Source of the DNA: a virus
Taxonomy: Duplodnaviria > Heunggongvirae > Uroviricota > Caudoviricetes
Virus record (IMG/VR): IMGVR_UViG_3300028454_001165
Coordinates: 1 to 64,000 of that record
Strand: one strand, 5' to 3'
Length of the DNA: 64,000 nucleotides
Part shown: in pieces, positions 1 to 64,000 of the stretch
Layout: every line of letters starts with the position of its first letter
Position numbering within the stretch: the first letter of the stretch is position 1
Made by a program: the position numbers and the translations under genes
Notes under the pieces: generated by a model
Databases searched by the model: none
What the model saw: only the letters and a program-made list of their open reading frames with translations
Told to the model about the DNA's origin: nothing

Positions 1-1506
1 ATGGCTGAGAACATCCGGCAGGGACAGGCTCCCGCCGAAGAAGAGAACGTAAACGATCTGATCCGGGTGCGGCGCGAGAAGCTGAAGGCGCTGCAGGACG
101 CGGGACAGGATCCCTTCACGATCCGCCGGTACGACGTGACCCACCATTCGAACGAGATCCGTGACGGGTTTGAGGAACTGGAGGGTAAGGACGTCGTGAT
201 CGCGGGGCGGCTTATGTCCAAGCGCATCATGGGCAAAGCGTCCTTCGCGCATGTGCAGGATCTGGGCGGCACCATTCAGGTCTACACCTCCCGGGACACC
301 CTCGGCGAGGAATCCTACGCGGAGTTCAAGAAGGACGACGTGGGCGACATCGTGGGCGTCAAAGGCGAAGTCTTCCGCACCAAGACCGGCGAGATTTCCG
401 TCCGGGCCTCCGAGTTTGTCCTCCTCTCGAAGTCCCTCCAGCCTCTGCCGGAGAAGTTCCACGGCCTGACCAACGTGGATCAGCGGTACCGTCAACGGTA
501 TGTGGATCTCATCACCAATCCGGATTCCCGCGACGTGTTCGTGAAGCGTTCGAAGATCATCCGCGCGATCCGGAATTTCCTCGACGGGCAGGGATTCCTC
601 GAGGTCGAGACGCCGATCCTCGTGACCAACGCGGGCGGCGCGGCGGCAAGACCGTTCGAGACCCATCACAACGCGCTGGACGAGGATTTCAAGCTCCGGA
701 TCTCCCTCGAGCTGTATCTTAAGCGGCTGATCGTCGGCGGACTCGAGCGGGTCTATGAGATCGGGCGCGTGTTCCGCAACGAGGGCATCGACACCCGCCA
801 CAACCCGGAATTCACGCTGATGGAGCTCTATCAGGCCTACACCGACTATCATGGCATGATGGATCTGACGGAGAACATGTACCGCACCGTTGCGAAGGAA
901 GTGCTCGGGACCACGACCATCACCTATAACGGCGTGGAGATGGATCTGAGCAAACCGTTCTCCCGGATCACGATGGTGGACGCCGTGAAGCAGTATTCCG
1001 GCGTGGACTGGAACGAGATCCATACATTGGAGGAAGCCCGGGCAGCAGCGAAGGAACACAAGGTGGAATTCGAGGAGAGGCACACGAAGGGCGATATCCT
1101 CAATCTCTTCTTCGAAACCTTCGTGGAAGAGCACCTGGTCCAGCCGACCTTCATCATGGATCATCCGGTGGAGATTTCCCCGCTGACCAAGCGCAAGCCG
1201 GAAAATCCGGACTATGTGGAGCGGTTCGAGTTCTTCATGAACGGCTGGGAAATGGCCAACGCCTATTCCGAGCTGAACGACCCCATCGACCAGAGGGCCC
1301 GTTTTGCCGCGCAAGACGCCATGGCCGCTCAGGGCGACGAAGAGGCCCAGCACACGGACGAGGACTTTCTCAACGCGATGGAGATCGGCATGCCTCCCAC
1401 AGGCGGGATCGGCTACGGCATCGACCGGATGTGCATGCTTCTGACGGACTCTGCCGCCATCCGCGACGTGCTTCTGTTCCCGACGATGAAGACTGTGAAG
1501 GAATAA
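1..1506 (+). CDS. lysS: lysine--tRNA ligase (class II LysRS)
   Basis: 501-aa ORF starting at position 1 with a plausible native N-terminus. N-terminal OB anticodon-binding-like region, class II aaRS catalytic core ([21 protein letters not shown] motifs). Terminator follows. Confidence 0.93.
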
Positions 1507-1617
1507 CCCCAATAAAGACAAGGGTTTTGAAGGGTGTATACGCACAAAAAGTATTGATTTACCAAAAAATTACCAAAAACAATGATGGCGCGTGGTAGAT
1601 ATGTTCGCGCAAAAAAG

Positions 1618-1648
1618 AGGGGCTTGTGAATAGTCCCCCTTTTTATTT
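1618..1648 (+). terminator. rho-independent terminator after lysS
   Basis: AGGGG...CCCCT stem (5-6 bp, 13-nt loop) followed by TTTTTATTT. Confidence 0.5.
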
Positions 1649-1671
1649 GCCTCAAATAACTAATTATTAGT

Positions 1672-1696
1672 CGCGTGAATTTCACCTTGTATAATG
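1672..1696 (+). promoter_or_regulatory. first copy of the conserved CGCG-N16-TAATG promoter-like motif
   Basis: cgcg tgaatttcaccttgta TAATGaaa. Same architecture as 13 other copies (see findings). Precedes the first phage-like small gene. Confidence 0.45.
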
Positions 1697-1724
1697 AAAC
1701 CGAATTTAATCGAGGTGAAAGGGC

Positions 1725-1931
1725 ATGACGAAATTTGAGGAAATCGGAGTCGACAGACAGTACGAGGCTCTCAACGCTTGGCAGGCAAAGAAGCAACTGG
1801 AACTCAGCTGCAAACTATGCTGTGAACGAGGATTGAGAATCATGTGCGACAGCTGTCAGATTCAGACGGCACACAATATCGTGATGGACATGAAATTCCC
1901 GAAAGATCGGAGAAGGGATGAGGAGGCGTGA
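1725..1931 (+). CDS. hypothetical small Cys-containing protein (68 aa)
   Basis: GAGGTGA RBS 8 nt upstream of ATG, preceded by the promoter-like motif. CxxC-like cysteines. Confidence 0.5.
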   Translation: MTKFEEIGVDRQYEALNAWQAKKQLELSCKLCCERGLRIMCDSCQIQTAHNIVMDMKFPKDRRRDEEA

Positions 1932-2128
1932 TTGCCTTCTTCTCTCTTTTTTTACGCGAAATTTGCATCGGCTATAATGAAAGGGCACTAGTGTATGTAT
2001 GGTAGCACGCCTCCTAAAACGGACGGGGGAAGGATGGGTTCAAATCCCATTGCCTTTTTCTTTTATTTTCTGCACGCGGGTGATGATAATCCGTGCTAAA
2101 ATGGCATCTGAAAGAAAGGGGGATTCAT

Positions 2129-2350
2129 GTGATTTGGTTCTATGTCTGTCTGACAATTGCAGTCAGCGGCTTTCTGGGATTTGCATTCGGCAAATTTGTT
2201 CAACGAGAGCGAGCAAAAGTCTATGGCACGTTGAACGTCGTCCATTGGTCTGGCAGAGGAGATGATCTCTTACTCCAGTTAGATCATGACACTTCTGACT
2301 TGAGCGACGGCCAATATATCACGCTATATGTAAAATGCACGCGGAGATAA
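2129..2350 (+). CDS. hypothetical small membrane protein (GTG start, 74 aa)
   Basis: AAGGGGG 6 nt upstream of GTG 2129. N-terminal hydrophobic helix. The 2093 GTG alternative lacks an RBS. Confidence 0.3.
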   Translation: MIWFYVCLTIAVSGFLGFAFGKFVQRERAKVYGTLNVVHWSGRGDDLLLQLDHDTSDLSDGQYITLYVKCTRR

Positions 2351-2392
2351 CATCTGATATAATGGACTCAATATACTGAAAGGGGTATACAG

Positions 2393-2890
2393 ATGGAGAA
2401 CGAGAAAAGCAATGCTGAACTGCTTGAGGAGGAACTGAAACGCCAGTTGGAAGAACTGAAGACGCTTCCCGTTGGATCGGAAGGATCGAAGGCCATCCTC
2501 GACGACATGCTGGACCTTTCCAAGGTCGCATCCGAATGGAAGAAACTGGAAATCGAAGCGGACAAAGCGAAAGCGGAGCTCGAACTTGCAGTCAGGAAGC
2601 ACGAAGACGAACGGGCACTTGAAGCGCAGAAAGCTGAGCGCGAACAGGCCAAGTTCGAAGCGGAGCGGAAGGCAAAAGAGAATGAGCATCGTGAAGCTTC
2701 AAAGCAGAGGTGGACCGCGGCAATTCTGCAGGGTGTAGGCTTTGGCGTCAGCATCGGTCTTGCGGCAATGAGCAGACGAGAGACACGCGAACTTCTGGGA
2801 ACCGTCCTGAAGTTTGAAGAATCTGGCAATTACGTCAGTTCCGCGGCAGGAAAGAGCTTACTTGGAAGCATCTTTAGAATCAGAAAATGA
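2393..2890 (+). CDS. hypothetical coiled-coil protein with C-terminal TM segment (165 aa)
   Basis: RBS GAAAGGGG. Glu/Lys-rich heptad-like region, then hydrophobic stretch ILQGVGFGVSIGLAAM. Confidence 0.55.
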   Translation: MENEKSNAELLEEELKRQLEELKTLPVGSEGSKAILDDMLDLSKVASEWKKLEIEADKAKAELELAVRKHEDERALEAQKAEREQAKFEAERKAKENEHREASKQRWTAAILQGVGFGVSIGLAAMSRRETRELLGTVLKFEESGNYVSSAAGKSLLGSIFRIRK

Positions 2891-3027
2891 GATCCCATGG
2901 GAGGGAGGTACACGCTGAGCAAGCGTTGCCTCTTTCTTTTTTTTTCTTCGCGTAGATTACACCCCTCTTAATGGAGAAAAGAGCTCTTTGCTCCGAAGCT
3001 ATTTTATAGTAAAGGAGAACAGAGATC

Positions 3028-3282
3028 ATGAGTGTTTTCAACGAAAAGAGGTGGCTCGCCTTTGAGACGGGCAAATTCATCTGCGCGAAATGCGGTGAAG
3101 AGATGATCTTCGAGGATGAGTGGGAAGAAAACCTCCTGTGCCCGAAATGCGGTTACAGAGTTACCGCTGAAAAATACGGGTTTGACAGTGAAGAAGAATA
3201 CGAGGCAGTCTATCCCATAATCGAGATCACCGATTTACCCGAACAGAAGGACTCTGAAAAAGAGTCACCGAAAACTGAATGA
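3028..3282 (+). CDS. zinc-ribbon protein (84 aa)
   Basis: RBS AAAGGAGAA. Two CxxC pairs (CAKCG...CPKCG). Acidic C-terminus. Confidence 0.6.
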   Translation: MSVFNEKRWLAFETGKFICAKCGEEMIFEDEWEENLLCPKCGYRVTAEKYGFDSEEEYEAVYPIIEITDLPEQKDSEKESPKTE

Positions 3283-3695
3283 TCAGAACGGAGGGAGGCC
3301 AGCGATGGTTTCCCTCTTTTCTTTTGTCTATCAAAATGAGGTATTATAGCATAGAGCCATATTTGTACAGGCAGGCATTCGGAGAGATCTACGCTTGTAA
3401 TCATCCGATTTATAACAGCTGCACCCTCTATCGGATCGGAGAAAAAGGACTGGCTGTGATTCAACAGCGGTTTGATAGTGAAACGAAGCAGACATATTGG
3501 GGAGAGATCGACGGCTGGATTGCGAACGCTCTTTATCTTGAGCCAAAATTCCACGCCTATCTTCGGAAGCGGGCGGGCAGACCCACAGAAGGCCTATATC
3601 CAACGGCAACTGTACGCCAGGCAATGTGGGCAGCAAGAATGAAGCCGCTCAGAAAGGAACGATGGGAAACCGTGTTTGACCGGCAGGATATTTAA
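3279..3695 (+). CDS. hypothetical protein (138 aa)
   Basis: ATGA start/stop overlap with upstream gene (translational coupling). No recognisable domain. Confidence 0.4.
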   Translation: MIRTEGGQRWFPSFLLSIKMRYYSIEPYLYRQAFGEIYACNHPIYNSCTLYRIGEKGLAVIQQRFDSETKQTYWGEIDGWIANALYLEPKFHAYLRKRAGRPTEGLYPTATVRQAMWAARMKPLRKERWETVFDRQDI

Positions 3696-3756
3696 CGCGG
3701 AATTTTCATAGGGTATAATGGGAAAACTATTTTCTCAAAAGGAAGGAGAGAGTAAT

Positions 3757-4110
3757 ATGAGTATAGACAAAGCGAAAGACTGGTGCCGAGAAAAAGCGGA
3801 CAAGGTCAAGAAGGAAGCGGATTACCAGATTTGGAGACTGGAGGAATGGGCGAAGAATAACCCGGAACAAGCGGCTACAATCGCTGCGACCGCAATCGGC
3901 GCTGTCGGTTTTATCACAAGAAAAGCGATCAAGGCAGGCCAACTGCGGAAGGAGATGAGGCTGAAGGATCGGTATATCTACGACCGTTCGCTCGGTAGCT
4001 ACTGGATGCTGAGACGCAAGCCGACGCAGACCGAAATGCTGAAGATCGAGCGCATGAGAAAAGCGGGGATGTCCTACGGAGATATTCTAACATCTTTGAG
4101 ATTACTGTGA
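3757..4110 (+). CDS. hypothetical protein (117 aa; alternative start 3718)
   Basis: AAGGAAGGAGAG RBS 6 nt upstream of ATG 3757. Promoter-like motif at 3696-3720. Confidence 0.5.
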   Translation: MSIDKAKDWCREKADKVKKEADYQIWRLEEWAKNNPEQAATIAATAIGAVGFITRKAIKAGQLRKEMRLKDRYIYDRSLGSYWMLRRKPTQTEMLKIERMRKAGMSYGDILTSLRLL

Positions 4111-4209
4111 CCCAGAAGAGAGAGAGAGAACCGAACAGGTTCTTTTCTCTTTTGCCGCGAAGATTGCATGGCTCTTAATGGAATAACGACAGTTTCAGGA
4201 GGTATGAGA

Positions 4210-4287
4210 ATGAGCTTTGAGGCAATCCTCATCGTAATTCTGGTAGCCTATTTGCTGATGCGGATTGACCGCCGAAACAATAAGTGA
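4210..4287 (+). CDS. putative 25-aa hydrophobic micropeptide
   Basis: AGGAGG RBS 7 nt upstream of ATG 4210. Sequence MSFEAILIVILVAYLLMRIDRRNNK. Promoter-like motif upstream, hairpin downstream. Confidence 0.3.
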   Translation: MSFEAILIVILVAYLLMRIDRRNNK

Positions 4288-4363
4288 GACCGGGGGATGA
4301 GCACCATGAACAGGTGCTTTTCCTTTTTTTTTTATATTCAATTTGAAAGGAGGTTGCAGGCAT

Positions 4364-4480
4364 ATGGATAACAAGACAATTCAGATTTCGGACGAATCTG
4401 TTAGTATGATTTGCGCTACAATAATGGTTTGTATAATTATGTTATTCATGTACAAATGCGCCAAATCAGCTTGTGAATGA
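4364..4480 (+). CDS. small membrane protein (38 aa)
   Basis: AAAGGAGG RBS 10 nt upstream. Hydrophobic core ICATIMVCIIMLFMY. Followed by a perfect hairpin (ATCAGCTTG...CAAGCTGAT) shared with the convergent - strand gene. Confidence 0.4.
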   Translation: MDNKTIQISDESVSMICATIMVCIIMLFMYKCAKSACE

Positions 4481-4762
4481 TTAGCAAGCTGATGTACATG
4501 GCACTTTCGTGGCCTTAATTATTGATGGAACACCAAAGCATACCATAAGTGTTACGCAAATTATTGCACATTTCCAGATTTCACCAGATTTGGCATGATC
4601 TGCTGCTTCCAGTTTCTGATCATCCGGAACATCGGCATAAATTTCACTGGATTTGCATAGTGCTGTCGCCGCGTCTGCCAATTTTGACAGTCCCTCGCCT
4701 ATGGATGGCTTGTTCAGTCTGGTCTGATTTTCAGGTTCTTGATTCGAATTATTCTTCGGCAT
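4481..4762 (-). CDS. hypothetical protein with C-terminal TM helix (93 aa), only - strand gene in the left arm
   Basis: GAGGTGA RBS 7 nt upstream of ATG on - strand. Convergent with the 4364 gene, sharing a bidirectional hairpin. Confidence 0.55.
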   Translation of the reverse strand: MPKNNSNQEPENQTRLNKPSIGEGLSKLADAATALCKSSEIYADVPDDQKLEAADHAKSGEIWKCAIICVTLMVCFGVPSIIKATKVPCTSAC

Positions 4763-4921
4763 GAAATCACCTCGTATGATATTTGGATTTGCCTATCGGC
4801 GGAGGCATTATACCAAAACGGAGAAGAATTGTCAAGAGGATTCTAAAGGATTTGACGCGAAATCTACATCTATAATAATGGAAAACTCGCCAACAAAGAG
4901 TATCTATGAAAGGAAAAGGAT

Positions 4922-5170
4922 ATGGACGAATTGAGAGTGTCAAGTAAATTGATGAATCATTTGATGTCTAAGTTCATCCGTCACAAGATCAGGAAACACT
5001 GCGGGCAGACAATAAACGTTGTGTTTAACCAGATTGTTGCGACGATCAAGGACGGAGACAAAGTCAAGATTCACTTGGAACTGGATGCGGATATGAATAC
5101 GGCCGACTTCGAGAAAATGATCACGAAGGCTCTTGGCCTTGGCGGAGATAAGGAGAACGAGGAGGCATAA
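4922..5170 (+). CDS. hypothetical protein (82 aa)
   Basis: RBS GGAAAAGGA. Promoter-like motif at 4856-4880 with an overlapping 18-codon uORF. Confidence 0.5.
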   Translation: MDELRVSSKLMNHLMSKFIRHKIRKHCGQTINVVFNQIVATIKDGDKVKIHLELDADMNTADFEKMITKALGLGGDKENEEA

Positions 5171-5278
5171 CAGCCCCTCTTCTCTTCTGCCTGATAAAAG
5201 TTTATCATGGGGAAAGCGCGTCTCAAACGGAGGCGGACTGCTTTCCCTTTATTTTTTTGCTCAGAAAGGAGACACAAC

Positions 5279-6025
5279 ATGAGCAAAGCAAAAAATCTGA
5301 TCCGGAAGATCCTTCCGACGGTATTGACTGTCATAGGAGCCGGAGCAACTGTCGCAGCAACTGTGCTCGCGGCAAAAGAGGGGCCAAAATTTGAAAGGGC
5401 TCTTAAAGAAAAGGAGATGACGGCAAAGGAAAAGATTGTCGCGGGAGTGAAGATCTTTGCACCGGCGGCCGGATGCGCTGCGGTTTCAATTGCCTGTACT
5501 GTCGGCGCGCATTGCATGGATCTTCACACGCAGGCCTCTATTACGGGCGCATATATCGCCGTTCAGGAGGCTTATAAGAAGTACCGGGCCAAAAATGAGG
5601 AACTGAACGGTCCGGAAGCAGACCAGAAAATCCTCACAGAGATCATGACGGAAGAAGTCCCGGAAGAGATCCGCGAAAGGATTGGCAACGAACCAATGCT
5701 GAAATTCCATGATTCCGTCAGCGGTCAGGACTTTTACAGTACAATGGCGAATGTGATTCAGGCAGAATACAACGTCAACAAGATGATAACTACACTTGGA
5801 GCGTGCAAGGAGAATGACTGGCTTGAGTTTCTGGATATTGCAAAAGTAGCTGGCGGGGATGATCGCGGATGGTCATCTGATATGCTTTGCGACTTATACA
5901 GCGAATGGTGGCTTGACTTTGCGCATTATCCGTCAGTTGATCTGGATAACGAAGAGACTGTCATCATTGTGCCGGACGTAGATCCGTCAGATGGCTATTT
6001 GAGTAATTACGGCCTCGACTGCTGA
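5279..6025 (+). CDS. membrane protein, paralog family A (249 aa)
   Basis: AAAGGAGA RBS. N-terminal TM segment, Lys/Glu linker, second hydrophobic segment (AGCAAVSIACTVGAH). Architecture shared with the 7130 and 8565 genes. Confidence 0.6.
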   Translation: MSKAKNLIRKILPTVLTVIGAGATVAATVLAAKEGPKFERALKEKEMTAKEKIVAGVKIFAPAAGCAAVSIACTVGAHCMDLHTQASITGAYIAVQEAYKKYRAKNEELNGPEADQKILTEIMTEEVPEEIRERIGNEPMLKFHDSVSGQDFYSTMANVIQAEYNVNKMITTLGACKENDWLEFLDIAKVAGGDDRGWSSDMLCDLYSEWWLDFAHYPSVDLDNEETVIIVPDVDPSDGYLSNYGLDC

Positions 6026-6039
6026 AAGGAGAAATAGGC

Positions 6040-6459
6040 ATGGCGACGGTTATCAGTCCTGAGATCACGGAAAAGAGTCCTTGGTGGATCCCGAGGCAGA
6101 GATACTATGAGCTCAAGCATTTCTGCCTTCAGTATCCGGACTGGAAGATTCAGCTTCGGATGATTGACGGAATCCAGCACCAAGCAGAACTTACAAATAT
6201 GCCGAAAAACAGAAACAGTCTATGCGACACGACCGGAGAGATGGCTATCAACAGAGCACGCCTCTCCAAACGGATCGATATGGTTGAACGAGCGGCAAGA
6301 GAAGCGGATGCAGACCTTTGCGACTACATACTCAAAGGAATCACAGAAGGAGTCAGCTATCATCTTTTGCAGTTCAAGCTTGGAATGCCGTATAATCGCA
6401 ATGACTATTATGAGACGTATCGTAAGTTCTTCTATATTCTGGATAAATACCGCGATTGA
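6040..6459 (+). CDS. hypothetical protein (139 aa)
   Basis: RBS AAAGGAGAAATAGGC. No confident domain. Possible small regulator. Confidence 0.5.
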   Translation: MATVISPEITEKSPWWIPRQRYYELKHFCLQYPDWKIQLRMIDGIQHQAELTNMPKNRNSLCDTTGEMAINRARLSKRIDMVERAAREADADLCDYILKGITEGVSYHLLQFKLGMPYNRNDYYETYRKFFYILDKYRD

Positions 6460-6620
6460 TCTCTGATAGTAAACCGACCCGTGTCATAATTCAGCAAAGC
6501 ATATACAAACCCATTCTGAATCGGTTTCCGGCCTTGCTGAAGATGCGGGTCGGATATTTGATTCTGCAATATTTGACGCGAAATAATCATGCGGTTTAAT
6601 GAAAGGGAGGTGTTTTACCT

Positions 6621-6854
6621 ATGAAAGAATGCATCAAAGTTATCACGGATGGAGTGAAGAAGAATGCGAAGTGGCTTCTTCTCGGAATGACGGCGCTCGC
6701 AAGCCTTGCGATCAGTCGTTTCGAGGAGAAAGAACAGCAGGAGTATATCGACCATGCTGTGGCAGAGCGAATGAATGCGCTCATGGCAGGAGACAACCCT
6801 GACGAGGAAGAAGAATCCGAAGAGGACGAAGAAGATTCCGAGGAAGAATCCTGA
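6621..6854 (+). CDS. small TM protein with poly-acidic C-terminal tail (77 aa)
   Basis: RBS AAAGGGAGG. TM helix LLLGMTALASLAI. Tail DNPDEEEESEEDEEDSEEES. Confidence 0.55.
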   Translation: MKECIKVITDGVKKNAKWLLLGMTALASLAISRFEEKEQQEYIDHAVAERMNALMAGDNPDEEEESEEDEEDSEEES

Positions 6855-6860
6855 ATCGCC

Positions 6861-6886
6861 GAGCCTTAACGGGCTCTTCCTTTTTT
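6861..6886 (+). terminator. terminator hairpin with TTAAC loop
   Basis: GAGCC-ttaacg-GGCTC followed by TTCCTTTTTT. Confidence 0.5.
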
Positions 6887-6911
6887 CATCCTCAGCCAAA
6901 GGAGGCAGCAT

Positions 6912-7103
6912 ATGAAACTTTACAGCTATGAAGGACCCATCATGGTCTTCGAGACATGTGTCGCCTCCAATTGGCGGGGCGTCACCTATGCGACATCGGA
7001 AGCAAGAGCCAGAAGCAATCTGACATATCAGGCGAAGAAGTTTCTTGGCAAGCTTCCGTCTTCAAGAGTTACGCTGCCCGGCAGGATCCAGCTTGTCGGG
7101 TAA
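6912..7103 (+). CDS. hypothetical protein (63 aa)
   Basis: RBS CAAAGGAGG 7 nt upstream. Confidence 0.5.
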   Translation: MKLYSYEGPIMVFETCVASNWRGVTYATSEARARSNLTYQAKKFLGKLPSSRVTLPGRIQLVG

Positions 7104-7129
7104 TAGATATTTGAAAGGAGAAACAGATC

Positions 7130-7945
7130 ATGAGTAAAACAGAAAGATTTGTTGAAGCAATGGCAAGAGGCCTGAAAAAGAGCTGGCCCAAGATTGCTGT
7201 TATCGCAGGAGGGGCTTTGCTGGCGATCGGCGGGTATAAAGCCGGGCTTGAGGTCCCTCGGTATGAGAAAGAGATCAGGGAAAAGGAGAAGGCATCCGAA
7301 GAGAAACTGAAAAAGACGGAAAAAGCGAAGATTGCCGCAAAGCATTTTGTCACTCCCGTGTGCATGGCAGCAGCAGGCGGAATGCTTCTCGTGGCCTCTA
7401 TCTGCGAGAACGACAGGCGTACAGCGATTGGCAGCACGGCGGTGGCAGCTCTTGAAGCGACATCTAAAACCTTTGCCGATTATAAGGAAGCGACGAAGGA
7501 GGTCGCCGGGGAAGAGACGGAAAAAGAAATCCGGAAGAAAGTCAAGGAAAAGCGTCTGGAGAATACGCCTTCCGTACAGGACCCACCGTTCGATAAGGTC
7601 CCTCCGAGTATGCAGGATATGTACTGGTGCTATGACCTGGCATTTGGGGGCGAGCCTTTTCTGACAACAAAGTACAAGCTGGAAAAAGCTGAAAATGAAA
7701 TCCAGAAACAGGTCCTGACCGGAGAAGAAGTCACGCTCAATGAAGCCTATTATATTCTCGGGATGAATCCGGTGAAAATGGGAGAGTCATACGGTTGGAA
7801 ATATGACCCGGAGCATCCGTCAAGCGGCACTGTGGATCTTGATATTTCTACAACGGAAAAGAACGGTGTGCCCGTGTTCTCGATTCTTCCCAATGCAAAT
7901 CTGATTGGCAAAGGCTTTTATGAAATTTCGAACTACGGTTTCTGA
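7130..7945 (+). CDS. membrane protein, paralog family A (271 aa)
   Basis: RBS GAAAGGAGAA. Same N-terminal TM / Lys-Glu linker / second hydrophobic segment as 5279 and 8565. C-terminal ESYGWKYDP motif. Confidence 0.6.
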   Translation: MSKTERFVEAMARGLKKSWPKIAVIAGGALLAIGGYKAGLEVPRYEKEIREKEKASEEKLKKTEKAKIAAKHFVTPVCMAAAGGMLLVASICENDRRTAIGSTAVAALEATSKTFADYKEATKEVAGEETEKEIRKKVKEKRLENTPSVQDPPFDKVPPSMQDMYWCYDLAFGGEPFLTTKYKLEKAENEIQKQVLTGEEVTLNEAYYILGMNPVKMGESYGWKYDPEHPSSGTVDLDISTTEKNGVPVFSILPNANLIGKGFYEISNYGF

Positions 7946-7955
7946 GGAGGATGGC

Positions 7956-8549
7956 ATGAGCGAAGATTACGAAAACAAATCCATAGTGTCCAAAGACGAC
8001 GGCGGGGCGGAGCAACATGCCGAGCCCCCCATCGAAAGTCAGATTGTCCGAAAGAAGGGCATCACAAAGAAGATCGCAAGCTTTCTGATGTCCGAAGATT
8101 ATAACATCATCTTCAAGAACATCTATCAGACAATCATCGAGCCCGCGATCAAGAAACTTGCAGTCGACGCATTCAGGGCGTTTGTCTACCGGGGTGGATC
8201 AAAGAGCGGCGGATATGACGAATACACGGACTATCAGTCCTATCATGACGGCGGTTCTTCCGTTCGGGGAAGCGAAATGCGTCCCAAACAGGATTTCGGG
8301 GAGATCCAGTTCCGATCCAGAGAAGCGGCAGAACGAGTACTCGACATCATGCGAAACAAACTGCGAAAGGATAAGCTGGTCTATGTCGCCGACTACTACA
8401 AGATCTCCGGGCAAGTACCGCAGCATACCTACTATGAGTATGGATGGACAAATCTGAATGCAGCCTACATTTATCATTACAGCGTCAAGGGAGAACGGTT
8501 CTGGAGTATTCATCTGCCGGAACCAATGTACGTTGACAGAATCAATTGA
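7956..8549 (+). CDS. hypothetical protein sharing the C-terminal YEYGW motif (198 aa)
   Basis: GAGGAGG RBS 5 nt upstream of ATG 7956. YYEYGWTNLN resembles the YGW motif of the 7130 and 8565 products. Confidence 0.5.
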   Translation: MSEDYENKSIVSKDDGGAEQHAEPPIESQIVRKKGITKKIASFLMSEDYNIIFKNIYQTIIEPAIKKLAVDAFRAFVYRGGSKSGGYDEYTDYQSYHDGGSSVRGSEMRPKQDFGEIQFRSREAAERVLDIMRNKLRKDKLVYVADYYKISGQVPQHTYYEYGWTNLNAAYIYHYSVKGERFWSIHLPEPMYVDRIN

Positions 8550-8564
8550 GAAAGGAGCTTCAAA

Positions 8565-9491
8565 ATGAATCTCAAAAACATCGGAAAAGGCATTGGCGAC
8601 TTCGGGAAGAAGATCGCTTTTTCCGCACGGAAACATTCCCCGGAACTCTTAACCGGAGGCGCGATCGCATTAGGAATCGGAACAGTCATCGCAACGTGGT
8701 TCGCGGCAAGAAAAACGGACAAAGCTCTCGAAGAGCCGAAGAAGATCATCAAAACGGCAAAAGAGATGCCCGTCAGCGAGTCCTATACGGAGGCAGACCG
8801 TAAGCATGACATCTGGCTCGGATATAAAAAAGGCGCCGTGCAGATCATAAAACTGTACGGACCGGTCACGCTTATGGGCGCGTCATCGATTGCCTGCATA
8901 CTCGGTTCTCACAGAATCCTGTCCAATCGCAACGCCGGTCTGATCGCGGCGAACAGTATCCTGTCGAAGGAATTCAGCGATTACCGGGATAAGGTGATCG
9001 AGAAGTATGGACGCGAGGAGGACTACAACCTGCGCTTCGCGGACAAAATGGAGACTGCCGAAGCAACTCTCAAAGAAGAAAACGGCGAAGAGAAAACGGT
9101 CACGGTTGAGAAGGCGAAGGAAGGGTATCAGCTCGACACGTTTTCGCGGTGTTTCGACGATACAAATCCGTGCTGGAAAAGGGATACACAGTACAATGCG
9201 ACGTTCCTCAAACAAATCATGTCGCAGATGACGGATAAGCTTCGGGCGGAACGCGTGCTTTGTCTGAACGAGGTGTATGATGCTCTCGGATTCGACAAAA
9301 CACAAGCTGGCTTTGAGTACGGATGGATCTGCAAGCCCGGTCAGGAGATGGAGGCATACGTGGACTTCGGAATCTATGACATGAACAAAGAAAGTGTCCG
9401 GGAATTCATCTACGGTCACAACAACAGTATCTGGCTGGACTTCAATTGCTCGAAGATCATCTGGGCTGAGACTCCGTTCAGGAAGGTGTGA
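8565..9491 (+). CDS. membrane protein, paralog family A (308 aa)
   Basis: RBS GAAAGGAGC. TM / linker / TM architecture. C-terminal FEYGWICKPG motif. Confidence 0.6.
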   Translation: MNLKNIGKGIGDFGKKIAFSARKHSPELLTGGAIALGIGTVIATWFAARKTDKALEEPKKIIKTAKEMPVSESYTEADRKHDIWLGYKKGAVQIIKLYGPVTLMGASSIACILGSHRILSNRNAGLIAANSILSKEFSDYRDKVIEKYGREEDYNLRFADKMETAEATLKEENGEEKTVTVEKAKEGYQLDTFSRCFDDTNPCWKRDTQYNATFLKQIMSQMTDKLRAERVLCLNEVYDALGFDKTQAGFEYGWICKPGQEMEAYVDFGIYDMNKESVREFIYGHNNSIWLDFNCSKIIWAETPFRKV

Positions 9492-9495
9492 TACC

Positions 9496-10134
9496 ATGAA
9501 GAATGTGCTGATCTTTCTGAGCGGAGCCGTATTCGGTGTGATCGGCTCTATGCTATATGTAAAGAAGTATCTCATCCCCGCGTTAAGGGAGGATCTTGAA
9601 CAGGAAGCAGAAGAGAAAGCTCAAGCGGGGCCAGGGGTATGCTACATTCCCGAAACCGAAGACGAGCCGGAGAAGGAGGAGACCTATCCGGGGGATCCTG
9701 TCGTGACGGAGAAGAAAAATCCGAGCACCAGAGTTGCTGCCGTAAACGTGGACTATTCCAAATATTCCAGAGAAACGGAAGAGATTTCTTCTGTCCCGGC
9801 TGCGGAACCTGAGACAACAGTTACTGAAAACACGGAGCCGTATCTGATCGATGCGGGGAGTTTCGACGAGTACTCCAATTACCGTGCACACAACTTTACG
9901 ATGTACGCAGACGGAATCATCATTGACGATGAGACCGAAGAGATTCTCGACGCCGATCCGGAACTGGTTTTCGGTAAGACGGCATTGGAAGAGCTGAAGA
10001 CTTCTGCGGACAGAGTGGTTTATATTCGCGATGATTCGAAAAAACAGGATTATTCGCTTGAGCGCTCGGATTATCCGTTTAACGGGCCCGCGGAGCCCTA
10101 TCGCAGCGCAGACCCTGACGACTGGAGGGATTGA
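9496..10134 (+). CDS. hypothetical membrane-anchored acidic protein (212 aa)
   Basis: ATG 9496 with AGGAAGGTG upstream. N-terminal TM helix, then Glu/Asp/Thr-rich region. Confidence 0.5.
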   Translation: MKNVLIFLSGAVFGVIGSMLYVKKYLIPALREDLEQEAEEKAQAGPGVCYIPETEDEPEKEETYPGDPVVTEKKNPSTRVAAVNVDYSKYSRETEEISSVPAAEPETTVTENTEPYLIDAGSFDEYSNYRAHNFTMYADGIIIDDETEEILDADPELVFGKTALEELKTSADRVVYIRDDSKKQDYSLERSDYPFNGPAEPYRSADPDDWRD

Positions 10135-10137
10135 CCG

Positions 10138-10677
10138 ATGGCGGATGAACTGAAAGCACGATATATCGACTGGATTTACGGCAAGGTTGTCGGGCACGGC
10201 TACTCCTACCGGAAGCTGCTGGAACGACTTCATGAGATCCCGTTCATTTATATTCTTCCGATGGACGAGAATCGCATGGAGGACGGACTGAATCTGCGGT
10301 ATCGGTTTGGGTTAGAATCGGGCATTCCGCAGATTCAGATCGCCAATGAGCTGGATATTTCGGAATGCTCCGTGCTCGAAATGATGGCCGCTCTTGCAAT
10401 CCGATGCGAGGAGAGTATCATGAACGACCCTGACGCAGGTGACAGAACCTCCCGCTGGTTTATGGAGATGCTGTCGAATCTCGGTCTTGCCGGGATGGAC
10501 GACCGGCGGTACAGTCAGTCTTATGTGGACGGACACATTGATATTTTCCTCCATCGGAAATACGAGCCGGATGGACGCGGAGGTCTGTTCCATTTAGAAC
10601 ATTGCACGGACGACCTGAGAAACGTGCAGATCTGGTATCAGATGAACTGGTATCTGAATGAAATCAACGAATATTGA
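10138..10677 (+). CDS. hypothetical protein (179 aa)
   Basis: RBS GGAGGGA. No recognisable domain. Confidence 0.5.
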   Translation: MADELKARYIDWIYGKVVGHGYSYRKLLERLHEIPFIYILPMDENRMEDGLNLRYRFGLESGIPQIQIANELDISECSVLEMMAALAIRCEESIMNDPDAGDRTSRWFMEMLSNLGLAGMDDRRYSQSYVDGHIDIFLHRKYEPDGRGGLFHLEHCTDDLRNVQIWYQMNWYLNEINEY

Positions 10678-10691
10678 AAGGAGAAGCGAGA

Positions 10692-11012
10692 ATGAGTGAT
10701 GAAAAAATCGTCAAAGTGCTTGTGCGCATGGACGGAATTCCGATGGCTGCTCGACAGGACAATCGTGATATTCTGAAAATCATCCGGAAGCAGAAAAAGC
10801 AAATCAGAGGGCTGAAAGGCTTTGTCTTCGCACTGATCGTCGGAGGAGCGGTCCTTGCTGCCGAACTTGCAGAAAGAAAACGGAGCGAAAATTACCTGCA
10901 AAGCAAGATCGACAGTCTGAACGAAAAGGTGGACGATCTTCAGAACCGTATGCCGGAGAGCAACGTGGATACCCACGACGAAGCAAACATCGGAGGAGTC
11001 AGTGATGCGTAA
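10692..11012 (+). CDS. hypothetical protein with central TM helix and coiled coil (106 aa)
   Basis: GAAAGGAGAAG RBS. Stop overlaps the start of the replication gene (TAATGG). Confidence 0.5.
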   Translation: MSDEKIVKVLVRMDGIPMAARQDNRDILKIIRKQKKQIRGLKGFVFALIVGGAVLAAELAERKRSENYLQSKIDSLNEKVDDLQNRMPESNVDTHDEANIGGVSDA

Positions 11013-14000
11013 TGGCAGACTTCTTCAAAGTATTCACACGGTCGCCGAAGCGAGGACATGTTGAAATCTACCCGGAGTTTATTATCCGCAGCCCAAGCCA
11101 GGATCTGATGATCAAAGGCGGAGACTTCTATGCGGTCTGGGTCGAAGAACGCGGGCTTTGGTCCACAAGCGAACAGGATCTGATCAATCTTGTAGATCGG
11201 GAGCTTTATCAATATGCGGAAGAGTACGAGAAAAACTCGCCAGATGACATCGTGCATGTTCTGTGCATGAAGTATTCCTCCACCGGAACTACGGATCGAT
11301 GGCATAAGTATTGCCAGAAGCAGATGCGGGACTCCTATCATCCGCTTGACGAAAAGCTGGTCTTTTCCAATACGGAGGTCTCCAAGAGCGATTATGCTTC
11401 AAAGAGACTTCCGTATCCGCTGGAAGCCGGAGAGTGTCCTTCTTGGGATCAGTTCATGTCCGTTTTATATTCTCCCGAGGAGAGGCACAAAATCGAATGG
11501 GCGATCGGAGCCGTCGTGTCAGGCGATTCAAAGGACATTCAGAAGTTTATGGTGTTCTACGGTGATCCGGGGACCGGGAAATCTACCGTGTTAGACATCA
11601 TCATGCTTCTGTTTGCCGGGCACTACTGCACGTTCGACGCGAAGGCCCTCGGCAATCCGAACAGCACGTTTGCGCTCGAACCGTTCAAAGCCAATCCGCT
11701 TGTGGCGATCCAGCAGGACGGAGATCTCAGCCACATCGAGGATAATACCCGGCTGAACTCCATCGCCTCACACGATGAGATGACGGTGAACGAGAAGCAC
11801 AAGTCTTTATATTCCAACCGGTTCAACTGCTTCATGTTCATGGGCACGAACAAGCCCGTAAAGATCACGGACGCAAAATCCGGTATAATCCGGCGTCTGA
11901 TCGACGTATCGCCGACAGGAAACAAACTGCCGAGACGGGAATACGACAAACTCCGTTCTCAGGTCAAGTTTGAACTCGGAGCGATCGCAAAGCGGTGTCT
12001 GGACATCTATCTCGACGATCCGCATTTTTATGACAATTACATCCCGCTCAAGATGATGGGAGCCTCCAATGACTTCTACAATTATGTTTTGGATTCCTAT
12101 TCGGTATTCGAGCGGGAAGACGGGGTTTCGCAGAAAGCGGCGTGGGAGATGTACCGGACATACTGCGAAGAGGCGCGGGTTCCGTATCCGCTGTCGCTTC
12201 GGGTCTTCAAAGAAGAGCTGAAAAGCTACTTCAAGGAGTTCAAGGAGCGGATCAGCACGGAAGACGGCGGCCGCGTCCGAAACTGGTACGGCGGTTTTCG
12301 AAAAGAGAAATTTGTTCGGGAGGACTTTTCCGAAAAATCTCATGAGAAGACGGATCCTTCCTGCTGGTTCGTTCCGGCTCCGCGAACATCGCTCTTTGAT
12401 ATTTTGGGCGCGGACTATCCTGCCCAATACGCCAGCGAGGAAGGGATACCCAGACGGCGCTGGGTCAATGTTACGACAAAACTGAAAGATCTGGACACAT
12501 CACAGCTTCACTACGTCAAGGTTCCGATCAACCACATTGTGATCGATTTCGATATTCCGGATGAGCACGGCAGCAAAAGCCTCGAAAAGAATCTGGAAGC
12601 GGTATCGCGGTGGCCTCCTACCTACGGAGAGCTGTCGAAAAGCGGGCAGGGCATTCATCTTCATTATATTTATAAGGGAGATCCGAAACAGCTCAGCCAC
12701 GTTTACGACGACCGGATCGAGATCAAGGTGTTTGACGGAAATATGACGCTGAGACGGAAGCTTACGAAGTGCAACGATCTTCAGATAGCAGAGATCAGCT
12801 CAGGTTTACCGCTGAAAGGAGAAGACAAAATGGTAAACACCGAGACTGTGAAGAACGAGAAGGCGATCCGAACTCTGATCAAGAGGAATCTATGCAAGGA
12901 GTATCATCCCGGAACGAAGCCGAGCGTGGATTTCATCAAGAAGATTCTGGACGACGCCTATTCCAGCGGCGTGCGCTATGACGTGAGCGACATGTTCAAT
13001 CCCGTGCTGGCCTTTGCCACGAACAGCACGCATCACGCCGAATACTGCACGAAGCTGGTTTCCGAGATGCACTTCCGCTCTGAGGAGGAACCGACGCCGG
13101 GATTCCTCGAAAAAGTCGAAAATATGGGCAAAAATGATATTTTGATATTTTTCGACGTGGAGGTTTTCAAGAATCTTTTCGTGATCTGTTGGAAAGCTGC
13201 CGGGGCGGATCAACCGATCATGAAGATGATCAATCCGACGCCGAAGGAAGTGGAGGCTCTGACAAGGTGGAAGCTGATCGGATTCAACTGCCGTCAGTAC
13301 GACAACCATATTCTCTATGCGAGAATCATGGGGTACACGAACGAGCAGCTCTACAATCTGTCACAGTCCATTATCGGCTCGGAGAAAGGAAATCGGAACC
13401 GGGGCATGTTCGGCAACGCCTACAACTTATCCTATACGGATATTCTGGACTTCTCGTCTGAGAAAAAATCCCTGAAGAAATTTGAGATCGATCTCGGGAT
13501 TCACCATCAGGAGCTCGGTTTCGAATGGGATCAGCCTGTTTCGGAGGAGTTGTGGGAAAAGGTCGCCGAGTATTGCGCGAACGACGTGATCGCAACGGAA
13601 GCGGTCTGGAACGCACGGCAGGCGGATTTTATGGCGCGGCAGATTCAGGTGGAGCTTGTCAAGGCTTTGCACGGGATTACGGGCGTTTCGGTCAATGACA
13701 CGACAAACTCCCTGTCGGAGAAGATCATATTCGGCACGGAGAAAAATCCTCAGCGGCAGTTCAATTACCGCGATCTCTCAAAACCGGTTCCATGGACGGA
13801 ATATACGGAATACCGGAAGCGATTCGGAGACAGGTATACGTTCCATGTCTTCGACGACCACGGCCTTCCGACGTATGAAATCTACACCGGCGAGGGATGC
13901 GTCGTCCTGCCTGACGGATATTCCATTCTCCCATTCTTTCCCGGATATACGTTTGAGTTCGGTAAATCTGTGTATATGGGAGAGGAGATAGGAGAAGGAG

Positions 14001-15208
14001 GGCGTGTCTACGCGGAACCTGGCATTCATGAGAATGTCTGGGATGGGGACATCGCTTCCCAGCACCCGCACAGCGTGATCGCAGAATGCCTGTTCGGGCC
14101 GAAGTACACGGGAATCTTCGAGGAGATCGTGGAGGCGCGCGTCGCCATCAAGCACAAGGACTTTGAGAAAGCCGGGTCCATGCTGAACGGCGTGCTGAAG
14201 CCGTGGCTCACGGAAGAACATGCTGCCGGTCTTGCGCAGGCTCTGAAAATCGTCATCAATTCCATTTACGGGCTGACCTCAGCGGGATTTACAAACCGCT
14301 TCCGGGATGAGCGCAACGTAGATAACATTGTGGCGAAACGCGGAGCTCTGTTTATGACGCTGCTCAAATCCGAAGTGCAGAAGCGCGGATTCACGGTAGC
14401 GCACATCAAGACGGATTCCATCAAGATCGAGAACGCGACGGAGGAGATCCGCAACTTTGTTGTGAAATTCGGACGCGAATACGGATACGATTTCGAAACG
14501 GAGGCAGAATTCGATAAGTTCTGTCTTGTGAACGACGCCGTATACGTGGCGCGGTACAAGGAAGCCCTGAAAGACAAAAAGACCGGAAATGATATTTGGT
14601 GGACGGCCACCGGGACGCAGTTTCAGGTGCCCTATGTCTTCAAAACTTTGTTCTCCGGGGAAGAGCCGGTCTTTGAGGACTTCTGCGAAACAAAATCCGT
14701 TGCGAAGGGGGCAATCGTCATCGATATGAATGAGACCCTTCCGCAGCTCAGCGCGGCAGAGGAAAAGGAACTGATCGAGCTGCAAAAAGCGTACTCCGTA
14801 TCCGATCCTCCGCTTGAAACGGACATGGCTAAGCTCGTAAAGAAATTCAAACTATCCCCGGAAGAGATCGCATCGCGCTATGAAGACCTGAAAAAGCGGG
14901 AGGCAGAAGCGCACAATTATATTTTCGTCGGCAGGGTCGGACAGTTTTGTCCTATTGTGTCCGGCGGAGGAGGCGGGGTACTCTATCGGAATGCGGACGG
15001 CAAGTATTATGCTGTCAGCGGGACGAAAGGCTACCGCTGGCTGGAATCGGAGATGGTAAAGACTCTGGACAAAGCAGATCTCATTGACCGGAGCTTTTAT
15101 GATGCTCTTGCGAAAGATGCTATTCATACCATCAACGAAATCGGTCAAAAATGCGGCTGGGGCGGTTACAGGAAGCTTGTCGGGCATAATGCGGATGATG
15201 CTGACTAG
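11012..15208 (+). CDS. tripartite replication protein: SF3 (D5/P4-like) helicase + AEP primase + family-B DNA polymerase with 3'-5' exonuclease
   Basis: SF3 helicase Walker A FYGDPGTGKST and motif C NCFMFMGTNKP. AEP primase hhhDhD (IVIDFDIPDE) and sGxGxHhhY (SGQGIHLHYIY). DEDDy exonuclease motifs (ILIFFDVEVF; YCANDVIA). Family-B polymerase motif A (DGDIASQHPHS), motif B (KIVINSIYGLT) and motif C (HIKTDSIKIE). Confidence 0.85.
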   Translation: MADFFKVFTRSPKRGHVEIYPEFIIRSPSQDLMIKGGDFYAVWVEERGLWSTSEQDLINLVDRELYQYAEEYEKNSPDDIVHVLCMKYSSTGTTDRWHKYCQKQMRDSYHPLDEKLVFSNTEVSKSDYASKRLPYPLEAGECPSWDQFMSVLYSPEERHKIEWAIGAVVSGDSKDIQKFMVFYGDPGTGKSTVLDIIMLLFAGHYCTFDAKALGNPNSTFALEPFKANPLVAIQQDGDLSHIEDNTRLNSIASHDEMTVNEKHKSLYSNRFNCFMFMGTNKPVKITDAKSGIIRRLIDVSPTGNKLPRREYDKLRSQVKFELGAIAKRCLDIYLDDPHFYDNYIPLKMMGASNDFYNYVLDSYSVFEREDGVSQKAAWEMYRTYCEEARVPYPLSLRVFKEELKSYFKEFKERISTEDGGRVRNWYGGFRKEKFVREDFSEKSHEKTDPSCWFVPAPRTSLFDILGADYPAQYASEEGIPRRRWVNVTTKLKDLDTSQLHYVKVPINHIVIDFDIPDEHGSKSLEKNLEAVSRWPPTYGELSKSGQGIHLHYIYKGDPKQLSHVYDDRIEIKVFDGNMTLRRKLTKCNDLQIAEISSGLPLKGEDKMVNTETVKNEKAIRTLIKRNLCKEYHPGTKPSVDFIKKILDDAYSSGVRYDVSDMFNPVLAFATNSTHHAEYCTKLVSEMHFRSEEEPTPGFLEKVENMGKNDILIFFDVEVFKNLFVICWKAAGADQPIMKMINPTPKEVEALTRWKLIGFNCRQYDNHILYARIMGYTNEQLYNLSQSIIGSEKGNRNRGMFGNAYNLSYTDILDFSSEKKSLKKFEIDLGIHHQELGFEWDQPVSEELWEKVAEYCANDVIATEAVWNARQADFMARQIQVELVKALHGITGVSVNDTTNSLSEKIIFGTEKNPQRQFNYRDLSKPVPWTEYTEYRKRFGDRYTFHVFDDHGLPTYEIYTGEGCVVLPDGYSILPFFPGYTFEFGKSVYMGEEIGEGGRVYAEPGIHENVWDGDIASQHPHSVIAECLFGPKYTGIFEEIVEARVAIKHKDFEKAGSMLNGVLKPWLTEEHAAGLAQALKIVINSIYGLTSAGFTNRFRDERNVDNIVAKRGALFMTLLKSEVQKRGFTVAHIKTDSIKIENATEEIRNFVVKFGREYGYDFETEAEFDKFCLVNDAVYVARYKEALKDKKTGNDIWWTATGTQFQVPYVFKTLFSGEEPVFEDFCETKSVAKGAIVIDMNETLPQLSAAEEKELIELQKAYSVSDPPLETDMAKLVKKFKLSPEEIASRYEDLKKREAEAHNYIFVGRVGQFCPIVSGGGGGVLYRNADGKYYAVSGTKGYRWLESEMVKTLDKADLIDRSFYDALAKDAIHTINEIGQKCGWGGYRKLVGHNADDAD

Positions 15209-15228
15209 CCGCCGGAAACGCCGAAATA

Positions 15229-15244
15229 TTGATATTTTTATCAA
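15229..15244 (+). promoter_or_regulatory. first TTGATATTT junction motif, here a perfect palindrome TTGATAttttTATCAA
   Basis: Lies 20 nt after the polymerase stop codon. Inverted repeat TTGATA/TATCAA. Confidence 0.4.
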
Positions 15245-15280
15245 AATTCTACATTCATAACAAAAAAGGAGTTATTCATC

Positions 15281-15808
15281 ATGAATGAAGTCAAGTACAC
15301 CATCCTCGGCGACAACAAGCTGAAAATCGAGAATCTTTCCAATCGTAACATTATCTACCGGAACTTCTCCGGTCGGACGAGCCAGTACAACAAAAACGGC
15401 GATCTGAAATTCACCATCGTGATCGGAGATCAGGACGCCGCGCAGATGCTTTCTTCCTATGGGTGGAACGTAAAGGTGAAGCCTCCGAGAAACGAAGGCG
15501 AGGAACCCTTCTGCACGCTGGATGTGAAGATCCGTCTGGATCTCGACTGGGCGAGACCGAAGATCAAGCAGTTCACCCGCGGCGGTTCCGTCTGGATCGA
15601 CGCGAGCAACATCAAGAATTTCGACGACGCAGAGTTCGAGACGGTCGATCTGGTTTTGAGACAGTACGCATGGTCGAACGGACGCGGCGAATCCGGTATT
15701 TCTGCGCAGCTTTCCGAGATGTACGCACGGATCGCGGAAGGCGTTCTCGAAGCCAAGTGGGCGGAAGAGGAAGGCCCCGGAGAGGATGCGCTTCCGTGGG
15801 AGAACTGA
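15281..15808 (+). CDS. hypothetical protein (175 aa)
   Basis: RBS AAAAGGAG. No recognisable domain. Confidence 0.55.
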   Translation: MNEVKYTILGDNKLKIENLSNRNIIYRNFSGRTSQYNKNGDLKFTIVIGDQDAAQMLSSYGWNVKVKPPRNEGEEPFCTLDVKIRLDLDWARPKIKQFTRGGSVWIDASNIKNFDDAEFETVDLVLRQYAWSNGRGESGISAQLSEMYARIAEGVLEAKWAEEEGPGEDALPWEN

Positions 15809-15813
15809 TTTGA

Positions 15814-15847
15814 CGCGCGGATTACTTGTAATATAATGGAGTAATCC
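15814..15847 (+). promoter_or_regulatory. CGCG-N16-TAATGG motif embedded in a 7-bp inverted repeat (GGATTAC...GTAATCC)
   Basis: cgcg cggattacttgtaata TAATGGagtaatcc. Possible operator around the -10-like element. Heads a 390-nt leader before the 16205 gene. Confidence 0.4.
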
Positions 15848-16204
15848 ACATTTATATTTTTGAGAGGTGCTTACGGATAAAAAGCGAATACGCTTGACGG
15901 GCTTTACCCTCGGATCAACAAGGACAAGAATATCGTGTACCTGCCAAATGGAATTTGGGCGGACTGGAGTCGATACGAAAAATGTCGAAGATGCGATCGA
16001 CTATTTCAATGACACCAAGTACGTTGAAAATCTTGGGATCGGCATCGGCATGATTTTAGGATCTGTATTGAGGGACTGCTCTCATCGTTCACAGATTCAA
16101 GAAGCACGGCAAGGAAAAGCATGAGGAATCCAAAGAGAGCGGGGAGGCGGCTGAATAAGCCCCTCTTCCTCTTTTTGGTATTGATTTTGAAAAGGAGAAA
16201 AGTT

Positions 16205-18280
16205 ATGGCATTTCACGATTTCAACAATAGATTAATTGAGAATTTCAAAAAGCGCATCGCTGAGAAAGAACTGTTCGAGGTTGATGCAGATAGGGATAGT
16301 TTGTGGTATTTATACATAAAAAGCTTTCCTGCTGCTGCAAATCCGATCTACCGTGTACGGACAAAGCATGACTGTGCCTGCTGCAGGCAGTTCATTCGGG
16401 AGGCCGGTCGAATCGTTTGGATTGATGATGACTTGATCATTCACAGTATTTTTGAGTTTGATGCACATGACGCGGATTATCAGATCGTTATTGATACACT
16501 GAATAACTATGTGTTGGGCCGCAACATCATAGGCAAATACCTGTATGAGAGAAAGAGGATCGGCACACCCGTATCCAGAGAATGCCTCGATGACGGAACA
16601 ATAATATCCTATGAACACTTTTCGATAGATCTGCCTGATTCGGCCGTATTCTGCAATACATCCAGTACAACTATTGACACAGAAAGAGGACGCTTTAGAG
16701 ATCGTAGAAATGTATTTAAGCGATCTCTTGATGAGATCTCAGTTGATGCGCTCAATACTGTTTTGGAACTGATTCAAACAAATGCTCTGTATAAGGGTGG
16801 AGAATGGGGGAAGCTTATCAAACAATTCCTTTACTATAAGAATCAGTACGATACATTGGGATATGATCGAAGCAAGCAAGAAGCTTACTGCTGGGCATAC
16901 GCATCAAAAGTAGGAGATGTACTCGGAAAAATCAGAAATCATAGTATTGGAAAGCTTCTCGTTGATATTTCAGAAGGAGTCGAACTGGATGAGGCAGTTA
17001 GAAGATACGAAGTTGTCGTAGCTCCAATGAACTATAAACGTCCGAAAGCCATTTATACCAAGCGAATGCTGGAAGAAGCGCAGAAAACCGTTACGGAACT
17101 CGGTTATATGGAGTCTCTTCCGAGACGCTTTGCTACATTAGATGACATTACAGTCAATGATATTCTGTTTTTCAATAAGGATACGGCAAGAAGGATTTCC
17201 GGCAATGTGTTCGATGAAATGAAAACGGAAATAGCAACCGATCCTAAGAGATTTAGTCGAATACAAGAAGTCACCATGAATCAGTTCATTCATGACATCT
17301 TACCTGATGCGAAAGAAGTTTATGCTCTTGCAGAAAACCGTTTGGCTCCGAATATGGTATCGCTGATCGCACCTGTTAACAAGGAGTCAAAAAGCATGTT
17401 CAAGTGGGGGAATGGTTTTTCGTGGGCTTATTCTGGAAACATCACAGACAGCAACATTCGCGAAAACGTAAAACTGGCCGGGGGAAAAGTTGAAGGCGCT
17501 CTTCGATTCAGCATCCAGTGGAATGATATTCATTCTGACTATAACGATCTGGATGCCCATTGTGAAATTGCGTTCTCTGATCGAGGCTATGGTCATATCT
17601 ATTATCGCTCAAAGGTTGACCGCATCACCGGTGGAAGTCTTGACGTTGACATTATTAACCCCATACCCGGAAAACCTGCCGTTGAGAACATCATCTTTCC
17701 AAGCAAAGAGATTCTTGAAAACCGAGTGAAAGAAATGATACTGTATGTTTACTGCTTTACCTATCGTGGCGGAGAGAACGGGTTCAGAGCTGAAATTGAG
17801 TATGATGGACAAATTCACAACTATGATTTCAGAAAACCGCTTCATCAAGGCGAACATATTCCTGTGGCAAGACTTAAGTATAAGACTAATGGGGATTTTG
17901 CCTTTGAGGAGTTTCTGCCTTCAAGCACGATAAATCAGGAGATCTGGGGGATTAAAGCCCAGACATTTGTACCTGTTACGGTCATTATGACATCTCCAAA
18001 CTGGTGGAACGGAGAAGAAGGCATCGGTCATAAGCATTGGTTTTTCATGCTGAAAGATTGCGTAAATCCAGAAAAACCAAATGGCTTTTACAATGAGTTT
18101 CTGAAGCAGGAGCTTGTAGAACACAAAAGGGTATTTGAAGCGTTAGGTGCCAAGATGGCCATTCAAGACGTAAACGATCAATTGTCAGGCTTTGGGTTCA
18201 GCGACACGAAACGTAACAACGTTATTGTGAAAGTCAGAAGTATCAACAACACCGAAAGAGTCTACAAAATTAAATTCTAA
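16205..18280 (+). CDS. large hypothetical protein (691 aa) in a low-GC island
   Basis: AAAAGGAGAAAAG RBS. Roughly 42% GC against 55-62% in the flanks. No recognisable catalytic motif. Beta-rich C-terminal half. Confidence 0.65.
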   Translation: MAFHDFNNRLIENFKKRIAEKELFEVDADRDSLWYLYIKSFPAAANPIYRVRTKHDCACCRQFIREAGRIVWIDDDLIIHSIFEFDAHDADYQIVIDTLNNYVLGRNIIGKYLYERKRIGTPVSRECLDDGTIISYEHFSIDLPDSAVFCNTSSTTIDTERGRFRDRRNVFKRSLDEISVDALNTVLELIQTNALYKGGEWGKLIKQFLYYKNQYDTLGYDRSKQEAYCWAYASKVGDVLGKIRNHSIGKLLVDISEGVELDEAVRRYEVVVAPMNYKRPKAIYTKRMLEEAQKTVTELGYMESLPRRFATLDDITVNDILFFNKDTARRISGNVFDEMKTEIATDPKRFSRIQEVTMNQFIHDILPDAKEVYALAENRLAPNMVSLIAPVNKESKSMFKWGNGFSWAYSGNITDSNIRENVKLAGGKVEGALRFSIQWNDIHSDYNDLDAHCEIAFSDRGYGHIYYRSKVDRITGGSLDVDIINPIPGKPAVENIIFPSKEILENRVKEMILYVYCFTYRGGENGFRAEIEYDGQIHNYDFRKPLHQGEHIPVARLKYKTNGDFAFEEFLPSSTINQEIWGIKAQTFVPVTVIMTSPNWWNGEEGIGHKHWFFMLKDCVNPEKPNGFYNEFLKQELVEHKRVFEALGAKMAIQDVNDQLSGFGFSDTKRNNVIVKVRSINNTERVYKIKF

Positions 18281-18293
18281 AAGGAGATAAAAA

Positions 18294-18668
18294 ATGAGCA
18301 ATTTGTTTGAAATCGCTACACGAAAGAAATATCGGTACCCATATAAAGGCAGTATTAGTACCGAGGATCTATGGGATCTGGAAATCGATCAGCTGAATAT
18401 TGTCTATATGGCACTAAACAAGACAGCGGAAACACAGGAAGAGAAAAGTCTTCTTAGCACGCCTACTGTTGATGAAAATCTCCAGAACAAGATTGATATT
18501 GTAAAATATATCTTCTCTGTAAAACAGGGCGAGATAATTGCTCAGAAAGAAGCTACAGAAAAGAAGAGAAAGGAGCAACTCATTCTGTCTCTCATCGAAG
18601 CCAAGCAGAACGAAAAACTGCGTAATATGTCCGAAGAAGAGCTTCGTACAATGTTGGACAATCTTTGA
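18294..18668 (+). CDS. hypothetical protein (124 aa), low-GC island
   Basis: AAAAGGAGATAAAAA RBS. Lys/Glu-rich C-terminus. Confidence 0.55.
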   Translation: MSNLFEIATRKKYRYPYKGSISTEDLWDLEIDQLNIVYMALNKTAETQEEKSLLSTPTVDENLQNKIDIVKYIFSVKQGEIIAQKEATEKKRKEQLILSLIEAKQNEKLRNMSEEELRTMLDNL

Positions 18669-18688
18669 GATAAAAGAATTATAATGTG

Positions 18689-18716
18689 GCGGAGAATAGT
18701 TATCACTGTTCTCCGC
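18689..18716 (+). terminator. perfect 8-bp hairpin terminator
   Basis: GCGGAGAA-tagttatcactg-TTCTCCGC followed by TTATTATAAT. Confidence 0.5.
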
Positions 18717-18747
18717 TTATTATAATGCGAGAATTGGAGTTGCATGG

Positions 18748-19173
18748 ATGAAAAACAAAGAGAAAGAGAAAAGCTATTCGGAAATAATCGCGCTGTACTG
18801 CAATCTTGTCTCGGAAGCACAGGCCCGGTATAGAACTGTCAAAGAAGATCTGGAGCGGCTTGAGATGCTGACGCAGGATTATCTGCACGCGCTTGAACTC
18901 GGGGAACTGAGCTATCATGAGCGGGCAAAGATCGCCACGCAGCTTGCAGAATGCCGGAAGGAAAGACGAATCGCCAAGGATCTGCTGGAAGTGCTGGAAC
19001 CGTTTATCCAGTTTGCAGACGAGAAAGAAAGCAAGGCGTATGTCAACAAGCTCCGGCAGGTACTCGGCTCGGTGCGGACTGCGGAGAAAAAGCACAGCAA
19101 TCGGATCTACGTTCCGAGAGTGCTGGCGGATGCGGAAGGACTGTACGGCGCGAAGGAAAAGGAGAAAAAGTGA
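18748..19173 (+). CDS. coiled-coil protein (141 aa)
   Basis: Heptad-rich Glu/Lys/Leu sequence. Immediately upstream of the micro-TM and SPFH genes. Confidence 0.5.
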   Translation: MKNKEKEKSYSEIIALYCNLVSEAQARYRTVKEDLERLEMLTQDYLHALELGELSYHERAKIATQLAECRKERRIAKDLLEVLEPFIQFADEKESKAYVNKLRQVLGSVRTAEKKHSNRIYVPRVLADAEGLYGAKEKEKK

Positions 19174-19174
19174 G

Positions 19175-19279
19175 ATGCCGATCAGAATGATCATCATCCT
19201 TGTTGTCGTGATCGTAATCTTGGCGATCAGCTTCAAGGATCCGATTTACGACTGGTACAAAAACAATTTCAAAAAGTAA
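19175..19279 (+). CDS. 34-aa single-pass membrane peptide
   Basis: AAGGAGAAAAAG RBS. Sequence MPIRMIIILVVVIVILAISFKDPIYDWYKNNFKK. Confidence 0.4.
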   Translation: MPIRMIIILVVVIVILAISFKDPIYDWYKNNFKK

Positions 19280-19304
19280 AAAAAAAAATAAAAGGAGAAA
19301 CACA

Positions 19305-20420
19305 ATGTCTGACAACATGAAGAAATTCGTTACCGCGCTTCTGATCCTCGCCGTTTACTTGATTGGCGGGATCATCGTTTATGCATCCACTCACGAGACC
19401 ATCCCTGCCGGATATGTCGGTTACATATATGACCGGACAGCAAATGCAAAAGACGACGTTATCGAAGGGACGTCCGTTCTGAACAGTGAAAAGACGGGCC
19501 GTATCCGAATAAACCCTATCACGCAGGACGTACTGAAATACCCGACGACGATCATTTCCAAAAACTGGACGCGGCTCGAAGAGGGCGACAATAAGGTTGA
19601 TATGTCCATGTCCATCGCTTCCAGCGAAGGCAAAAACATCGACGCCGACATTTATATTTCCATCCGCCCCACCGACATCGGTAAAATTATCAAGTCGTTC
19701 GGCACGAAATCCTTCGATTCGATCATTGACAATGATATTTACGGGCTGGCAAAAGGCAAGCTGAACGGCGTCACACAGGAATATTCGGTGTATGACGTAC
19801 AGGCCAACCGAACGGAAATTCAGCAGAAAGCGTTCGACGTGCTGAAAACCGTTCTGAACGACATATACGGTGTGGAACTGATCCGGTTCGAACTCGGTAC
19901 GCTGATCCTTCCGGATGATATTCAGCTTAAAATCGACCAGAAGACGGAAGCGCAGAACGAGGTTGAATTAGCCAGACTGGAAAGAGAAAAACAGGACGAG
20001 ATCAACGCCCAAATCGTAGACGCGCAGAAAGCCCAGAGCGAGAAAGAGCTTCTTCAGAGACAGACGGAAGCCGATGCCGCCGCTTATGAGGTTGCAAAAG
20101 AAGCACAGGCACAGATCGACGCGCAGAAGGCAAAGGCGGAGGTGGCGCAGATCAAGCGTGACGAAGCCGAAGCAGAACAGAAATCCAAGGTCGAAATTGC
20201 CCGTATGCAGGTTGAAGAAGCGGAGCTGAAAAAGAAGGCCGAGCTTGAAAACCAGCAGACGCTGACGGACAGTTACTTCCGCGACCGGGAGCTTGATATT
20301 CAGGAGGCGGCGGTCAAAGCGATCAACGGATCGGTGAAAACCATCATCACTTCCGGGGACGGCGAAGGCTACGGCGGACTGTTCGGGATCAAGGAGATTC
20401 TGGCATCGGAAAACGAATAA
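19305..20420 (+). CDS. SPFH/Band-7 (prohibitin / HflK-C / stomatin-like) membrane protein (371 aa)
   Basis: N-terminal TM helix. SPFH-like core. Long Ala/Glu/Gln/Lys coiled coil (ELARLEREKQDEINAQ...). AAAGGAGAAACAC RBS. Confidence 0.7.
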   Translation: MSDNMKKFVTALLILAVYLIGGIIVYASTHETIPAGYVGYIYDRTANAKDDVIEGTSVLNSEKTGRIRINPITQDVLKYPTTIISKNWTRLEEGDNKVDMSMSIASSEGKNIDADIYISIRPTDIGKIIKSFGTKSFDSIIDNDIYGLAKGKLNGVTQEYSVYDVQANRTEIQQKAFDVLKTVLNDIYGVELIRFELGTLILPDDIQLKIDQKTEAQNEVELARLEREKQDEINAQIVDAQKAQSEKELLQRQTEADAAAYEVAKEAQAQIDAQKAKAEVAQIKRDEAEAEQKSKVEIARMQVEEAELKKKAELENQQTLTDSYFRDRELDIQEAAVKAINGSVKTIITSGDGEGYGGLFGIKEILASENE

Positions 20421-20437
20421 TAAGGAGGGTCGATATT

Positions 20438-20776
20438 TTGGAATCAGCGGAAAACTGGAAAGAAGACTACTCGACGCGGTTTGACGAACTCAGACGGAAT
20501 CGGGTAGAGATGAGCAGATTGAAATACGGTTCGGCAAAAAAGAATTTTCGCAGCGGGAACGTGAAAGCGCTTGATACTATGAAACTCTGCGTGAATAAAT
20601 ACATAGAGACCGGCAACACGGAGTATCTCTGCGACGCCGCAAACTATCTGATGTTCGAATTCATGTGGCCGCAGCATCCAGACGCGCATTTCCGTGCTAC
20701 GGATTCTTCTGAATCGGCCGGGGTGGTCGGTATCACGGAGATGGAGATGGCCGCTCTGAGAGAACAGGATTACTGA
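20438..20776 (+). CDS. hypothetical protein (112 aa)
   Basis: RBS AAGGAGGG. Confidence 0.5.
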   Translation: MESAENWKEDYSTRFDELRRNRVEMSRLKYGSAKKNFRSGNVKALDTMKLCVNKYIETGNTEYLCDAANYLMFEFMWPQHPDAHFRATDSSESAGVVGITEMEMAALREQDY

Positions 20777-20777
20777 T

Positions 20778-21020
20778 ATGGCAGGTTGGAAACAGCAGGC
20801 CCGGCAGTATGGAAGGGTCAATGCAAAATCGTTATCCGTTCTTGCACAAGATCAGAAGCCGCCGGAGAAGAAAGTAATAGACGCATACAGGACGAAAGAG
20901 CAGGCGGACGTGTGTCTTGGCTGCTCAAAAACGGTCTGCACCGGTAGTCCGGAATGCTTTCGAAAACGGAGAAAGGAGCTGACATGCGCAAAATCGGAAG
21001 AATCATCTGCAACGCGATAG
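20778..21020 (+). CDS. hypothetical Cys-rich protein (80 aa)
   Basis: Stop/start overlap with upstream gene (TGATATGG). CLGC...CTGSPEC cysteines. Confidence 0.4.
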   Translation: MAGWKQQARQYGRVNAKSLSVLAQDQKPPEKKVIDAYRTKEQADVCLGCSKTVCTGSPECFRKRRKELTCAKSEESSATR

Positions 21021-21124
21021 AGGCGCTTCTTGTTCTCTTCTCCTTTGTTGCAATTTTCGGAGCGCTGACATTCGCGGCGGCATGGATCACATATACCGCC
21101 GTTTCATGGCTTATGAGGGTATGA
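20984..21124 (+). CDS. putative 46-aa membrane peptide (overlapping frame)
   Basis: AAAGGAG RBS 5 nt upstream of ATG 20984. Hydrophobic LLVLFSFVAIFGALTFAAAWITY. Confidence 0.3.
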   Translation: MRKIGRIICNAIEALLVLFSFVAIFGALTFAAAWITYTAVSWLMRV

Positions 21125-21129
21125 TATGC

Positions 21130-22359
21130 ATGGACATACAGAAAGCAATGTCCGCTGCTGACGGGCTCGACGCATACCAGATCGATGCGATAAATCAAAT
21201 GAAGAACGGCTGTATTCTCTGCGGCGGCGTCGGTTCCGGGAAATCCCGGACTGCTCTTGGATATTACTATAAAGACTTTGAGCAGATCCGGGAGAGGAGC
21301 GGACACGAAATGCCGCTTATCATTATCACGACCGCGAAGAAGCGCGATACGGGGGAATGGCAGGAGGAATGCAGACTGTTCGGGATTCCTTTCACCGGTG
21401 ATCTGATCGTTGACTCGTGGAATAATATCGGAAAATACGTCGGCGAGATCGGCGCGTTTTTTATATTCGATGAGCAGCGGGTCGTCGGCAGCGGGGCATG
21501 GGTCAAATCTTTTCTGAAAATCGTCCGGGCCAACCGATGGATCCTTCTGTCGGCTACGCCCGGCGATACATGGAAGGACTATATACCGGTCTTCATCGCC
21601 AATGGGTTTTACAAGAATCGGACTGAATTTACCCGTGAGCACATCGTCTACTCCCAGTTCACAAATTTTCCGAAGATCGATCGATACCTTGAGACGGCAA
21701 AGCTCATGCGGCTGCGGGATTCCATTCTCGTTCGGATGGACTATGTCAAGCACACGAAGGACAGACATGAGGACATCTGGTGCCAGTATGATATTCCGGG
21801 GTACCGGTCGATCATGCGGAATATGTGGAACCCGTGGACGGACGAACCGATCGATACGGCGGGAGCGCTATGCTATGCGCTGAGAAGAATCTGCTATTCG
21901 GACAAATCGCGTCTGGAGGCGCTTCAAAAGCTGCTTGGCATTCATCCGAAAGCAATTATATTTTACAATTATGATTTTGAACTTGATCTTCTGCGGGTAT
22001 TCTGTACGGAACACGGGATCGTCTGGGGAGAATGCAATGGCCACCGGCACGACGAGGTTCCCATGGGTGACCGATGGGTCTACCTTGTGAACTTCCAGAG
22101 CGGAGCCGAAGGATGGAACTGTATTGCCACGGACACATTGATATTCTATTCCGAGAACTATTCTTACCGGATCATGCAGCAGGCGGCCGGACGGATTGAC
22201 AGACGGAACACGCCGTTTGATATTTTGTACTACTATCACCTGAAGTCCCATTCGTCAATCGAATTGACGATCATGCGGACGCTGAGGGACAAGAAGGATT
22301 TCAACGAAGGCGGGTTCTACCGAAAAATCGCGGGATCGCGGGAAAAACATGGTTCTTAA
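21130..22359 (+). CDS. SF2 (DEAD/DEAH-like) helicase (409 aa; alternative start 21121)
   Basis: Walker A CGGVGSGKS. DEAD-like IFDEQR. Motif III LLSATPG. Motif VI QQAAGRIDR. Confidence 0.7.
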   Translation: MDIQKAMSAADGLDAYQIDAINQMKNGCILCGGVGSGKSRTALGYYYKDFEQIRERSGHEMPLIIITTAKKRDTGEWQEECRLFGIPFTGDLIVDSWNNIGKYVGEIGAFFIFDEQRVVGSGAWVKSFLKIVRANRWILLSATPGDTWKDYIPVFIANGFYKNRTEFTREHIVYSQFTNFPKIDRYLETAKLMRLRDSILVRMDYVKHTKDRHEDIWCQYDIPGYRSIMRNMWNPWTDEPIDTAGALCYALRRICYSDKSRLEALQKLLGIHPKAIIFYNYDFELDLLRVFCTEHGIVWGECNGHRHDEVPMGDRWVYLVNFQSGAEGWNCIATDTLIFYSENYSYRIMQQAAGRIDRRNTPFDILYYYHLKSHSSIELTIMRTLRDKKDFNEGGFYRKIAGSREKHGS

Positions 22360-22391
22360 TGGAAATCATATTTTTCCGAAGGAGAAAGAAA

Positions 22392-22604
22392 ATGAACAAC
22401 AAAATTCTGAATCAAGCAGGTACGGTTGTATTTGTTCTTGGTATGATCGGGGGAGTTATGTATTTCTGCGACAATGTCTATAACCTTACGAGGACGATTG
22501 CAAAAGACATTTGCAGATACAAGGACAGCTCCGCAAAAGCCAGAAAAACCGACAACGGACATGCTTCCGGCGAAAAGGCGTTCAAGATTGGATTCTGCGG
22601 TTGA
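22392..22604 (+). CDS. small membrane protein (70 aa)
   Basis: GGAGAAAGAAA RBS. TM helix GTVVFVLGMIGGVMYF. Confidence 0.45.
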   Translation: MNNKILNQAGTVVFVLGMIGGVMYFCDNVYNLTRTIAKDICRYKDSSAKARKTDNGHASGEKAFKIGFCG

Positions 22605-22691
22605 GGTGAGGACCGAAAAGGACAGGGGCCGAGCATGATCTCTTCCTTTTTATATTTCTGAGTTTATTACGTGTTGAAAAGGAGATTCCAT

Positions 22692-23000
22692 ATGGCGAAC
22701 GAACGGAGAAGCTTCGAGATCGGCAAACTATTATCTACGAGAGGGGTTGCAGACAGGATGCAGGAAGACAGACAATTCGCATACTTTGTTGCCCTGTCTC
22801 TCGGAAGGTACATGAACTGCGACTGGGGCGAGCTGACGGACGAAGATAAGGCGCAGAACGACGAGGCCGTAGCCAGCGGAGAAGACCGGATCTTTGCTTC
22901 CTATACCCGCAAGACCGGTGACGGGGAGGAAACAAAGTTTTGGATCATCACAGAGTGGGATCGAAGCGTGACGACGATTCTGTTCCCGGACGAATATTGA
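22692..23000 (+). CDS. hypothetical protein (102 aa)
   Basis: AAAAGGAGA RBS. Stop codon supplied by the TTGATATTT junction motif. Confidence 0.5.
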   Translation: MANERRSFEIGKLLSTRGVADRMQEDRQFAYFVALSLGRYMNCDWGELTDEDKAQNDEAVASGEDRIFASYTRKTGDGEETKFWIITEWDRSVTTILFPDEY

Positions 23001-23072
23001 TATTTTCGGGACGCGAAAAAACCATGTCTCTTAATGGATAACTATTCTACAATCCACAAAGGAGACAAAAAC

Positions 23073-23633
23073 ATGAGGAATACGGTGAAAGAATTTTCCG
23101 ACCTGTTTTCATTGGTCAGCAGACTGATCGATTGCGTCAGCGGAGCGTTATTACGGACGCTTACCGCGATTGTGATCATCGGGAAGCTGTTCGTGAAACC
23201 GGTGGAGATTGCGATCGGCATTCTCAGGGATTTCGAGGCCAGAAGGGAAGAGAGAAGGTTAAAGAAAGCGAAGAGGAACGAGTCCGCAATGGGCTCCTCC
23301 TCTCCTTTTTTTGTGAAAGGAGAACACATGAAAGAAAAGGAAACCGCCATTATGATCCGCGCAAAATCCCCGACGATTATGCACCCGGAGAGACTTGACG
23401 ATATGAAGGCCATACTCCGGGAGCAGATCGCGGAGAAATACAAATGCGAAGAGATGATCAGCCATACGTATGAAGAAGGGCAATCCCGAATAATTCGTTT
23501 CTATATCTGCCGCAAAGGGGGACTCAAAAACAGTCTCCGGTACAGGTTGGAAAAAGATCTGGCGCGAATGAAGCGGCAATGGCTTCCGATGACCGGATAT
23601 GCGGTAATGATCGCAAGCGGGGCAAAACAATAA
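23073..23633 (+). CDS. hypothetical protein (186 aa; possibly two genes, internal RBS+ATG at 23328)
   Basis: CAAAGGAGACAAAAAC RBS before ATG 23073. A second AAAGGAGAACAC-ATG at 23328 is in the same frame without an intervening stop. Confidence 0.4.
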   Translation: MRNTVKEFSDLFSLVSRLIDCVSGALLRTLTAIVIIGKLFVKPVEIAIGILRDFEARREERRLKKAKRNESAMGSSSPFFVKGEHMKEKETAIMIRAKSPTIMHPERLDDMKAILREQIAEKYKCEEMISHTYEEGQSRIIRFYICRKGGLKNSLRYRLEKDLARMKRQWLPMTGYAVMIASGAKQ

Positions 23634-23658
23634 GCTAATAAGAGAAAGGAGAAAATCA

Positions 23659-24111
23659 ATGAAGAATGCCAATGATATTTGCAAAGTTCTCGAAAAGGGG
23701 TTCGAGGCGGAGAAGAAAATGATCCGCACTTGGCTGAAAGGACCTGTCGCGGGAGTCATGCTGACTGGCGCCGGGCTTGTCGTACTCTCTATGAACGGCG
23801 TTGACGTAACCGGGCTGCTCGGCGGAAATAAAGACGGTTCCGCGGCCGTTGCTGCGCCTTCCGCAGACTACGACACGCTGGCAGAAGAAGGAATCCGTAA
23901 GATCCTTGAAGGAACAGGCGGCTATACTTTCGACAGCAACCTTCTTTGCGCGGCGCAAGAGATCCGGGATATCTCCGTTCAGCAGGGGAGCGGGAATAAG
24001 GCGAAGACTGCCGCGCTGAACGCGCTGAGTGATATTTCGTCCCGTTGTGATTTTGACAGCTCAAGACGGAAGATCGCAGGATACATCAAGGAAATCGCAA
24101 TGGCGATCTGA
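23659..24111 (+). CDS. hypothetical membrane-anchored protein (150 aa)
   Basis: AAAGGAGAAAATCA RBS. Hydrophobic VAGVMLTGAGLVVL. Confidence 0.5.
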   Translation: MKNANDICKVLEKGFEAEKKMIRTWLKGPVAGVMLTGAGLVVLSMNGVDVTGLLGGNKDGSAAVAAPSADYDTLAEEGIRKILEGTGGYTFDSNLLCAAQEIRDISVQQGSGNKAKTAALNALSDISSRCDFDSSRRKIAGYIKEIAMAI

Positions 24112-24162
24112 GGCACTATATACTTTAACATCATTTATATTTGAATAAGGAGAATCAATCAA

Positions 24163-24669
24163 ATGACTGTTATGAGATCCGTATGGACAAACGTAAGCAA
24201 GCCCGATGTCGGAGACAAAATCGCTGTGCAGCTCGAAGAGTTCGGCAACTTCACGGCAACCTGTCAGAAGGTGAATGAAGACCGCGCGGAGTTCATCTTT
24301 GACAATTGCGTCGCCGATGAAATCAGAGACGATGTGGACTCAGTTCTTGAGAAGATTGCGGCTGGGCTTCGGGATTCACTTAAAGCCAAGCTTTTGAAAG
24401 TCGATATCCCGACCTACGGACAGATCTTCGGCCATGACGATTTCTACGAGAGATTTGAGCCGGACAATGACGAGCGGTGGCCGTTGATGAAAGATCGTCG
24501 AAATCGAATCGCACTTGATACGGACGGCAATCTTAACTGGTACTGGCTTAAGAATCGCTGTAAAAATTCTGCGCCCGCCTTCGCCTATGTCTACTACGTT
24601 GGCGCTGCGGGCAGCAACCACGCGTCGGGCAGCGGTGGGGTTCGTCCGGCTTTTCTGTTGGAGCTTTGA
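24163..24669 (+). CDS. hypothetical protein (168 aa)
   Basis: AAGGAGAATCAATCAA RBS. Stop inside the TTTGATATTC junction. Confidence 0.5.
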   Translation: MTVMRSVWTNVSKPDVGDKIAVQLEEFGNFTATCQKVNEDRAEFIFDNCVADEIRDDVDSVLEKIAAGLRDSLKAKLLKVDIPTYGQIFGHDDFYERFEPDNDERWPLMKDRRNRIALDTDGNLNWYWLKNRCKNSAPAFAYVYYVGAAGSNHASGSGGVRPAFLLEL

Positions 24670-24724
24670 TATTCACCTGAACCCGAGACCCCTCGTGGGT
24701 CGAGGCGCTTATAAAAAGGAGAAC

Positions 24725-25159
24725 ATGATGGGCAATCGAGCAGTGATCATGACGCCTGCCGGATACGGACAGGAGAGCGGCATTGGGATCTATCTTCATT
24801 GGAATGGCGGGTATGACAGCATATCCGCTTTTCTGAAATACTGCGAGCTTAGAGGGTTTCGCCCTCCGGACGAGGACTGCTACGGCTGGGCGAGGCTCTG
24901 CCAGATCATCGGGAATTACTTCGGCGGGGATTTATCCATCGGGATCGATGCTTTTCCGCGTCTTCCCGTTGACAATGGGGACAACGGAACATTCATTATT
25001 GAGAAGTGGAAAATAGTCGGGCGGAAATTCAACGATCTGCCGGAACAGCATATCTACGACCTTTGTGAGATGGTATGCGCGATCGACAAGGCACAGCCTC
25101 GGAAAGACAGGCTTGGGAAGAAATACATCAAGATAGCTTTGAAAGGGGAAAGTATATGA
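24725..25159 (+). CDS. hypothetical protein (144 aa)
   Basis: AAAAAGGAG RBS. Upstream hairpin GACCC-ctcgt-GGGTC. Confidence 0.5.
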   Translation: MMGNRAVIMTPAGYGQESGIGIYLHWNGGYDSISAFLKYCELRGFRPPDEDCYGWARLCQIIGNYFGGDLSIGIDAFPRLPVDNGDNGTFIIEKWKIVGRKFNDLPEQHIYDLCEMVCAIDKAQPRKDRLGKKYIKIALKGESI

Positions 25160-25407
25160 AAAGAGTGCTGGCCGTGGCATTATTCGTAATAATCCTGCTG
25201 GCAATGCTTAATGCTTGCGGAACGAATATCCAAATTATCGATACAACCTGGCGATATTCTTACGGATACGTCTATCTCGGAGGTGAGAAAATTGCCGAAG
25301 GGAAAGTCGACAGCTGGCTCGATTTTGAAAACTCTGATATGATTCAGGTAAAAATCGACGGAAAAGTGTATCTAACACACTCAGCAAATGTTGTTCTTGT
25401 TGGGTAA
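25156..25407 (+). CDS. small lipoprotein candidate (83 aa)
   Basis: ATGA overlap with upstream gene. GAAAGGGGA RBS. Signal peptide with LNAC lipobox-like cysteine. Confidence 0.45.
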   Translation: MKRVLAVALFVIILLAMLNACGTNIQIIDTTWRYSYGYVYLGGEKIAEGKVDSWLDFENSDMIQVKIDGKVYLTHSANVVLVG

Positions 25408-25428
25408 TAAGGAAAGGAGTAGTACACA

Positions 25429-26211
25429 ATGTTGAAAATTGAAAATGTGACAATTGAAGGCTGGGAATCCGCGATCCGGGGAATGCGGAATCCGATGAAC
25501 TCGTGGACGAAATCTGATAGCTACGAAGGCTACGACTGCCATGCATGCGGGAAAATCGATCGCGAGGGTTCTTGCGCGAAAGCCGATCGCGACGAAGGCG
25601 TCTGCAAAAAATTCCACGGATGGCAAATCGGCCCAAACGACCGTAAACTTATGGAGAGCCTGAGAGACGCAGGATCGGATCACGCGAAGTACCGGAGAAT
25701 GATCGTCGTATGGTGTGATATTCTCGCTCCGCTGTACTGGTGGAAGGAGTTCGACACCTACAAAGTTGGGACGGTTGCCAACTCCTGCTCGACGATGCAT
25801 AAGATCGCGGAGAAAGAGTTCGTGCTTGATGATTTCTCGCATGAGCATCTTTCCGACTTTGCGCGGGATTATATCCTCGGCGATGCCATTCACGAACTGA
25901 ATGTTAACCGGCATGAGTATCTTGTGACCGGTGAAAAACAGTACTGGTGGAACATGATTCAGCTTCTTCCTTCATCCTATAATCAAAAGCGGACGATCAT
26001 GTTGAACTACGAGGTGTTGGCAAACATCTATCCGGCGAGAAGAAATCACAAGCTCGACGAGTGGCATACGTTCTGCGACTGGATCGAGAGTTTGCCGGAG
26101 AGCTGGATCATCGTCGGAGAGACCGAAGACGAAAGAATCGAGAAATTATATTCCGCCGCAAAAACCGCAGTAAAGGAGTATGCCGACGGCGGACTTGCTC
26201 CGACAACCTAA
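25429..26211 (+). CDS. ThyX-like (flavin-dependent thymidylate synthase fold) protein with Cys4 insertion; catalytic RHR motif not evident
   Basis: N-terminus and the APLYWWKEFDTYK...S and NQKRTIMLNYEVLAN...HKLDEW segments align by eye to ThyX conserved blocks. CHACGK...C...C insertion. The RHR catalytic motif is replaced by DTY. Confidence 0.35.
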   Translation: MLKIENVTIEGWESAIRGMRNPMNSWTKSDSYEGYDCHACGKIDREGSCAKADRDEGVCKKFHGWQIGPNDRKLMESLRDAGSDHAKYRRMIVVWCDILAPLYWWKEFDTYKVGTVANSCSTMHKIAEKEFVLDDFSHEHLSDFARDYILGDAIHELNVNRHEYLVTGEKQYWWNMIQLLPSSYNQKRTIMLNYEVLANIYPARRNHKLDEWHTFCDWIESLPESWIIVGETEDERIEKLYSAAKTAVKEYADGGLAPTT

Positions 26212-26246
26212 TATAAAAAATCAAAGAAGGAGAAATAAAAAAAAAA

Positions 26247-26615
26247 ATGACTGCTGAAAATTGCGTCGAGGAAAAAGTCGACCTCCGGGCAAAGCTCGAA
26301 CAGGTCACGGAGGAATGCGGAGAACTGGCGGCGGCCTGCATGAAGCTTGTGCGGGCTCTCGGCAACGGAAATCCCTGCAATGTAACCGAAGAAGAGGCCA
26401 TCGCCAAGGTACTTGAAGAATGGTCCGACGTGGAGGTTGCCGGTATCTACCTTCTGCAGATGCTTGAGGGCATGTGCGACTATGATATTTACGACCGGAT
26501 CGATGAGATCGGGGCCGAGAAAACGGCAAGATGGCAGAAACGGGTAAAGGAGGACGGAAACAATGAAGTACTTCCTGGCGATGCTTGTTGTAACGGTGAT
26601 GCTTGCGATCTTTAA
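26247..26615 (+). CDS. MazG-like nucleotide pyrophosphohydrolase (122 aa)
   Basis: EExGE motif (VTEECGELAAAC). Conserved acidic and hydrophobic pattern (EEWSDVEVAGIYLL). Confidence 0.55.
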   Translation: MTAENCVEEKVDLRAKLEQVTEECGELAAACMKLVRALGNGNPCNVTEEEAIAKVLEEWSDVEVAGIYLLQMLEGMCDYDIYDRIDEIGAEKTARWQKRVKEDGNNEVLPGDACCNGDACDL

Positions 26616-26721
26616 GCTGGCCGGATGGACCGACGTCTCGTGGCTGTGGGTACTCTCTCCGTTCTGGCTGCCGATGATCGAAGGTGTTTTCGTCCGTATC
26701 GCGGAATGGATGGACGATTGA
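26563..26721 (+). CDS. 52-aa membrane peptide
   Basis: AAAGGAGG RBS 9 nt upstream. Sequence MKYFLAMLVVTVMLAIFKLAGW... Stop supplied by the TTGATATTT junction. Confidence 0.4.
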   Translation: MKYFLAMLVVTVMLAIFKLAGWTDVSWLWVLSPFWLPMIEGVFVRIAEWMDD

Positions 26722-26766
26722 TATTTGCAGACAAAAAATCTAAAAATTGAAAGAGAGAAAAAGGAT

Positions 26767-27189
26767 ATGATGTACATCTACAAAGTGGGGGATCTTCTCG
26801 AAACGCTGGACGGAGCGACGCGATACCGCGTGCAGACTGTTCTCGACAGAGGCTATCTTTGCGACAAAGTTATTCTGAATCAGCGCACAGGGCATTATGA
26901 TGGTAAAACAACCGTCCTTATGGATGAGATCGAGCTGGTCAAAAATGCGCGAAGATTCGGGCACGAGGAGCCGACGGATGATCCGCTCATGAGCCTTTTC
27001 AAAAATGCTGCAAACATTGTGAGTTTGGACGAGGAGAATCGCAGACTGAAGGCAGAAAACGCAAGACTGCTGCAAAAACTCAGTATCGTTGAAAAGTATA
27101 TTTTGCTGATACAAAAGAACGCAAAAATCGCGGAAGATCATCTTCAACTATCATGCAAAATGCCGGAGGGTAATAACGATGGCCAATAA
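26767..27189 (+). CDS. hypothetical protein (140 aa)
   Basis: GAGAGAAAAAGGAT RBS. C-terminal coiled coil. Confidence 0.5.
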   Translation: MMYIYKVGDLLETLDGATRYRVQTVLDRGYLCDKVILNQRTGHYDGKTTVLMDEIELVKNARRFGHEEPTDDPLMSLFKNAANIVSLDEENRRLKAENARLLQKLSIVEKYILLIQKNAKIAEDHLQLSCKMPEGNNDGQ

Positions 27190-27565
27190 GCATTATATTT
27201 TCAAGAACGGATCGCAGGAGGCACAGGACATGATCTGTGCGCTTGTAGGGATCGACGACATCCGGTATCTCAGCGACGGGCATCATACCTTTGACGGTCT
27301 TTATCATCAGCGAGCGGTGCTTTTTGGAGCTCTTGTAAAAGCGAACAAAGATCTGGCATGGAAATCAAGACGACATGACGACGGGGAGTATTGCTTCGGA
27401 GATCCGAAGTGGTTTATCGTCGGCATCAATACGCCGAAAGGACAGTACACGTATCATTATCACTATGATGACTACTGGGATCTGTTTGACTGCAAGGAAC
27501 TTGACAGAGCTCCCAAATGGGACGGACATGATGAAAAGGATGTAACGAGACTGCTGAGTCTTTGA
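27179..27565 (+). CDS. hypothetical protein (128 aa)
   Basis: Start overlaps the upstream gene's stop. Confidence 0.45.
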   Translation: MANKHYIFKNGSQEAQDMICALVGIDDIRYLSDGHHTFDGLYHQRAVLFGALVKANKDLAWKSRRHDDGEYCFGDPKWFIVGINTPKGQYTYHYHYDDYWDLFDCKELDRAPKWDGHDEKDVTRLLSL

Positions 27566-27590
27566 TTGATATTTCCGAAAGGAGGCCCTT

Positions 27591-27929
27591 ATGAAGGCAA
27601 AACTGGACGCCGGAACGGTGAAAAAGCGGAATCCGATCACGGAGCAGGTAATGCGTGCCGAAGCGGAGAGGATGGCCAAAGAAGCGATTGCCGAAATGAA
27701 CCGCGAAAACGAGGCCGAGCTTGACGCTATGGTGCTTTATATTCTGCACACAGAGTTCGGGTTCGGCGAGAAACGGCTCCGGAGGTTTTATGACCGCTTT
27801 TCCGAGGGCCTCCGCGAACTTGGAGAACGATATGCTATGAATGAGTATGATGAAAAAATATGGCTTTGTCAGAGGAAGCTCAAAGAAGCCGGAATTGATA
27901 TTTCAAAGTGGGAGGAAGAAGACGGATGA
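27591..27929 (+). CDS. hypothetical protein (112 aa)
   Basis: GAAAGGAGGCCC RBS directly after a TTGATATTT junction. Confidence 0.5.
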   Translation: MKAKLDAGTVKKRNPITEQVMRAEAERMAKEAIAEMNRENEAELDAMVLYILHTEFGFGEKRLRRFYDRFSEGLRELGERYAMNEYDEKIWLCQRKLKEAGIDISKWEEEDG

Positions 27930-28129
27930 TGAACTCATTTGTTACACTAACTGCTAAAACTGGTAATACACTCGCTGTGCATATGGATGATATTCTAATC
28001 ATTTGCAGTATAGATAATGGATCCTCAATTAAACTAAAATCCACCGAAGATTGTTATTTGACAGTCTGTGAAACTATTGACGAAATTCTTGAAAAGATTG
28101 CACAGATAGGAGAGGAACAAACAAAATGA
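27926..28129 (+). CDS. hypothetical protein (67 aa), AT-rich
   Basis: GGAGGAAGAAGACGG upstream, start overlapping upstream stop. Roughly 35% GC. Confidence 0.4.
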   Translation: MMNSFVTLTAKTGNTLAVHMDDILIICSIDNGSSIKLKSTEDCYLTVCETIDEILEKIAQIGEEQTK

Positions 28130-28407
28130 AAACATACGAAGCCAAAGTTACGTTGCGAGAACGTAATATTCAGGAAATTCTATCAGAATACTTTAGCGTC
28201 AGGCCCGAAGCGGTGCGAATCACTGTTGTTCCGGTCGGAATGCTGGACGAAGAATATGTGGTAAACTGCGAGATTGTGAAGGAGATGGAAATTCCGGAAA
28301 AACCGGGCACGGTCCCGCTTCATTGGCCGGAAGGCGTGAGGGATACCGGAAAATGTACAGAGCCTCCTTTTATTGCTACATGCAAAAGTGAGGGAAGCAA
28401 TGAATAA
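28126..28407 (+). CDS. hypothetical protein (93 aa)
   Basis: ATGA overlap with upstream gene. Confidence 0.45.
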   Translation: MKTYEAKVTLRERNIQEILSEYFSVRPEAVRITVVPVGMLDEEYVVNCEIVKEMEIPEKPGTVPLHWPEGVRDTGKCTEPPFIATCKSEGSNE

Positions 28408-28687
28408 AGAGAAAAAGGGACGGATCAGATGCGCGAACTGCATCTTCTTCGAGCATGATATTTTCGCTAAATGCCATTGCGAGCAGAAGCCGGAGTATGT
28501 GCTCGACCGATATACGCGAAGGCCGGACTGGTGTCCTCTGCGGCAGAAGAGCAGGGAGGTCACAGACGAGCAGCTGCGGTGGATTAGGAGAGAACCAGAG
28601 GTCTCGGCAGAAACTCGGACAAGCATTGATCTTCAAGTGAATATCAACAATTTCATTCCGAAGGAACGGGGGGGTCTGAATGAATGA
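28400..28687 (+). CDS. Cys-rich (zinc-binding?) protein (95 aa)
   Basis: CANC...CHC...C cysteine cluster. GAGGGAAGCA upstream. Confidence 0.45.
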   Translation: MNKEKKGRIRCANCIFFEHDIFAKCHCEQKPEYVLDRYTRRPDWCPLRQKSREVTDEQLRWIRREPEVSAETRTSIDLQVNINNFIPKERGGLNE

Positions 28688-28985
28688 GGAAGAGGGATTC
28701 ATTTATATTTTCACCGAAGACCCTCAGAAGATAGTTTTTGATAAACTCATTGCGTTGCTTTGCAGTGGAGAGCTCGATGAGATACTCAAAAATGTCGACG
28801 ATACTCAGAAATCCGGTTTTCTATTTGCAACGTCATATATGTCGGCTATGTTGGCCGGAAAGAGCCTCCCGATGAAGGAGTCCGATTTTAACCGATGTGT
28901 AAGTCATTGCAGTCAGCTACAGGCGGCAAATCAGGCTATCAATGCACTGAAAAGCAAGATACGAGATCTTGGAGGTGATATATAG
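28680..28985 (+). CDS. hypothetical protein (101 aa)
   Basis: Start overlaps upstream stop. Confidence 0.45.
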   Translation: MNEEEGFIYIFTEDPQKIVFDKLIALLCSGELDEILKNVDDTQKSGFLFATSYMSAMLAGKSLPMKESDFNRCVSHCSQLQAANQAINALKSKIRDLGGDI

Positions 28986-29275
28986 TGGATGAATTATACC
29001 ATGAACCAAAGTACAGGCCGGGAGATGTTGTAATCTTCAAGTGGCCTTTGTATCAGGAGACCGAAGGAGATCCGGCATTTGAGTACCGGTATTATATTTG
29101 CCTGTCTGCGAACTCGACGAATTACCGGCTCCTGAGGCTTAAAACGGGAAGCGGATACCCGAAGTACATCGAAAATATTCCTTCGGTCGCTGTTGACAGA
29201 TATGAGGGAAAAGTACTCTACCGAATAGACGCCGACAAGATCAGAGAACTTTGCTGCGAAGGACCGCAAATATGA
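28985..29275 (+). CDS. hypothetical protein (96 aa, GTG start)
   Basis: GGAGGTGATATA upstream of GTG. Confidence 0.45.
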   Translation: MDELYHEPKYRPGDVVIFKWPLYQETEGDPAFEYRYYICLSANSTNYRLLRLKTGSGYPKYIENIPSVAVDRYEGKVLYRIDADKIRELCCEGPQI

Positions 29276-29466
29276 AGATCCCAAAAGGGCAGAAACTCTG
29301 GGAGACGGTCTGCGATGAGAAAGGGCGGGTGAAATGGGCTATCACGTCTGATCCCGCCCGGACGGTCTACTATTTATATTCCGTGAACGGAGACGGTCTC
29401 ATCATGTGGACAAAGAAAACCGGGAGCCCGGCAGGATTTGAGAAGTACACAGGAGTGAGGATATGA
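29272..29466 (+). CDS. hypothetical protein (64 aa)
   Basis: ATGA coupling with upstream gene. Confidence 0.4.
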   Translation: MKIPKGQKLWETVCDEKGRVKWAITSDPARTVYYLYSVNGDGLIMWTKKTGSPAGFEKYTGVRI

Positions 29467-29717
29467 GATATGGAGATCATGTTTTAATAAATACGACTGC
29501 ATTGCAGTTTGCTCTTGTTACATGTTTAAGAAGAATGATGACTAAGGATTCGGATGTATGCTTTATGTGTCCTTATCGATATAAGGATCATTCGTTCGAT
29601 TCTCAATGCATGGAACACCTGCTGTCCGATGTCGTATTATATATAAAGGTGCATCCACCGGAAAGAAAAGTAATCGGAATTTATGATCCGAAGGAGAAGA
29701 AAGATGAACAATCATGA
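29463..29717 (+). CDS. hypothetical Cys-containing protein (84 aa), AT-rich
   Basis: ATGA coupling. Low GC. Confidence 0.4.
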   Translation: MRYGDHVLINTTALQFALVTCLRRMMTKDSDVCFMCPYRYKDHSFDSQCMEHLLSDVVLYIKVHPPERKVIGIYDPKEKKDEQS

Positions 29718-29851
29718 AACCGATGTTTATTGGGTGGGGCCTGTAACGGCAAAAGATTGCAGCTACGGACCGGATGTAGACAGCAGATTCGCGTGAAATA
29801 CATGGCCTACAATGGATTAAATCCAATCTTATACATAACGGGGTATTTAAG

Positions 29852-30037
29852 ATGAAAAATGTAATCGCTACGGTGACGGCTATTGGGGTGTTTGCGGCCT
29901 GTGAGTTCCTACTCGGATTTATAAGTGGCAAAGCCTACGGAAGGTCACAAGCCTACGGCGAAATTACAAAAGATCTGAATACAGTTCTCAAGAACATCGG
30001 AAAGGAAGAATCCAAAGAACCTGAGAAGGGGGCTTAA
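29852..30037 (+). CDS. small membrane protein (61 aa)
   Basis: TM helix IATVTAIGVFAACEFLLGFI. Followed by a hairpin with CTTAACAG loop plus T-run. Confidence 0.45.
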   Translation: MKNVIATVTAIGVFAACEFLLGFISGKAYGRSQAYGEITKDLNTVLKNIGKEESKEPEKGA

Positions 30038-30088
30038 CAGTCCCTCTTCTTTTTTTATGTATTTTATATTTGAAAAGGAGATTTGAAA

Positions 30089-30841
30089 ATGCCTAATCAC
30101 GTCAAAAATGTTATCACTGTTGAGAATGTAACGGAAAAGAGATTCAAGCAGATCAGCGAGTTTGTCGCATCGGAGAAACAGGCTTTCGATTTCAACAAGA
30201 TCGTGCCGATGCCGGAGGAATTGAATCTCGAAGAGGGAGGCGCGAACGATTTCTTCAAGGATTTATGGAAAAAATTTGGAGGCCTTATCGGATGCGATCC
30301 AGACCCGGACGCGGACTACAATGATATTCTCCATATGATGACAGCGTACGAACTCGACGCAGCGCGCAGGTATATCGAGGGACACGGCAGGAAAGACGGC
30401 GAGCCGATGAGCGATCTCAGCATCGTCAAGGAGGCCATGCGTCGCGGATACCAATATCTGCGAAACCGGGAGATGTACGGCGGATGTGAGACTTGGTACG
30501 GATGGTGCATAGAAAACTGGGGCACCAAATGGAATGCGTATTATATTTGCGAACCGGAGGACGAGGCTTTCGGCTGGGAGTTCAACACGGCTTGGAGCGC
30601 GCCGGAGCCTGTTTTGACGGTCCTCAGCGCTATTTTCAGGAATGCGCGGTTCATTCTGCGATATGCAGACGAGGATCTCGGACAGAATTGCGGAATCATC
30701 GTATTTGAGAACGGTGAGAAAGACGAGTTTCCGGCTTTGACGGAGGAAATCGCGTATCAGTTCGCCGTAAATCTGTGGAGATACAGCCCGGAAGATCTTG
30801 ACGATGAAGACGATGAAGACGATGAAGACGAGGAAGATTGA
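30089..30841 (+). CDS. conserved phage protein, paralog family B (PMPEEL...NWGTKWNA...FGWEF motifs) with poly-acidic tail (251 aa)
   Basis: GAAAAGGAGATTTG RBS. Shares more than 12 conserved blocks with the 31488 product. C-terminal DLDDEDDEDDEDEED. Confidence 0.6.
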   Translation: MPNHVKNVITVENVTEKRFKQISEFVASEKQAFDFNKIVPMPEELNLEEGGANDFFKDLWKKFGGLIGCDPDPDADYNDILHMMTAYELDAARRYIEGHGRKDGEPMSDLSIVKEAMRRGYQYLRNREMYGGCETWYGWCIENWGTKWNAYYICEPEDEAFGWEFNTAWSAPEPVLTVLSAIFRNARFILRYADEDLGQNCGIIVFENGEKDEFPALTEEIAYQFAVNLWRYSPEDLDDEDDEDDEDEED

Positions 30842-30916
30842 TATTTGAGGCTGCGCGAAAAATACATCTTTCTTAATGGATAACTATCCGAAAAATTTCC
30901 ATTGAGGAGATTCGAT

Positions 30917-31087
30917 ATGAGCAACTATTTCGATGCTTCTGCAATCTTTACGGCGGACGAAGATCCCTACCTGTGGCTTAAGGAAGACCCGGACGAGATC
31001 CGGGAAGACGACGGCGACTGGCGGGACGGCTTCGAGGCAATGCTGGACGAAGAAGAAACCGATTATGATTACGAATACGATGACTGA
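30917..31087 (+). CDS. highly acidic 56-aa protein (DNA-mimic candidate)
   Basis: GAGGAGATTCGAT RBS. About 40% Asp/Glu plus aromatic residues (DYDYEYDD). Promoter-like motif and 9-codon uORF upstream. Confidence 0.45.
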   Translation: MSNYFDASAIFTADEDPYLWLKEDPDEIREDDGDWRDGFEAMLDEEETDYDYEYDD

Positions 31088-31109
31088 GGAAGACGGACGG
31101 AGTATATGA

Positions 31110-31146
31110 GGGGACGGGAGCTTAACAGGCTCTCTTCCCCTTTTTT
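31110..31146 (+). terminator. terminator hairpin with TTAACAG loop
   Basis: GGGGA-c-GGGAGC-ttaacag-GCTCTC-t-TCCCC followed by TTTTTT. Confidence 0.55.
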
Positions 31147-31177
31147 GTTTATTTATATTTGTAAAAGGAGATTGGCC

Positions 31178-31486
31178 ATGGTTGTTTTGGTCTACAAAGT
31201 CAAGAATTTCATTGGAGACGAAATAAAATACGCTACGCATAAGCAATTTGCGAGCAATAGAGAAAGCGGCATGTACGTACCGCTCGAAATCGATATTCCG
31301 GAACGGTTTCATCCCGTTGCCGAATTGGGTACGACCCGTAAGGACGACAAAATCACTGTCGACTGTAACGGAGACCGATATCCGCTTGAAGAGGTTCTCG
31401 GAGCGGACGGATGGGGAAGACCGGCGCTTGTCTGGAAAGACGCGAAATATGGCTTCTTTTATCGCGTGAGCTTGGAGGAGGTTTGA
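31178..31486 (+). CDS. hypothetical protein (102 aa)
   Basis: AAAAGGAGATTGGCC RBS. Confidence 0.5.
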   Translation: MVVLVYKVKNFIGDEIKYATHKQFASNRESGMYVPLEIDIPERFHPVAELGTTRKDDKITVDCNGDRYPLEEVLGADGWGRPALVWKDAKYGFFYRVSLEEV

Positions 31487-31487
31487 G

Positions 31488-32228
31488 ATGCCTGCTTATA
31501 CGCGGAATCTTCTGACCGTGAGCGGAGTCAGTCCGAAGAGATTCGATCAGATGGCGCAGTTCGTCATGTCGCGGAAGACAGAGTTCGACTTCGATCTCAT
31601 TATTCCGATGCCGGAGGAGCTTGATATTTTCGACGCAAGCCGGAACGATGCGCTGGAAACCCTGTACAGACGGTACTGCACGCCGAGCTCCGAATGGTCG
31701 CGGGGGCTCGGCATCGATCGAAGGCTGTTCGAGGAGATCCGAATGAACGAAAAGACATGGCTTCTGTTCGGCTGCCCGAATCCGGGAGAACTGACTGCGG
31801 AAGACGCGCAGATCCTGTCGAGAAGTTTCAAGCTGTCTCACAGCGATGGCACGGAAGTCCCGGCTTTATATTTCGGGTGGCGGCTCACGGAGAACCGGAT
31901 CCTCTACGGCGCGCCGACTTGGTACCATTGGCGGATTTGCAACTGGGGCACACGATGGAACGCCATCAATCCGAAGGTACTGGAACACGGATTCGGCTGG
32001 GAATTCGATACCGTCCTCTCGCCCGCCGTACCGATCGCAAGAACACTGTCCGCCGTCTTTGTCGGCTGTGATATTTCGCTGAGCTACTCGGACGAAGATA
32101 TCGGCAGAGGGTGCGGGCAGGAGACGTACAACAGCGGACGCATGGCAAAGGAATTGATATTTGAAGACGGTTCCTGGAAAGCGCGAACGTTTGCGCTGAA
32201 GCTCTGGGACAAGGAAAGGATGAACTGA
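31488..32228 (+). CDS. conserved phage protein, paralog family B (246 aa)
   Basis: Same conserved blocks as the 30089 product: KRFDQ..QFV, FDFD.IIPMPEEL, NWGTRWNA, FGWEFDT.LSPA.P, YSDEDIGRGCG. Confidence 0.6.
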   Translation: MPAYTRNLLTVSGVSPKRFDQMAQFVMSRKTEFDFDLIIPMPEELDIFDASRNDALETLYRRYCTPSSEWSRGLGIDRRLFEEIRMNEKTWLLFGCPNPGELTAEDAQILSRSFKLSHSDGTEVPALYFGWRLTENRILYGAPTWYHWRICNWGTRWNAINPKVLEHGFGWEFDTVLSPAVPIARTLSAVFVGCDISLSYSDEDIGRGCGQETYNSGRMAKELIFEDGSWKARTFALKLWDKERMN

Positions 32229-32229
32229 A

Positions 32230-32961
32230 ATGAAAAAGACGGTAAAAATCATTCTGCTTGACGCCATTGATATTCTTGTCGGGCTCGCAGTATTTGCGGG
32301 GATGTTCTGGCTGTTCCTGATGATGGCAACGGGCCGCGCAGAAGCCGCAGAGCCCTCTATAACGTTCGAAGACGGACGGGAGGGTAATGTACCCATTATC
32401 GCGTCAGACGCGCTCTACGTCGATTCTCGGGGCGCTCAGGCATACGGATGGGAGCTGACCGAAGGAATACGGCTGATGATGCTCGAATGCGGGTCGAACA
32501 CGGTGCCGGAGGAAGACAAGCGGGAGCATTGCGCGGTTCTCTTCAAGCAGCTTCTTTACACGCAGACGGTCGGCGGGTACAACGGCTGGGGAACGACGCT
32601 CTGGGGTGTGATGCATGCCGGGAATACATACACGGAGACCGCTCCGAGGATCTGGAACGACGAGGCCGAACCCACGGACGAGATCGCGGCGATCTTCTGG
32701 GACGTGTGGCAGAATGGATATTCGAGCGACTTCCGGGTGCAGAACTACCGGACGGACTACTATTTTGCCGGGGACTGGGCGACGCCCGCGTATTCGATCG
32801 GGACGACGTTCTACTCGGTTAACGTCTGGCAGGATTTCTCCATGTTTGACGCAAGCGAGATCCGCCCAGAGATTGAGAAACCGGCTCGGATTGATATTTA
32901 TGAGACGGCGTCTGAAGACTGGTTCGAGCCGGAGAAAACGGTGATCGTTTATGAAAGGTGA
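32230..32961 (+). CDS. secreted or membrane-anchored protein (243 aa)
   Basis: N-terminal hydrophobic signal/anchor. Trp/Tyr/Gly-rich mature part. Function unknown. Confidence 0.5.
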   Translation: MKKTVKIILLDAIDILVGLAVFAGMFWLFLMMATGRAEAAEPSITFEDGREGNVPIIASDALYVDSRGAQAYGWELTEGIRLMMLECGSNTVPEEDKREHCAVLFKQLLYTQTVGGYNGWGTTLWGVMHAGNTYTETAPRIWNDEAEPTDEIAAIFWDVWQNGYSSDFRVQNYRTDYYFAGDWATPAYSIGTTFYSVNVWQDFSMFDASEIRPEIEKPARIDIYETASEDWFEPEKTVIVYER

Positions 32962-33112
32962 TCTGCTGCTCTATTTTTTCGGCGGGACAATCGGATTGCT
33001 CGTGAAGTATGTACCGGACGATATTCTGTCCGTGATATGCACGAGCTGTCTTGGTTCGATACTCCTAAACTGTCTTGAATCGGCGATAAAGAATCCGGGC
33101 AAGAATGAGTAA
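32951..33112 (+). CDS. putative 53-aa membrane peptide
   Basis: ATG overlaps upstream stop. Hydrophobic GGTIGLLVKYV...ILLNCL. Weak RBS. Confidence 0.25.
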   Translation: MKGDLLLYFFGGTIGLLVKYVPDDILSVICTSCLGSILLNCLESAIKNPGKNE

Positions 33113-33192
33113 AGTAGGGAGTGGACGCCCACGCGAAGTTTACATGTCTCATTATGGAATAAAACCAAATCAAATACAAGGAGATATGAGAC

Positions 33193-33402
33193 ATGAAGAA
33201 ACTGATTTCCGATATTTTGACGGCGGCGGTCATTCTGCTGGCGATCGGCGGTACCCTTGCCGTCTATGGACTGTTTACCATAGGCGTCGCGGGCGTTACG
33301 CTGTACGCTGTCGGAGTGGGGCTGATCATCGTGATCGGAGCGATTTCCGGTGTGGCGCATGAACTTGAGGAGATTGGCAAAAACGAGGAGGAGGGACTCT
33401 GA
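33193..33402 (+). CDS. double-TM small membrane protein (69 aa)
   Basis: CAAGGAGATATGAGAC RBS. Two hydrophobic helices. Confidence 0.5.
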   Translation: MKKLISDILTAAVILLAIGGTLAVYGLFTIGVAGVTLYAVGVGLIIVIGAISGVAHELEEIGKNEEEGL

Positions 33403-33447
33403 CAACAGGGTCTCTTTCTCTTTTTATATTTGAAAAGGAGATTTGAA

Positions 33448-34098
33448 ATGTTCTGCAAGAAATCTGGGTATATCTCAGAATGGCCCGAAAACCTGATCGA
33501 GGAAATCCTTGAAAAGACCGTAGAGGAGCCTCTGACCGGCTGGCAGATCGACGGGCTGGAATGGATCCTCGGAAATCTGAACAAGAGAACGGGCGACATG
33601 ATCCGATACAAATTCAAGGACGGACTCACGCTGGAGGAGATCTCCGGCATCTTCGGCGTCGGGAAGGAAAGAGTCCGGCAGATCATCGCAAGAGGGATCC
33701 GGCTGATGCGGCATCCGTCGCGGACTGTTTATCTTTTGAAGGACTACAAGACCGTGACCGCCGACTACGAAGCGGAGCTTGCCCGGCTGACGCAGGAGAT
33801 CGGCGAACGTGAGGTGGAACTCGACCGGCTTGTGAAAAAGATCGCGGAGCTGAGCGAGAAGGCGGAAACGCTTGAGCCTGCGGCTTCGAGAGCGCAAAAC
33901 GCGGCTTTGCGTCTTCCAATCATCGATATGGATCTGAGCGCGCGGGCATACAACTCCCTTATTCGATGCGGAATGGATACGATCGAAGATGTTGTAAAGC
34001 GGTGGGGTGAAGATGAGCTGCACGGAATACGGAACTGCGGGGCGGTATCACGCGAAGAAATCCGGAGAAAGCTCATATCGTTTGGCGTACTGAATTGA
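33448..34098 (+). CDS. sigma-70 region-4-like HTH fused to an RNA polymerase alpha-subunit C-terminal-domain-like module (217 aa)
   Basis: LTLEEISGIFGVGKERVRQIIARGIRLMRH matches the sigma70 region 4.2 consensus. After a coiled-coil linker, IIDMDLSARAYNSLIRCGMDTIEDVVKRWGEDELHGIRNCGAVSREEIRRKL aligns to E. coli RpoA alpha-CTD ([48 protein letters not shown]). Confidence 0.6.
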   Translation: MFCKKSGYISEWPENLIEEILEKTVEEPLTGWQIDGLEWILGNLNKRTGDMIRYKFKDGLTLEEISGIFGVGKERVRQIIARGIRLMRHPSRTVYLLKDYKTVTADYEAELARLTQEIGEREVELDRLVKKIAELSEKAETLEPAASRAQNAALRLPIIDMDLSARAYNSLIRCGMDTIEDVVKRWGEDELHGIRNCGAVSREEIRRKLISFGVLN

Positions 34099-34131
34099 CA
34101 TTTGCAAGTAATCGTGGGGGGGGGTATCACG

Positions 34132-34386
34132 ATGAAAGTCATACTTGCCGGGGCGGCCGTTCTGCTGGCGTACCTGATCGGGATCATTGTCGGGCGGAAA
34201 AGCATTGCCGACGAATCGGAAGAATACGAACGGAGGATCCATGATCTGAAGGAAGAGATGCGGACATTGGACTGCGGTTATGCCGGGAGGGTCAAGGATC
34301 TGATCATGGAGCGGGAATTCCTTCGCGGGCAGATCGCGGAAATGAAACAGGTTCAGGATACGATTAGCGGCAAAAGAACGGATTGA
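34132..34386 (+). CDS. TM + coiled-coil small protein (84 aa); G9 tract serves as its RBS
   Basis: GGGGGGGGG at 34116-34124, 7 nt upstream of ATG. TM helix ILAGAAVLLAYLIGIIV. Confidence 0.5.
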   Translation: MKVILAGAAVLLAYLIGIIVGRKSIADESEEYERRIHDLKEEMRTLDCGYAGRVKDLIMEREFLRGQIAEMKQVQDTISGKRTD

Positions 34387-34410
34387 TATTTTTACAAAAG
34401 GAGAAAAGGC

Positions 34411-34740
34411 ATGAGAGTCTGGATACACAGGATCCGAGAGGATGAAACATACAAATTCATCCCGGACGCAGAGTTTACGAGAAGATACAGGGACGGCATT
34501 TACAGTAGGGAAGACCGGCTGAAACTTGAATGGACGCCGATCAAAGTCGAGATCCCGGAAAGCCTGAGCCCATCGGTCAATGCGGATGGAATCATGACGA
34601 TTGCTTGTCCCGAATCCGACGAACTGCGGGTAAATCTTGCGGAGGTTCTCACGGCGGACGGGGAAGGAAAACCCGTTCTTCTGTTCCTGCAGTCGGAGGA
34701 CAGGGCGATGGAATTTGCGCTGGAAGAAATCTTTTATTGA
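34411..34740 (+). CDS. hypothetical protein (109 aa)
   Basis: AAAAGGAGAAAAGGC RBS. Stop inside TTGATATTT. Confidence 0.5.
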   Translation: MRVWIHRIREDETYKFIPDAEFTRRYRDGIYSREDRLKLEWTPIKVEIPESLSPSVNADGIMTIACPESDELRVNLAEVLTADGEGKPVLLFLQSEDRAMEFALEEIFY

Positions 34741-34761
34741 TATTTGAAAGGGGTTTTGAAA

Positions 34762-35379
34762 ATGGGAAAGTTTCTTGCCGGGTGTGCGGTCGGGTTCGCC
34801 GGGGCTTCGGTTCTTGCGGCTGCGGCGGCGAAAAAGATATTTGAAGACGAGACTTTCGGCTATGCTCTTCGGTCGAGCATTGTCATGAAGGCGACCGGAT
34901 TCATCCGCGATCTTGTTTACGGGCGAGAGAGACTGAGAAAACGGCAATACTGTGAATACGTCGACTATTCGCGGGACGGGCGCGGGCACGGCTCATCCTG
35001 GCCGGGCGTGGAAACCGTCAAGGAGAAAGAAACCGATAAGGAAAAGCCGCATTCGGTGTTTCAGAAGTTTGATATTCTCGGACTGGAGGCGCTGTATTCC
35101 GAGGAGCGGGGAGAGCTCGAGGCTGAAGCGCAGGGGCTTGGATATACCGAAGGCGAGGACTTTTATATTTACTGGCTGCGCGGAGGAAAGGGCGACGATC
35201 CGGGCGAGATCGCTTCGGTCGAGCAGGCCTTTGTCGCGGTGAACTATGTTGCGACGGTCATGACGAAGGAGCCGATCTCATTCCCGGAAGGACGGAACTG
35301 GATGGATCTCTCGGAGAACGACTGGGGATTCCTGTCCGACGAGGGTGACATCACGGTATTTGAGTTTTTGGGGGATTGA
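34762..35379 (+). CDS. hypothetical protein with N-terminal hydrophobic segment (205 aa)
   Basis: GAAAGGGG RBS after a TTGATATTT junction. Stop inside the next TTGATATTT. Confidence 0.5.
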   Translation: MGKFLAGCAVGFAGASVLAAAAAKKIFEDETFGYALRSSIVMKATGFIRDLVYGRERLRKRQYCEYVDYSRDGRGHGSSWPGVETVKEKETDKEKPHSVFQKFDILGLEALYSEERGELEAEAQGLGYTEGEDFYIYWLRGGKGDDPGEIASVEQAFVAVNYVATVMTKEPISFPEGRNWMDLSENDWGFLSDEGDITVFEFLGD

Positions 35380-35436
35380 TATTTTCGCCGCGGTGTGGTA
35401 TAATGGATCTGCGATCCGAAAGAAAGGAGAAACGGT

Positions 35437-35703
35437 ATGCCTGAGTTGAGCAGGTTCGGCGGCATGGTGATCTATATGCTGTTCTATGACGTAAAGAAGC
35501 ACCATAAGCCGCATGTGCACGTGTATTACGGAGACTATGAGGCAACGGTCGCGATCGACGGGGAGCTTCTTGCCGGGGCTCTGCCGAGAAAGCAGCTGAA
35601 GATCGTCACGGGCTGGCTGGCGTTTTACGAAGAAGAGGCCTACAAGGCTTGGAATCTGGCGGTGCGGGGTGAGCACTTCGAGCAGATCCCGCCGATGAAC
35701 TGA
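35437..35703 (+). CDS. DUF4160-family protein (88 aa)
   Basis: HHKPHVHVYYGDYEA matches the H-x-PHFHV signature I recall for DUF4160. Partner DUF2442-like gene immediately downstream. Confidence 0.5.
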   Translation: MPELSRFGGMVIYMLFYDVKKHHKPHVHVYYGDYEATVAIDGELLAGALPRKQLKIVTGWLAFYEEEAYKAWNLAVRGEHFEQIPPMN

Positions 35704-35712
35704 GGTGAAAGC

Positions 35713-36009
35713 ATGTATATCGTGAATGATATTTGTTATGCCGGAGAGCTTGTCGAGGACATCCGGGTGACGGAGGTCAAACCTCTGCGGGGACGGATGA
35801 TGCTCGTGACGTTCTCCACGGGGGAGAAGCGTTTGTTCGACACGACGCTTCTGAAGGGCTCTGCGTTCGAGCCGCTGAAGGATGAAAAGATCTTCATGGC
35901 TCCGGTCCTGTTCCACGGGGTCATCACATGGAACAACGGGGAAATCGACATCGCGCCGGAGACGGTTTATGTCGAGAGCTACCCATATGAGGAGGCCGCC
36001 GTCGTTTGA
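35713..36009 (+). CDS. DUF2442-family protein (98 aa)
   Basis: Typical DUF2442 size and pattern (IRVTEVKPL....LVTFSTGEKRLFD). Canonical two-gene pairing with DUF4160. Confidence 0.5.
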   Translation: MYIVNDICYAGELVEDIRVTEVKPLRGRMMLVTFSTGEKRLFDTTLLKGSAFEPLKDEKIFMAPVLFHGVITWNNGEIDIAPETVYVESYPYEEAAVV

Positions 36010-36225
36010 TATTAACGGCAAAGGGTGACGGGAAAAGAGAAACGGGGTCGTGCGATTTGCATGGCCTCTTTCTTTTTGCCGCGCAGATTGATATTTATAG
36101 ACTTGTTTAGGAGATCGGGGGGGGGACTTGAGGTTGATTTGGCGAACTTTTGCGGGCGGTTTTCTATCTTAAGATAGTTCTCGAGGGATGCGAGATTGAT
36201 ATTTTGTACTTTTTAGGAGACGATT

Positions 36226-36480
36226 TTACTGGCCAATTTTATAGTTGTAAAAGTGGGCTTTGCCCACCCAAAATGCAGAAAATAATTAGTTTAACAAACT
36301 AACTGTCCGGAAAAAGTGGGCAACTGGCCACTTTTTTTTCAAAGTTGGCCAGCTGAAAACCGTTGTCTTTATTGGGTTTGAGGCTTCTCTGGCCAATTGG
36401 CCAACTTTTTTTTAATATTTCCGCGAAACGAAAAAATTCGTTTTTATATAATATAGAGAAAAAACTGGGCAAGTTGGCCA
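36226..36480 (+). repeat. iteron cluster: six TGGCCA copies (one as the 14-bp palindrome TGGCCAATTGGCCA) plus GTGGGCtttGCCCAC and AAGTGG...CCACTT palindromes and an AT-rich core
   Basis: TGGCCA at 36230, 36325, 36346, 36390, 36398, 36475. AT-rich 36404-36460 containing AACGAAaaaaTTCGTT. No ORF with RBS. Confidence 0.6.
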
Positions 36481-36594
36481 GCGTGGATTTTGAGGCTGTT
36501 TTCACAAGAAAAAGCGCGGCGGAGAGTCCGGTCGCGTTGATTGATATTTTCGGAGATTGAGGGGGGGGGGATGAACGCTTTCGTCGGACTGCGA

Positions 36595-36619
36595 CGCGAA
36601 AAAAACATGGGTCTTAATG
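36595..36619 (+). promoter_or_regulatory. CGCG-N16-TAATGG motif (copy identical to 37224-37248)
   Basis: gcgaCGCGaaaaaaacatgggtctTAATGGagaacatccaaaattactga, 46 nt identical to the downstream cassette. Confidence 0.45.
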
Positions 36620-36663
36620 GAGAACATCCAAAATTACTGATTTTTCAAAAGGAGTTTAGAACT

Positions 36664-36912
36664 ATGGCAAAGATCAATGCGAAGGAAATCGGAATGGCGT
36701 GCCTGACCGGTGCGAAGAAGATCTGGAAGCCTTTAACGGGCGTTATGATCGCTGCGGGAGCGGTGATCGGAACGTACCTGCTGGGGAAAAAAGAACTCGA
36801 CGCGGAGGAGGCGGCGGAAAACGAGAACCTGCTCGCGGACGGAGCTGAAGAAGAAACGACTGACGAAGAAAGCAACGAGGAAGAATCCGAAGAGGAGGAC
36901 GACGCTGAATAA
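36664..36912 (+). CDS. small TM protein with poly-acidic tail (82 aa)
   Basis: AAAAGGAGTTTAGAACT RBS. TM GVMIAAGAVIGTYLL. Tail ...EEESEEEDDAE. The last codons and terminator are duplicated at 37435-37475. Confidence 0.5.
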   Translation: MAKINAKEIGMACLTGAKKIWKPLTGVMIAAGAVIGTYLLGKKELDAEEAAENENLLADGAEEETTDEESNEEESEEEDDAE

Positions 36913-36937
36913 GCGTCCCCTCTTTCTTTTTTTTTTT
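36895..36937 (+). terminator. terminator hairpin GACGC-tgaataa-GCGTC + T-run (duplicated at 37443-37479)
   Basis: Stop codon TAA sits in the loop. T10 run follows. Confidence 0.5.
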
Positions 36938-36959
36938 GTGTGAGGATTGATATTTTTTG

Positions 36960-37175
36960 TTACTTTGAACGATGTTCTCTTTCGGACTTTTTTCGGAGGA
37001 GTTTTACGGCCTTCGCGACGGTAAGCCCGATCGATACCGCTATTCCGGCGGTGATGATTTTTTCGTTTGTGTTCAATTGGTTATAGGCGGCGTTCATGCT
37101 TCCGTATCCCCGCTTCATTTCTTTGGTAATCTGGGCGGCGTTCAGCTTTTTGCTCACGTCGGTCTCTCCGGGCAT
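36960..37175 (-). CDS. putative - strand membrane protein (71 aa)
   Basis: TATAAT -10-like element 13 nt upstream on the - strand, but no SD. TM helix IITAGIAVSIGLTVAKAV. Uncertain. Confidence 0.25.
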   Translation of the reverse strand: MPGETDVSKKLNAAQITKEMKRGYGSMNAAYNQLNTNEKIITAGIAVSIGLTVAKAVKLLRKKSEREHRSK

Positions 37176-37235
37176 TGATATTTACATGATTATATCATAG
37201 ACACGGAATAAATGCAAGGACAGCGCGAAAAAAAC

Positions 37236-37460
37236 ATGGGTCTTAATGGAGAACATCCAAAATTACTGAATGAAGGAGAAATAGAGATAAAAAGCTTGAA
37301 AAGTATCGTGCTTGGGAGTATCGGAGGCTTGGTGGGCGGGTTTACCGTTCTGCTATGGCTCTGGAGCAGACCGGACACGCTGACGGATGAGCTGAATGAA
37401 ATTCGCTCTGACATCAAAGCTTTGGAGGAATCCAAAAAGACGGAGGACGACGCTGAATAA
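37236..37460 (+). CDS. small TM protein with acidic C-terminus (about 75 aa; start ambiguous)
   Basis: Shares 5' flank and 3' end (EDDAE* plus terminator) with the 36664 cassette. TM helix IVLGSIGGLVGGFTVLLWLW. No clean RBS-ATG; the start may be the ATG inside the promoter-like motif or a downstream TTG/GTG. Confidence 0.3.
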   Translation: MGLNGEHPKLLNEGEIEIKSLKSIVLGSIGGLVGGFTVLLWLWSRPDTLTDELNEIRSDIKALEESKKTEDDAE

Positions 37461-37645
37461 GCGTCCCCTCTTTCTTTTTGCGGCGGGTGGGATTGATATT
37501 TCCGGGAATCGGGGGGGGGACGCGCAGATCGCATGGACTGTAATGAGAGAAGAACGAATATGCGCGTTCTGTTTCTCTTGCGTTTGATCCGCAAAAAAAA
37601 AGAGCCCGCGTTTCGGCACAGGCCCTTTTGTCCGCTTGCGCGGTA

Positions 37646-37750
37646 TCACTTCCGGTTTTCCACGGAAGCTCTGGCATCCGCCAGCTTTTCCGCAGCGATC
37701 TGCAGAGCAGCGATGATGCCTTCGAGATTTACTCTCCGGCGAGCTTTCAT
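37646..37750 (-). CDS. 34-aa - strand peptide with strong RBS
   Basis: AAGGAGGG 7 nt upstream of ATG. Sequence MKARRRVNLEGIIAALQIAAEKLADARASVENRK. Confidence 0.3.
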   Translation of the reverse strand: MKARRRVNLEGIIAALQIAAEKLADARASVENRK

Positions 37751-38049
37751 TTTTCAGCCCTCCTTTACGGTAGAATCTCTTCTCCTTTTCTACGAGTATT
37801 ATACCAAATTTCGGCGGGTTTGTCAAGCGGATTGCGGATCGGACGCAAAAAAGAACCTATGATCGGACACAGGTTCTTTCCGGGTTTCCTTCGGATGCGG
37901 GTGGGCGAACAATCAACACTGATTGATATTCGTACCGCTGGTTTCTCCTTTCAGTTTCGGCTGGCAACGGTCTGCGCGCAAGATCACCGATCATCCCAAA
38001 CTGAACGTCCGGCTCCGCATCCAATGGAAGCCCTACGGCTCTTAACCGC

Positions 38050-38136
38050 TTACCTTCGGCTGATGTAATTCAGCACGGCAACTACAGTCTGAATGAGACT
38101 GAGCACCAACATGATGATACCAATCAATTCAGTCAT
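38050..38136 (-). CDS. 28-aa hydrophobic peptide, type I toxin-like
   Basis: Sequence MTELIGIIMLVLSLIQTVVAVLNYISRR. Canonical promoter TTGCAA(38190-38195)-N17-TATAAT(38167-38172) on the - strand. Paralog of the 38660 peptide. Confidence 0.45.
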   Translation of the reverse strand: MTELIGIIMLVLSLIQTVVAVLNYISRR

Positions 38137-38659
38137 GTACACCGCTTTCCGTGTGCGCGCGAGAGCATTATAGCACATTCTCGGCGTCTTTGCAACCGGC
38201 AGGTTGAACAAAGATCGTTCGGGATCTGTGCGAAAAATAAGGAGAGGCGCATAGCTAACATACCCTCTTTATTTTTGCCGAGGATCCGGGGAAGGTGGTT
38301 TTCGAAATGCCCCCCCCCTGTTTTATTGATATTTTCAGACGGTCGGACGCGGCGGAAACATTTTCTGTTATGAAGAGAGGAGACAGAACGGGGTTTTGGT
38401 TCCCGTTTGATTTTGTCTTTCTTTTCGTCATTGATATTTTCGATGACGAAGAAAAAGGAGATACGCGCCAGACGCTGCCAAACAGCTTTTCCGTATAAAT
38501 GAATCACTTCATGTTCGGAACGGTCGGCGGGGTCTGCCGTACTGACGAAGAGCGGTTTCTTTCGCCGCGATTTGCTGCGCGGGATGAATGAGGAGGAAGT
38601 AGTTCATCCCCTACTTGAAATTGCAATGCGTCTTTACGGCGGATCCCCCTTTTTCAGCC

Positions 38660-38767
38660 TTACCGCTTACGGATTTGCATCACGCAAGCGACAACGGTGG
38701 CTAATGCCGACACGACTTCGCATACGGTCTGAACAAAGTCAAACACAAGCTGGATGTCAAACGTCAT
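38660..38767 (-). CDS. 35-aa hydrophobic peptide, type I toxin-like
   Basis: Sequence MTFDIQLVFDFVQTVCEVVSALATVVACVMQIRKR. GAAAGAAAGGGG RBS. Extended -10 TGcTAAAAT upstream on the - strand. Same MT...QTV...I(R/S)(K/R)R pattern as the 38050 peptide. Confidence 0.45.
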   Translation of the reverse strand: MTFDIQLVFDFVQTVCEVVSALATVVACVMQIRKR

Positions 38768-38860
38768 GGCGCGCCCCTTTCTTTCTACATGCGGGCGCAC
38801 GGATATTTTAGCACAGGTCGTCATCACTCGCGTGCACAATTTTCAGAAAGGAGAAACAAA

Positions 38861-39199
38861 ATGGCAAAAAAGAAAGAGAACCGGTTTCAGCGGGAAGTGA
38901 TTCAGGAGCTGAAAAGCCGGTTTCCGGGATGCGTCGTGATGAAGAACGCCACCGGGTTCCACGACGGGTTCCCGGACATTGTGATGTATCTCGGGCGCGT
39001 CTGGGCGATGCTCGAATGCAAGCGGGAGAAGGCGGCGAAGAAACGGCCGAACCAGCTGTACTGGGTGGACCGGATGGACGGGATGTCCTTCGCGCGGTTC
39101 ATTTACCCGGAGAACAGGGCCAAGGTCATGGCGGAGCTTGAGGCGTTCGTCGTGGCTTCTGTCGGCATTGATATTTCCGGCAGGAGGGACGCCGCATGA
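38861..39199 (+). CDS. VRR-NUC domain nuclease (112 aa)
   Basis: GFPDIVMY...AMLECK...QLYW matches the VRR-NUC PD-(D/E)xK signature (GFPDL...EVK...Q..W). AAAGGAGAAACAAA RBS. Confidence 0.55.
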   Translation: MAKKKENRFQREVIQELKSRFPGCVVMKNATGFHDGFPDIVMYLGRVWAMLECKREKAAKKRPNQLYWVDRMDGMSFARFIYPENRAKVMAELEAFVVASVGIDISGRRDAA

Positions 39200-39765
39200 G
39201 CTTCCAGTTCAACCGGCACGCGGAGATCGAGGGCAAGCACGCTTTTCTCTCGGCGTCGAAGTATCATTGGATCCGGTACGATGAAGCGAAGATGGCCGAC
39301 GTATTCCGCAATTTCTTCGCGGCGGAGCAGGGAACGCGGATGCACGATTTCGCGTCCCATTGCATTCGGATGGGACAGAAGCTTCCGCGGACGAAGCAGA
39401 CGCTCAACATGTTCGTCAACGACGCGGTGGAGTTCGGGATGTCCTCGGAGGTGGTGCTGTATTACAGCCGCAACTGTTTCGGGACGACGGACGCGATCGG
39501 TTTCCGGAATGGGGTGCTCCGCATTCACGACTACAAGAGCGGTGTGATCCCGGCGCATTTCGAGCAGCTCTTCGTCTACGCGGCTCTGTTTTGTCTGGAA
39601 TACGACGTTGCGCCGGAGGATATTCAGATCGAGCTGCGGATCTATCAGTCGGGTGAGATTCAGAAATGCAGGCCGGAGCCGGAGGTGATCCGGGAGGTCA
39701 TGCGGAAAGCGGTGGATTTTGACATGCTGATCGAATCCATCAAAGAGGAAGAGCGGGCCAATTGA
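39196..39765 (+). CDS. putative PD-(D/E)xK-family nuclease (189 aa)
   Basis: ATGA coupling to the VRR-NUC gene. TDAIGF...LRIHDYKSG resembles a D...(D/E)xK core. Low certainty. Confidence 0.35.
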   Translation: MSFQFNRHAEIEGKHAFLSASKYHWIRYDEAKMADVFRNFFAAEQGTRMHDFASHCIRMGQKLPRTKQTLNMFVNDAVEFGMSSEVVLYYSRNCFGTTDAIGFRNGVLRIHDYKSGVIPAHFEQLFVYAALFCLEYDVAPEDIQIELRIYQSGEIQKCRPEPEVIREVMRKAVDFDMLIESIKEEERAN

Positions 39766-39848
39766 TATTTGAAATAGGGGGTGGGATCGCCGGATGTGAC
39801 CCCCTCTTCTTTTTCATTGATATTTGCAAAGAAAGGCAGATTACAGCC

Positions 39849-42668
39849 ATGGATACGAAAAACGACGCGATCTACATCGATGAGGAAACCGGCGAGGTCT
39901 TGGATGACATGGATATTCTCGAGCACTACGGGATGCCCCGGCGGTCCGGGAGGTACCCGTGGGGTTCCGGGGACAATCCTTACCAGCGGACGGGGGATTT
40001 CATTTCCCGCGTGAACAAGATGAAGGCCGACGGCATGTCGGAGGGGGAGATCGCCCGCGAGCTTGAGATTGTGAACTACCGCGGCGAACCGTCCCCATCC
40101 CGGCTCAGAACGCAGCTCTCCGTCGCCAAGAATTACCGCCGCTCGCTTCTTGTAGAGCAGGCGAAGGACATGAAGGCGAAGGGTCTCGGAGCTACGGAGA
40201 TCGGCGAGAAGATGGGGCTGAACGAGTCTACGGTCCGCTCCCTTCTCAATACGAAGGCCGAAGCCCGGATGCTCGCGGCGTCCAACACGGCGAAATACCT
40301 CAAAGAGGAGATCGACAAGAACGGCATGATCGACGTTGGTTCCAGCGTGGAGCGAAAGCTCGGCGTGACGCGGACGACGCTCGACAACGCGCTGATGATC
40401 CTCGAAATGGAGGGATATCCGACTTACGGAGGACGGGTCCCTCAGGTGACGAACAAGGGGCAGATGACGACGCTCAAGGTGGTCTGCCCGCCGGGCGCTG
40501 AGAAAAAAGATATTTACGATTATGCGAAGATCCACCAGCTCGGAGACAGGATCTCGTCCGACGGAGGCGAGACCTTCGATCCGGTCTGGGTCTATCCGAA
40601 GTCGCTGGATTCGAAGCGGGTGCAGATCCGTTACGCGGAAGAAGGCGGCAAGGACAAGGACGGTGTGGTTGAGATCCGGCCGGGTGTGGAAGACGTTTCC
40701 CTCGGCGGCTCCTCTTACGCGCAGGTCAGGGTTCTGGTGGACGGGACGCATTACATCAAGGGCATGGCGGTTTACGGGGATCCGGCCGACTTCCCGGAGG
40801 GGGTCGACATGATCTTCAACACGAACAAGCACGTCGGGACGCCGATGCTGTCGGATGATCCGAACGCGAAGTGCGTGCTCAAGCCCATCGATAAGGCGAA
40901 TCCGACGAACCCCTTCGGGTCGCTGATCAAGGACGGCATCGTCGATCCTGACGACCCTTCGAAGAAGGAGGGCGGACAGCGGTACTACTACGACGAGAAC
41001 GGCGAGAAGCAGCTCTCCGTCATCAACAAGCGGGCCGACGCCGGGGATTGGAACGAATGGAGCCACGATCTCCCCTCGCAGTTCCTTTCGAAGCAGAACA
41101 ACAAGCTCGTGAAGCAGCAGCTCGATCTTGCGAAGATCGACAAGCAGAGCGAATACGAGGAGATCTGCGCATTGACGAATCCGACGGTGAAGAAGCATCT
41201 CCTTCTGAATTTCGCGAACGACTGTGATTCGGCGGCGGTGCATCTCAAGGCGGCCGCCCTTCCGAGGCAGCGGTATCAGGTGATCCTTCCCCTGACGACG
41301 CTCGGGGACGACGAGGTCTATGCTCCGAACTACAAGCCTGGGGAGAAGGTCGCGCTGATCCGGTATCCGCACGGGGGGACGTTCGAGATCCCGATCCTGA
41401 AGGTGAACAATAAGAATGCGGAGGGGAGGCGGGTGATCGGGCCCAATCCGCCGGATGCGGTCGGCATCAACGCGAAGGTCGCGGAGCGGCTCTCCGGGGC
41501 GGATTTCGACGGGGACACGGTCATGGTGATCCCGCTCTCCGGCAAGGCGAATATCACCTCTACGCCGACGCTTCCGGGGCTCGAAGGCTTCGATCCGAAG
41601 GAGCAGTACGGCGGGAAACCGGCAGGGACCTTCAAGCAGATGACGAAGCCCGGCACGCAGATGGAGATGGGGAAGGTTTCAAATCTCATCACCGACATGA
41701 CGATCGGGGGGGCCGGTCCGGAAGAGCTGGCAAAGGCGGTTCGCCACTCCATGGTGGTCATCGACGCATACAAGCACAAGCTGGATTACAAGCAGTCCGA
41801 AATCGACAACGATATCCCCGCCCTCAAACGCAGATGGCAGGGGCATACGACGGAGGACGGGCGGTATTCCACGGGGGCCGCCACGATCATTTCGCAGGCG
41901 AAGGGGCAGGCGAGCGTTCCGAAATACCGGGGGGTCCAGAAGATCGATCCCGAGACGGGCAAGCTCTACTGGGACAGCCGGAAGACGCCCGAGACCTATG
42001 TGGACAAGAACGGTAAGACGCAGACGCGAATGGTCCGCACCACGAAAATGGCGGCCACGGACGACGCGATGAAGCTGGTTTCGGAAGGCAGGACGCAGGT
42101 CGAGCTGCTGTACGCGGATTACGCGAACACGATGAAGTCTCTGGCGAACGACGCGCGAAAAGAATACGTTTCCGCAGGAAGGATCGAGCGCAGTTCCGAA
42201 GCCGCGCAGAAATATGCGGCCGAAGTGGCAAATCTTGAAGCGCAGCTGAACGTCGCAAAGCTCAACGAGCCGCGCGAACGTCAGGCGCAGCTGAACGCCA
42301 ACGCGAACATCAAGCTCTGGCTGGAGAAGAATCCCGACGCGACGAACGCCGAGATCAAGAAGCAGTCTCAGCGGGAACTCTCGAACGAGCGCGCAAAGCT
42401 CGGCGCGAAGAGAAGTCCGGTGAAGATCAGCCCCGAACAATGGGAGGCGATTCAGGCCGGAGCGGTTTCGGAAAACGTGCTGACGAACATCCTCAAGTAC
42501 ACGGACATTGATGTCGTCCGCGGCTACGCGACGCCTCGCGCTTCCAAAGAGCTGAGCGCGGTGAAGCAGGCGAGGATCCACGCGCTGCAGAACTCCGGCT
42601 ACACGAATCAGGACATCGCAGACGCGCTCGGCGTTTCGGTTTCGACTGTGCTGAACTATCTTGACTGA
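39849..42668 (+). CDS. large multi-HTH protein (940 aa)
   Basis: AAAGAAAGGCAG RBS. Three HTH-like segments (GMSEGEIARELEI; GLGATEIGEKMGLNESTVRSLLN; C-terminal GYTNQDIADALGVSVSTVLNYLD). N-terminal HYGMPRRSGRYPWGSGDNPYQ resembles the N-termini of the 45556 and 50539 products. Confidence 0.6.
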   Translation: MDTKNDAIYIDEETGEVLDDMDILEHYGMPRRSGRYPWGSGDNPYQRTGDFISRVNKMKADGMSEGEIARELEIVNYRGEPSPSRLRTQLSVAKNYRRSLLVEQAKDMKAKGLGATEIGEKMGLNESTVRSLLNTKAEARMLAASNTAKYLKEEIDKNGMIDVGSSVERKLGVTRTTLDNALMILEMEGYPTYGGRVPQVTNKGQMTTLKVVCPPGAEKKDIYDYAKIHQLGDRISSDGGETFDPVWVYPKSLDSKRVQIRYAEEGGKDKDGVVEIRPGVEDVSLGGSSYAQVRVLVDGTHYIKGMAVYGDPADFPEGVDMIFNTNKHVGTPMLSDDPNAKCVLKPIDKANPTNPFGSLIKDGIVDPDDPSKKEGGQRYYYDENGEKQLSVINKRADAGDWNEWSHDLPSQFLSKQNNKLVKQQLDLAKIDKQSEYEEICALTNPTVKKHLLLNFANDCDSAAVHLKAAALPRQRYQVILPLTTLGDDEVYAPNYKPGEKVALIRYPHGGTFEIPILKVNNKNAEGRRVIGPNPPDAVGINAKVAERLSGADFDGDTVMVIPLSGKANITSTPTLPGLEGFDPKEQYGGKPAGTFKQMTKPGTQMEMGKVSNLITDMTIGGAGPEELAKAVRHSMVVIDAYKHKLDYKQSEIDNDIPALKRRWQGHTTEDGRYSTGAATIISQAKGQASVPKYRGVQKIDPETGKLYWDSRKTPETYVDKNGKTQTRMVRTTKMAATDDAMKLVSEGRTQVELLYADYANTMKSLANDARKEYVSAGRIERSSEAAQKYAAEVANLEAQLNVAKLNEPRERQAQLNANANIKLWLEKNPDATNAEIKKQSQRELSNERAKLGAKRSPVKISPEQWEAIQAGAVSENVLTNILKYTDIDVVRGYATPRASKELSAVKQARIHALQNSGYTNQDIADALGVSVSTVLNYLD

Positions 42669-42682
42669 AAGGAGAAAACGTC

Positions 42683-43213
42683 ATGAAGAATTCTGAGAAC
42701 ACAGTTGACGAGATCCTTGCCGAAAAGGCGGAAGAGCGCGCGCAGACCGAGCCGATCGCGGAGTCGGCGGAAGAAAGCGGCGCGATTGCCGACGAGAGTT
42801 TCGGAAACGAAAACAGCGGCGAAAAAGCAGAGGAAAATCTGAGCGCAGAATCTGCCGAAAATTTGGACGACGAGCGGAAAGAAAGCGCCGATCAAGCTGT
42901 TCACGCCGACAAAGGCGAGTATTTTGGCGGAAATTATGAGGCGATGCTGACGACGGTTGACAATCCTTTTGATCCGTTCGACAAATTTGACGATTGGTTT
43001 CGCTTTGACGAGCAGCACGGCTACCACAGCTGCGCTTATCTTGGCAGAATCACGGAAATCAGCGACGAGATGAGCGACGAAGAAGCGCAGAAAGAGATCG
43101 AGCGAGCGATCGACGAGATTCTCAAATACGACGTCTTCAACGTATACCGGAAGGTGCGGCGGCCTGTGAGAGTTTCGGAAGATTCCGCGGAAACGCTGGA
43201 GATTTCTGACTGA
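42683..43213 (+). CDS. hypothetical protein with poly-acidic N-terminal half (176 aa)
   Basis: GGAGAAAACGTC RBS. Conserved-looking C-terminal DPFDKFDDWFRFDEQHGYHS. Confidence 0.5.
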   Translation: MKNSENTVDEILAEKAEERAQTEPIAESAEESGAIADESFGNENSGEKAEENLSAESAENLDDERKESADQAVHADKGEYFGGNYEAMLTTVDNPFDPFDKFDDWFRFDEQHGYHSCAYLGRITEISDEMSDEEAQKEIERAIDEILKYDVFNVYRKVRRPVRVSEDSAETLEISD

Positions 43214-43397
43214 AATCGAGTCGTCGCCCTGCTGGAACTCGCAAGAGTTTCGTGAATTTGAAACCCCTCCTCTGAAATCTGCTGTCAGACACCCGGGGGA
43301 GGGGTCGAAAAATCTGCACCCCCTCTGAAATCGCGTTGGCCTTTGAAAAATCTCCGGGGGAGTTATTTGAGAAAAGTCGTTCGTCTCTGATATTCAG

Positions 43398-43525
43398 CGG
43401 TGCTTATACAGGCTCACAAGGAGATGCTCTGGCAGGCACATATGCCAGCTTCCTTTTCCTGTTTCTCCTTTCGGGAAGTGATATGAAGCAGTTTATTCTT
43501 GTCTTTGTGAGCCTGTATAAGCACC
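43398..43525 (+). repeat. perfect 21-bp inverted repeat (GGTGCTTATACAGGCTCACAA / TTGTGAGCCTGTATAAGCACC) separated by 86 nt
   Basis: Arms at 43398-43418 and 43505-43525. Sits in the non-coding 43215-43597 region with CTGAAATC / GAAAAATCT direct repeats. Confidence 0.6.
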
Positions 43526-43597
43526 GTAAAACTGATAGAAAGATATTTGAATTGGACATGAAAATCTATGAACTTTGATGAAAGGAAGGAGAAAAGT

Positions 43598-43948
43598 ATG
43601 CCGAAAAGTAAACAAAAGCCGGTGGAAACCCCTTCTGAAGAGTTCGTTCCTGAGCTTGATCCCGAGGCCAGAGAGGCACAGATGATCAATCTCGCCGTCA
43701 GACAGGCAGAAAAACAACTCAGGGAGGGAACAGCACCGGCACAAATCGTTACACATTATCTCAAACTGGCGACGGTCAGAGAGCGGAAGGAATTGGAGAT
43801 CCTTGAGCAGCAGGCAAAGCTGATAGCCGCAAAGACGGAAGCACTCGAGTCTGCGAAACGGATCGAGGAGCTTTACGCTCAGGCGATCGATGCAATGAAA
43901 CTATATAACGGACAGGGGATTGATGAGGACGATGAGGACGTATACTGA
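43598..43948 (+). CDS. hypothetical protein (116 aa); position compatible with a small terminase or other DNA-packaging accessory
   Basis: GGAAGGAGAAAAGT RBS. No recognisable motif. First gene after the inverted-repeat region. Confidence 0.45.
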   Translation: MPKSKQKPVETPSEEFVPELDPEAREAQMINLAVRQAEKQLREGTAPAQIVTHYLKLATVRERKELEILEQQAKLIAAKTEALESAKRIEELYAQAIDAMKLYNGQGIDEDDEDVY

Positions 43949-44348
43949 GCTAATCAAGCTGCCGACATTCGGGGAACGGTTTGAATATTTGAAGCTGGAC
44001 GGGGCCGTTGCTCAGGAGACTTTCGGCGGAGCCAGATGGCTGAATCAGGTATTATATCAGACGCCGGAATGGAAAGTGGCAAGAAGGAAAGCGATCGTCC
44101 GGGACATGGGCAACGATCTTGGCTGTGAGGGATGGCCGATATTGGGGCGGGTTTATGTGCATCATATGAACCCAATCACAAAGGAAGATATTCTTAAACG
44201 GTCGGAGGCGCTGTTTGATCCGGAGAATCTGATCTGCTGTTCAGACATGACGCACAAGGCCATTACATACGGAGACTTCAATCTTCTTCCGAAAGAATTC
44301 GAAGAAAGAAAAGCGGGGGACACCTGTCCATGGAAAAAATTGAAATAG
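43923..44348 (+). CDS. HNH endonuclease (141 aa)
   Basis: YVHHMNPITKEDI...ENLICCSDMTHKAIT fits the HNH motif (HH..N...NL...H). Confidence 0.6.
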   Translation: MRTMRTYTELIKLPTFGERFEYLKLDGAVAQETFGGARWLNQVLYQTPEWKVARRKAIVRDMGNDLGCEGWPILGRVYVHHMNPITKEDILKRSEALFDPENLICCSDMTHKAITYGDFNLLPKEFEERKAGDTCPWKKLK

Positions 44349-44359
44349 GGAGCGTAATT

Positions 44360-44602
44360 ATGTGCGAAGACGATCTCAGTTCCGTCTACCGAAAGCGTAA
44401 TCGATACGAAAAAGGAAGGGTCAGCAAGACACAGAACGTGTATTACGGCCCTTCCTATGATTCAGATGTGCTCTGCATTGTGACGTCGGATGAGGAGTTC
44501 GAGATCGATCACAATGAGTCCAGAGGCGAATTCTATAAGATTTATACCGCAAGCGGAGTCGAAGGCTTCGTGCGCAGAAAAAACACAAGGACGGAGGGAT
44601 AA
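44360..44602 (+). CDS. hypothetical protein (80 aa)
   Basis: AATAGGGAGCG upstream. Confidence 0.4.
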   Translation: MCEDDLSSVYRKRNRYEKGRVSKTQNVYYGPSYDSDVLCIVTSDEEFEIDHNESRGEFYKIYTASGVEGFVRRKNTRTEG

Positions 44603-44605
44603 ACA

Positions 44606-44971
44606 ATGGATGAGAATATCCTTACCTCTGTTAAGTTGGCTCTTGGTATCGCTGAGGATTATACGTACTTTGATCAGCAGCTGATCCTTTACATCAACAC
44701 CGCTCTGGCTGTGCTGACGCAGACCGGAGTGGGTGAAGCGGGATTCACGATTACCGGCAGCGCCGAAAAATGGTCCGATTTTCTCGGTGAGAAGATGGCT
44801 GCCCTTGAATACAGCAAGAGCTATGTGATCATGCGCGTCCGACTGATGTTTGACCCTCCGCAGAGTTCGGCGGCAATCGAAGCTTTGAAGGCAATGATCG
44901 CCGAGTATGAATGGCGGGGATATGTGGAGAGCGATGAGGGTGTGGCCGAGGCATTAGTCGGAGGAAACTGA
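44606..44971 (+). CDS. gp6-like head-tail connector / DNA-packaging protein family (121 aa)
   Basis: VKLALGIAEDYTYFDQQLILYINTALAVLTQTGVGE resembles the Phage_connect_1 signature (L...LRID.D.DD.LI..LI.AA..YI...TG). Confidence 0.4.
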   Translation: MDENILTSVKLALGIAEDYTYFDQQLILYINTALAVLTQTGVGEAGFTITGSAEKWSDFLGEKMAALEYSKSYVIMRVRLMFDPPQSSAAIEALKAMIAEYEWRGYVESDEGVAEALVGGN

Positions 44972-44972
44972 A

Positions 44973-45407
44973 TCACTTGTTGGCTACGCCAAATATGACA
45001 CGGAGCAATATTATGAAGCAAGTACAGGGAATAATTATAAGAAATAATATTCCAAGTCCATATAAGGGATTATCATTATCATAGGAGTTCTTAGCGATCG
45101 TATAACAGATAATACCTGCGATTATAGACAAGAGCATAAGCGTGCCAAGAGAAATGCCCGCAATCAGTTTAACTTTTCTTTCCCTTGATTCACGTTCCTT
45201 CGCTTCTTTTATTTCGAGAATACGGAGTTTATACTGCAGCTCTGCTTCTCTAATTTGCCCTTCATCTATTGTGCGAATAATGTGCTCGTTATTGTTGTCG
45301 ATTACTATTTTCATCCCGCAGTATGTACAGAAGCATTGGCGGACATCGTCCTTTACTTCAAGATTTGCCCCGCAATGCGGGCATTCTAATTTTATGAGAT
45401 TGATCAT
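44973..45407 (-). CDS. - strand moron: zinc-ribbon + TM protein (144 aa), AT-rich
   Basis: CPHCG...CTYCG ribbon. Two C-terminal TM helices. Roughly 35-40% GC patch 44970-45500. Confidence 0.5.
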   Translation of the reverse strand: MINLIKLECPHCGANLEVKDDVRQCFCTYCGMKIVIDNNNEHIIRTIDEGQIREAELQYKLRILEIKEAKERESRERKVKLIAGISLGTLMLLSIIAGIICYTIAKNSYDNDNPLYGLGILFLIIIPCTCFIILLRVIFGVANK

Positions 45408-45555
45408 TTTTGGTTACCTTGAAAAGTATGTTGAGATTTTTGTTGTTTGAAGATCTTAATTGGTCAGAAGCCTCTTATGTTTACTGCATATACTTAGCAA
45501 ATGAATTGTGTTTATGCTTACAGGTATTTTGTATCCTCATGAAAGGAGGGTTTTT

Positions 45556-46596
45556 ATGGATAAACAATTCGATACTTTGGAGCACCATGGCATCCTCGGG
45601 ATGAAGTGGGGCGTGAGAAGATACCAGAATGAGGACGGATCTCTTACTGAAGCCGGTCGAAAGCGGTATGGTGTCGAGGAAAGTTCTTCAGAATCGGAGA
45701 CGAGGTCTTCACAGGACACCTCGCAGGGGCAGACTTGGAGTCCGGCATCGACTGTGAAGTCAGTCTCCGAGATGTCTGACGAAGAACTGCGGAACGCTCT
45801 GAATCGGATGAATATGGAACGACAGTACAATGAGATGACACGTTCCAGAGAAAATCAAAATACGACTCAGAATAATGCAACGGTTATCGAACGGCCGAAA
45901 ACGACCGGAGAGATGACGAATGCTGAATTGCAGAGTTATATTAACAGACTCGAGTTGGAAAAGCGGTATGCTACTTTGACAGCACCTCCTCCCAAACAGG
46001 TCACAAAAGGCGAACAATTTGTCAAGGATGTCCTGAAGCCTGCGTTCAACGAAGTTGCTAAGCTCTATGTTGTCAATACCTTGAAGAACTTTGTCGGGCT
46101 GAACAACAGCGACAATGGAGGAAAGGACAAGGGTAACGATAATTCCGATAGCGGAAAGAAGAAAAAAACAGGTAATCAGGATAGTCAGTATCAATCCATC
46201 AAGAAGGAACTTGACTCTCTCAAGGCCATGATTTCCTCTTCGAACCAGACCAAGAAAGAGGCAACTGGACAGAACGCGTCCAAATCTGGAGACAGATCCG
46301 ACAATAAGACAGAGTCAGCGGCCAGATCAGAGACCAGAAATGAGAATCGTTCGGAAAGCAGGACCGCAAGCAATTCCTCTCATCGCGCCGATATTCTTCG
46401 CGCAGCCAGAGAGAATGTCAGAACGGCAAAGGAACAGGTAAACCAGAAGTCGAGTAACGATCGGTGGAGCAGTATTCTTAATTCATTAAATGCGCAGAAC
46501 CAGTTTTTGGATAATTCAATACAGAGTCAAAGGGCTCAGATGCAACGTCAAAGAGCTCAGAATTACTTAGACAGATACATTAGTAATCTTCCATAA
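45556..46596 (+). CDS. low-complexity S/T/N/Q/R-rich protein with N-terminal HHGILGMKWGVRRYQN motif (346 aa)
   Basis: GAAAGGAGGG RBS. N-terminal 40 aa nearly identical to the 50539 product. Internal repeated ELxxxxNRxxxExxY blocks. Confidence 0.6.
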   Translation: MDKQFDTLEHHGILGMKWGVRRYQNEDGSLTEAGRKRYGVEESSSESETRSSQDTSQGQTWSPASTVKSVSEMSDEELRNALNRMNMERQYNEMTRSRENQNTTQNNATVIERPKTTGEMTNAELQSYINRLELEKRYATLTAPPPKQVTKGEQFVKDVLKPAFNEVAKLYVVNTLKNFVGLNNSDNGGKDKGNDNSDSGKKKKTGNQDSQYQSIKKELDSLKAMISSSNQTKKEATGQNASKSGDRSDNKTESAARSETRNENRSESRTASNSSHRADILRAARENVRTAKEQVNQKSSNDRWSSILNSLNAQNQFLDNSIQSQRAQMQRQRAQNYLDRYISNLP

Positions 46597-46671
46597 AGAT
46601 CATTTCCCATATAGCATGGGAATGAGGCAGAATGTTTGATGTCGGAAAGCTCATCATTATATGAGATCAGA

Positions 46672-47538
46672 TCAATGCACGCATTTCTGGCATGGGGTTT
46701 TGCCTCTGCGCAAAGCTTCTGATAAGCTTACCGGGTATGAGTTGACACCGCCGCAATCCGGATCGATGTGGTATCTGACTCCGGATGGTGTTATATAGAC
46801 GGTTTCTTCGTCCGGTTCTTCTTCAAGTGTATATATAGTCAGATCTTCCTGCCCTGTGGAGAGTGAGCGGTAATTGGACATATTACCGACAGATTCTCCA
46901 ATACTTTCCATGGCGTAGTAATAGTCATCATAAGTAAAAACTTGCTTGAAGATCAGCCAATCAGCGAGCGGAGCAAGCGGATATTCCTTTTGCGGAGCTT
47001 GAATTGTAGCAAGGGAGACCGTTACAATATCGGCTCGCAGGAAGTTATCAAGATCAACGTTCCAGCGGATCAGGTTTAGTTGCCGGGCAAGATCGTAGGG
47101 GTTGCTCCATGTGAAATCTCCACGGGAGTCATCATAGCCGAGGGCACGAAGGGCAAACGTTAGATACATGGCGGAGGATACAGTGCCGGTACCGAACTCG
47201 GTATCCGAGATGCCGTTGGCAAGGCCCTCGTTATATGCGAATCCTATATAGTCGTCTGCCCAGTTCGGAACGTCAGTGAATGGATGCCAGCGATGGACAG
47301 CCAGAGCTTCTTCTTCATAACCGATCAGACGGATCAGCATGACGATTGCTTCTACTCTGGTTGCGGGTCTCTCCAAATCAAAGTTGTTATCGGAGACTCC
47401 TTTGAATAAACCGAGTGATTTCAAAGCCTGTGCCTGTGATTCTTCCACACCTATGTATCTTGCATTTACTGCTGTCGGCAGGAAACAAAAGAGCATCGCG
47501 ATCGCAAGCAAGAGGGAGATAATTTGTGAAGATTTCAT
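46672..47538 (-). CDS. - strand moron: secreted SLH-domain protein with C-terminal Cys4 (288 aa)
   Basis: Signal peptide (LLLAIAMLFCFLPTAVNA). Two SLH-like repeats (FKGVSDNNFDLERPATRVEAIVMLIRLIGY; GFAYNEGLANGISDTEFGTGT..RALGY). C-terminal CGG...CQKC. Confidence 0.55.
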   Translation of the reverse strand: MKSSQIISLLLAIAMLFCFLPTAVNARYIGVEESQAQALKSLGLFKGVSDNNFDLERPATRVEAIVMLIRLIGYEEEALAVHRWHPFTDVPNWADDYIGFAYNEGLANGISDTEFGTGTVSSAMYLTFALRALGYDDSRGDFTWSNPYDLARQLNLIRWNVDLDNFLRADIVTVSLATIQAPQKEYPLAPLADWLIFKQVFTYDDYYYAMESIGESVGNMSNYRSLSTGQEDLTIYTLEEEPDEETVYITPSGVRYHIDPDCGGVNSYPVSLSEALRRGKTPCQKCVH

Positions 47539-47606
47539 TGAAAAACAGCCTCGCTTATCATTAAGTGATGTGTCTCAAGCAATTTAACGATTTATTATAC
47601 CACAAA

Positions 47607-47620
47607 ATTTTCGTTAACCC
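47607..47620 (+). repeat. C14 homopolymer tract 70 nt upstream of the terminase gene
   Basis: cgttaa-CCCCCCCCCCCCCC-gaaataattt. Confidence 0.6.
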
Positions 47621-47689
47621 CCCCCCCCCCGAAATAATTTACAAAATATTTACAAAGCGGGCTTTTAGGGGCGAAAGGAGATTATCAAA

Positions 47690-49438
47690 ATGGCGCTCTC
47701 GAATACGGCTGTGCCGAGGTACTACGGCGTGTTTCGGGACGCCGTGATTCGCGGGGAGATCCCGGTATGCAGAGAGATTTCCCTTCAGATGAACCGGATC
47801 GACTATCTGATCCGAAGCCCGAACTACTACTATGATCCCGCTCCGGTTGAAGGGTGGATCCGATTCTGCGAGAATGAGCTGACCCTGACGGACGGGTCCG
47901 ATCTCGCTCTTCTGCCGTCGTTCAAGCTTTGGGGCGAGGATCTGCTCGGGTGGTACTACTTCGAGGAACGGAGCGTTTATGAGCCCGGAACAAACGGACG
48001 CGGAGGACGGTATGTCCGCAAGAGGATCAAGAAACGACTGTGCCACAAGCAGTATCTGATCGTCGGGCGCGGCGCGGCAAAGTCCGTTTATGATTCCTCC
48101 GTACAGGCGTTTTTCCTGAATGCGGACTCCTCTACAACCCAGCAGATCACGACGGCTCCGACTATGAAGCAGGCGGACGAGGTAATGAGCCCGATCCGAA
48201 CGGCTATCACACGATCCCGCGGCCCTCTGTTCCGGTTTCTGACGGAAGGATCCATCCAGAACACGACCGGGTCGAAGGCAAAGAGGGTTAAACTGGCTCC
48301 GACAAAGAAGGGGATCGAGAACTTTCTGACGGGATCATTGCTTGAAATCCGTCCGATGAATACGGACAAGCTGCAAGGACTTCGATGCAAGGTGGCCACG
48401 ATCGACGAATGGCTGTCCGGGGATGTAAATGAGGACGTTGTGGGGCCGATCGAGCAGGGGGCTTCCAAGCTGGACGATTATGTGATCATCGCCACAAGTT
48501 CTGAGGGAACCGTTCGGAACGGAACCGGCGACTCCATCAAAATGGAGTTGATAAAGATCCTCAAAGGCGAATACATCAATCCGCACACTTCGATCTGGTG
48601 GTACAAACTGGACAGCTTGGAGGAAGTCGGCAAGCCGAACATGTGGCTGAAATGCAATCCGAACATCGGCAAGACTGTCTCTTATGAGACATATCAGCTT
48701 GACGTGGAACGGGCCGAGAAGGTTCCGTCCGCCAAAAACGATATTCTGGCAAAGCGGTTCGGGCTGGCTATGGAAGGCTACACATACTACTTCACCTATG
48801 AGGAAACCAAAGTGCATAGGCCGCGGGAGTTCTGGTCGATGCCGTGTTCTCTTGGAGCGGACTTGTCTTTGGGGGACGACTTCTGCGCTTTTACGTTCCT
48901 GTTTCCTCTGCCAGACGGATGCTTCGGCGTAAAGACGCGGGCTTACATCACATCGCTGACGATGAGCAAATTACAGGCGTCGCTCCGACAGAAGTACGAC
49001 GAATTCATGGCGGAAGGAAGTCTAATCGTCATGGAGGGAACGGTTCTCGATATGATCGACGTCTACGACGATCTGGACCGGCATATCGCGGAGAAAGAAT
49101 ACGACGTGCGGTGTTTCGGCTACGACCCGTATAACGCGCGGGAATTCGTGGAGCGGTGGACAACGGAAAACGGACCGTTCGGCGTGGAGAAGGTCATACA
49201 GGGCGCGAAGACGGAGAGCGTTCCGCTCGGCGAGCTGAAGAAGCTGGCGGGGGAGAGGATGCTGATCTTCGACGAGCAGATGATGACCTTTGCGATGGGG
49301 AACTGCATTGCGATCGAGGACACGAACGGAAACCGCAAGCTGATGAAGAAGCGGTACGACCAGAAGATCGACTCGGTCGCGGCCATGATGGACGCTTACG
49401 TGGCATACAAGGCCAACCGGGACGCGTTCGAGGGATAA
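47690..49438 (+). CDS. terminase large subunit (582 aa)
   Basis: Walker A LIVGRGAAKS. Walker B-like ATIDEW. C-terminal nuclease motif CSLGADLSLGDDFCAFTFLF. Confidence 0.85.
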   Translation: MALSNTAVPRYYGVFRDAVIRGEIPVCREISLQMNRIDYLIRSPNYYYDPAPVEGWIRFCENELTLTDGSDLALLPSFKLWGEDLLGWYYFEERSVYEPGTNGRGGRYVRKRIKKRLCHKQYLIVGRGAAKSVYDSSVQAFFLNADSSTTQQITTAPTMKQADEVMSPIRTAITRSRGPLFRFLTEGSIQNTTGSKAKRVKLAPTKKGIENFLTGSLLEIRPMNTDKLQGLRCKVATIDEWLSGDVNEDVVGPIEQGASKLDDYVIIATSSEGTVRNGTGDSIKMELIKILKGEYINPHTSIWWYKLDSLEEVGKPNMWLKCNPNIGKTVSYETYQLDVERAEKVPSAKNDILAKRFGLAMEGYTYYFTYEETKVHRPREFWSMPCSLGADLSLGDDFCAFTFLFPLPDGCFGVKTRAYITSLTMSKLQASLRQKYDEFMAEGSLIVMEGTVLDMIDVYDDLDRHIAEKEYDVRCFGYDPYNAREFVERWTTENGPFGVEKVIQGAKTESVPLGELKKLAGERMLIFDEQMMTFAMGNCIAIEDTNGNRKLMKKRYDQKIDSVAAMMDAYVAYKANRDAFEG

Positions 49439-49460
49439 AACAGAAAGGAGGCGACGGCCG

Positions 49461-50519
49461 TTGTCTGTGATAGACATAGAGACAAAGAAAAGATGCGTAG
49501 ACGCCTATAATGAAGGGCGGCCTCCGAAGGAAATCTATCTTCAGCTGTTTCACGACGATTACCCGACCGCGAGCTATGAGAGTTTCAAGCGGAGACTGAG
49601 AAGCTGGCGAAAGCAGGACTACCCTGATCGGAAGACGCTGGACAGCGGGACCTATGAGGGATTTACTGCGCACAATGCCACGGTACAGGTGAACAGCAAG
49701 GGAGAAATCACGCAGGCATGGATTAAACAGACGCTCGACGACGGACAATGGGATGCGCTTCTGGATGCGATCCGGGAAAATACGGAGCCTGTCCGCATCG
49801 AACCGGTAACCGGAGACGGAATCGGCATGCTGGAGATCCCGCTTTTCGATATGCATCTCCCGCTTTCCGACCACACGAAGAGCATTGGACAACTGCTCGA
49901 TATTATCGGGCGGCAGAAATGGGAAGAGATCAATGTCGTTATCGGACAGGATCTGTTTCACAATGACGATATGCGCGGCAGAACCGCTTCCGGCAGAGTC
50001 ATTGAGAAGGCGGACATACCGGAGGCATGGGAAATGGCCCGGACAATCTGGTACAGTGTGATCGACGCTTCTCTCCGGCAGGCAGAACGCGTGAATCTGA
50101 TCTATTCGATCGGGAATCATGACGAGAGTCTCGCTTGGTGTTTTGTTCAGATGCTGAAGGATCACTACCCGCAAGTCCATGTGGACGACCGTTTCAAGCA
50201 GAGGAAGTGCATCTACTGGAACGGATGCTTTATCGGACTGACGCACGGACATTATGCGAGGAGCAAGGTTCACGACCTGCGCGGGCAGTTTACGATCGAG
50301 TTCCCGGAGGAATTCTCCTATGCCATCGTCCGTGAGATCCATGCCGGGCATCTGCACCGCGAAGGAGAAGGCGATCTCTACGGTGTGATGATCCGACGGT
50401 TATTCCGAAACGGTGAGACTGACCGATGGTCCGAGGACGAAGGATATGTCGGTGCGCATAAGCGGTTTATGGTATTCGAATGGATGCCGGGCTGCCTGAA
50501 AGCGGTTTACTATATTTGA
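49461..50519 (+). CDS. HTH-domain + calcineurin-like metallophosphoesterase (352 aa, TTG start)
   Basis: AAAGGAGG 9 nt upstream of TTG. N-terminal transposase/terminase-small-like HTH (KKRCVDAYNEGRPPKEIYLQL...SWRK). Phosphoesterase motifs DMH, GNHDE, GH, GHLH. Confidence 0.6.
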   Translation: MSVIDIETKKRCVDAYNEGRPPKEIYLQLFHDDYPTASYESFKRRLRSWRKQDYPDRKTLDSGTYEGFTAHNATVQVNSKGEITQAWIKQTLDDGQWDALLDAIRENTEPVRIEPVTGDGIGMLEIPLFDMHLPLSDHTKSIGQLLDIIGRQKWEEINVVIGQDLFHNDDMRGRTASGRVIEKADIPEAWEMARTIWYSVIDASLRQAERVNLIYSIGNHDESLAWCFVQMLKDHYPQVHVDDRFKQRKCIYWNGCFIGLTHGHYARSKVHDLRGQFTIEFPEEFSYAIVREIHAGHLHREGEGDLYGVMIRRLFRNGETDRWSEDEGYVGAHKRFMVFEWMPGCLKAVYYI

Positions 50520-50538
50520 AGAGAGGAGACGTAACAGA

Positions 50539-51039
50539 ATGGAGCAAAATGTTTCAAACAATGCGAACGAATCTCTTCAGCATCACGGCATCCTCGGGAT
50601 GAAATGGGGCATTCGGCGATACCAGAATCCCGATGGGACTCTTACGGAAGCCGGGCGGAAAAGGCTGGATCAGAAAGACACGAAGTGGGCGCACAAACGC
50701 GAGGAGAAGATCTACAATCAGACTTACTCAAAGTCGCGCCGTGAGGTGAACAAGTTCGTCAAGGAACTCAACCGGCAGATAAGCCCGACGAATGCGAACG
50801 GACGGCTCTCGGCGACCTACGTCAATGCATACAACCAGAAGCTGGCCGAGATCATGAACAAGAACGTGAAGGAGATCCACGCCCCGTCCGGCAAAGTGGT
50901 CAAGTGGGTGGCAAAACGCGGAGAGGTCGGCGTTCACATGGCTCTGGCCGACGCAGGGTATGATCTGAGCCAGCTCAAACGCGGCGTGTACGGTTCCGGG
51001 CGGATCGCTTACCGGAAAACTTCGGTTGATGTCGGCTGA
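50539..51039 (+). CDS. protein with N-terminal HHGILGMKWGIRRYQN motif (166 aa)
   Basis: GAGAGGAGACG RBS. N-terminus paralogous to the 45556 product. Confidence 0.55.
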   Translation: MEQNVSNNANESLQHHGILGMKWGIRRYQNPDGTLTEAGRKRLDQKDTKWAHKREEKIYNQTYSKSRREVNKFVKELNRQISPTNANGRLSATYVNAYNQKLAEIMNKNVKEIHAPSGKVVKWVAKRGEVGVHMALADAGYDLSQLKRGVYGSGRIAYRKTSVDVG

Positions 51040-51059
51040 CACAGGAGGGCAAAATCAAA

Positions 51060-53405
51060 ATGCAATATACTTTTACCGACAGGCTGAAACATGCCTGGAA
51101 CGTATTTAAGAGCCGCGATCCGACTCAGTACGCAAGGTCTTATGTCGGCGGATTCAGCGAGTACAATCCCGATTTCAACCGGCGGTACTACCGGAATTCC
51201 GGCGACCGGTCCATTGTGACGGCCATCAAAAACCGGATCGCCGTCGACGCCGCGCAGGTGGATATTCAGCATGTGAAGCTGGACGACAACGACCGCTATC
51301 TCGAGACGCTGGACTCCGGCCTGAACCGGTGTCTATCCGTAGAAGCGAACATTGACCAGACGGGCAGAGCGTTCCGTCTGGATATTTTTTTCTCGCTTCT
51401 GGACGAGGGGGTCATCGCGCTTGTTCCGATCGACACGACATTCGACCCGGAGGTGACCGGCACGTATCAGATCAACTCCATGCGGGTCGGACGGATCACG
51501 CAATGGCATCCGAAGCACGTGCATATCAGCGTTTACAACGAAGATACCGGGCGGCGGGAAGAAATGGTTGTTCCGAAGAAAGTCGTGGCAATCGTGGAGA
51601 ATCCGTTTTACGCGGTGATGAACGAGCACAATTCCACCTTTCAGCGGCTGATCCATAAGCTCGCGCTTTTGGACGCGGTGGATGAGCAGTCTTCCTCCGG
51701 CAAGCTGGATCTTATCATACAGCTTCCCTATGTGGTCAAGACGCCGCAGAGAAAGGCGCTTGCGCAGGAGAGGCGGGAGGAGATCGAGCAGCAGTTATCC
51801 GGTTCCAAGTACGGTATTGCATGGACGGACGGTACGGAGAAGATCCAGCAGCTGAACAGGCCGATCGAGAACAATCTTCTCAGTCAGATCCAGTATCTGA
51901 CGGACCTTGCTTATTCCCAGCTCGGTATCACCGCGGATATCCTGAACGGAACGGCGGACGAGAAGACGATGCTGAACTACAACAACCGGATCATCGAGCC
52001 CCTTGTGGCGGCGGTCGCGGACAGCATCAAGCGGACTTTCCTGACAAAGACTGCCATCACGCAGCATCAATCCATCGAGTATTACCGCGATCCGTTCGCT
52101 CTGGTACCGGTGGAGAAGATCGCCGAGATCGCGGACAAATTCGGACGGAACGAGATCACGACGTCCAACGAAATCCGTCAGGCAATCGGCATGAAGCCGT
52201 CGACCGATCCGAACGCAGATATTCTCCGGAACAAGAACCTCTATGACACAACCGGTCAGGCTCCGGGGACAAATCCCGCAGGCGGGGAAGAAGAGGCCGA
52301 GGAAGAGGACGACGGGCCGATGACGGAGGAGGATTACCTTCGGGCGGTATCCGATCTCGACGATATGGACGAGCAGCTCGACAATCTCGAAGCCTCTTTG
52401 CGGCACTTTGACGATCCGCAGGAGGCGAAAGAGTATCGGAGATGGTACTACGAGAACGTCGAGAAGGAAAACCGGAAGCTCGGCTACGGCAATGCCTCGA
52501 CCAAGGGGCTGAACGAGGAAGGCCGGGCCTATGCGAAGTACATCCGGGAGCTTTTCGGAAACGAGCGCAAGGCCAAGGTTGCCGACTCGAAGGCCAGACA
52601 GGACGCGGGGATCGAATCCAGCAAATCGAGCACGAACGAGGGGATCGAGAAGAGCAAGACCGCGCGGGATACGCTTGTCGGCAACATCAATGCCTCTCGG
52701 GACAGCCGGATCGAATCCGAACGGACGAAGATGAACGCCGGGATCGAAAAGAGCCAGTCCGAACGGGACAGCCGCATCGCTTCTGTCAATGAGGAACGGG
52801 ATAAGAATATCGAGTCTGAGCGCACGCGCACAAAATCTGAAATCGAATCGCACAAGAATTCGATGCAGATGAAGATCGACACGCTGAAAAACTATCTTTC
52901 CGGGCTGAGCAAGGAAGACAAGGCGGCGGTCAAGGAGCGCGTACAGCAGGAAATCTCCGATCTCAGAGAAGACAACAAGCAGAAGCGGACAGAGCTTCAG
53001 GAGGCCTTCAAAGCGACAAGCGCGGAACTGCGCACCGAAGCCAAGACGGAAAACGATGCTGCGAGACAGGGGCACAAGGACACCTCTTCCTCCCTGCGCG
53101 AAGAGTTCAAGACGACAAGCGGCAATCTCCGCACGCAGTCGAAGAACAGCACGACGGCTATCAAGGAGGCGCATCAGTCCAAAGCGGCTTCCCTCAGAGA
53201 GCAGCACAAGCAGACAAGCGCCGGTCTGAGAGAAGAGCACAAGGCAAATACCGCCAAGGCCAAGCAGGAATATGAGGATGCTTACGCCGCAGAGCTTGAA
53301 TACATCAAATCTCTCCCGGAGTATCAAGCCGCGACGAAATCGAAGTCAAGCGGAAGCAAAGCTAAGTCTACTACCGTCGTCTATAAAGGCAAGAAGAATC
53401 TATAA
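51060..53405 (+). CDS. putative portal protein with about 360-aa repetitive C-terminal extension (781 aa)
   Basis: Size and position immediately upstream of the protease-capsid gene. Globular N-terminal 420 aa. C-terminal half made of degenerate IES(E/S)RT(K/R) and LREEHK(x)TS repeats. Confidence 0.55.
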   Translation: MQYTFTDRLKHAWNVFKSRDPTQYARSYVGGFSEYNPDFNRRYYRNSGDRSIVTAIKNRIAVDAAQVDIQHVKLDDNDRYLETLDSGLNRCLSVEANIDQTGRAFRLDIFFSLLDEGVIALVPIDTTFDPEVTGTYQINSMRVGRITQWHPKHVHISVYNEDTGRREEMVVPKKVVAIVENPFYAVMNEHNSTFQRLIHKLALLDAVDEQSSSGKLDLIIQLPYVVKTPQRKALAQERREEIEQQLSGSKYGIAWTDGTEKIQQLNRPIENNLLSQIQYLTDLAYSQLGITADILNGTADEKTMLNYNNRIIEPLVAAVADSIKRTFLTKTAITQHQSIEYYRDPFALVPVEKIAEIADKFGRNEITTSNEIRQAIGMKPSTDPNADILRNKNLYDTTGQAPGTNPAGGEEEAEEEDDGPMTEEDYLRAVSDLDDMDEQLDNLEASLRHFDDPQEAKEYRRWYYENVEKENRKLGYGNASTKGLNEEGRAYAKYIRELFGNERKAKVADSKARQDAGIESSKSSTNEGIEKSKTARDTLVGNINASRDSRIESERTKMNAGIEKSQSERDSRIASVNEERDKNIESERTRTKSEIESHKNSMQMKIDTLKNYLSGLSKEDKAAVKERVQQEISDLREDNKQKRTELQEAFKATSAELRTEAKTENDAARQGHKDTSSSLREEFKTTSGNLRTQSKNSTTAIKEAHQSKAASLREQHKQTSAGLREEHKANTAKAKQEYEDAYAAELEYIKSLPEYQAATKSKSSGSKAKSTTVVYKGKKNL

Positions 53406-53423
53406 AGGAGGCAGAAAATCAAA

Positions 53424-55424
53424 ATGAAATACGATTTTTGCGGATGGGCCACGCGGAACGACATTCTGTGCACCGACGGCAGGACCATCCGAAAGGATGC
53501 ATTCAAGGACTGTGACGGAAAGACCGTCCCCCTTGTTTGGAATCATCAGCACAACGACCCTGAAAATGTTCTGGGCCACGCGGTCTTGAAGAACATGGAC
53601 GAGGGCGTTTTCGCCTACTGCTCTTTCAACAGTACGAGAAAAGGGCAGAGTGCCAAGCTTGCCGTTGAGCATGGCGATTATGATTCCCTGTCCATTTTCG
53701 CAAACAGGCTCAAGCAGGTCGGCGGTGATGTTCTTCACGGCGAGATCAAAGAGGTATCCCTCGTTCTGGCCGGGGCCAATTCCGGCGCGCATATCGTGGA
53801 TGTGATTCGTCACGGAGAAATCTCCGAGGACGAATTTGTTCTTTATGCGGGTGAGGAGATCAGCTTTGAGCACGCCGACGATGAGCAGAACGACCTTGAA
53901 GCCGCGAAGCCCGACGCGAAGACGGTGAACAAGGAAGAGAAGGAAGAGGCGGGCGATAAGGACAAAAAGAAGACCGTCCGTCAGGTCCTCGATACGTTCA
54001 CCGAGAAGCAGCAGATCGCCCTGTATTCCGTCATCGGAGATATTATCGAAGGCGATGAAGACGCGGAGGACGGGGACGCAGAGGGAAAAGAGGCCTCTCA
54101 CGCCGATTCCAAGAAGGAAGAGAACAGCAAAGAGGACGACGAGACGGTCGGCGACATTCTCGAAACGCTCAATGACGAGCAGAGAGAAGTTGCCATTGCC
54201 CTGATCGCACAGGCGATTAAGGACAAGGAATCCAAGAAAGCGAAGCACTCCGACGAGCCGGAGGAAGGGGACAAGCCCGCATCCGAGCCCGAAGAGGAGA
54301 TCAAACACAATTCTGAAAATACCGAAGGAGGTACTGAAATGCACGACAACATTTTTGAGCGCAACTACGAGAACACCGCCGTTGAGACCGAGGGGGTCCT
54401 TTCCCACTCCGAGCAGGTGAAGATTCTCACCGAGGCAAGAAACGGCAAGGGAAGCCTGCGGGACGTGGTTCTCCAGCACGGAATCACCGATATCAGCAAT
54501 GCATATCCCGACGCAAAGACCGTCGGCGATCAGCCTCAGACCATTACCGGGAATCTCGGCTGGGTCAAGGAGGTTCTGTCCGGGGTACGTCACGCGCCGT
54601 TCGGCCGCATCAAGACGCTCTTTGCCGATATGACTGCCGACGATGCCCGCGCTAAGGGTTATCTGACCAAGGGCACGCAGAAGATCGAGGAAATTCTCAG
54701 GCTCCTGAAGCGCGAAACCTCGCCCGCCAGAATCTACAAGCTCCAGAAGCTTGACAAGGACGATATCGACGACATCACCGACTTCGACATCGTCGCGTGG
54801 CTGAAGAAGGAGATGCAGGTAATGCTCGACGCCGAGGAAGCCCGCGCGATCCTGATCGGCGACGGCCGCGGTATCACCGCAAGCGATAAGATCGACGAGG
54901 AGAAGATCCGTCCGATCTGGACGATGGAGGATCTTTTCGCTATTCAGGCTACTGCCATGGTTGCCTCCAGCGCGACGGACGACGACATCGCGAAGGCCGC
55001 TATCCGTTCCGCCGTGAAGGGGTTCGACGACTATGACGGTTCCGGCAATACGATTTTCTTCGTCGCTTCCGACAGACTTTCCGATATGCTTCTGCTCGAG
55101 GACGACTACGGTCACAGACTCTACAAGACGAAGACTGAGCTCGCGGCCGCTATCGGCGTGGAGAAGGTCGTCGGGGTTCCCGTCATGAAGAACAAGACCC
55201 GCACGGTCACCATCAGCAGTGTGGACCATACCCGCAATCTTGTCGGCATTATTGTCGATATGGCCGATTACACCGTGGGTCAGACCAAGGGCGGTCAGAC
55301 CAGCTTCTTCGACGACTTCGACCTCGACTTCAACAAGATGGAGTATCTGCTTGAGAAGAGAGAGTCCGGCACTCTTGTGAAGCCGAAGTCCGCCATCGTT
55401 CTCGAATACGAGCTGGGAAACTGA
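53424..55424 (+). CDS. fused prohead protease (S78-like) - acidic scaffold-like linker - HK97-fold major capsid protein (666 aa)
   Basis: N-terminal VPLVWNHQHNDPENVLGHA resembles S78 prohead protease (LLWQHD..PIG). Roughly 200-aa D/E/K-rich linker. C-terminal 300 aa with HK97-like blocks (ILIGDGRG..., TKTELAAAIGVEKVVGVPVM). Confidence 0.65.
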   Translation: MKYDFCGWATRNDILCTDGRTIRKDAFKDCDGKTVPLVWNHQHNDPENVLGHAVLKNMDEGVFAYCSFNSTRKGQSAKLAVEHGDYDSLSIFANRLKQVGGDVLHGEIKEVSLVLAGANSGAHIVDVIRHGEISEDEFVLYAGEEISFEHADDEQNDLEAAKPDAKTVNKEEKEEAGDKDKKKTVRQVLDTFTEKQQIALYSVIGDIIEGDEDAEDGDAEGKEASHADSKKEENSKEDDETVGDILETLNDEQREVAIALIAQAIKDKESKKAKHSDEPEEGDKPASEPEEEIKHNSENTEGGTEMHDNIFERNYENTAVETEGVLSHSEQVKILTEARNGKGSLRDVVLQHGITDISNAYPDAKTVGDQPQTITGNLGWVKEVLSGVRHAPFGRIKTLFADMTADDARAKGYLTKGTQKIEEILRLLKRETSPARIYKLQKLDKDDIDDITDFDIVAWLKKEMQVMLDAEEARAILIGDGRGITASDKIDEEKIRPIWTMEDLFAIQATAMVASSATDDDIAKAAIRSAVKGFDDYDGSGNTIFFVASDRLSDMLLLEDDYGHRLYKTKTELAAAIGVEKVVGVPVMKNKTRTVTISSVDHTRNLVGIIVDMADYTVGQTKGGQTSFFDDFDLDFNKMEYLLEKRESGTLVKPKSAIVLEYELGN

Positions 55425-55522
55425 TCGAGGACACAATTCAGGACGATGACGACGAGGACGTACTCGATCATCGCGACCGTGTAATTGTGTCCGCGAATTC
55501 AGAGTAAGCGGAGGAAATCAAA

Positions 55523-55858
55523 ATGGCAAAGTATTACGGAGCAATCGGTTTCGCCGATACGGTCGAGAAGGATCCGGTCAACCGGCCGGGCGTTTTCGAG
55601 GAGACCGTTTTGGAGCGGAATTATTACGGCGATGTCCTTTCAAACAACAGGCGGTATGAGAAGGGCGACGGGCTGAACGACAACCTGAACGTCCGCAATG
55701 AAATCAGTATCCTGGCCGATCCGTTCGCCGCCGAGAACTTCGTAAAAATGCGCTACCTGACATGGCTCGGCTCGAAATGGAAGATCACGGATGCGAAGGT
55801 CGACTTTCCCCGGATCGTGCTCACCGTAGGGGGTGTTTATAATGGACCGGAGGAATGA
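55523..55858 (+). CDS. head-tail joining / head completion protein candidate (111 aa)
   Basis: Position between capsid and tail-tube genes. Size typical. Confidence 0.4.
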   Translation: MAKYYGAIGFADTVEKDPVNRPGVFEETVLERNYYGDVLSNNRRYEKGDGLNDNLNVRNEISILADPFAAENFVKMRYLTWLGSKWKITDAKVDFPRIVLTVGGVYNGPEE

Positions 55859-56147
55859 ACTGCATGAAAAGCTCTGCGATCTCATCGGGTCGCGCCATGT
55901 CTATTTTCAGCCGCCGGAGACGGTGAAACTCGTTTATCCGTGCATTATTTACGGACTTAACGATATTGCCGTCCGGCGGGCTGACAATACGGCGTACAGC
56001 GGGAGACTGCGGTATGCAATAACGGTTATCGGCAAGGACCCGGATTATTCGGTTGTTAAGGAGCTGGCTCTCTGGCCGCTCTGTTCTTTCAACCGCCGTA
56101 TAATGGCGGACAACCTGAATCACTGGGTCTTTGAACTTTACTATTGA
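55842..56147 (+). CDS. head-tail adaptor / tail completion candidate (101 aa)
   Basis: AGGGGG 10 nt upstream. Position. Confidence 0.4.
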   Translation: MDRRNELHEKLCDLIGSRHVYFQPPETVKLVYPCIIYGLNDIAVRRADNTAYSGRLRYAITVIGKDPDYSVVKELALWPLCSFNRRIMADNLNHWVFELYY

Positions 56148-56161
56148 GGAGGAAAATCACA

Positions 56162-56857
56162 ATGTCTAAACTCGTTTGGGACAAGACCGGCGAACATTTT
56201 TATGAAACCGGCGTAGACCACGGCGTTCTTTACGTCTACGACGAGACGCTGACTGGCGACAACAAATACGGGGACGGTGTCGTCTGGAACGGCCTGACCT
56301 CCGTCAGCGAGAATCCGTCCGGCGCCGAACCCATGGCTCTCTATGCGGACAACATCAAGTACCTGAATCTGATGAGCGCGGAGGAGTTCGCCTGCACCAT
56401 CGAAGCGTACACCTACCCGGAAGAGTTCGGCGAATGCGACGGTTCCGCTGAAATCTCCGACGGCATCTACGTCCATCAGCAGAAGAGAAAGATGTTCGGC
56501 TTCTGCTACCGCACCAGAATCGGCAACGACGTGTCTCAGGACGATCTCGGCTACAAGATCCACATCGTTTACGGCTGTCTGGCGTCTCCTTCCGAGAGAA
56601 GCTATGCGACCGTCAACGACAGTCCCGAGGCGATCACGTTCTCTTGGGAAGTCAACACGACCCCCGTCGAAATCGGCACGATCAGCGGCACCGCCTACAA
56701 GCCGACTGCTTATCTGGAAATCGATTCGACCAAGATCGACTCCGCGAAGCTGACGATCCTTGAGAATAAGCTCTACGGAACGGACGGCACCGGCGGATCT
56801 TCCGGTACTGCTCCCAAGCTTCCCCTGCCGTCTGAAATCGTTGCTCTGATCGCATAA
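56162..56857 (+). CDS. major tail (tube) protein, paralog 1 (231 aa)
   Basis: GAGGAGGAAAATCAC RBS. Shares VVWNGLT.VS.NPSG.EP...ADN.KYLNL.SAEE...TIEAY.YP...QQKR.MFGFC.R..IGN...Y.IHIVYGC.ASPSE.SY.T.NDSPEAIT.SWEV with the next gene. Position before chaperones and tape measure. Confidence 0.6.
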   Translation: MSKLVWDKTGEHFYETGVDHGVLYVYDETLTGDNKYGDGVVWNGLTSVSENPSGAEPMALYADNIKYLNLMSAEEFACTIEAYTYPEEFGECDGSAEISDGIYVHQQKRKMFGFCYRTRIGNDVSQDDLGYKIHIVYGCLASPSERSYATVNDSPEAITFSWEVNTTPVEIGTISGTAYKPTAYLEIDSTKIDSAKLTILENKLYGTDGTGGSSGTAPKLPLPSEIVALIA

Positions 56858-56879
56858 GCAAAAGGGGAGGTGGTCTGCT

Positions 56880-57695
56880 ATGCCACGTCTCTCATGGGAC
56901 AGAAACAAAGACCGCAAATATGCGACCGGTACGGATCACGGCATACTGTTCCTGCGGAATCCTGACGGCACATATTCGAAGGGCGTGGTGTGGAACGGTC
57001 TGACCGCGGTCTCCATCAATCCTTCCGGCGGCGAACCAACCGCTTTCTGGGCGGATAACGCGAAATACCTGAATCTGCTGTCTGCCGAGGAATTAAGTCT
57101 GACAATCGAAGCGTACTCTTATCCGCGTCCGTTCAAGCCTTGTCTCGGGCGTCGCGAGCTGGTCGACGGCGTAACGGTCACACAGCAGAAACGGCAGATG
57201 TTCGGTTTTTGCTTTCGAAGTCTGATCGGCAATGCGGAAGAGGGAAACGACTACTCCTACGAGATCCATATCGTCTACGGATGCACGGCGTCTCCTTCCG
57301 AAAAGTCGTACTCTACGATCAACGACAGTCCAGAGGCAATCACTCTTTCATGGGAAGTCTCTACGCTTCCGGAAGTTGTCGAGGGATTCAAACCCACGGC
57401 GCACTTTGTGTTCAGCGGTCCGCGCTATAAGGACACCGGGCTTATGAATGTGCTCCGGGTGATCGAGGATCTTTTGTACGGTCTCGACGATGATGTATAT
57501 GTTCTCGATTCCGACGGAGAAAATATCCTTGACAGCGAAGGGGAGCCCGTCAAGTCTTTTGCATCCGAACCGCATCTGCCCTCCTTGCAGGAGATTCAGG
57601 AAGTCTACAATTCGGAGGCCTTCGCAGCCGCTTCCGACGATACCATGATCTTGGATTCAAGCGGATCAAAGATCCGGACATTCGTTCCGAACTGA
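56880..57695 (+). CDS. major tail (tube) protein, paralog 2 with C-terminal extension (271 aa)
   Basis: Roughly 55% identical by eye to the 56162 product over 190 aa. Extra 80-aa C-terminal region. Confidence 0.55.
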   Translation: MPRLSWDRNKDRKYATGTDHGILFLRNPDGTYSKGVVWNGLTAVSINPSGGEPTAFWADNAKYLNLLSAEELSLTIEAYSYPRPFKPCLGRRELVDGVTVTQQKRQMFGFCFRSLIGNAEEGNDYSYEIHIVYGCTASPSEKSYSTINDSPEAITLSWEVSTLPEVVEGFKPTAHFVFSGPRYKDTGLMNVLRVIEDLLYGLDDDVYVLDSDGENILDSEGEPVKSFASEPHLPSLQEIQEVYNSEAFAAASDDTMILDSSGSKIRTFVPN

Positions 57696-57760
57696 AAAAC
57701 GGGCCGTATTCAGGACAGCTGGCGGCCCATTATTTTTTTATACCGAAAGGGGAAAACAAA

Positions 57761-58156
57761 ATGCTTAAAAAAACCATGACTTACACTGATTACAACGGCG
57801 AACAGAGAACCGAAGACTTCTACTTCAATCTGACCAGAGCAGAGGTGACCGAGTTCGAGACCTCTGTGGACGGCGGACTTTCCGAGAGGATCAAGCAGAT
57901 CTCTCAGGAGAAGAAAGTTCCTGCGATCATGGAGCTTTTCAAGGAGCTTATCCTCCGTTCCTACGGTCAGAAGAGCCCCGACGGCAGACGCTTCATCAAG
58001 AACAAGGAACTGACCGAGGAATTCTCTCAGACGGAAGCCTATTCCGACCTGTACATGGAGCTCGCCACGAATTCGGCTTCCGCCGCGGCTTTTATCAACG
58101 GGATCATGCCCGCGGATATGAAGCAGAGCGCTCCGGCTCTCGAAATCGTCGACTGA
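57761..58156 (+). CDS. tail assembly chaperone (gpG-like) candidate (131 aa)
   Basis: GGGGAAAACAAA RBS. Position between tube and tape-measure genes. Acidic. Confidence 0.5.
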   Translation: MLKKTMTYTDYNGEQRTEDFYFNLTRAEVTEFETSVDGGLSERIKQISQEKKVPAIMELFKELILRSYGQKSPDGRRFIKNKELTEEFSQTEAYSDLYMELATNSASAAAFINGIMPADMKQSAPALEIVD

Positions 58157-58164
58157 TATAAACA

Positions 58165-58713
58165 ATGCTGCGCATCAACATTCCCTCCGGAGATATCTGG
58201 GACGAGCAGAATCAGGAGTTCTTATATTCGGAGGGAAAAACGATTCTGCTCGAGCACTCGCTTGTTTCCCTGGCGAAATGGGAAAGCCGGTGGAAAAAGC
58301 CATTTTTCTCCAAGACGCCGAAGACAAGGGCGGAATCTATAGACTACATTCGCTGCATGACGCTGACGCCGAATGTGGACAAGAAAATCTACGGGACGCT
58401 GACACAGGCGTCTATTGACATCGTCAATCAGTATATTGCCGACCCCATGACAGCAACGACTTTTTCGGATGGCGGAAAGACGAACCATCCTTCGAGGGAA
58501 ACCGTCACGGCGGAGCTGATCTACTACTGGATGACGGCGCTGCAGATCCCCTTCGAGTGCCAGAACTGGCATCTGAACAGGCTTCTGACGCTCATTCGGG
58601 TCTGCAATATTAAGAACCAACCGAAGAAAAAGAAGGGGACGAGCCGGGATTCGCTGTCCCAGAGAGCAAGGCTGAACCGGGAACGGAAGGCAAGGCTCGG
58701 AACCACTGGATAA
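58165..58713 (+). CDS. second tail assembly chaperone-like / hypothetical protein (182 aa)
   Basis: In the -1 frame relative to the 57761 gene, but its upstream frame is closed by TAA at 58159-58161, so no G/GT-type fusion at this point. No SD before ATG. Basic C-terminus. Confidence 0.4.
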   Translation: MLRINIPSGDIWDEQNQEFLYSEGKTILLEHSLVSLAKWESRWKKPFFSKTPKTRAESIDYIRCMTLTPNVDKKIYGTLTQASIDIVNQYIADPMTATTFSDGGKTNHPSRETVTAELIYYWMTALQIPFECQNWHLNRLLTLIRVCNIKNQPKKKKGTSRDSLSQRARLNRERKARLGTTG

Positions 58714-58731
58714 GGAAAGGGGGCGCCCGAA

Positions 58732-59109
58732 TTGATCTCATTCCGGCAGAAGGGAGACTTCAAGAAGCTGAGCGGGTATCTGGAAAAGGCGAAGGAAGTC
58801 TTCAATATCGGCATTCTGGACCGATACGGAGAAGAAGGCGTTCGGGCGCTTGCCGAAGCGACGCCGAAGGATACGGGTCTGACCGCGGCTTCATGGCGGT
58901 ACAGAATCGTCAGAGGGGAAGGATCCGTGACTATTTCATTCGACAACACGAACTTTCAAAATGGAGTGCCGATTGCGATCATCCTGCAATACGGACACGC
59001 TACACGAAACGGCGGATACGTGCAGGGGATCGACTATATCAACCCGGCGCTCCGTCCCGTTTTTGAGAAGATCGCCGACGCGGCATGGGAGGAGGTGAAG
59101 CGCGTATGA
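58732..59109 (+). CDS. tail component, HK97 gp10-like candidate (125 aa, TTG start)
   Basis: GGAAAGGGGG upstream of TTG. PKDTGLTAASWRY and ILQYGHATRNGGYVQG resemble the gp10 family as I recall it. Confidence 0.35.
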   Translation: MISFRQKGDFKKLSGYLEKAKEVFNIGILDRYGEEGVRALAEATPKDTGLTAASWRYRIVRGEGSVTISFDNTNFQNGVPIAIILQYGHATRNGGYVQGIDYINPALRPVFEKIADAAWEEVKRV

Positions 59110-62100
59110 GCAGAACGATCGATGAGAAAGTCGTCGAGATGCGGTTTGACAACGCGGACTTTGAGAGGAATGTCTCGCAGAGCATGTCCACGCTGGACAA
59201 GCTGAAGAGCGCGCTTGACTTTTCCGGGGCGGAGAAAGCTTTTTCCGGCATTTCATCGGCTGCGGACAATGTCGATTTCGGCGGACTGACCGGAGCGCTC
59301 AGCGGAGTCGGGGAGAAATTTTCGGCTCTTGAGACCATTGCGATCGGGGCGCTTATGAACATCGGCGCATCGATTGAGACATGGGTTGTCGATAAGCTGA
59401 AAGCCGTCAGCACGGACCAGATCGTAGCCGGTTTTGATAAATACGGTGAAAAGACGACTGCCGTTCAGACAATCATGAATGCCACAGGTCGGACGATTGA
59501 CGACGTATCGGATAAGCTGGCAACGCTAAACTGGTTTACGGATGAAACTTCCTACAATTTTACCGATATGACGAACAGTATCGGTAAGTTCACTTCTCAG
59601 GGAATTGAGCTTGAAGATGCTGTATCCGCTATGGAAGGTATTTCAACGGCGGCGGCTCTTGCCGGTCAGAACGCGGCTTCCGCAAGCCGGGTCATGTACA
59701 ACTTCTCGCAGTCGCTCGGCATGGGCGCGGTAAAATTGCCGGACTGGATGTCCGTCGAGAATGCCAACATGGCGACCGAAGAGTTCAAGCAGACGATCAT
59801 TGATACTGCTGTGGAGCTCGGACGACTGGATAAATACGGAAATATCAATGAAATCGCTTCGAGTAATTATAACGGTGATCACTTTGTCAATGTAGGCAAC
59901 TTCAGGTCGACTCTTGCGGCCGGATGGTTTGACAATAAGGTATTGATTGCCGCTATGAATAAGTTCGGCGGCTTCGCCGGGCGGCTGAACGAGGTTTACG
60001 ATCAGTTCAACGAGAATTATGACGTTACGACCTCCCAGATCCTGACATGGCTTAACGCATACATGGACGGGACACTTGAGATCGAGGATGTTGTTAAAAA
60101 AACCGGGCTCGCGGCTGAGGAAATTCTTCCTATTTTGGAAGAGTTGAGCAGCGACGAATATGAACTGGGCAGACGGGCTTTCGCTGCCGCGCAGGAAGCA
60201 AAGACATTCGAAGATGTTATCAATGCGACAACGGACGCCGTATCGACAGCATGGATGAATGTTTTTGAGAATATTTTCGGCAACTATGAGGAAGCGAAGG
60301 TCACGTGGACTCAGCTTTCCAATGAGTTATGGGATATATTTGCCGGGCCGATCAGCAATCTGAACGATCTTCTGACAGATTGGCATGATATGGGCGGCCG
60401 GGAAGATTTTATTCAGAGTATCAAGAATATGTACCACGCGGTACGGTCATTTCTCGATCCGATCGGAGAAGCATGGGAGGCGATGGAGGCGATGGAGGCC
60501 GAGGAGCTTTTCGGTATTACGAAGCGTTTCCGGGAGTTTACCGAAGGGCTGATCCTGAGCGAGGAGAAGATGGACAAGATTCGGGGGACATTTGAAGGAT
60601 TCTTCCGGGATCTTTCCGGCGTCAAGGACGGCCTCGGAGAATATCTCGGCGGGCTCTCCCGTGTCTTTTCTCTCGCAAAGGACGGGATCGGCGGTCTGAC
60701 CCGCGAGTTTGCTGCCGGTTTTTCCGGCACGAACGGTTTGTCCGGTTTCTTCGGCGGGATCTCCGATCTATACAGCCGCGCGGGAGCTGTGCTGAGCGAT
60801 TTTGCGATCGGAATTCGCAGAGTTCGCGGTGCGATGGATGCGCTTGCCGACGGAAGTCTTCTTGATACGGGCGTTCTTGAAAGTCTTCGGGAGCAGTATC
60901 CTCTGGCCGCAAAGCTCATTGGAATTTACGATAAGCTGGCAGAAACGATGAGGGTCTTCGGAACCGCTTTTGGAAAGTACATTGATCTATCGGTGTTTTT
61001 CAAAGACGGGGCCATATCATTCGACACCGTTGTCGATGGGATGACGAGCAGACTCGCCGCCTTCCTCGGAGCAATTACGGAGGTCGTTCATATCTGGACG
61101 GGAGCGGATATTGCCGGTACTGCGGACGGTATTCGGAAGATCCTGTTTGATTTGGCAGACGGACTGAAGACGCTGGCCCATCATGAGGGCTGGGGCAAGA
61201 TCAAGGACGGAATCCTCGGTATCGGTACGGCGTTCCGGGAGACCTTCGGCGGGATCGAGGAGTTCTTCGGTCCGGCTTGGACGGCTGCCGTTACAATCTT
61301 CAACGACTGGCTCGAAGGAATCCGAATGCTTCTCGGCAGTACGGGCGGCGATCTCGACGGTTTCTTCGGCACTATCGTCGGAGGGCTCGAGACAGTTCAG
61401 GATTTTATTCGGAACAACGAAGGATTTTCCGCCTTCATCAACGGGATCAAGGACGGCATCGTGTTTGTCTCAGAGTTTCTGACGAAATTTCTGTCTTTGA
61501 CGGATTCGATCCGTGTGTATCAGGAGAACGGCGGAGGGCTTACGGGACTGCTTGCTGTTATCGAAGACAAGCTGAAAATTATACTGGACACAGTATTCGA
61601 CATAATTCAAAATGTGACCGGTCTCGATCTTCACTATATCGGGGACGGCGTCATCGACGTGATTCAGGGGATCGGCTTCGCGCTTTTGCAGGTAGCCGAC
61701 ACGGTATCCAAAGCCTTCGGGTGGAATGACAATCCGTTCGGAAAGCTTCTTGAAAGCCTCGGCGGAGAGTACGGTGGATTTGAGGGTGTCGGTGTCGATC
61801 TGAGCGGCATTTTCGACAAGATCGGCGGGGCGTTCTCCAAGTTCGGGGAGATTGTTCAGAAGATGGCTCCGGGCGTGAGTGATCTGCTCTCTGGACTCGG
61901 AAAGATTTTAGGCGACGTTGTCAAGCTGATCCGGGATCTCACTAACGGGATCGATCTGCCGACGCTGACCGAGCTTATTCTTCTTGCGATCAAGGCGTTT
62001 GCGACGATCCGGCTGATGCACAAGGCCGGGGATGCTCTGGAAGCGGTCGGCAATGCTCTGACCTCATGGCAGAAGACGCTGAAGGTCACGATGCTGCTTG

Positions 62101-64000
62101 AAATCGCCGGGGCAATCGCACTTCTGGCCGGAGCGGCGTTTCTGATCAGCCGTATCGACAGCGAAAAGATCGGCGGTGTGATCGGTACGCTCGCCACTTC
62201 CTTTGCCGGTCTGATAGGAGTTTTACTTGTTTCTCAATTTGCGGATTCAAAGTCGCTTCACGCTTTGCCGCAGATCGCTCTTGCCCTTGCAGCTTCCATG
62301 ATTTTGCTGGCCAAAGCGGTCGGCATGATGGTGGATCCGATGAAGGCTCTCGGAGAGCTTGAGAATTTCTGGCCAAGTTTCGGCAGGCTTGCCGCGCTTC
62401 TCGGTCTGATGTCCGCGGTTCTCGGCGCGTTCACGGCGGCGAATCTGGCCGGTGAAGGCGGAGGACTCATCGGCGCGGCAAAGGACATTCGGCAGTTTGT
62501 GGTTTCGGCCGCGTTGCTGCTCGGTGTCCTGAAGCTGTACTCGATGGTGGACTGGCCGACAATAGGCGACGGGCTATTGAAGATCGCAGCGGCATTCGGC
62601 GCTCTCGGATTGGTATCGGCAGGAATCTTCGGCCTCTTTGAGCTGATGAGCAGAATCGGCGATATCAGTTCTTCCTTCTCCGATTTCGGAGGCGGGATGC
62701 TGAAAGTTGTCGGCGCGCTGGCGATTCTGATGGGACTTCTGGCCGCGCTCAGTCTGCTCGGCTGGAGCGATATCCTGTCCTCCCTCGGAAAGATTGGGGT
62801 GGCGCTTCTCGGCCTTGTGGCGGGTATACTTGCTTTATCTTTTGCGGCTGCAGTTCTCAAACCATGTCTTGATACTCTTAATAAATTGGCGAATGTGCTA
62901 TTCAAAATAGGAGCCGGTGTCGCGCTGTTTTCAGGCGGACTTCTGATTTTCGGACTGCTTGCAAAAATCCTCGGAGACGCGGCGGACGATCTGATTGACG
63001 CCGGAATGACACTTGTCCTCAAGGTACTTGACGCTCTCGCGCAGAACGCCGAACAGATCGCGGAGGACGTTTGCATTATCTTATTGGATATCCTCATGGT
63101 CGCTCTGCGGCTTCTGGCGGAGCATATTCCGGAAATCACGGAGTATGTCTGCGAGATCCTCGGCGGGCTGATCAAGGGTGTGAAGCAGGCTCTCGGAGAA
63201 GGAGGAATCGATCTCAGTGAACTGATCGGTGGAGGCGGACTGCTTGCCGGTCTGATCGCCGCGGTCTGGTTATTGAAGAAGTCCGGTTTAACGACGAAGG
63301 ACTTTCTCCACGCCGGACTGATGATCCTCGAAGCTGCGGCGCTTCTGGTCGAGATCGGCGCATTGTTCGCCGCGATCGGATGGCTTTCCGACAAGGTCGG
63401 CGGGGTCGAAATGATCCGTTCTTTCGGAGAGTTCTGCTCCGCAATTGCAGGAGTGTTTGAGGCAGACTGGGGCGTCGGCGTGCTGTTTGCCGCTATCGCC
63501 GGACTGCTGGTGCTTTTCGATAAATTCAATCTCGGTGCGATCAGCGCGGGAGCGTTCGGCTCCGTTGTTGTGGCCATCGCGGAAGTCGCCGGAGTGATCG
63601 AGGCAATGGGACTGATATTTGCCGCCGGTGGAGCCATCATCAATCTTCTTGAACAGATACCCGGCGGTGGCGAAGGAGCTATTGTCGACCGGATCAACAA
63701 ATTCGGTGATATGGTGGTAGCCATTGCGGACGTAATCGGCGGGGTTGTCGGTCATCTGATCGGCAGTCTTGCCGGAGGTATTGCCGGGGAGACGATCGAC
63801 GCTGTTATGAGCGGATACGGCGACGGACTGGCGCATATTGCGGAAAAGGCCGAAGGGTTCTTTACGCTGATGGACGGGCTGAATGAAGGGACGCTTGAAG
63901 GATGTCGGATATTTGCGGAGATGATCCTGACTCTGACGAAAGCGAGCGTTCTGGACGGTCTGACATCATGGTTCACCGGAGGCATTGATTTCAGCGGATT
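59106..64000 (+). CDS. tail tape measure protein (partial, at least 1631 aa, continues past window end)
   Basis: ATGA overlap with upstream gene. GGAGGTGAAG RBS. Open frame to position 64000. Long helical Gly/Ala/Leu-rich sequence with a central cluster of hydrophobic helices. Position after chaperones. Confidence 0.8.
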   Translation, partial: MSRTIDEKVVEMRFDNADFERNVSQSMSTLDKLKSALDFSGAEKAFSGISSAADNVDFGGLTGALSGVGEKFSALETIAIGALMNIGASIETWVVDKLKAVSTDQIVAGFDKYGEKTTAVQTIMNATGRTIDDVSDKLATLNWFTDETSYNFTDMTNSIGKFTSQGIELEDAVSAMEGISTAAALAGQNAASASRVMYNFSQSLGMGAVKLPDWMSVENANMATEEFKQTIIDTAVELGRLDKYGNINEIASSNYNGDHFVNVGNFRSTLAAGWFDNKVLIAAMNKFGGFAGRLNEVYDQFNENYDVTTSQILTWLNAYMDGTLEIEDVVKKTGLAAEEILPILEELSSDEYELGRRAFAAAQEAKTFEDVINATTDAVSTAWMNVFENIFGNYEEAKVTWTQLSNELWDIFAGPISNLNDLLTDWHDMGGREDFIQSIKNMYHAVRSFLDPIGEAWEAMEAMEAEELFGITKRFREFTEGLILSEEKMDKIRGTFEGFFRDLSGVKDGLGEYLGGLSRVFSLAKDGIGGLTREFAAGFSGTNGLSGFFGGISDLYSRAGAVLSDFAIGIRRVRGAMDALADGSLLDTGVLESLREQYPLAAKLIGIYDKLAETMRVFGTAFGKYIDLSVFFKDGAISFDTVVDGMTSRLAAFLGAITEVVHIWTGADIAGTADGIRKILFDLADGLKTLAHHEGWGKIKDGILGIGTAFRETFGGIEEFFGPAWTAAVTIFNDWLEGIRMLLGSTGGDLDGFFGTIVGGLETVQDFIRNNEGFSAFINGIKDGIVFVSEFLTKFLSLTDSIRVYQENGGGLTGLLAVIEDKLKIILDTVFDIIQNVTGLDLHYIGDGVIDVIQGIGFALLQVADTVSKAFGWNDNPFGKLLESLGGEYGGFEGVGVDLSGIFDKIGGAFSKFGEIVQKMAPGVSDLLSGLGKILGDVVKLIRDLTNGIDLPTLTELILLAIKAFATIRLMHKAGDALEAVGNALTSWQKTLKVTMLLEIAGAIALLAGAAFLISRIDSEKIGGVIGTLATSFAGLIGVLLVSQFADSKSLHALPQIALALAASMILLAKAVGMMVDPMKALGELENFWPSFGRLAALLGLMSAVLGAFTAANLAGEGGGLIGAAKDIRQFVVSAALLLGVLKLYSMVDWPTIGDGLLKIAAAFGALGLVSAGIFGLFELMSRIGDISSSFSDFGGGMLKVVGALAILMGLLAALSLLGWSDILSSLGKIGVALLGLVAGILALSFAAAVLKPCLDTLNKLANVLFKIGAGVALFSGGLLIFGLLAKILGDAADDLIDAGMTLVLKVLDALAQNAEQIAEDVCIILLDILMVALRLLAEHIPEITEYVCEILGGLIKGVKQALGEGGIDLSELIGGGGLLAGLIAAVWLLKKSGLTTKDFLHAGLMILEAAALLVEIGALFAAIGWLSDKVGGVEMIRSFGEFCSAIAGVFEADWGVGVLFAAIAGLLVLFDKFNLGAISAGAFGSVVVAIAEVAGVIEAMGLIFAAGGAIINLLEQIPGGGEGAIVDRINKFGDMVVAIADVIGGVVGHLIGSLAGGIAGETIDAVMSGYGDGLAHIAEKAEGFFTLMDGLNEGTLEGCRIFAEMILTLTKASVLDGLTSWFTGGIDFSG

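Follow-up and report, generated by a model that had tools for sequence, protein, structure and literature searches.

The alpha protein of satellite phage P4 is an SF3 primase-helicase that recognises repeated octamers through a C-terminal winged-helix origin-binding domain, and its origin may lie far from the gene. At archaeal oriC, inverted ORB elements flank a DUE and are read by the winged helix that Orc1/Cdc6 carries on an AAA+ module. Iteron plasmids have inverted iterons across the rep promoter, beside the direct-repeat iterons of the origin, and in lactococcal phage c2 an early promoter forms part of ori. The basic replicons of iteron plasmids have been reviewed (PMC4980987). SaPI origins contain 6–12 iterons and an AT-rich centre with at least two iterons per side in opposite directions, and a self-loading SF3 helicase reads these iterons with its winged helix (PMC9371898). 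The reading of SaPI origins by Rep/PriRep is credited there to Ubeda 2007 and 2012 (references 28 and 29 of PMC9371898). The GP55-family replicase was characterised biochemically in 2025, and GP55 of Lactococcus phage 1706 is described as the only replication protein besides an SSB, with no origin named (PMC12205980). The phage family to which 1706 belongs was defined in a preprint (bioRxiv 10.1101/842583). Neither of the last two sources mentions the element described below, and we found no report of such an element in the literature on the origin of phage 1706 or its relatives.

Here we describe a locus in a 64,000-nucleotide stretch of a Caudoviricetes phage (IMG/VR record IMGVR_UViG_3300028454_001165, positions 1 to 64,000; hereafter, the window), which compares with the SaPI origins in carrying iterons on both sides of an AT-rich centre. 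We consider the conserved core of this locus, at approximately 36228–36500 (hereafter, the hub), to be a candidate SaPI-like replication origin for the GP55-type replicase of the phage, and we put the probability of this reading, drawn from sequence comparison and analogy, at about 0.5. The gene order matches that of phage 1706 (replicase, SSAP, helicase, endonuclease, exonuclease, RNAP, terminase, portal, and capsid), and the phage family also takes in Faecalibacterium phage Oengus and about 200 actinophages. The 1398-aa protein encoded at 11012–15208 on the plus strand is a helicase-primase-polymerase (phrog_4210, DUF5906, and a weak match to Pox_D5). The 940-aa protein encoded at 39849–42668, which the first-pass annotation had taken for an HTH protein that might bind the locus, matches phrog_4291 (1175 bits) and carries ADFDGD; it is a YonO/QDE-1-like two-barrel RNA polymerase (RNAP) with HTH domains at both ends.

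The region of interest (36010–36663) lies between two plus-strand genes, a DUF2442 gene (35713–36009) and an 82-aa membrane/acidic-tail gene (36664–36912). Two ORFs crossing its core (36363–36560 on the plus strand and 36299–36505 on the minus strand) lack an open counterpart in L195, the closest relative, and we therefore count the hub as gene-free and reject hidden small ORFs. A tRNA search of the hub was negative, and no DNA similarity of the region to known phages was found. The first-pass annotation had proposed a replication origin or regulator-binding locus here, and every motif that it quoted is found where it had placed it. TGGCCA occurs at 16 sites per 64 kb, and six of the 16 (36230, 36325, 36346, 36390, 36398, and 36475) fall within 251 bp (36230–36480). 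When 16 sites were placed at random 20,000 times, six never fell within 251 bp, which confirms that the six copies noted earlier are clustered far beyond chance. The perfect 14-bp palindrome TGGCCAATTGGCCA (36390–36403), the second listed element GTGGGCtttGCCCAC (36253–36267), the AAGTGG..CCACTT palindrome (36314–36333), and an AT-rich stretch containing AACGAAaaaaTTCGTT (36427–36442) are likewise present. The hub region ranks first in a local-repeat-density scan of the 64 kb, where the hub is the sole statistically extreme iteron cluster, and its core ties for the AT-richest 57-bp window, being one of two such windows. GC skew, which had been suggested as a check for an origin, gave no signal: the cumulative skew rises monotonically with no switch.

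The previously described cluster of TGGCCA iterons is real, but the hexamer does not appear to be its functional unit, which, judging from the aligned copies, is a longer, asymmetric, A-tracted iteron of ~11 bp, AAAGT(T)GG(G/C)CA. The palindromy of TGGCCA is incidental, because L195 reads TTAGCCA/TGGCTA at the same positions. At least nine iteron or half-iteron copies lie in 36228–36481 (relatives carry 5–13), arranged as a left array, an inverted pair, and a direct pair, the two pairs bracketing an AT-rich core of ~45 bp (Table 1). This core is a putative unwinding element or, possibly, contains a -10 box. The element GAAAACC..N..GGGTTTGAGGC is the counterpart of AAACCCAGTGTTTATGCGGGTTTGCGGGC in the relatives with the commonest iteron type (type A, see below), and TTTTGAGGCT is also found 3' of the right iteron in two relatives (L021 and L148). 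The hairpin at the left edge closes the upstream DUF4160/DUF2442 unit, its tail aligns with L195, and it is one instance of a recurring terminator-then-motif cassette (repeat families D2, D8, and D10).

Table 1. Sequence features in and around the hub (window coordinates).
Feature	Position	Strand	Remark
Terminator-like hairpin with CTCTTTCTTTTT tail	36044–36078	+	stem 36044–36068 plus T-run
GATTGATATTT copy 1 (36085–36096), then G9 (36117–36125)	36085–36125	+	outside the conserved hub
GATTGATATTT copy 2	36193–36204	+	phage-wide motif
Left iteron array	36228–36353	both	aligned in register with L195
AAAATTGGCCAGT, left-array iteron	36228–36240	-	
AAAAGTGGGC, left-array iteron with GCCCAC half	36249–36258	+	
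AAAAAGTGGGCA, left-array iteron	36311–36322	+	
AAAAAAAAGTGGCCAG, left-array iteron	36324–36339	-	
AAAGTTGGCCAG, left-array iteron	36341–36352	+	
GAAAACC..N..GGGTTTGAGGC	36355–36384	+	conserved element ahead of the inverted iterons
Inner left iteron pair, inverted: CTGGCCAATTGGCCAAC plus T8	36389–36413	-	includes the 14-bp palindrome
AT-rich core with TATATAAT (36445–36452)	36414–36458	none	
Inner right iteron pair, direct: AAAAAACTGGGCA plus AAGTTGGCCAG	36459–36481	+	
TTTTGAGGCT	36488–36497	+	repeat of 36377–36385
GATTGATATTT copy 3 (36538–36549) and G10 (36561–36570)	36538–36570	+	repeat family D13
CGCGAAAAAAACATGGGTCTTAATGGAGAAC, promoter-like/leader element	36595–36625	+	family-wide; repeat family D6

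Where related loci extend far enough upstream, the densest repeats ahead of the RNAP gene form, in most cases, a cluster with the architecture of the hub. Its distance upstream of that gene is 0.1–3.5 kb overall and 1.3–3.5 kb in most of these loci. Considerably more than a hundred genomes of related phages have it at the equivalent position, among them the cultured phages 1706 (immediately 5' of the RNAP gene), Oengus (in a gap without annotation), Gordonia phage Secretariat, and Microbacterium phage Camille. From 5' to 3', the constant family layout comprises a terminator, a direct-iteron array, a short AAACC..GGGTTT element, one or two inverted iterons with a T-run, an AT-rich core of ~50–65 bp, and an A-run with one or two direct iterons. 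The type-A iteron reads (A)AAAGTGGGCA in a logo from 244 instances, 44 unique type-A cores align with fixed spacing, and no fewer than 120 viral contigs contain the type-A core signature GCCCACTTNCCCACTTTT. The AAAGTGGGCA iteron is common to phages of different bacterial phyla, namely those of Clostridia and Microbacterium. Other lineages have iterons of their own (TATGCGCTTATGCAAG, TATGCTAGCGTGCAACC, GATATCCA, and TACGTACAA), including phage 1706 (AAAACTTCGGGA) and Secretariat (TTGACGAATCTGA), and the iteron of the window is a variant of type A. One relative, L021, carries 13 TGGCCA-type copies. In Camille, type-A iterons of unchanged geometry coincide with a GC dip to 33–37% against a background of 55%.

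The closest relative, L195, has an RNAP 76% identical to that of the window, and its hub DNA aligns with the window hub at 74%, the flanking genes being unrelated. The iterons differ in register, TTGGCCA in the window versus TTAGCCA/TGGCTA in L195, as would be expected of a cis element co-evolving with its binding protein. The hub is a real, conserved array of putative protein-binding iterons. Conservation of the iteron block in syntenic relatives was another check proposed in the first-pass annotation, and it came out strongly in favour.

Other motifs that the first-pass annotation had included in the locus are present, but belong to families spread over the genome and not to the conserved hub. 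The three copies of TTGATATTT (36088, 36196, and 36541) are part of a set of 30 in the window, against 0.55 expected, of which 29 lie on the plus strand, all within 7.8–39.8 kb. In seven copies, TTGATATTT supplies the TGA stop codon of the upstream gene, and several come after a hairpin and CTCTTTCTTTTT terminator. The two G-tracts are also where they had been reported, but are not core features: L195 has no G-run at the position aligned with G9, and at the equivalent of 36538–36570 it has GGATATTTT with the G-run absent. We therefore rejected the G-tracts as hub features (R-loop or primer pads). Tracts of G8 or longer occur at six places in the window, those outside the hub being at 34116, 37511, 38310 (minus strand), and 47618 (minus strand). 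Upstream of the RNAP gene, none was found in the first 29 loci, the only G-runs of these loci being near the genome end. The element CGCGAAAAAAACATGGGTCTTAATGGAGAAC has seven copies in the window, mostly 37–61 nt ahead of start codons, and occurs in relatives too; the copy in Table 1 lies 51 nt 5' of the ATG at 36664 and has a duplicate at 37224. The TTGATATTT motifs, the G-runs, and CGCGAAA..CTTAATGG are ordinary genome-wide copies that resemble transcription signals and happen to bracket the hub, and at most they would direct transcription through the origin.

As for the protein that reads the iterons, we expect it to be phage-encoded and conserved, because the type-A iteron is common to Clostridia and Microbacterium phages; the same identity of the iteron makes a host factor unlikely. 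The HTH domains of the RNAP were rejected, as their recognition helices, N- and C-terminal alike, show practically no variation among 12 or more iteron types. The sigma70-region-4/alpha-CTD fusion protein (33448–34098) was likewise rejected, as it falls into only three protein clusters database-wide and has no homologue in 1706. We also rejected the iterons as GP55 primase sites, since 1706, in which CCAAC was measured, has iterons (AAAACTTCGGGA) without CCAAC. As a separate observation, CCAAC faces outward around the core of the window, at 36401 on the plus strand and as GTTGG at 36344 and 36473.

Judged from sequence matches and a predicted structure, the best candidate is the GP55-like helicase-primase-PolB replicase (11012–15208). 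Its residues 175–409 match SaPI5 PriRep5 (PDB 7OLA; phmmer E = 2e-6), and residues 371–435 show a weak match to the RFX winged helix. In the AlphaFold model, whose confidence is only moderate (mean pLDDT 68), residues ~354–429 form a predicted winged helix directly after the SF3 ATPase, with the topology helix-strand-helix-helix-strand-strand and a local pLDDT of about 75–83. Foldseek matched the model to the NrS-1 helicase, PriRep1 bound to dsDNA, PriRep5, and D5/E5 with a probability of 1.0 and TM-scores of only 0.35–0.48, and ORC/Cdc6 structures were also among the fold matches. Camille and all 10 contigs whose type-A hub is known carry the wing motif RVRS[YW][YF]. Altered forms occur in the window (RVRNWY, with a variant iteron), Secretariat, 1706, and L019, of which 1706 and L019 have other iterons or none of type A. 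This covariation of the wing motif with iteron type comes from few independent lineages and is suggestive only. Despite identical iterons, Camille and the gut type-A phages differ in helix 3 of the winged helix, and the covariation of replicase and iteron is therefore confined to the wing. Among the best 80 replicase loci listed from IMG/VR, there is no contig with a non-type-A hub. The non-type-A lineages carry an XRE/HTH_3 gene 3' of the hub and often an RHH-like gene 5' of it; no HTH or RHH gene is found near the hub of the window, and none beside most type-A loci.

Based on these features, we infer that the replicase binds the iterons and that replication starts at the hub. The short, asymmetric, A-tracted iterons, opposed to each other on both sides of the AT-rich centre, would be bound by the winged helix that follows the SF3 helicase domain of the replicase. 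Two helicase rings would self-load head to head and melt the AT-rich core, and the same replicase polypeptide would then prime and extend. The upstream iterons of the left array may raise the local concentration of the replicase. The extreme iteron cluster, a core of the AT-richest class, the conserved architecture, and the independence from neighbouring genes all argue for an origin, as does the candidate reader in the replicase with its PriRep5 match and predicted winged helix. Against it, the hub lies 21 kb from the replicase gene, none of the best 80 replicase loci listed has an iteron hub within 3 kb of the replicase, and the position of the hub tracks the RNA polymerase operon and not the replicase. 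The GC skew without a shift points the same way.

The most substantial alternative is a switch in place of an origin, in which the core is a host-type promoter of the endonuclease/exonuclease/RNAP operon and the iterons are operators of a phage regulator that times or autoregulates this operon; we consider it less likely than the origin, but a contender to be taken seriously. It would account for the constant location of the hub upstream of the RNAP block, where the gene directly 3' of it is that of the RNAP in 1706 and that of the endonuclease in four other loci (L120, L133, L148, and L185), and for the terminator usually found 5' of it. In two loci (L011 and L115), the next gene begins ~12–20 nt from the last iteron, so a promoter must lie within the hub. 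Moreover, 44 type-A cores retain T(G/A)(T/C)GA and TATA(T/A)A with 17 nt between them, both in a fixed position relative to the iterons, and in type-A hubs of Firmicutes phages the spacing of these blocks is promoter-like. These hexamers (TTGTGA/TTATGA, 17 nt, TATATA/TATAGT) are weak, however, matching at most 8 of 12 positions, and they are lacking from Camille, which keeps both the iteron geometry and the AT dip. The window itself has CCGCGA at the -35 position, 20–21 nt from TATAAT (36447–36452), L195 is similar, and a scan found no plus-strand promoter in the core of the window. In the window, L195, and L120-type loci, the genes 3' of the hub carry their own promoter-like element. The HTH_3 genes that follow the non-type-A hubs (E about 1e-11), often with RHH-like genes before the hub, diverge along with it: in L011, L023, and L026 the XRE/RHH genes are 35–51% identical, compared with 77–89% for the RNAP, which is how a transcriptional switch would look. 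However, the window hub has no such gene nearby, the type-A iteron is constant across phages with wholly different neighbouring genes, and up to 13 iterons (L021) are many for an operator set. An origin whose firing is coupled to an embedded promoter would reconcile the two sets of evidence, which are not mutually exclusive, and a direct array and an inverted pair around a promoter-like core mirror the basic replicons of iteron plasmids. No observation specifically demands two functions, though, and the promoter-like blocks are not universal; we regard this combination as improbable.

The palindromes with T-runs (36310–36339 and 36389–36413) could instead be sRNA genes or tandem intrinsic terminators ending short transcripts begun at TTGATATTT. 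A terminator scan indeed flags 36390–36403 plus T8, and a AAAAAGTGG..CCACTTTTTTTT hairpin is possible in the centroid structure. Nevertheless, the RNA of the hub folds no better than shuffles (z-score -0.87), Rfam gives no match at the gathering threshold (best E-value in the hub, 0.28), and the A-tracts of inverted iterons account for the T-runs. In L195, the flagged hairpin is not kept and the left palindrome no longer pairs (TGGCTAACTGTCCA) while the iteron and T-run persist, and many iterons in other relatives are direct repeats, unable to form hairpins, which makes this reading very improbable. Of the earlier proposals, the core idea of an origin or regulator-binding locus is supported by the iterons and the AT-rich stretch, but the ParB and terminase readings did not hold up. 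Iteron arrays flanking a promoter core do resemble R1 parC and omega-type partition sites. No match to the family RNAP turned up in the plasmid collection, which yielded no plasmid relatives, and the scanned ORFs include no ParA, ParM, or TubZ. As for packaging, nine or more IMG/VR contigs stop at ...G-run-N14-CACCCCCTnnTGCAT, directly after the small gene 3' of the RNAP, and the 94-kb contig of L195 ends ...CACCCCCTCTGAAAT followed by the Illumina adapter; the window reads ...GCACCCCCTCTGAAAT at 43319–43334. The shared contig ends and the adapter junction therefore place the physical genome end at 43334, ~7 kb from the hub, with the terminase gene at 47690, which excludes a packaging role of the hub (pac/cos). 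A centromere-like partition site or a terminase recognition site is hence scarcely credible.

Returning to the origin reading, it may extend beyond this phage, although we hold the extension slightly short of an even chance. The hub would then be the origin for the whole GP55-type 'four-in-one' helicase-primase-PolB supercluster, read by the winged helix of the replicase, probably via the wing, with AAAGTGGGCA kept from Clostridia to Microbacterium phages and other lineages switching iteron and reader together. The 1706-like, Oengus-like, and gut Clostridia phages belong to this supercluster, as do large actinophage clusters. If the extension is true, the supercluster would provide a one-protein initiation system that is self-loading, self-priming, and self-extending. 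With a conserved, single-copy, iteron-flanked AT-rich site and a predicted winged helix in the replicase, the way in which a single-polypeptide replisome locates and opens dsDNA becomes directly testable, for which the cultured phages 1706, Oengus, and many actinophages are suited. Should the hub prove to be a switch preceding the RNAP operon, it would be the control point of the transcription programme of the family. On either reading, it is a useful landmark in annotating hundreds of gut-phage contigs.

Among the known systems, archaeal oriC shares with the hub the inverted recognition boxes around an AT-rich unwinding element, whereas its reader is of a different protein family and loads a separate helicase, the likeness being one of mechanism only. 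Iteron plasmids (pSC101, P1, and pPS10) and RHH sites (R1 parC and omega of pSM19035) are similar in combining a direct-repeat array with inverted repeats that bracket a promoter-like core, in the diversification of iteron specificity between lineages, and, for the non-type-A relatives, in the small DNA-binding gene directly 3' of the hub. Unlike in those systems, we found no Rep_3-type initiator, DnaA-box set, or partition NTPase here, the gene downstream of the hub is not conserved, and no DNA-binding gene adjoins hubs of the commonest iteron type. P4 has two iteron regions (ori and crr) compared with the one cluster in this 64 kb, but it pairs a winged-helix SF3 primase-helicase with an origin that can be remote from its gene, as would be the case here. 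The SaPI origins differ in their iterons of 5–6 bp, in contrast to the A-tracted ~11 bp here, and in the position of ori directly after rep, compared with the 21 kb that separate the hub from the replicase gene; the replicase of the window also has a PolB domain. In other respects, the window resembles the SaPIs: its iteron count (at least nine) falls within the SaPI range of six to twelve, an inverted and a direct iteron pair surround its AT-rich core, and, just as the SaPI element encodes an SF3 helicase and primase followed by a winged helix, the replicase of the window matches PriRep5 and resembles PriRep1, PriRep5, and the NrS-1 helicase in its predicted fold.

The motif TTGATATTT occurs 30 times in the window between 7839 and 39825 (0.55 sites expected). 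It is strand-specific, with 29 of these sites on the plus strand, and is restricted to the early region. Seven copies supply the TGA stop codon of the preceding gene, and for several others the distance to the following ribosome-binding site is too short for a -35 box. TTGATATTT could be a promoter of the phage RNA polymerase or a "stoperator"-like site. The closest relative, L195, shares the motif, and two other related contigs, L011 and L023, carry ATGATATTT. A second conserved element, CGCGAAAAAAACATGnnnCTTAATGGAGAAC, is mostly positioned 37–61 nt 5′ of start codons and is also present in the relatives L120, L133, L148, L185, and L030. In relatives, it lies upstream of the endonuclease-exonuclease-RNA polymerase operon and is sometimes followed by a hairpin and a T-run. 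CGCGAAAAAAACATGnnnCTTAATGGAGAAC is a candidate phage RNA polymerase promoter or leader.

Homopolymeric G-tracts run in the direction in which their surroundings are transcribed; three lie 9–20 nt behind a copy of TTGATATTT. The tracts are not conserved in L195; in relatives, roughly 35 nt separate a G-run from the right end of the genome. Many related contigs (L005, L006, L009, L011, and L023 among them) stop at a G-run-N14-CACCCCCTnnTGCAT sequence, and L195 (19700-19814) reads CACCCCCTCTGAAAT followed by the Illumina adapter (AGATCGGAAGAGC). The physical right genome end is located at 43290-43334 in the window. The window continues through the same end sequence and therefore spans a cos-type junction, its assembly being circular or concatemeric.

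Coordinates of features identified in the window
Feature	Position	Strand	Remark
Class II aminoacyl-tRNA synthetase (Lys/Asn/Asp type)	1-1506	same as phage genes	E = 1e-97
Three paralogous DUF6353 genes, close together	5207-6025, 7130-7945, 8565-9491		
CGCGAAAAAAACATGnnnCTTAATGGAGAAC	2967, 4174, 22355, 23030, 30872, 36613, 37242		second conserved element
Sigma-70 region 4 and RNA polymerase alpha C-terminal domain	33448-34098		one 216-aa protein
G9-G13 tracts	34116, 36117, 36561, 37511	+	
G9-G13 tracts	38310, 47618	-	
Local duplication	36595-36640 = 37224-37269		perfect
Local duplication	36894-36931 = 37442-37479		perfect
Mini-units	37598-37826, 38050-38211, 38660-38839	-	elsewhere genome on + strand

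The two duplications connect the gene at 36664-36912, the first one past the gene-free iteron hub, with its paralogue of 82 aa at 37212-37460 and take in the upstream element and the terminator of these genes. The first mini-unit comprises a perfect TTGACA-17-TGnTATAAT promoter (37826-37798), a 34-aa ORF (37646-37750) preceded by the ribosome-binding site AGGAGG, and, at 37629-37598, a strong terminator; the other two are short hydrophobic ORFs reminiscent of type I toxins. Where the hubs of relatives have iterons other than the commonest type (type A), small "KRGRP..." ribbon-helix-helix-like genes extend up to the left hub edge (just upstream of the hubs in L129, L161, L163, L175, L182, and L193). 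The right edge of these hubs coincides with the start of two-domain proteins, in which the N-terminal domain, conserved and some 60 residues long, is joined to an XRE HTH domain; at type-A loci, this N-terminal domain stands alone as a 58-aa protein. The synthetase gene at the window start may be either phage-encoded or host flank; the genomes of relatives reach 94 kb.

The sigma-70 region 4/alpha C-terminal domain protein, resembled by only three protein clusters among 5.8 billion sequences, might bind the -35-like TTGATA motif. The first-pass annotation described the product of 39849-42668 as an HTH protein of 940 aa; it is an RNA polymerase of the YonO/QDE-1-like kind and contains ADFDGD. 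Because the depositors annotated its homologue in Lactococcus phage 1706 (EU081845.1, orf75) as "structural protein", the comparison suggests that the polymerase is packaged in the virion, as in N4 or crAss-like phages.

Follow-up and report, generated by a model that had tools for sequence, protein, structure and literature searches.

Two small neighbouring genes of a prophage, here named P1 and P2, begin and end in identical sequences and are unrelated in between, which raises the question of what the shared flanks are and how a second gene came to stand between them. The stretch of DNA that was analysed (64,000 nt, hereafter the window) belongs to an uncultured, rumen-type, integrated prophage of a Ruminococcaceae host. 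The phage element adjoins a host aminoacyl-tRNA synthetase gene, encodes a capsid protein of the Phage_capsid family (PF05065) and a TerL, and carries proteins whose database names trace to a Ruminococcaceae MAG; by these features it is not a T4-like myovirus genome. It also encodes an RNA polymerase of the YonO type at 39858-42668, for which a PDB sequence search returned no match, and a sigma-region-4/alpha-CTD protein at 33430-34098. The annotated phage collection contained no close relative, DNA similarity to known phages was confined to one nuclease gene, Rfam and tRNA scans of the window detected no RNA families and no tRNAs, and the LPD28 protein used as a query against genome contigs found no relatives. 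The cassette array is neighboured by genes for a PD-(D/E)XK nuclease and an endonuclease- or resolvase-like protein, and the segment from P1 to the endonuclease gene, which differs in each relative, is a variable region with small ORFans.

Exact repeats around two unrelated genes

Comparison of the region with itself bore out the central observation of an earlier, sequence-only reading, namely that two adjacent cassettes share their 5ˊ and 3ˊ ends around different coding cores (Table 1). The 5ˊ identity of 46 nt is exact as described there; a 47-nt version of the string matches copy 2 alone, because the preceding base is an a in copy 1 and a g in copy 2. The 3ˊ repeat is equally real and measures 38 nt instead of about 36, the positions first given for it (36888-36925 and 37435-37472) having been 6-7 nt too low. 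Among exact direct repeats in the window, those of 46 nt and 38 nt rank first and second in length; they lie far beyond chance, since the longest exact direct repeat in ten shuffled controls was 14-17 nt. Their copies are 0.55-0.63 kb apart in the same genome, and the exact flank strings were absent from the viral, metagenome and genome contig collections searched.

Table 1. Features of the P1-P2 region, in window coordinates
Feature	Position	Strand	Description
Motif 1	36540-36549	+	45 nt upstream of 5ˊ flank copy 1
5ˊ flank copy 1	36595-36640	+	motif 2 plus first ~20 nt of P1 leader
CGCG box of copy 1	36595-36598	+	
-10 slot of copy 1	36613-36618	+	CTTAAT
Gene P1	36664-36912	+	82 aa, one hydrophobic segment, acidic tail; ribosome-binding site AAAGGAG 36648-36654
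3ˊ flank copy 1	36894-36931	+	last five P1 codons (EDDAE), stop TAA 36910-36912, predicted hairpin 36901-36917, then CCCCTCTTTCTTTTT
Presence/absence unit	36932-37479	+	548 nt: spacer, 5ˊ flank copy 2, P2, 3ˊ flank copy 2
Spacer S	36932-37223		292 nt; T-run, two motif 1 copies, antisense ORF
Motif 1 in spacer	36946-36955 and 37174-37183		
Antisense ORF	36960-37175	-	71 aa from ATG; 65 aa from GTG with GGAGAG upstream
Candidate promoter of antisense ORF	37217-37212 and 37194-37189	-	TTGCAT, 17-nt spacer, TG-a-TATAAT
5ˊ flank copy 2	37224-37269	+	exact copy of P1 motif 2 and early leader; promoter-like motif 37224-37249
Gene P2	37287-37460	+	57 aa, one hydrophobic segment; ribosome-binding site GAAGGAG 37272-37278
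3ˊ flank copy 2	37442-37479	+	last five P2 codons (EDDAE), stop, predicted hairpin 37449-37465, then CCCCTCTTTCTTTTT
Motif 1	37492-37501	+	after 3ˊ flank copy 2, giving a terminator plus motif-1 module

Between the repeats lie core 1 (36641-36893, 253 nt) and core 2 (37270-37441, 172 nt), for which neither a sensitive local alignment (z = 0.8) nor BLASTP detected any resemblance beyond the common C-terminal EDDAE. The two cores had been described as encoding different small transmembrane proteins; each product contains a single hydrophobic 17-mer (Kyte-Doolittle score of at least 1.89). An identical P1 protein occurs in other assemblies, the NCBI name of P1 is MAG Ruminococcaceae E7576_07135, and orthologues at 36-42% identity, with the same leader and terminator, are present in the relatives L016, L017 and L018. 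Apart from near-identical copies, no homologues were found for P2, the spacer or the antisense ORF; homologue searches with P1, P2 and the antisense ORF recovered only their own clusters, and neither P2 nor the antisense ORF matched Pfam or PHROGs. The antisense ORF is called as a gene in three assemblies, contains one hydrophobic segment and bears the name MAG Ruminococcaceae E7576_07140, the protein database giving its own cluster only. Since the P1 orthologues keep leader and terminator while P2 has no relatives, sequence comparison identifies P1 as the source of both flanks, which are thus native to it. P2 starts with ATA in the window; its start codon is ATG in L005, L010, L011 and L086.

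In Pfam and PHROGs, P1 gave only weak matches to Rz-like spanin families (E ~1e-3), which are attributed to its hydrophobic segment and charged tail. P1, P2 and the antisense ORF are not diverged or inverted paralogues of one another, and neither core 2 nor the spacer shows similarity to neighbouring DNA from which it might have been derived.

Control-signal families represented in the flanks

Both copies of the 3ˊ flank were scored as terminator-like by a terminator scan, with a hairpin followed by a U-run and folding energies of -19.5 kcal/mol (z = -3.75) for copy 1 and -19.9 kcal/mol (z = -3.48) for copy 2. We assign the 3ˊ flank as a predicted intrinsic terminator with the stop codon inside the hairpin. 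The hairpin sequence itself is retained behind P1 orthologues of only 36-42% protein identity. Upstream of copy 2, about 17 further nucleotides are P1-like yet diverged. The terminator tail CCTCTTTCTTTTT occurs in at least four exact copies, and the genome holds several terminators of the same type. Some are combined with a second repeated element, motif 1 (ATTGATATTT), of which the window contains 24 exact copies where chance would give 0.21, with 23 lying on the + strand; terminator plus motif-1 modules lie at 36060-36096, 36894-36955, 37442-37501 and 39790-39825. A tie between the TGA within ATTGATATTT and translation termination was considered and rejected, the motif being found in all frames and also inside ORFs.

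The 5ˊ flank begins with a member of another family, motif 2 (CGCG-N13-TCTTAATGG), which is represented by 12 copies on the + strand of the window and by 21 in relatives. Every copy is intergenic and is followed, after 18-53 nt, by a ribosome-binding site and start codon, and some copies come immediately after a terminator. TATAAT is found in 3 of 33 members in the register expected for a -10 element, and TTGACG in two members in the register of a -35 element with a 16-nt spacer. In 19 of the 33 the -10 slot is CTTAAT, which has no A at -11, and the -35 element is not conserved. An A at -11 is normally required by sigma-70-type factors. The lack of this base and of a conserved -35 element suggests that the host polymerase alone might not read motif 2; we infer its promoter activity, and the polymerase or sigma factor that would serve it, from the sequence pattern.

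The sequence-only reading had placed a short upstream ORF (MENIQNY) in this flank. The string is present, but its reading as a translated ORF did not hold: no ribosome-binding site precedes it, neither its frame nor its length is constant in the family, and its ATGG is part of the conserved DNA motif. A structured RNA is likewise ruled out, with the fold of the 5ˊ flank at the level of shuffled sequences (z = 0.18). Nor are the flanks unique cassette ends, the 12 promoter-like copies and the several terminators of the same type making them members of genome-wide regulatory families. Other pairs of motif 2 members average 55% identity over the 46 nt and 34% in the leader part, so that the 100% identity of copies 1 and 2 points to recent copying. 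The P1 leader is orthologous in L016, L017 and L018, and the identity of copy 2 to copy 1 ends right before the ribosome-binding site of P1.

A 548-nt unit in relatives and its possible origin

The relative L004, which is 96-97% identical to the window, lacks exactly 548 nt and has a single 38-nt flank at the junction, so that its P1 terminator runs directly into region D; the breakpoint of this indel, the one large indel between close relatives on which the comparison is based, falls inside the 38-nt terminator repeat. Spacer S is found only in the near-identical relatives L005, L010 and L011, and is absent from L004. In contig L086, from another sample, the unit appears circularly permuted with a 59-nt terminal overlap, forming the reciprocal junction, which is seen nowhere else; other contigs of that sample end at about 37543, near a poly-G run. 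By inference from the assembly graph, L086 may stem from a unit duplicated in tandem or from a circle, or possibly be an artefact of local assembly. A second case of a boundary at such a site is offered by L017 and L018, in which a block of 96% identity begins at a terminator/motif-1 site, and two units that share upstream repeats are present in L017 itself. The assemblies together form a natural series of copy states, with the unit absent (L004), present once (the window, L005, L010 and L011) and duplicated or circular (L086).

These comparisons uphold an involvement of the flanks in homologous recombination, for which the exact 548-nt difference with one flank left at the junction and the reciprocal junction of L086 provide the evidence. 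They modify the picture of conserved flanks around a swapped core. P2 is indeed an unrelated core between P1-derived ends, but exchange of cores at a fixed site was not observed; the observed type of event is gain, loss or duplication of the whole unit beside P1. The cassette is also not a simple flank-core-flank structure, the unit holding in addition the 292-nt spacer with its divergent antisense gene.

We consider it probable that the flanks originated as the expression signals of a single conserved gene of the phage, were reused for a second gene and double as recombination sites. P2, an unrelated ORFan, stands between exact copies of the promoter-like leader and terminator of P1, and together with the spacer and its divergent antisense gene it makes up a self-contained unit inserted directly after the P1 terminator. 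Since both flanks belong to repeated regulatory motif families, they would supply short stretches of homology, at which general recombination could add, delete or duplicate units and leave the neighbouring genes undisturbed; the indel breakpoint inside the repeat and the reciprocal junction of L086 suggest that the control signals do act as recombination sites. The event may have been a gain or a loss of the unit. Starting from an L004-like ancestor, acquisition of spacer, flank, new core and flank in a single step requires a donor already so arranged, and no donor with a spacer, flank, P2, flank arrangement was found.

Tentatively, and with considerable doubt, the 548-nt unit may further be regarded as an actively moving cassette, in which crossovers between the 38-nt copies excise a circle or produce a duplication often enough to be captured in a metagenome assembly. 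If so, PeSL-like shuffling (see below) would take place in Firmicute prophages of gut and rumen and would provide ORFan small-protein genes with ready-made expression signals, possibly aided by the nuclease and resolvase-like genes of the phage just downstream.

The P1 derivation of both ends of the P2 cassette, which includes the diverged P1-like coding stretch next to the 3ˊ flank as well as the 46-nt promoter/leader, would also be expected from a tandem duplication of the P1 cassette, with the core then replaced by foreign sequence and the spacer inserted separately, so that the flanks would be leftovers and not preferred sites of exchange. We regard this history as unlikely. It requires at least three events, the spacer lies outside any duplication and is unrelated to nearby sequence, and the positions of the L004 breakpoint, the L086 junction and the L017/L018 boundary at motifs are left unexplained. 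As the origin of the chimeric P2 gene, such a duplication is compatible with the reuse of P1 signals proposed here.

Selection for identical regulation of the two co-expressed genes as the sole cause of the lasting identity, with recombination incidental, is quite improbable. In its favour, the flanks are of a regulatory type, and P1 and P2 alike code for small proteins with a hydrophobic segment. However, promoter-like function needs no identity, because family members in front of similar genes share only 55% overall and 34% in the leader, and the indel and the junction contig show exchange at the repeat.

A site-specific, integron-like cassette system, in which the 38-nt hairpin is the site of a dedicated recombinase, could account for the circularly permuted contig and for the conservation across relatives of the hairpin sequence beyond its structure. 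This has very little probability, given that the cassettes carry their own promoter-like element, which integron cassettes do not, that the 3ˊ repeat has the plain form of a terminator with a U-run, and that no recombinase or integrase was seen among the neighbouring genes examined.

More improbable still is a coding role of the shared 5ˊ sequence, by which P1 and P2 would have a common N-terminal MGLNGEHPKLL and C-terminal peptide around a variable middle. In both copies an ATG (36608/37236) is in frame with the downstream gene with no intervening stop, but it is not preceded by a ribosome-binding site, whereas strong sites precede 36664 and 37287, the starts used by gene callers and relatives; in L018 the same frame is interrupted by a stop ahead of the gene, and the frame changes from one family member to another. 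An assembly artefact with collapsed or misjoined repeats has a negligible probability despite the many metagenome contigs that break in the region, the breaks coinciding with poly-G runs, the repeats of 46 and 38 nt being below read length and assembly k-mers, and contigs from three other samples (L005, L010 and L011) spanning both cassettes with the same flanks, which, within the limits of assembled data, also counters the concern about assembly collapse raised in the sequence-only reading.

Relation to known phage systems

Gene shuffling via repeated control signals is a known phage mechanism, met here in a new group; the locus extends a recombination-linker mechanism, so far described chiefly for T4-like phages that infect Gram-negative bacteria, to an uncultured Ruminococcaceae prophage, and it illustrates how an ORFan may acquire expression signals from a resident gene. 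The closest counterparts are the promoter-early stem-loops (PeSLs), mobile regulatory cassettes of T4-type phages (Arbiol et al. 2010, PMC2839356; Comeau et al. 2014, PMC4122927), which were defined by the same type of evidence as used here (PMC2839356). As in the present case, repeated promoter and terminator motifs are scattered among small, mostly ORFan genes of a variable region, and an ORFan may stand between two motif copies in one phage where only one copy is present in a close relative. The mechanism proposed for PeSLs is homologous recombination between their motif copies, with possible release of circles, which may be compared with the L004 indel and with L086. The PeSL promoter part is a strong sigma-70-like early promoter according to reporter assays in the original work (PMC2839356), whereas here promoter and terminator are predicted, a circle is one possible reading of L086, and most of the promoter-like copies are without a canonical -10 element. 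PeSLs also differ in belonging to lytic T4-like myoviruses and not to a Firmicute prophage with a YonO-type RNA polymerase. In the prophage the promoter-like part and the terminator are set apart from each other on either side of the gene, as its 5ˊ and 3ˊ flanks, and the terminator overlaps the stop codon, so that an exchange also carries the last five codons.

The unit resembles the morons of temperate phages, discussed also in PMC2839356, in being an extra gene between genes that are adjacent in a relative (L004), with its own predicted terminator, a promoter-like motif and a presumably accessory role. Its GC content (0.451) is somewhat below that of the phage (0.508), and that of the adjoining non-coding sequence at 36010-36594 is also low (0.434). 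Classical morons, as described by Hendrix and colleagues, are thought to enter by illegitimate recombination and have no need for conserved flanks; here, in contrast, both flanks copy the signals of a resident gene and the breakpoint lies inside a repeat. In lambdoid phages, the theory of modular evolution regards short conserved boundary or linker sequences at gene borders as preferred sites of homologous exchange between modules that are otherwise unrelated. Such boundary sequences are usually observed between genomes, whereas the repeats described above lie within one genome and are associated with copy-number variants of a unit.

In the host-takeover module of phage SPO1, numerous small genes each have a strong early promoter and a terminator of their own, and we know of no description of a gene-shuffling role for these repeated signals. 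The likeness to the present locus is in the dense array of short genes as independent transcription units in a Firmicute phage. For the poorly known phages with a YonO-type RNA polymerase, the motif families found here provide candidate promoter and terminator motifs for annotation.

Two cassettes between shared flanks

Two neighbouring small-protein genes of the window, P1 and P2, lie between exact direct repeats of 46 nt on the 5' side and 38 nt on the 3' side. No other exact direct repeat anywhere in the window is as long: the third reaches 27 nt, and the maxima in ten shuffles of the window were 14-17 nt. Local alignment of the cores between the repeats (253 nt and 172 nt) revealed no similarity (z = 0.8), and by BLASTP the C-terminal EDDAE is the only part that the two proteins share. 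The sequence-only reading, which had described two adjacent cassettes with identical flanks around different coding fillers, is borne out in this respect; both of its repeats stand, with 3' coordinates that were 6-7 nt too low. It had named assembly collapse as a possible source of the flank identity. Contigs from three other samples (L005, L010 and L011) run through both cassettes and show these flanks too, and the layout is therefore not an assembly artefact. The two proteins contain a single hydrophobic 17-mer each (Kyte-Doolittle 1.89 in P1 and 2.12 in P2). The P2 start codon (37287-37289) is ATA in the window and ATG in L005, L010, L011 and a fourth contig, L086, so P2 of this genome is probably poorly translated or decaying.

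The window represents a prophage adjoining an aminoacyl-tRNA synthetase gene. The database names assign P1 and the antisense ORF of the spacer between the cassettes to a Ruminococcaceae bacterium MAG (543-kb contig); the annotated phage collection held no close relative. An endonuclease- or resolvase-like gene, a PD-(D/E)XK nuclease gene and the gene of a 936-aa protein follow just downstream.

Window features and two contigs aligned to them
Feature	Window coordinates	Strand	Size	Details
5' direct repeat	36595-36640; 37224-37269		46 nt	exact
P1	36664-36912		82 aa	ribosome-binding site AAAGGAG, 9 nt before ATG
3' direct repeat	36894-36931; 37442-37479		38 nt	exact
548-nt unit	36932-37479		548 nt	spacer, second 5' flank, P2, second 3' flank
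Spacer	36932-37223		292 nt	
Antisense ORF	36960-37175	-		within spacer
P2	37287-37460		57 aa	GAAGGAG, 8 nt before start
Fusion protein	33430-34098	+	222 aa	sigma-70 region 4 (47-95), RNA polymerase alpha C-terminal domain (155-215)
936-aa protein	39858-42668	+	936 aa	phrog_4291 ('RNA-dependent RNA polymerase'), full length, E = 0
TerL	47690-49438			
Capsid gene	53424-55424			
27-nt repeat	30062-30088; 33422-33448		27 nt	TTTTATATTTGAAAAGGAGATTTGAAA; identical leader and ribosome-binding site before genes starting 30083 and 33430
DUF6353 paralogues	5207-6025; 7130-7945; 8565-9491			
DUF1281_C-domain paralogues	30083-30841; 31488-32228			
Contig L004	34116-36928; 37424-41470			Logan SRR17284438; 96-97% identical
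Contig L086	36894-37479, then 21 nt identical to 36932-36952		607 nt	ENA ERZ27247021

Predicted signals in the flanks

The 3' flank consists of a hairpin, GACGCT-GAATA-AGCGTC, followed by CCCCTCTTTCTTTTT, and is best read as an intrinsic terminator overlapping the stop codon, its 5' arm and loop being the codons GAC GCT GAA TAA (D A E stop). Folded with the purine-rich upstream codons, the two copies gave -19.5 and -19.9 kcal/mol (z = -3.75 and -3.48). Four exact copies of the terminator tail CCTCTTTCTTTTT occur in the window, where chance would give 0.12 with at most one mismatch, and ATTGATATTT (motif 1) lies about 10 nt 3' of each terminator so tailed.

The 5' flank belongs to a family (motif 2) of CGCG-N13-TCTTAATGG-like copies, with 12 members on the + strand of the window and 21 more in related contigs by relaxed searches, and the consensus CGCG-aAAAtTACATG-n-cTCTTAATGGA. 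All copies are intergenic and oriented as the genes, and each is followed at a distance of 18-53 nt by a ribosome-binding site with a start codon. Several directly follow an intrinsic terminator (at 2949 and 4156 in the window; four in contig L002), so that the downstream gene needs its own transcription start. Three members have TATAAT exactly at the usual CTTAAT position, and in two a TTGACG, whose last two bases are the CG of the CGCG box, leaves a 16-nt spacer; the flank folds no better than its shuffles (z = 0.18) and has no match in Rfam. Taken together, this placement, register and lack of structure make it fairly likely that the 5' flank is a promoter with an early leader. A uORF had been proposed here, which we discard: its ATGG belongs to the DNA motif and lacks a ribosome-binding site, and what follows it varies in frame and length from copy to copy. 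The genes behind motif 2 are mostly short (25-84 aa in 8 of the 11 correctly called), and about half of the products have a hydrophobic segment.

Since CTTAAT has no A at -11 and a conserved -35 is absent across the family, motif 2 may require a phage factor such as the phage's own RNA polymerase or the fusion protein. The full-length PHROG match of the 936-aa protein and its GADFDGD motif mark it as a YonO-type single-subunit RNA polymerase, with helix-turn-helix/sigma region 4-like domains at both termini; PMC5467207 had not yet established which promoter YonO uses. The sigma-region-4/alpha-CTD fusion is unusual and may redirect the host polymerase to phage motifs.

Proposed origin and exchange of the 548-nt unit

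Orthologues of P1 in contigs L016, L017 and L018 (36-42% identity) lie upstream of the same nuclease genes and behind the same motif 2 and conserved leader (…TCTTAATGGAnACAATCCAAAAT…TTTCAAAGGAG…ATG); the same hairpin sequence follows those of L016 and L018, and the proteins end in (D/G)DAE. Both flanks are thus native to P1. The 46-nt identity of P2 with P1 ends just 5' of P1's own ribosome-binding site, and the 3' end of P2 resembles P1 for some 55 nt, of which the final 38 nt match exactly and the 17 nt or so before them have diverged, with a 3-nt indel. P2, the spacer and the antisense ORF are present only in near-identical relatives, beyond which no homologue was found in a 5.8-billion-protein database. 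Given these P1-derived ends and the lack of homologues, P2 is a chimera in which P1 signals enclose DNA that is foreign or new. Because other motif 2 pairs are only 55% identical across these 46 nt (at most 76%; leader part 34%), complete flank identity points to recent copying or conversion, and constraint does not explain it.

In L004, P1 and one terminator copy are followed directly by the DNA that lies right of the unit in the window, exactly 548 nt being missing. In L086 the first 59 nt equal the last 59 nt, and its junction of P2 end, flank and spacer start is absent from the window and all other contigs. Such a junction is the expected product of a crossover between flank copies, as an excised circle or a tandem duplication, and the L004-type deletion form would be the reciprocal product. 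We consider it slightly more probable than an assembler artefact that L086 represents real molecules; the 38-nt repeat is shorter than the 59-nt overlap (a MEGAHIT k value), so junction reads should exist. No exit into the right-hand DNA is seen in that sample because its contigs stop at about 37543, beside a poly-G run.

The flank copies have no differences in 84 nt, against 3-4% divergence from L004, which mildly favours recent gain or conversion as the source of the L004 difference. In the most probable course of events, a related phage would have had the spacer followed by a P1-type cassette with its core replaced by P2, and exchange in the shared terminator or motif-1 module would have placed this block after the P1 terminator in the window lineage. 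The origin of both P2 ends from P1 would be accounted for just as well by a tandem duplication of P1, after which the core was replaced and the spacer inserted, but this needs more steps. The earlier interpretation as flank-driven cassette exchange is partly supported: recombination at the flanks survives, through the 548-nt indel and the L086 junction, and the uORF does not.

The same pattern is general within the phage group. In L002, short genes stand in a row, each preceded by the motif and followed by a terminator; two of these terminators are 83% identical. The more distant L017 (1-1040) has two adjacent units with a common 111-nt upstream repeat (87%), motif 2 at 85%, family terminators and different small proteins with a hydrophobic segment. 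A block of 96% identity between L017 and L018 starts at the motif-1 site after a terminator, the DNA to its left being unrelated, and the segment from P1 to the endonuclease gene differs in every relative.

The unit would belong to a known kind of system, its closest match being the PeSL cassettes of T4-type phages. An RB49 ORFan is flanked by two promoter/stem-loop motifs where phi1 has a single motif (PMC2839356), and PeSL mini-circles have been shown by inverse PCR (PMC2839356; PMC4122927). This prophage differs in host and phage type, in its predicted non-canonical -10, in 5' and 3' flanks that are separate elements, and in the presence of the final codons within the terminator, so that the C-terminal tail moves along in an exchange. 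The unit would also agree with the definition of a moron, except for its dependence on conserved flanks. The searchable literature holds almost no PeSLs outside T4-like phages.

Motif 1 and other elements

ATTGATATTT occurs at 24 sites in the window (10537-39825; 0.21 expected), 23 of them on the + strand, at gene ends or in intergenic DNA, and most often with a start codon 15-60 nt further on; the structural gene block has one copy only, on the minus strand. It was also noted in L016, L017, L023 and L034, with the variants TGGATATTT (L017), GATGATATTT (L023) and TTATATTTG (L034) giving a core [G/T]ATATTT, and could act as a promoter or binding site particular to this phage. It supplies the -35 hexamer of the canonical TTGATA-17-TATAAT promoter before a DUF4160/DUF2442 gene pair (35376-36009). 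Runs of G9-G14 (34116, 36117, 36561 and 37511 on the + strand; 38310 and 47618 on the - strand) lie shortly 3' of ATTGATATTT sites or before start codons; G8 matches number 17 against 2.1 expected, and several metagenome contigs end beside such runs.

The non-coding stretch upstream of P1 (36230-36490; L017:1140-1620; L018:1-120) is rich in TGGCCA and GTGGGCA-type repeats that look iteron- or operator-like. Within it, the 29 nt at 36356-36384 form an element that L016, L017 and L018 share at 96%, but in opposite orientation relative to P1. Near-perfect minus-strand sigma-70 promoters at 37798-37826 (TTGACA-17-TATAAT) and 38167-38195 (TTGCAA-17-TATAAT) face a 34-aa ORF (37750-37646) and a 28-aa hydrophobic peptide (MTELIGIIMLVLSLIQTVVAVLNYISRR, inside ORF 38050-38211), which may be lysogen-expressed genes or a small toxin. 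Downstream of the polymerase gene, 43398-43526 holds two perfect 22-nt inverted-repeat arms about 90 nt apart.

Follow-up and report, generated by a model that had tools for sequence, protein, structure and literature searches.

In hok/sok, through the tac-fbi fold-back, and in Helicobacter aapA1/IsoA1, the 5' start region of the toxin mRNA pairs with a distal 3' segment. RNAIII/hld (delta-toxin), psm-mec and SR1/SR1P are dual-function RNAs that encode small amphipathic peptides. Morons, as usually defined, are extra DNA separating genes that are neighbours in related phages; they have their own promoter and terminator and an independent orientation, and are presumably expressed from the prophage. 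The type I toxin and antitoxin RNAs of Gram-positive bacteria overlap convergently, and the YonO-encoding prophage SPbeta contains several such modules (PMC4147584). Candidate type I toxins have been described as having fewer than 70 residues, a stretch in which at least 10 of 15 are I, V, L, F, C, M or A, and a cluster of polar or charged residues at the C-terminus (Fozo et al. 2010, PMC2887945).

The locus analysed here lies in a stretch of 64,000 nucleotides (positions 1 to 64,000 of IMG/VR record IMGVR_UViG_3300028454_001165), hereafter called the window. It resembles the type I modules of Gram-positive prophages in that small hydrophobic peptides with a charged C-terminus are encoded behind their own promoters, with long 3' UTRs that convergent transcription would overlap and, for pepB, an RBS predicted to be in a stem as in toxin mRNAs (PMC4147584, PMC2887945). 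As with the SPbeta modules, it is located in a prophage that also encodes a YonO-type polymerase (PMC4147584). Unlike in the Gram-positive modules, no antitoxin gene of its own behind a host-type promoter was found, and there is no sequence similarity to any of those families; the role of antisense partner would fall to a + strand transcript of the phage.

Three tandem units in a variable prophage slot

An aminoacyl-tRNA synthetase gene of 60% GC lies at 1-1506 of the window, which indicates that the prophage is integrated in a bacterial contig. A neighbouring protein was also found in an NCBI Ruminococcaceae/Oscillospiraceae MAG (longest contig 543,524 nt), and the host of the prophage is a gut Clostridia bacterium, an Oscillospiraceae/Ruminococcaceae MAG. 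The prophage encodes a YonO-like RNA polymerase, and nearly all of its other genes are on the + strand.

Three units, B, A and C, follow each other on the - strand, in opposition to all lytic genes (Table 1). Every unit comprises, in the same order, a predicted sigma-70-type promoter, an ORF preceded by a Shine-Dalgarno (SD) sequence and a strong predicted intrinsic terminator with a stem of 10-14 bp followed by a U-run. The preliminary description dealt with the ORFs of units A and B, pepA and pepB; unit C and the terminators closing each unit were absent from it. A promoter scan of the region gave 5 sites, against 3.3 expected. Both ORFs had been credited with a textbook promoter, which is right for pepA (10/12 matches, with a TG), while the extended -10 of pepB stands without a usable -35. 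The unit A promoter resembles that of unit C across 38 nt (alignment score 32 versus 17.7 +/- 2.5). Transcription of unit B would start near 38798 and yield an RNA of about 570 nt, of which the ORF occupies 108 nt. Its terminator is bidirectional, because a T-run is also present on the + strand. All three transcripts were predicted to fold better than shuffled sequences (z = -3.9 for unit A, -4.7 and -4.35 for the other two), and the structured 3' regions of units A and B measure 170-430 nt.

Table 1. Coordinates of the - strand units, associated elements and comparable genes in the window
Feature	Position	Strand	Remarks
Alternative unit B promoter, TTGCCA-17-GAAAAT	38867..38839	-	9/12
Unit B promoter, TGcTAAAAT	38805..38813	-	extended -10, no usable -35; -10 unchanged in L080
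pepB Shine-Dalgarno region, AAGAAAGGGG	38774..38783	-	5' arm of long-distance helix that also covers AUG
pepB ORF, 35 aa + stop, MTFDIQLVFDFVQTVCEVVSALATVVACVMQIRKR	38660..38767	-	unit B
pepB insert, ~403 nt	38442..38844		unit B promoter, pepB and 215 nt of 3' sequence
Distal anti-SD arm	38452..38475	-	predicted to pair with pepB SD and AUG, ~300 nt upstream
+ strand motif, ATTGATATTT	38430..38439	+	directly before nuclease-gene RBS in relatives
Unit B terminator	38231..38268	-	10-bp stem, then CCUUAUUUUU
Unit A promoter, TTGCAA-17-TATAAT with upstream TG	38167..38195	-	10/12; no changes in L080
pepA ORF, 28 aa + stop, MTELIGIIMLVLSLIQTVVAVLNYISRR	38050..38136	-	unit A
Unit A 3' UTR, structured	37882..38049	-	9/10 copy of + strand motif at 37922-37931
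Unit A terminator	37846..37881	-	10-14 bp stem, U6
Unit C promoter, TTGACA-17-TATAAT with TG	37798..37826	-	12/12; both L080 changes confined to spacer
Unit C ORF (pepC), 34 aa, MKARRRVNLEGIIAALQIAAEKLADARASVENRK	37646..37750	-	perfect SD, AAAGGAGG
Unit C terminator	37598..37629	-	13-bp stem, U9; bidirectional
65-aa protein gene	36960..37157	-	extended -10 promoter at 37217-37189
93-aa protein gene	4481..4762	-	behind 12/12 promoter
SLH-domain protein gene	46672..47538	-	sigma-70-driven

The slot that holds the units is hypervariable among relatives, in which it is empty or filled with a + strand gene or another - strand gene. L001 and L039 have no - strand unit there, L038 carries a different - strand gene, for a secreted protein of 300 aa, behind its own TTGACA-18-TATACT promoter, and L094 has a + strand gene for a 62-aa membrane protein at the A/C slot. 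The pepB insert is flanked by a direct repeat, ATTTTC (38436-38441 and 38839-38844), and lies between the + strand motif (38430) and the nuclease-gene RBS (38861). It is missing in the ~94% variant L096 and in the 75-77% relatives L094 and L092, where motif and RBS are only 8-12 nt apart. Thus, at the pepB insert as well as at the A/C slot, extra DNA lies between parts that are adjacent in relatives, and the units have promoters and terminators of their own, these being consensus-level predictions. As self-contained units in a hypervariable prophage slot, B, A and C are morons by the usual definition, and pepA and pepB are moron-borne small peptide genes. They share with the morons of lambdoid and HK97-like phages the extra DNA, the private promoter and terminator, the independent orientation and the presumed expression in the prophage, but the units are only 195-570 nt long, encode products of 28-35 aa and stand three in tandem, and one of them interrupts a 5' leader instead of lying between two genes. 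The same prophage has further - strand genes under sigma-70-type promoters whose products are small membrane or envelope proteins (Table 1).

Peptides, relatives and variation

Both ORFs translate as initially described, into small hydrophobic peptides with a basic tail. PepA has one uncharged segment of 23 residues and an SRR tail (NYISRR). PepB is amphipathic/hydrophobic with an IRKR tail (MQIRKR); since it contains three acidic residues and its uncharged run is only 15 residues long, it is not a canonical transmembrane toxin. Measured against the candidate-toxin traits (PMC2887945), each of the two peptides qualifies with 12 hydrophobic residues out of 15, and two similar small ORFs in tandem are a further trait on that list. 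The unit C peptide is basic and helical and not hydrophobic. The RBS attributed to each ORF was found in both cases, a strong one for pepB (AGAAAGGGG, 6 nt ahead of the ATG) and a weak one for pepA (GAAAG, 8 nt ahead of the ATG), the latter predicted to be in the loop of a 5' hairpin. In a census of the whole - strand (ATG ORFs of 18-70 codons; Kyte-Doolittle value above 2.2 in a 15-residue window), only 2 of 350 ORFs, pepA and pepB, combined a hydrophobic core with an SD-like sequence. They are 524 nt apart and both have the basic tail, which argues against a chance occurrence.

The two peptides had been presented as paralogues. Their BLOSUM62 local score was 34, compared with 18.7 +/- 3.7 for composition-preserving shuffles (reached in 4 of 2000), but no likeness was found between the DNA of units A and B, the promoters of which are of two different types. 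Paralogy is therefore possible and not established, the peptide score being high and the unit DNA dissimilar. PepB is carried on an insert separate from pepA.

Gene callers never called pepA and called pepB in some assemblies only, including one public assembly in which it is entered as a gene (P0001); the unit C ORF was annotated in 7 contigs. Searching toxin and small-protein profiles had been proposed as a check, and this gave no match in Pfam, NCBIfam, PHROGs or PADLOC: in Pfam, the hits of pepA were confined to DUF5336 (E 0.018) and Blr_divisome (E 0.15), neither of which reached its cut-off, pepB hit nothing, and neither HOK_GEF nor the phenol-soluble modulins were matched. Rfam yielded nothing on the whole window at gathering thresholds, and only terminator-like noise on 36000-39200 at E up to 10. 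No tRNA genes were detected. Among 1.84 billion representatives searched exhaustively with phmmer, pepB matched only itself; pepA was covered by weaker searches. The three peptides, joined into one query, gave no match in a protein database, which is a weak negative: the index evidently misses very short proteins, as even the identical 35-aa entry, P0001, was not recovered. There was also no match when pepA and pepB were compared by tblastn with 50,697 phage records, where the low-complexity filter may mask such peptides, or when three wobble-degenerate DNA patterns were run against IMG/VR. In blastn and tblastn comparisons of 37480-38860 with 27 IMG/VR, 42 metagenome and 3 genome loci, plus 9 contigs found via neighbouring genes, nothing was conserved beyond a 34-nt leader element, and none of these loci and contigs had comparable hydrophobic ORFs on the - strand ahead of the polymerase. 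The literature on the sample accessions contained nothing on any contig being a metatranscript. As for conservation in related elements, these searches (the weaker ones in the case of pepA) revealed no peptide homologue outside this phage lineage, while within it the ORFs are intact in a 97% identical variant, L080.

L080 retains all three ORFs and all promoter hexamers, and all 7 indel events that distinguish it from the window in 37480-38860 fall outside the ORFs. PepB is unchanged over 108 nt, versus 18 changes in 391 nt, with indels, in its 3' region, and pepC has a single synonymous change. PepA differs at 3 of 87 nt, with one synonymous and two conservative changes (A20T, R28K) and an intact frame, whereas the promoter, 5' UTR, 3' UTR and terminator of unit A show no difference in 255 nt. 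The unit A 3' UTR belongs to a 208-nt run without differences, the second longest in 4 kb, such runs being marginally unusual. Four ORF substitutions in a single informative variant do not suffice to demonstrate purifying selection.

Predicted pairing of the pepB start and transcription of the + strand

Folding predicted that the SD sequence and AUG of pepB are locked into a helix with a downstream anti-SD segment of the same mRNA (38765-38785 with 38452-38475). In the window this helix had an energy of -24.6 kcal/mol and a z score of -2.0, a weak result as it was matched by 20 of 500 shuffles, and its GC core had a pairing probability near 1.0. In L080 it extended to 21 contiguous pairs with -33.8 kcal/mol and z = -4.9, which none of 500 shuffles matched. 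Three of the 4 L080 changes within the arms improve pairing; one is on the start-region side, an A>G at 38779 that converts A.C to G-C. Because it contains G.U pairs, the helix is far more favourable in RNA from the - strand (-33.8 in L080) than in RNA from the + strand (-19.1). No significant sequestration was found for the pepA start region (z +0.75).

Such closure of the pepB mRNA by 5'-distal pairing would make the primary transcript translationally inert, as in hok/sok and aapA1/IsoA1. These, however, are families of Gram-negative bacteria for which processing steps and antisense RNAs have been defined, and the distal arm of pepB is internal, about 220 nt before the terminator, and not at the 3' end. 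Translation of pepB may likewise be restrained by pairing with downstream RNA in the manner of RNAIII/hld, psm-mec and SR1/SR1P. Unit B is also comparable to RNAIII/hld as a structured ~570-nt RNA with a 5'-proximal short ORF for an amphipathic, basic-tailed peptide, but, unlike the products of RNAIII/hld and psm-mec, pepB had no Pfam match to the phenol-soluble modulins of Staphylococcus aureus, and its host is a Clostridia MAG.

The pepB unit sits between the conserved + strand motif and the RBS of an operon encoding two nucleases and the YonO-like RNA polymerase. Because of this position, an operon transcript starting at the motif or further upstream would be perfectly antisense to the pepB mRNA. 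Further copies of the motif were found at 37492, 37922 (9/10) and 38325, and every - strand unit has a copy in or just past its 3' part; others are nearer the polymerase gene (39167, 39761 and 39816). We regarded as an antitoxin a complementary RNA with its own promoter, made under the same conditions and, for Gram-positives, convergent and overlapping at the 3' end by some 100 nt or more. No + strand sigma-70-type promoter for such an RNA was present in 37400-38900, the only candidates being the phage motif copies. Reading the motif itself as a host extended -10 promoter was rejected, as the start deduced from it would land inside downstream SD sequences. Complementarity between the units, or between start regions and other units, did not exceed that of shuffles. 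The preliminary description had expected antisense transcripts to overlap both peptide genes; pepB would necessarily be crossed by + strand transcription of the operon from the motif at 38430 or further upstream, but a host-type + strand promoter is missing. Its statement that 37480-38850 holds no convincing + strand gene proved correct. A + strand ORF at 38295..38498, called by one gene caller, is broken in L080 by 1-nt indels at 38394 and 38457.

Possible functions of the units

A type I toxin, as originally suggested, is a plausible identity for the peptides, more so for pepB, though unproven: the candidate-toxin traits and the predicted closed start of pepB are in its favour, while the lack of a family match and of an antitoxin promoter is not. 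Moron-encoded small membrane peptides would account for the evidence no less well than a formal toxin-antitoxin system does. The explanation that we tentatively prefer, at somewhat less than even odds, is that the units are self-contained - strand morons encoding membrane peptides and working like a type I module by means of phage lytic antisense transcription. In the lysogen, host RNA polymerase would transcribe units B, A and C; pepA would insert in the membrane as a single-pass helix and pepB would act as an amphipathic, membrane-active helix, its synthesis kept low by the closed mRNA fold. Upon induction, + strand transcription would form duplex RNA with the - strand transcripts and silence them, and conversely - strand transcription may counter leaky + strand read-through in the lysogen. 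The locus would then be a functional analogue of a Gram-positive prophage type I module, with a phage lytic transcript instead of a dedicated small RNA as the antisense partner. A bolder and distinctly improbable version holds that a toxin-like gene has been placed antisense in the 5' leader of the phage polymerase operon, the lytic leader transcript being the antitoxin. Transcription of the - strand by the host and of the + strand by the phage would be mutually exclusive, so that peptide output would be coupled to lysogeny and the polymerase operon would be under an RNA-level lock. To our knowledge, no known type I system has been described that, like this version, dispenses with a dedicated small RNA and is tied to the choice between lysis and lysogeny.

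The units could instead be benign lysogenic-conversion morons whose non-toxic products bind host membrane proteins or block superinfection and need no antitoxin, which we consider rather unlikely although several observations point that way. The other small membrane and envelope genes of this prophage are similarly on the - strand and sigma-70-driven (36960..37157, 4481..4762 and 46672..47538), L038 has its secreted 300-aa protein with its own promoter in the slot, there is no host-type antisense promoter, and a lethal product is hard to square with the strong, constitutive-looking promoters of pepA. Yet the closed start of pepB, strengthened by the L080 changes, suggests that translation is restrained; structured 3' regions of 170-430 nt would be needless for a plain membrane protein gene; and the peptides agree with candidate toxins in size, in their charged C-terminal cluster and in their tandem layout. 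That the RNAs are the functional products, through antisense or transcription interference against read-through into the nuclease/RNA-polymerase operon or as dual-function RNAs, with the ORFs secondary or incidental, appears unlikely. It would account for the significant structure of all three transcripts, the RNAIII/hld layout of unit B (108 nt of ORF in ~570 nt), its position exactly antisense to the operon leader, the motif copy at the 3' part of each unit, and the invariance of the non-ORF parts of unit A (0/255 nt changed in L080, against 3/87 nt in the ORF). Against this, transcription from the unit B promoter runs away from the operon and cannot block initiation at the motif copies at 39167, 39761 and 39816, no other ORFs on the - strand are both hydrophobic and preceded by an SD, the ORFs are intact in L080 while the 3' region of unit B gathers indels, a helix over SD and AUG makes sense only if the start site is used, and Rfam gave no match.

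Chance ORFs in filler DNA between cassettes, with fortuitous promoter- and terminator-like sequences, would explain the failure to find homologues, the erratic gene calls (pepA in no assembly, pepB in some) and a promoter count little different from expectation (5 versus 3.3). We regard this as very improbable in view of three consecutive units on one strand, each with promoter, SD-preceded ORF and terminator, two of the promoters being 12/12 and 10/12 with a TG; of the selectivity of the census, in which only 2 of 350 ORFs, 524 nt apart, qualified; of the retention of all signals and ORFs in the 3%-diverged L080; and of the 21-bp helix over the start region in that variant.

If the peptides are made and membrane-active, they would represent an orphan family, carried by prophages, of small toxins or membrane modulators; we know of no type I system characterised in uncultured gut or rumen Oscillospirales. 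The pepB unit would be a compact example of a toxin-like gene for which a phage lytic leader takes the part of the antisense RNA, linking a small peptide gene to the control of a YonO-type RNA polymerase operon. Were the peptides benign, the units would illustrate ordinary moron gain in a hypervariable phage region. In either case, genes for 28-35 aa that are missed or inconsistently called can be recognised by their transcription signals and their presence or absence among strains.

Other assignments were considered and rejected. Leader peptides for attenuation do not apply, as no gene follows within the same unit, and a holin or lysis function is at odds with the strand and the promoter type. 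Longer ORFs with a TTG start (53 and 59 aa) begin upstream of the promoters.

Tandem - strand units in a prophage

The window is a segment of a bacterial chromosome bearing a prophage: the synthetase gene (see the table) is followed by ~60 kb of roughly 50% GC, with genes nearly all on the + strand, among them those for a primase-polymerase, a helicase, a large terminase, a portal and a head protease/capsid protein. The 968-aa protein encoded at 39762..42668 (+) matched phrog_4291 end to end, and we regard it as a single-chain RNA polymerase of the YonO type (YonO is described in PMC5467207). Relatives of this polymerase were located in Acutalibacteraceae and Oscillospiraceae MAGs, and the adjoining 112-aa nuclease was also found in a MAG that NCBI labels as a Ruminococcaceae/Oscillospiraceae bacterium (largest contig 543,524 nt). 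The polymerase showed additional helix-turn-helix-type matches (residues ~130-170 and ~917-967, to PHROG DNA-binding families), and its gene is the final one of the contig in many IMG/VR relatives.

The preliminary description had reported two paralogous peptides, pepA (28 aa) and pepB (35 aa), each with a promoter and an RBS, and had missed that the region consists of three tandem - strand units rather than two loose ORFs. Our translations of both peptides were identical to those described, and the pepA promoter (TTGCAA-17-TATAAT) was found as claimed, with a TG upstream of it. The pepB promoter has the extended -10 (TGcTAAAAT) but no good -35; its SD sequence is strong (AGAAAGGGG, 6 nt before the ATG), whereas that of pepA is weak (GAAAG). 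The entire - strand has 350 ORFs of 18-70 codons that start with ATG, and only pepA and pepB among them have both an SD-like sequence and a window of 15 residues that is strongly hydrophobic; therefore they are not chance picks. Paralogy is possible at the level of the peptides, which aligned with a score of 34 against 18.7 +/- 3.7 for composition-preserving shuffles (4 of 2000 reached 34), but their DNA is dissimilar.

Coordinates of the - strand units and of other features of the window
Feature	Strand	Promoter	Gene or copies	3' part	Terminator
Unit B	-	38813-38805	pepB, 38767-38660	~430 nt, structured	38268-38231
Unit A	-	38195-38167	pepA, 38136-38050	3' UTR, ~170 nt	37881-37846 (10-14 bp stem, U6)
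Unit C	-	37826-37798 (12/12, with TG)	ORF, 37750-37646	none	37629-37598
Fourth unit of similar kind, just upstream	-	37217..37189 (TTGCAT-17-TATAAT with TG, extended -10)	36960..37157
93-aa protein with C-terminal membrane segment	-	4835..4807 (consensus 12/12 sigma-70, with TG)	4481..4762
SLH-domain protein (envelope/membrane), elsewhere in the prophage	-		46672..47538
Class II aminoacyl-tRNA synthetase (60% GC)			1-1506
Motif, example copies	+		27565, 34382, 36087, 36540, 37492, 38325, 38430, 39167, 39761, 39816

Unit C encodes, behind a perfect SD sequence, a basic, arginine-rich, helical peptide of 34 aa (MKARRRVNLEGIIAALQIAAEKLADARASVENRK), which matched no family and was called by gene callers in 7 metagenome contigs. 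Its terminator (13 bp stem, U9) is strong and bidirectional, and its promoter is like that of unit A over 38 nt. All three transcripts folded better than their shuffles (z of -4.7, -3.9 and -4.35 for B, A and C, respectively). In the fourth unit, GGAGAG precedes a GTG start codon; the 65-aa product has a single membrane segment and ends in a very basic tail. On either side of this unit lies a + strand membrane-protein gene, the two being paralogous. The unit is missing in L080, the one informative variant, which shows 97% identity to the window over 34116-41470.

The pepB start and variation in L080

Partition-function folding paired the SD sequence and AUG of pepB (38785-38765) with 38452-38475, about 300 nt downstream. 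The duplex energy was -24.6 kcal/mol in the window (z -2.0), a value reached by 20 of 500 shuffles. The L080 helix has a continuous 21 pairs and an energy of -33.8 kcal/mol (z -4.9), reached by none of 500 shuffles. Three of the four L080 differences in the arms improve the pairing: an A.C becomes G-C through A>G at 38779, a G.A mismatch is mended by A>C at 38462, and a bulge disappears with the loss of a single C at 38457. Because of its G.U pairs, the helix is much stronger in the - strand RNA (-33.8) than in the + strand RNA (-19.1). This predicted helix is the best single argument for a real, restrained pepB start site. Nothing comparable was found at the pepA start (z +0.75).

L080 has no change in the 108 nt of pepB and 18 differences in the 391 nt of the pepB 3' region, three of them 1-nt indels. 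The unit C ORF carries one synonymous change, and pepA two conservative ones (A20T, R28K) and one synonymous. None of the seven indel events of the region falls within the three ORFs, and the promoter hexamers are all intact. The second-longest L080-identical run in 4 kb (208 nt) extends from the unit A terminator through the 3' UTR, and the third-longest includes the pepB ORF. These small counts are consistent with both coding and RNA constraint and prove neither.

The two + strand small membrane-protein genes flanking the fourth unit (36541..36912 and 37212..37460) agree in every base over 46 nt at the 5' end and over 38 nt at the 3' end, terminator included. Positions 36932-37423 are missing in L080, a loss that recombination between these repeats would produce. 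Such a cassette-like arrangement recalls T4-type phages, in which cassettes are bounded by promoter/stem-loop elements. Position 37543 of the window is the exact start of three contigs from different samples and assemblers (L084, L085 and L086). The shared start probably reflects a graph break where the cassette array has a recombination or polymorphism boundary; should any of these assemblies be a metatranscriptome, an RNA end is another candidate.

A variable slot and the possible role of the units

Apart from a 34-nt leader element, 37480-38860 had no counterpart in relatives fetched via the polymerase or neighbouring nucleases, and the slot holding the units is, as judged from these comparisons, variable. 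It contains only a + strand small membrane protein gene in two neighbours about 70-75% identical (L001 and L039), and a + strand gene for a 62-aa membrane protein in L094. L038, the closest relative with the slot sequenced, has an additional, different - strand gene (2090..2992) behind its own promoter (TTGACA-18-TATACT with TG, 3071..3042). The product, 300 aa long, is a secreted protein that has a signal peptide and no PHROG match. The units would be morons, that is, extra, self-contained genes in a variable slot, driven by predicted host promoters. The 4481..4762 gene, whose product had no Pfam or PADLOC match, may belong to a lysogeny switch or represent a further moron; its promoter adjoins a divergent one on the + strand (TTGACG-16-AATAAT, 4852..4879).

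In L094, L092 and L096 (the last roughly 94% identical to the window), the leader element (window 38358-38425) and the motif CAT(T/G)GATATTTT stand 8-12 nt upstream of the nuclease-gene RBS. In the window and L080, a ~403-nt insert (38442-38844) flanked by an ATTTTC direct repeat parts motif from RBS; it carries pepB together with the promoter of unit B and 215 nt of 3' sequence. Since the insert lies between motif and RBS, RNA of the nuclease/nuclease/polymerase operon made from the motif or further upstream would be fully antisense to pepB. The conserved leader element consists, on the + strand, of CTGTTATGAAGAGAGGAGACAGAACGG plus a hairpin; a conserved ORF was rejected, since L080 has 1-nt indels there and the L092 frame stops after 11 codons. 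The insert begins with ATGACGAA, the complement of TTCGTCAT immediately ahead of the motif (window 38424-38450, +); this complementarity gives a perfect 8-bp hairpin with the motif at 38430 in its loop, which exists only where the pepB insert is present.

The single most likely reading, to which we give slightly less than an even chance, is a candidate type I-like mechanism. With its start region closed in the predicted fold and a predicted, unavoidable antisense partner, pepB has a layout like that of the convergent type I modules carried by Gram-positive prophages, SPbeta included (PMC4147584). The type I toxin character proposed in the preliminary description is partly supported, in that pepA and pepB agree with published criteria for candidates (PMC2887945). 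Searches of Pfam, NCBIfam, PHROGs and PADLOC gave no match, and the peptides belonged to no known toxin family tested. With pepB as query, phmmer was run exhaustively against 1.84 billion representatives and found only pepB itself. The products could instead be benign small membrane proteins, which we rank second and consider rather unlikely. That the units act as RNA-level regulators ranks third and seems improbable to us. Against a formal toxin-antitoxin system stand the missing matches and two further results: no sigma-70-type + strand promoter was found in 37400-38900, and complementarity among the - strand units did not exceed chance.

A recurrent + strand motif

The core TTGATATT of the motif (A)TTGATATT(T) occurs 37 times on the + strand of the window and twice on the - strand; for the 10-mer, 23 of 24 occurrences are on the + strand, versus 0.2 expected. 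In the early region (26-40 kb), copies typically stand 15-40 nt ahead of start codons on the + strand; several at 36000-38500 have no ORF behind them, and every - strand unit has copies in or just past its 3' part. Exact copies are rare in relatives, and L094 and L092 have CATGGATATTTT at the matching place. A host extended -10 was rejected, as transcription would start inside downstream SD sequences. A phage polymerase signal or an RNA-level signal is more likely; candidates are a promoter used by the YonO-like polymerase and a signal for RNA processing. The promoter of YonO was still unknown as of 2017 (PMC5467207). Two motif copies precede the polymerase gene.

Runs of 9-10 G (36118-36126, 36561-36570 and 37512-37520, +) follow three ORF-less motif copies, and a C9 run (38310-38318), of different length in L080, precedes the copy at 38325. 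Non-coding 36220-36500 is more conserved among relatives than the adjacent genes (81.5% over 271 nt in L094, 76% in L092). It has several near-palindromes containing TGGCCA, such as TTGGCCAATTGGCCA and TGGCCAACTTGCCCA, and may be an origin or an array of operators, or may encode an RNA.
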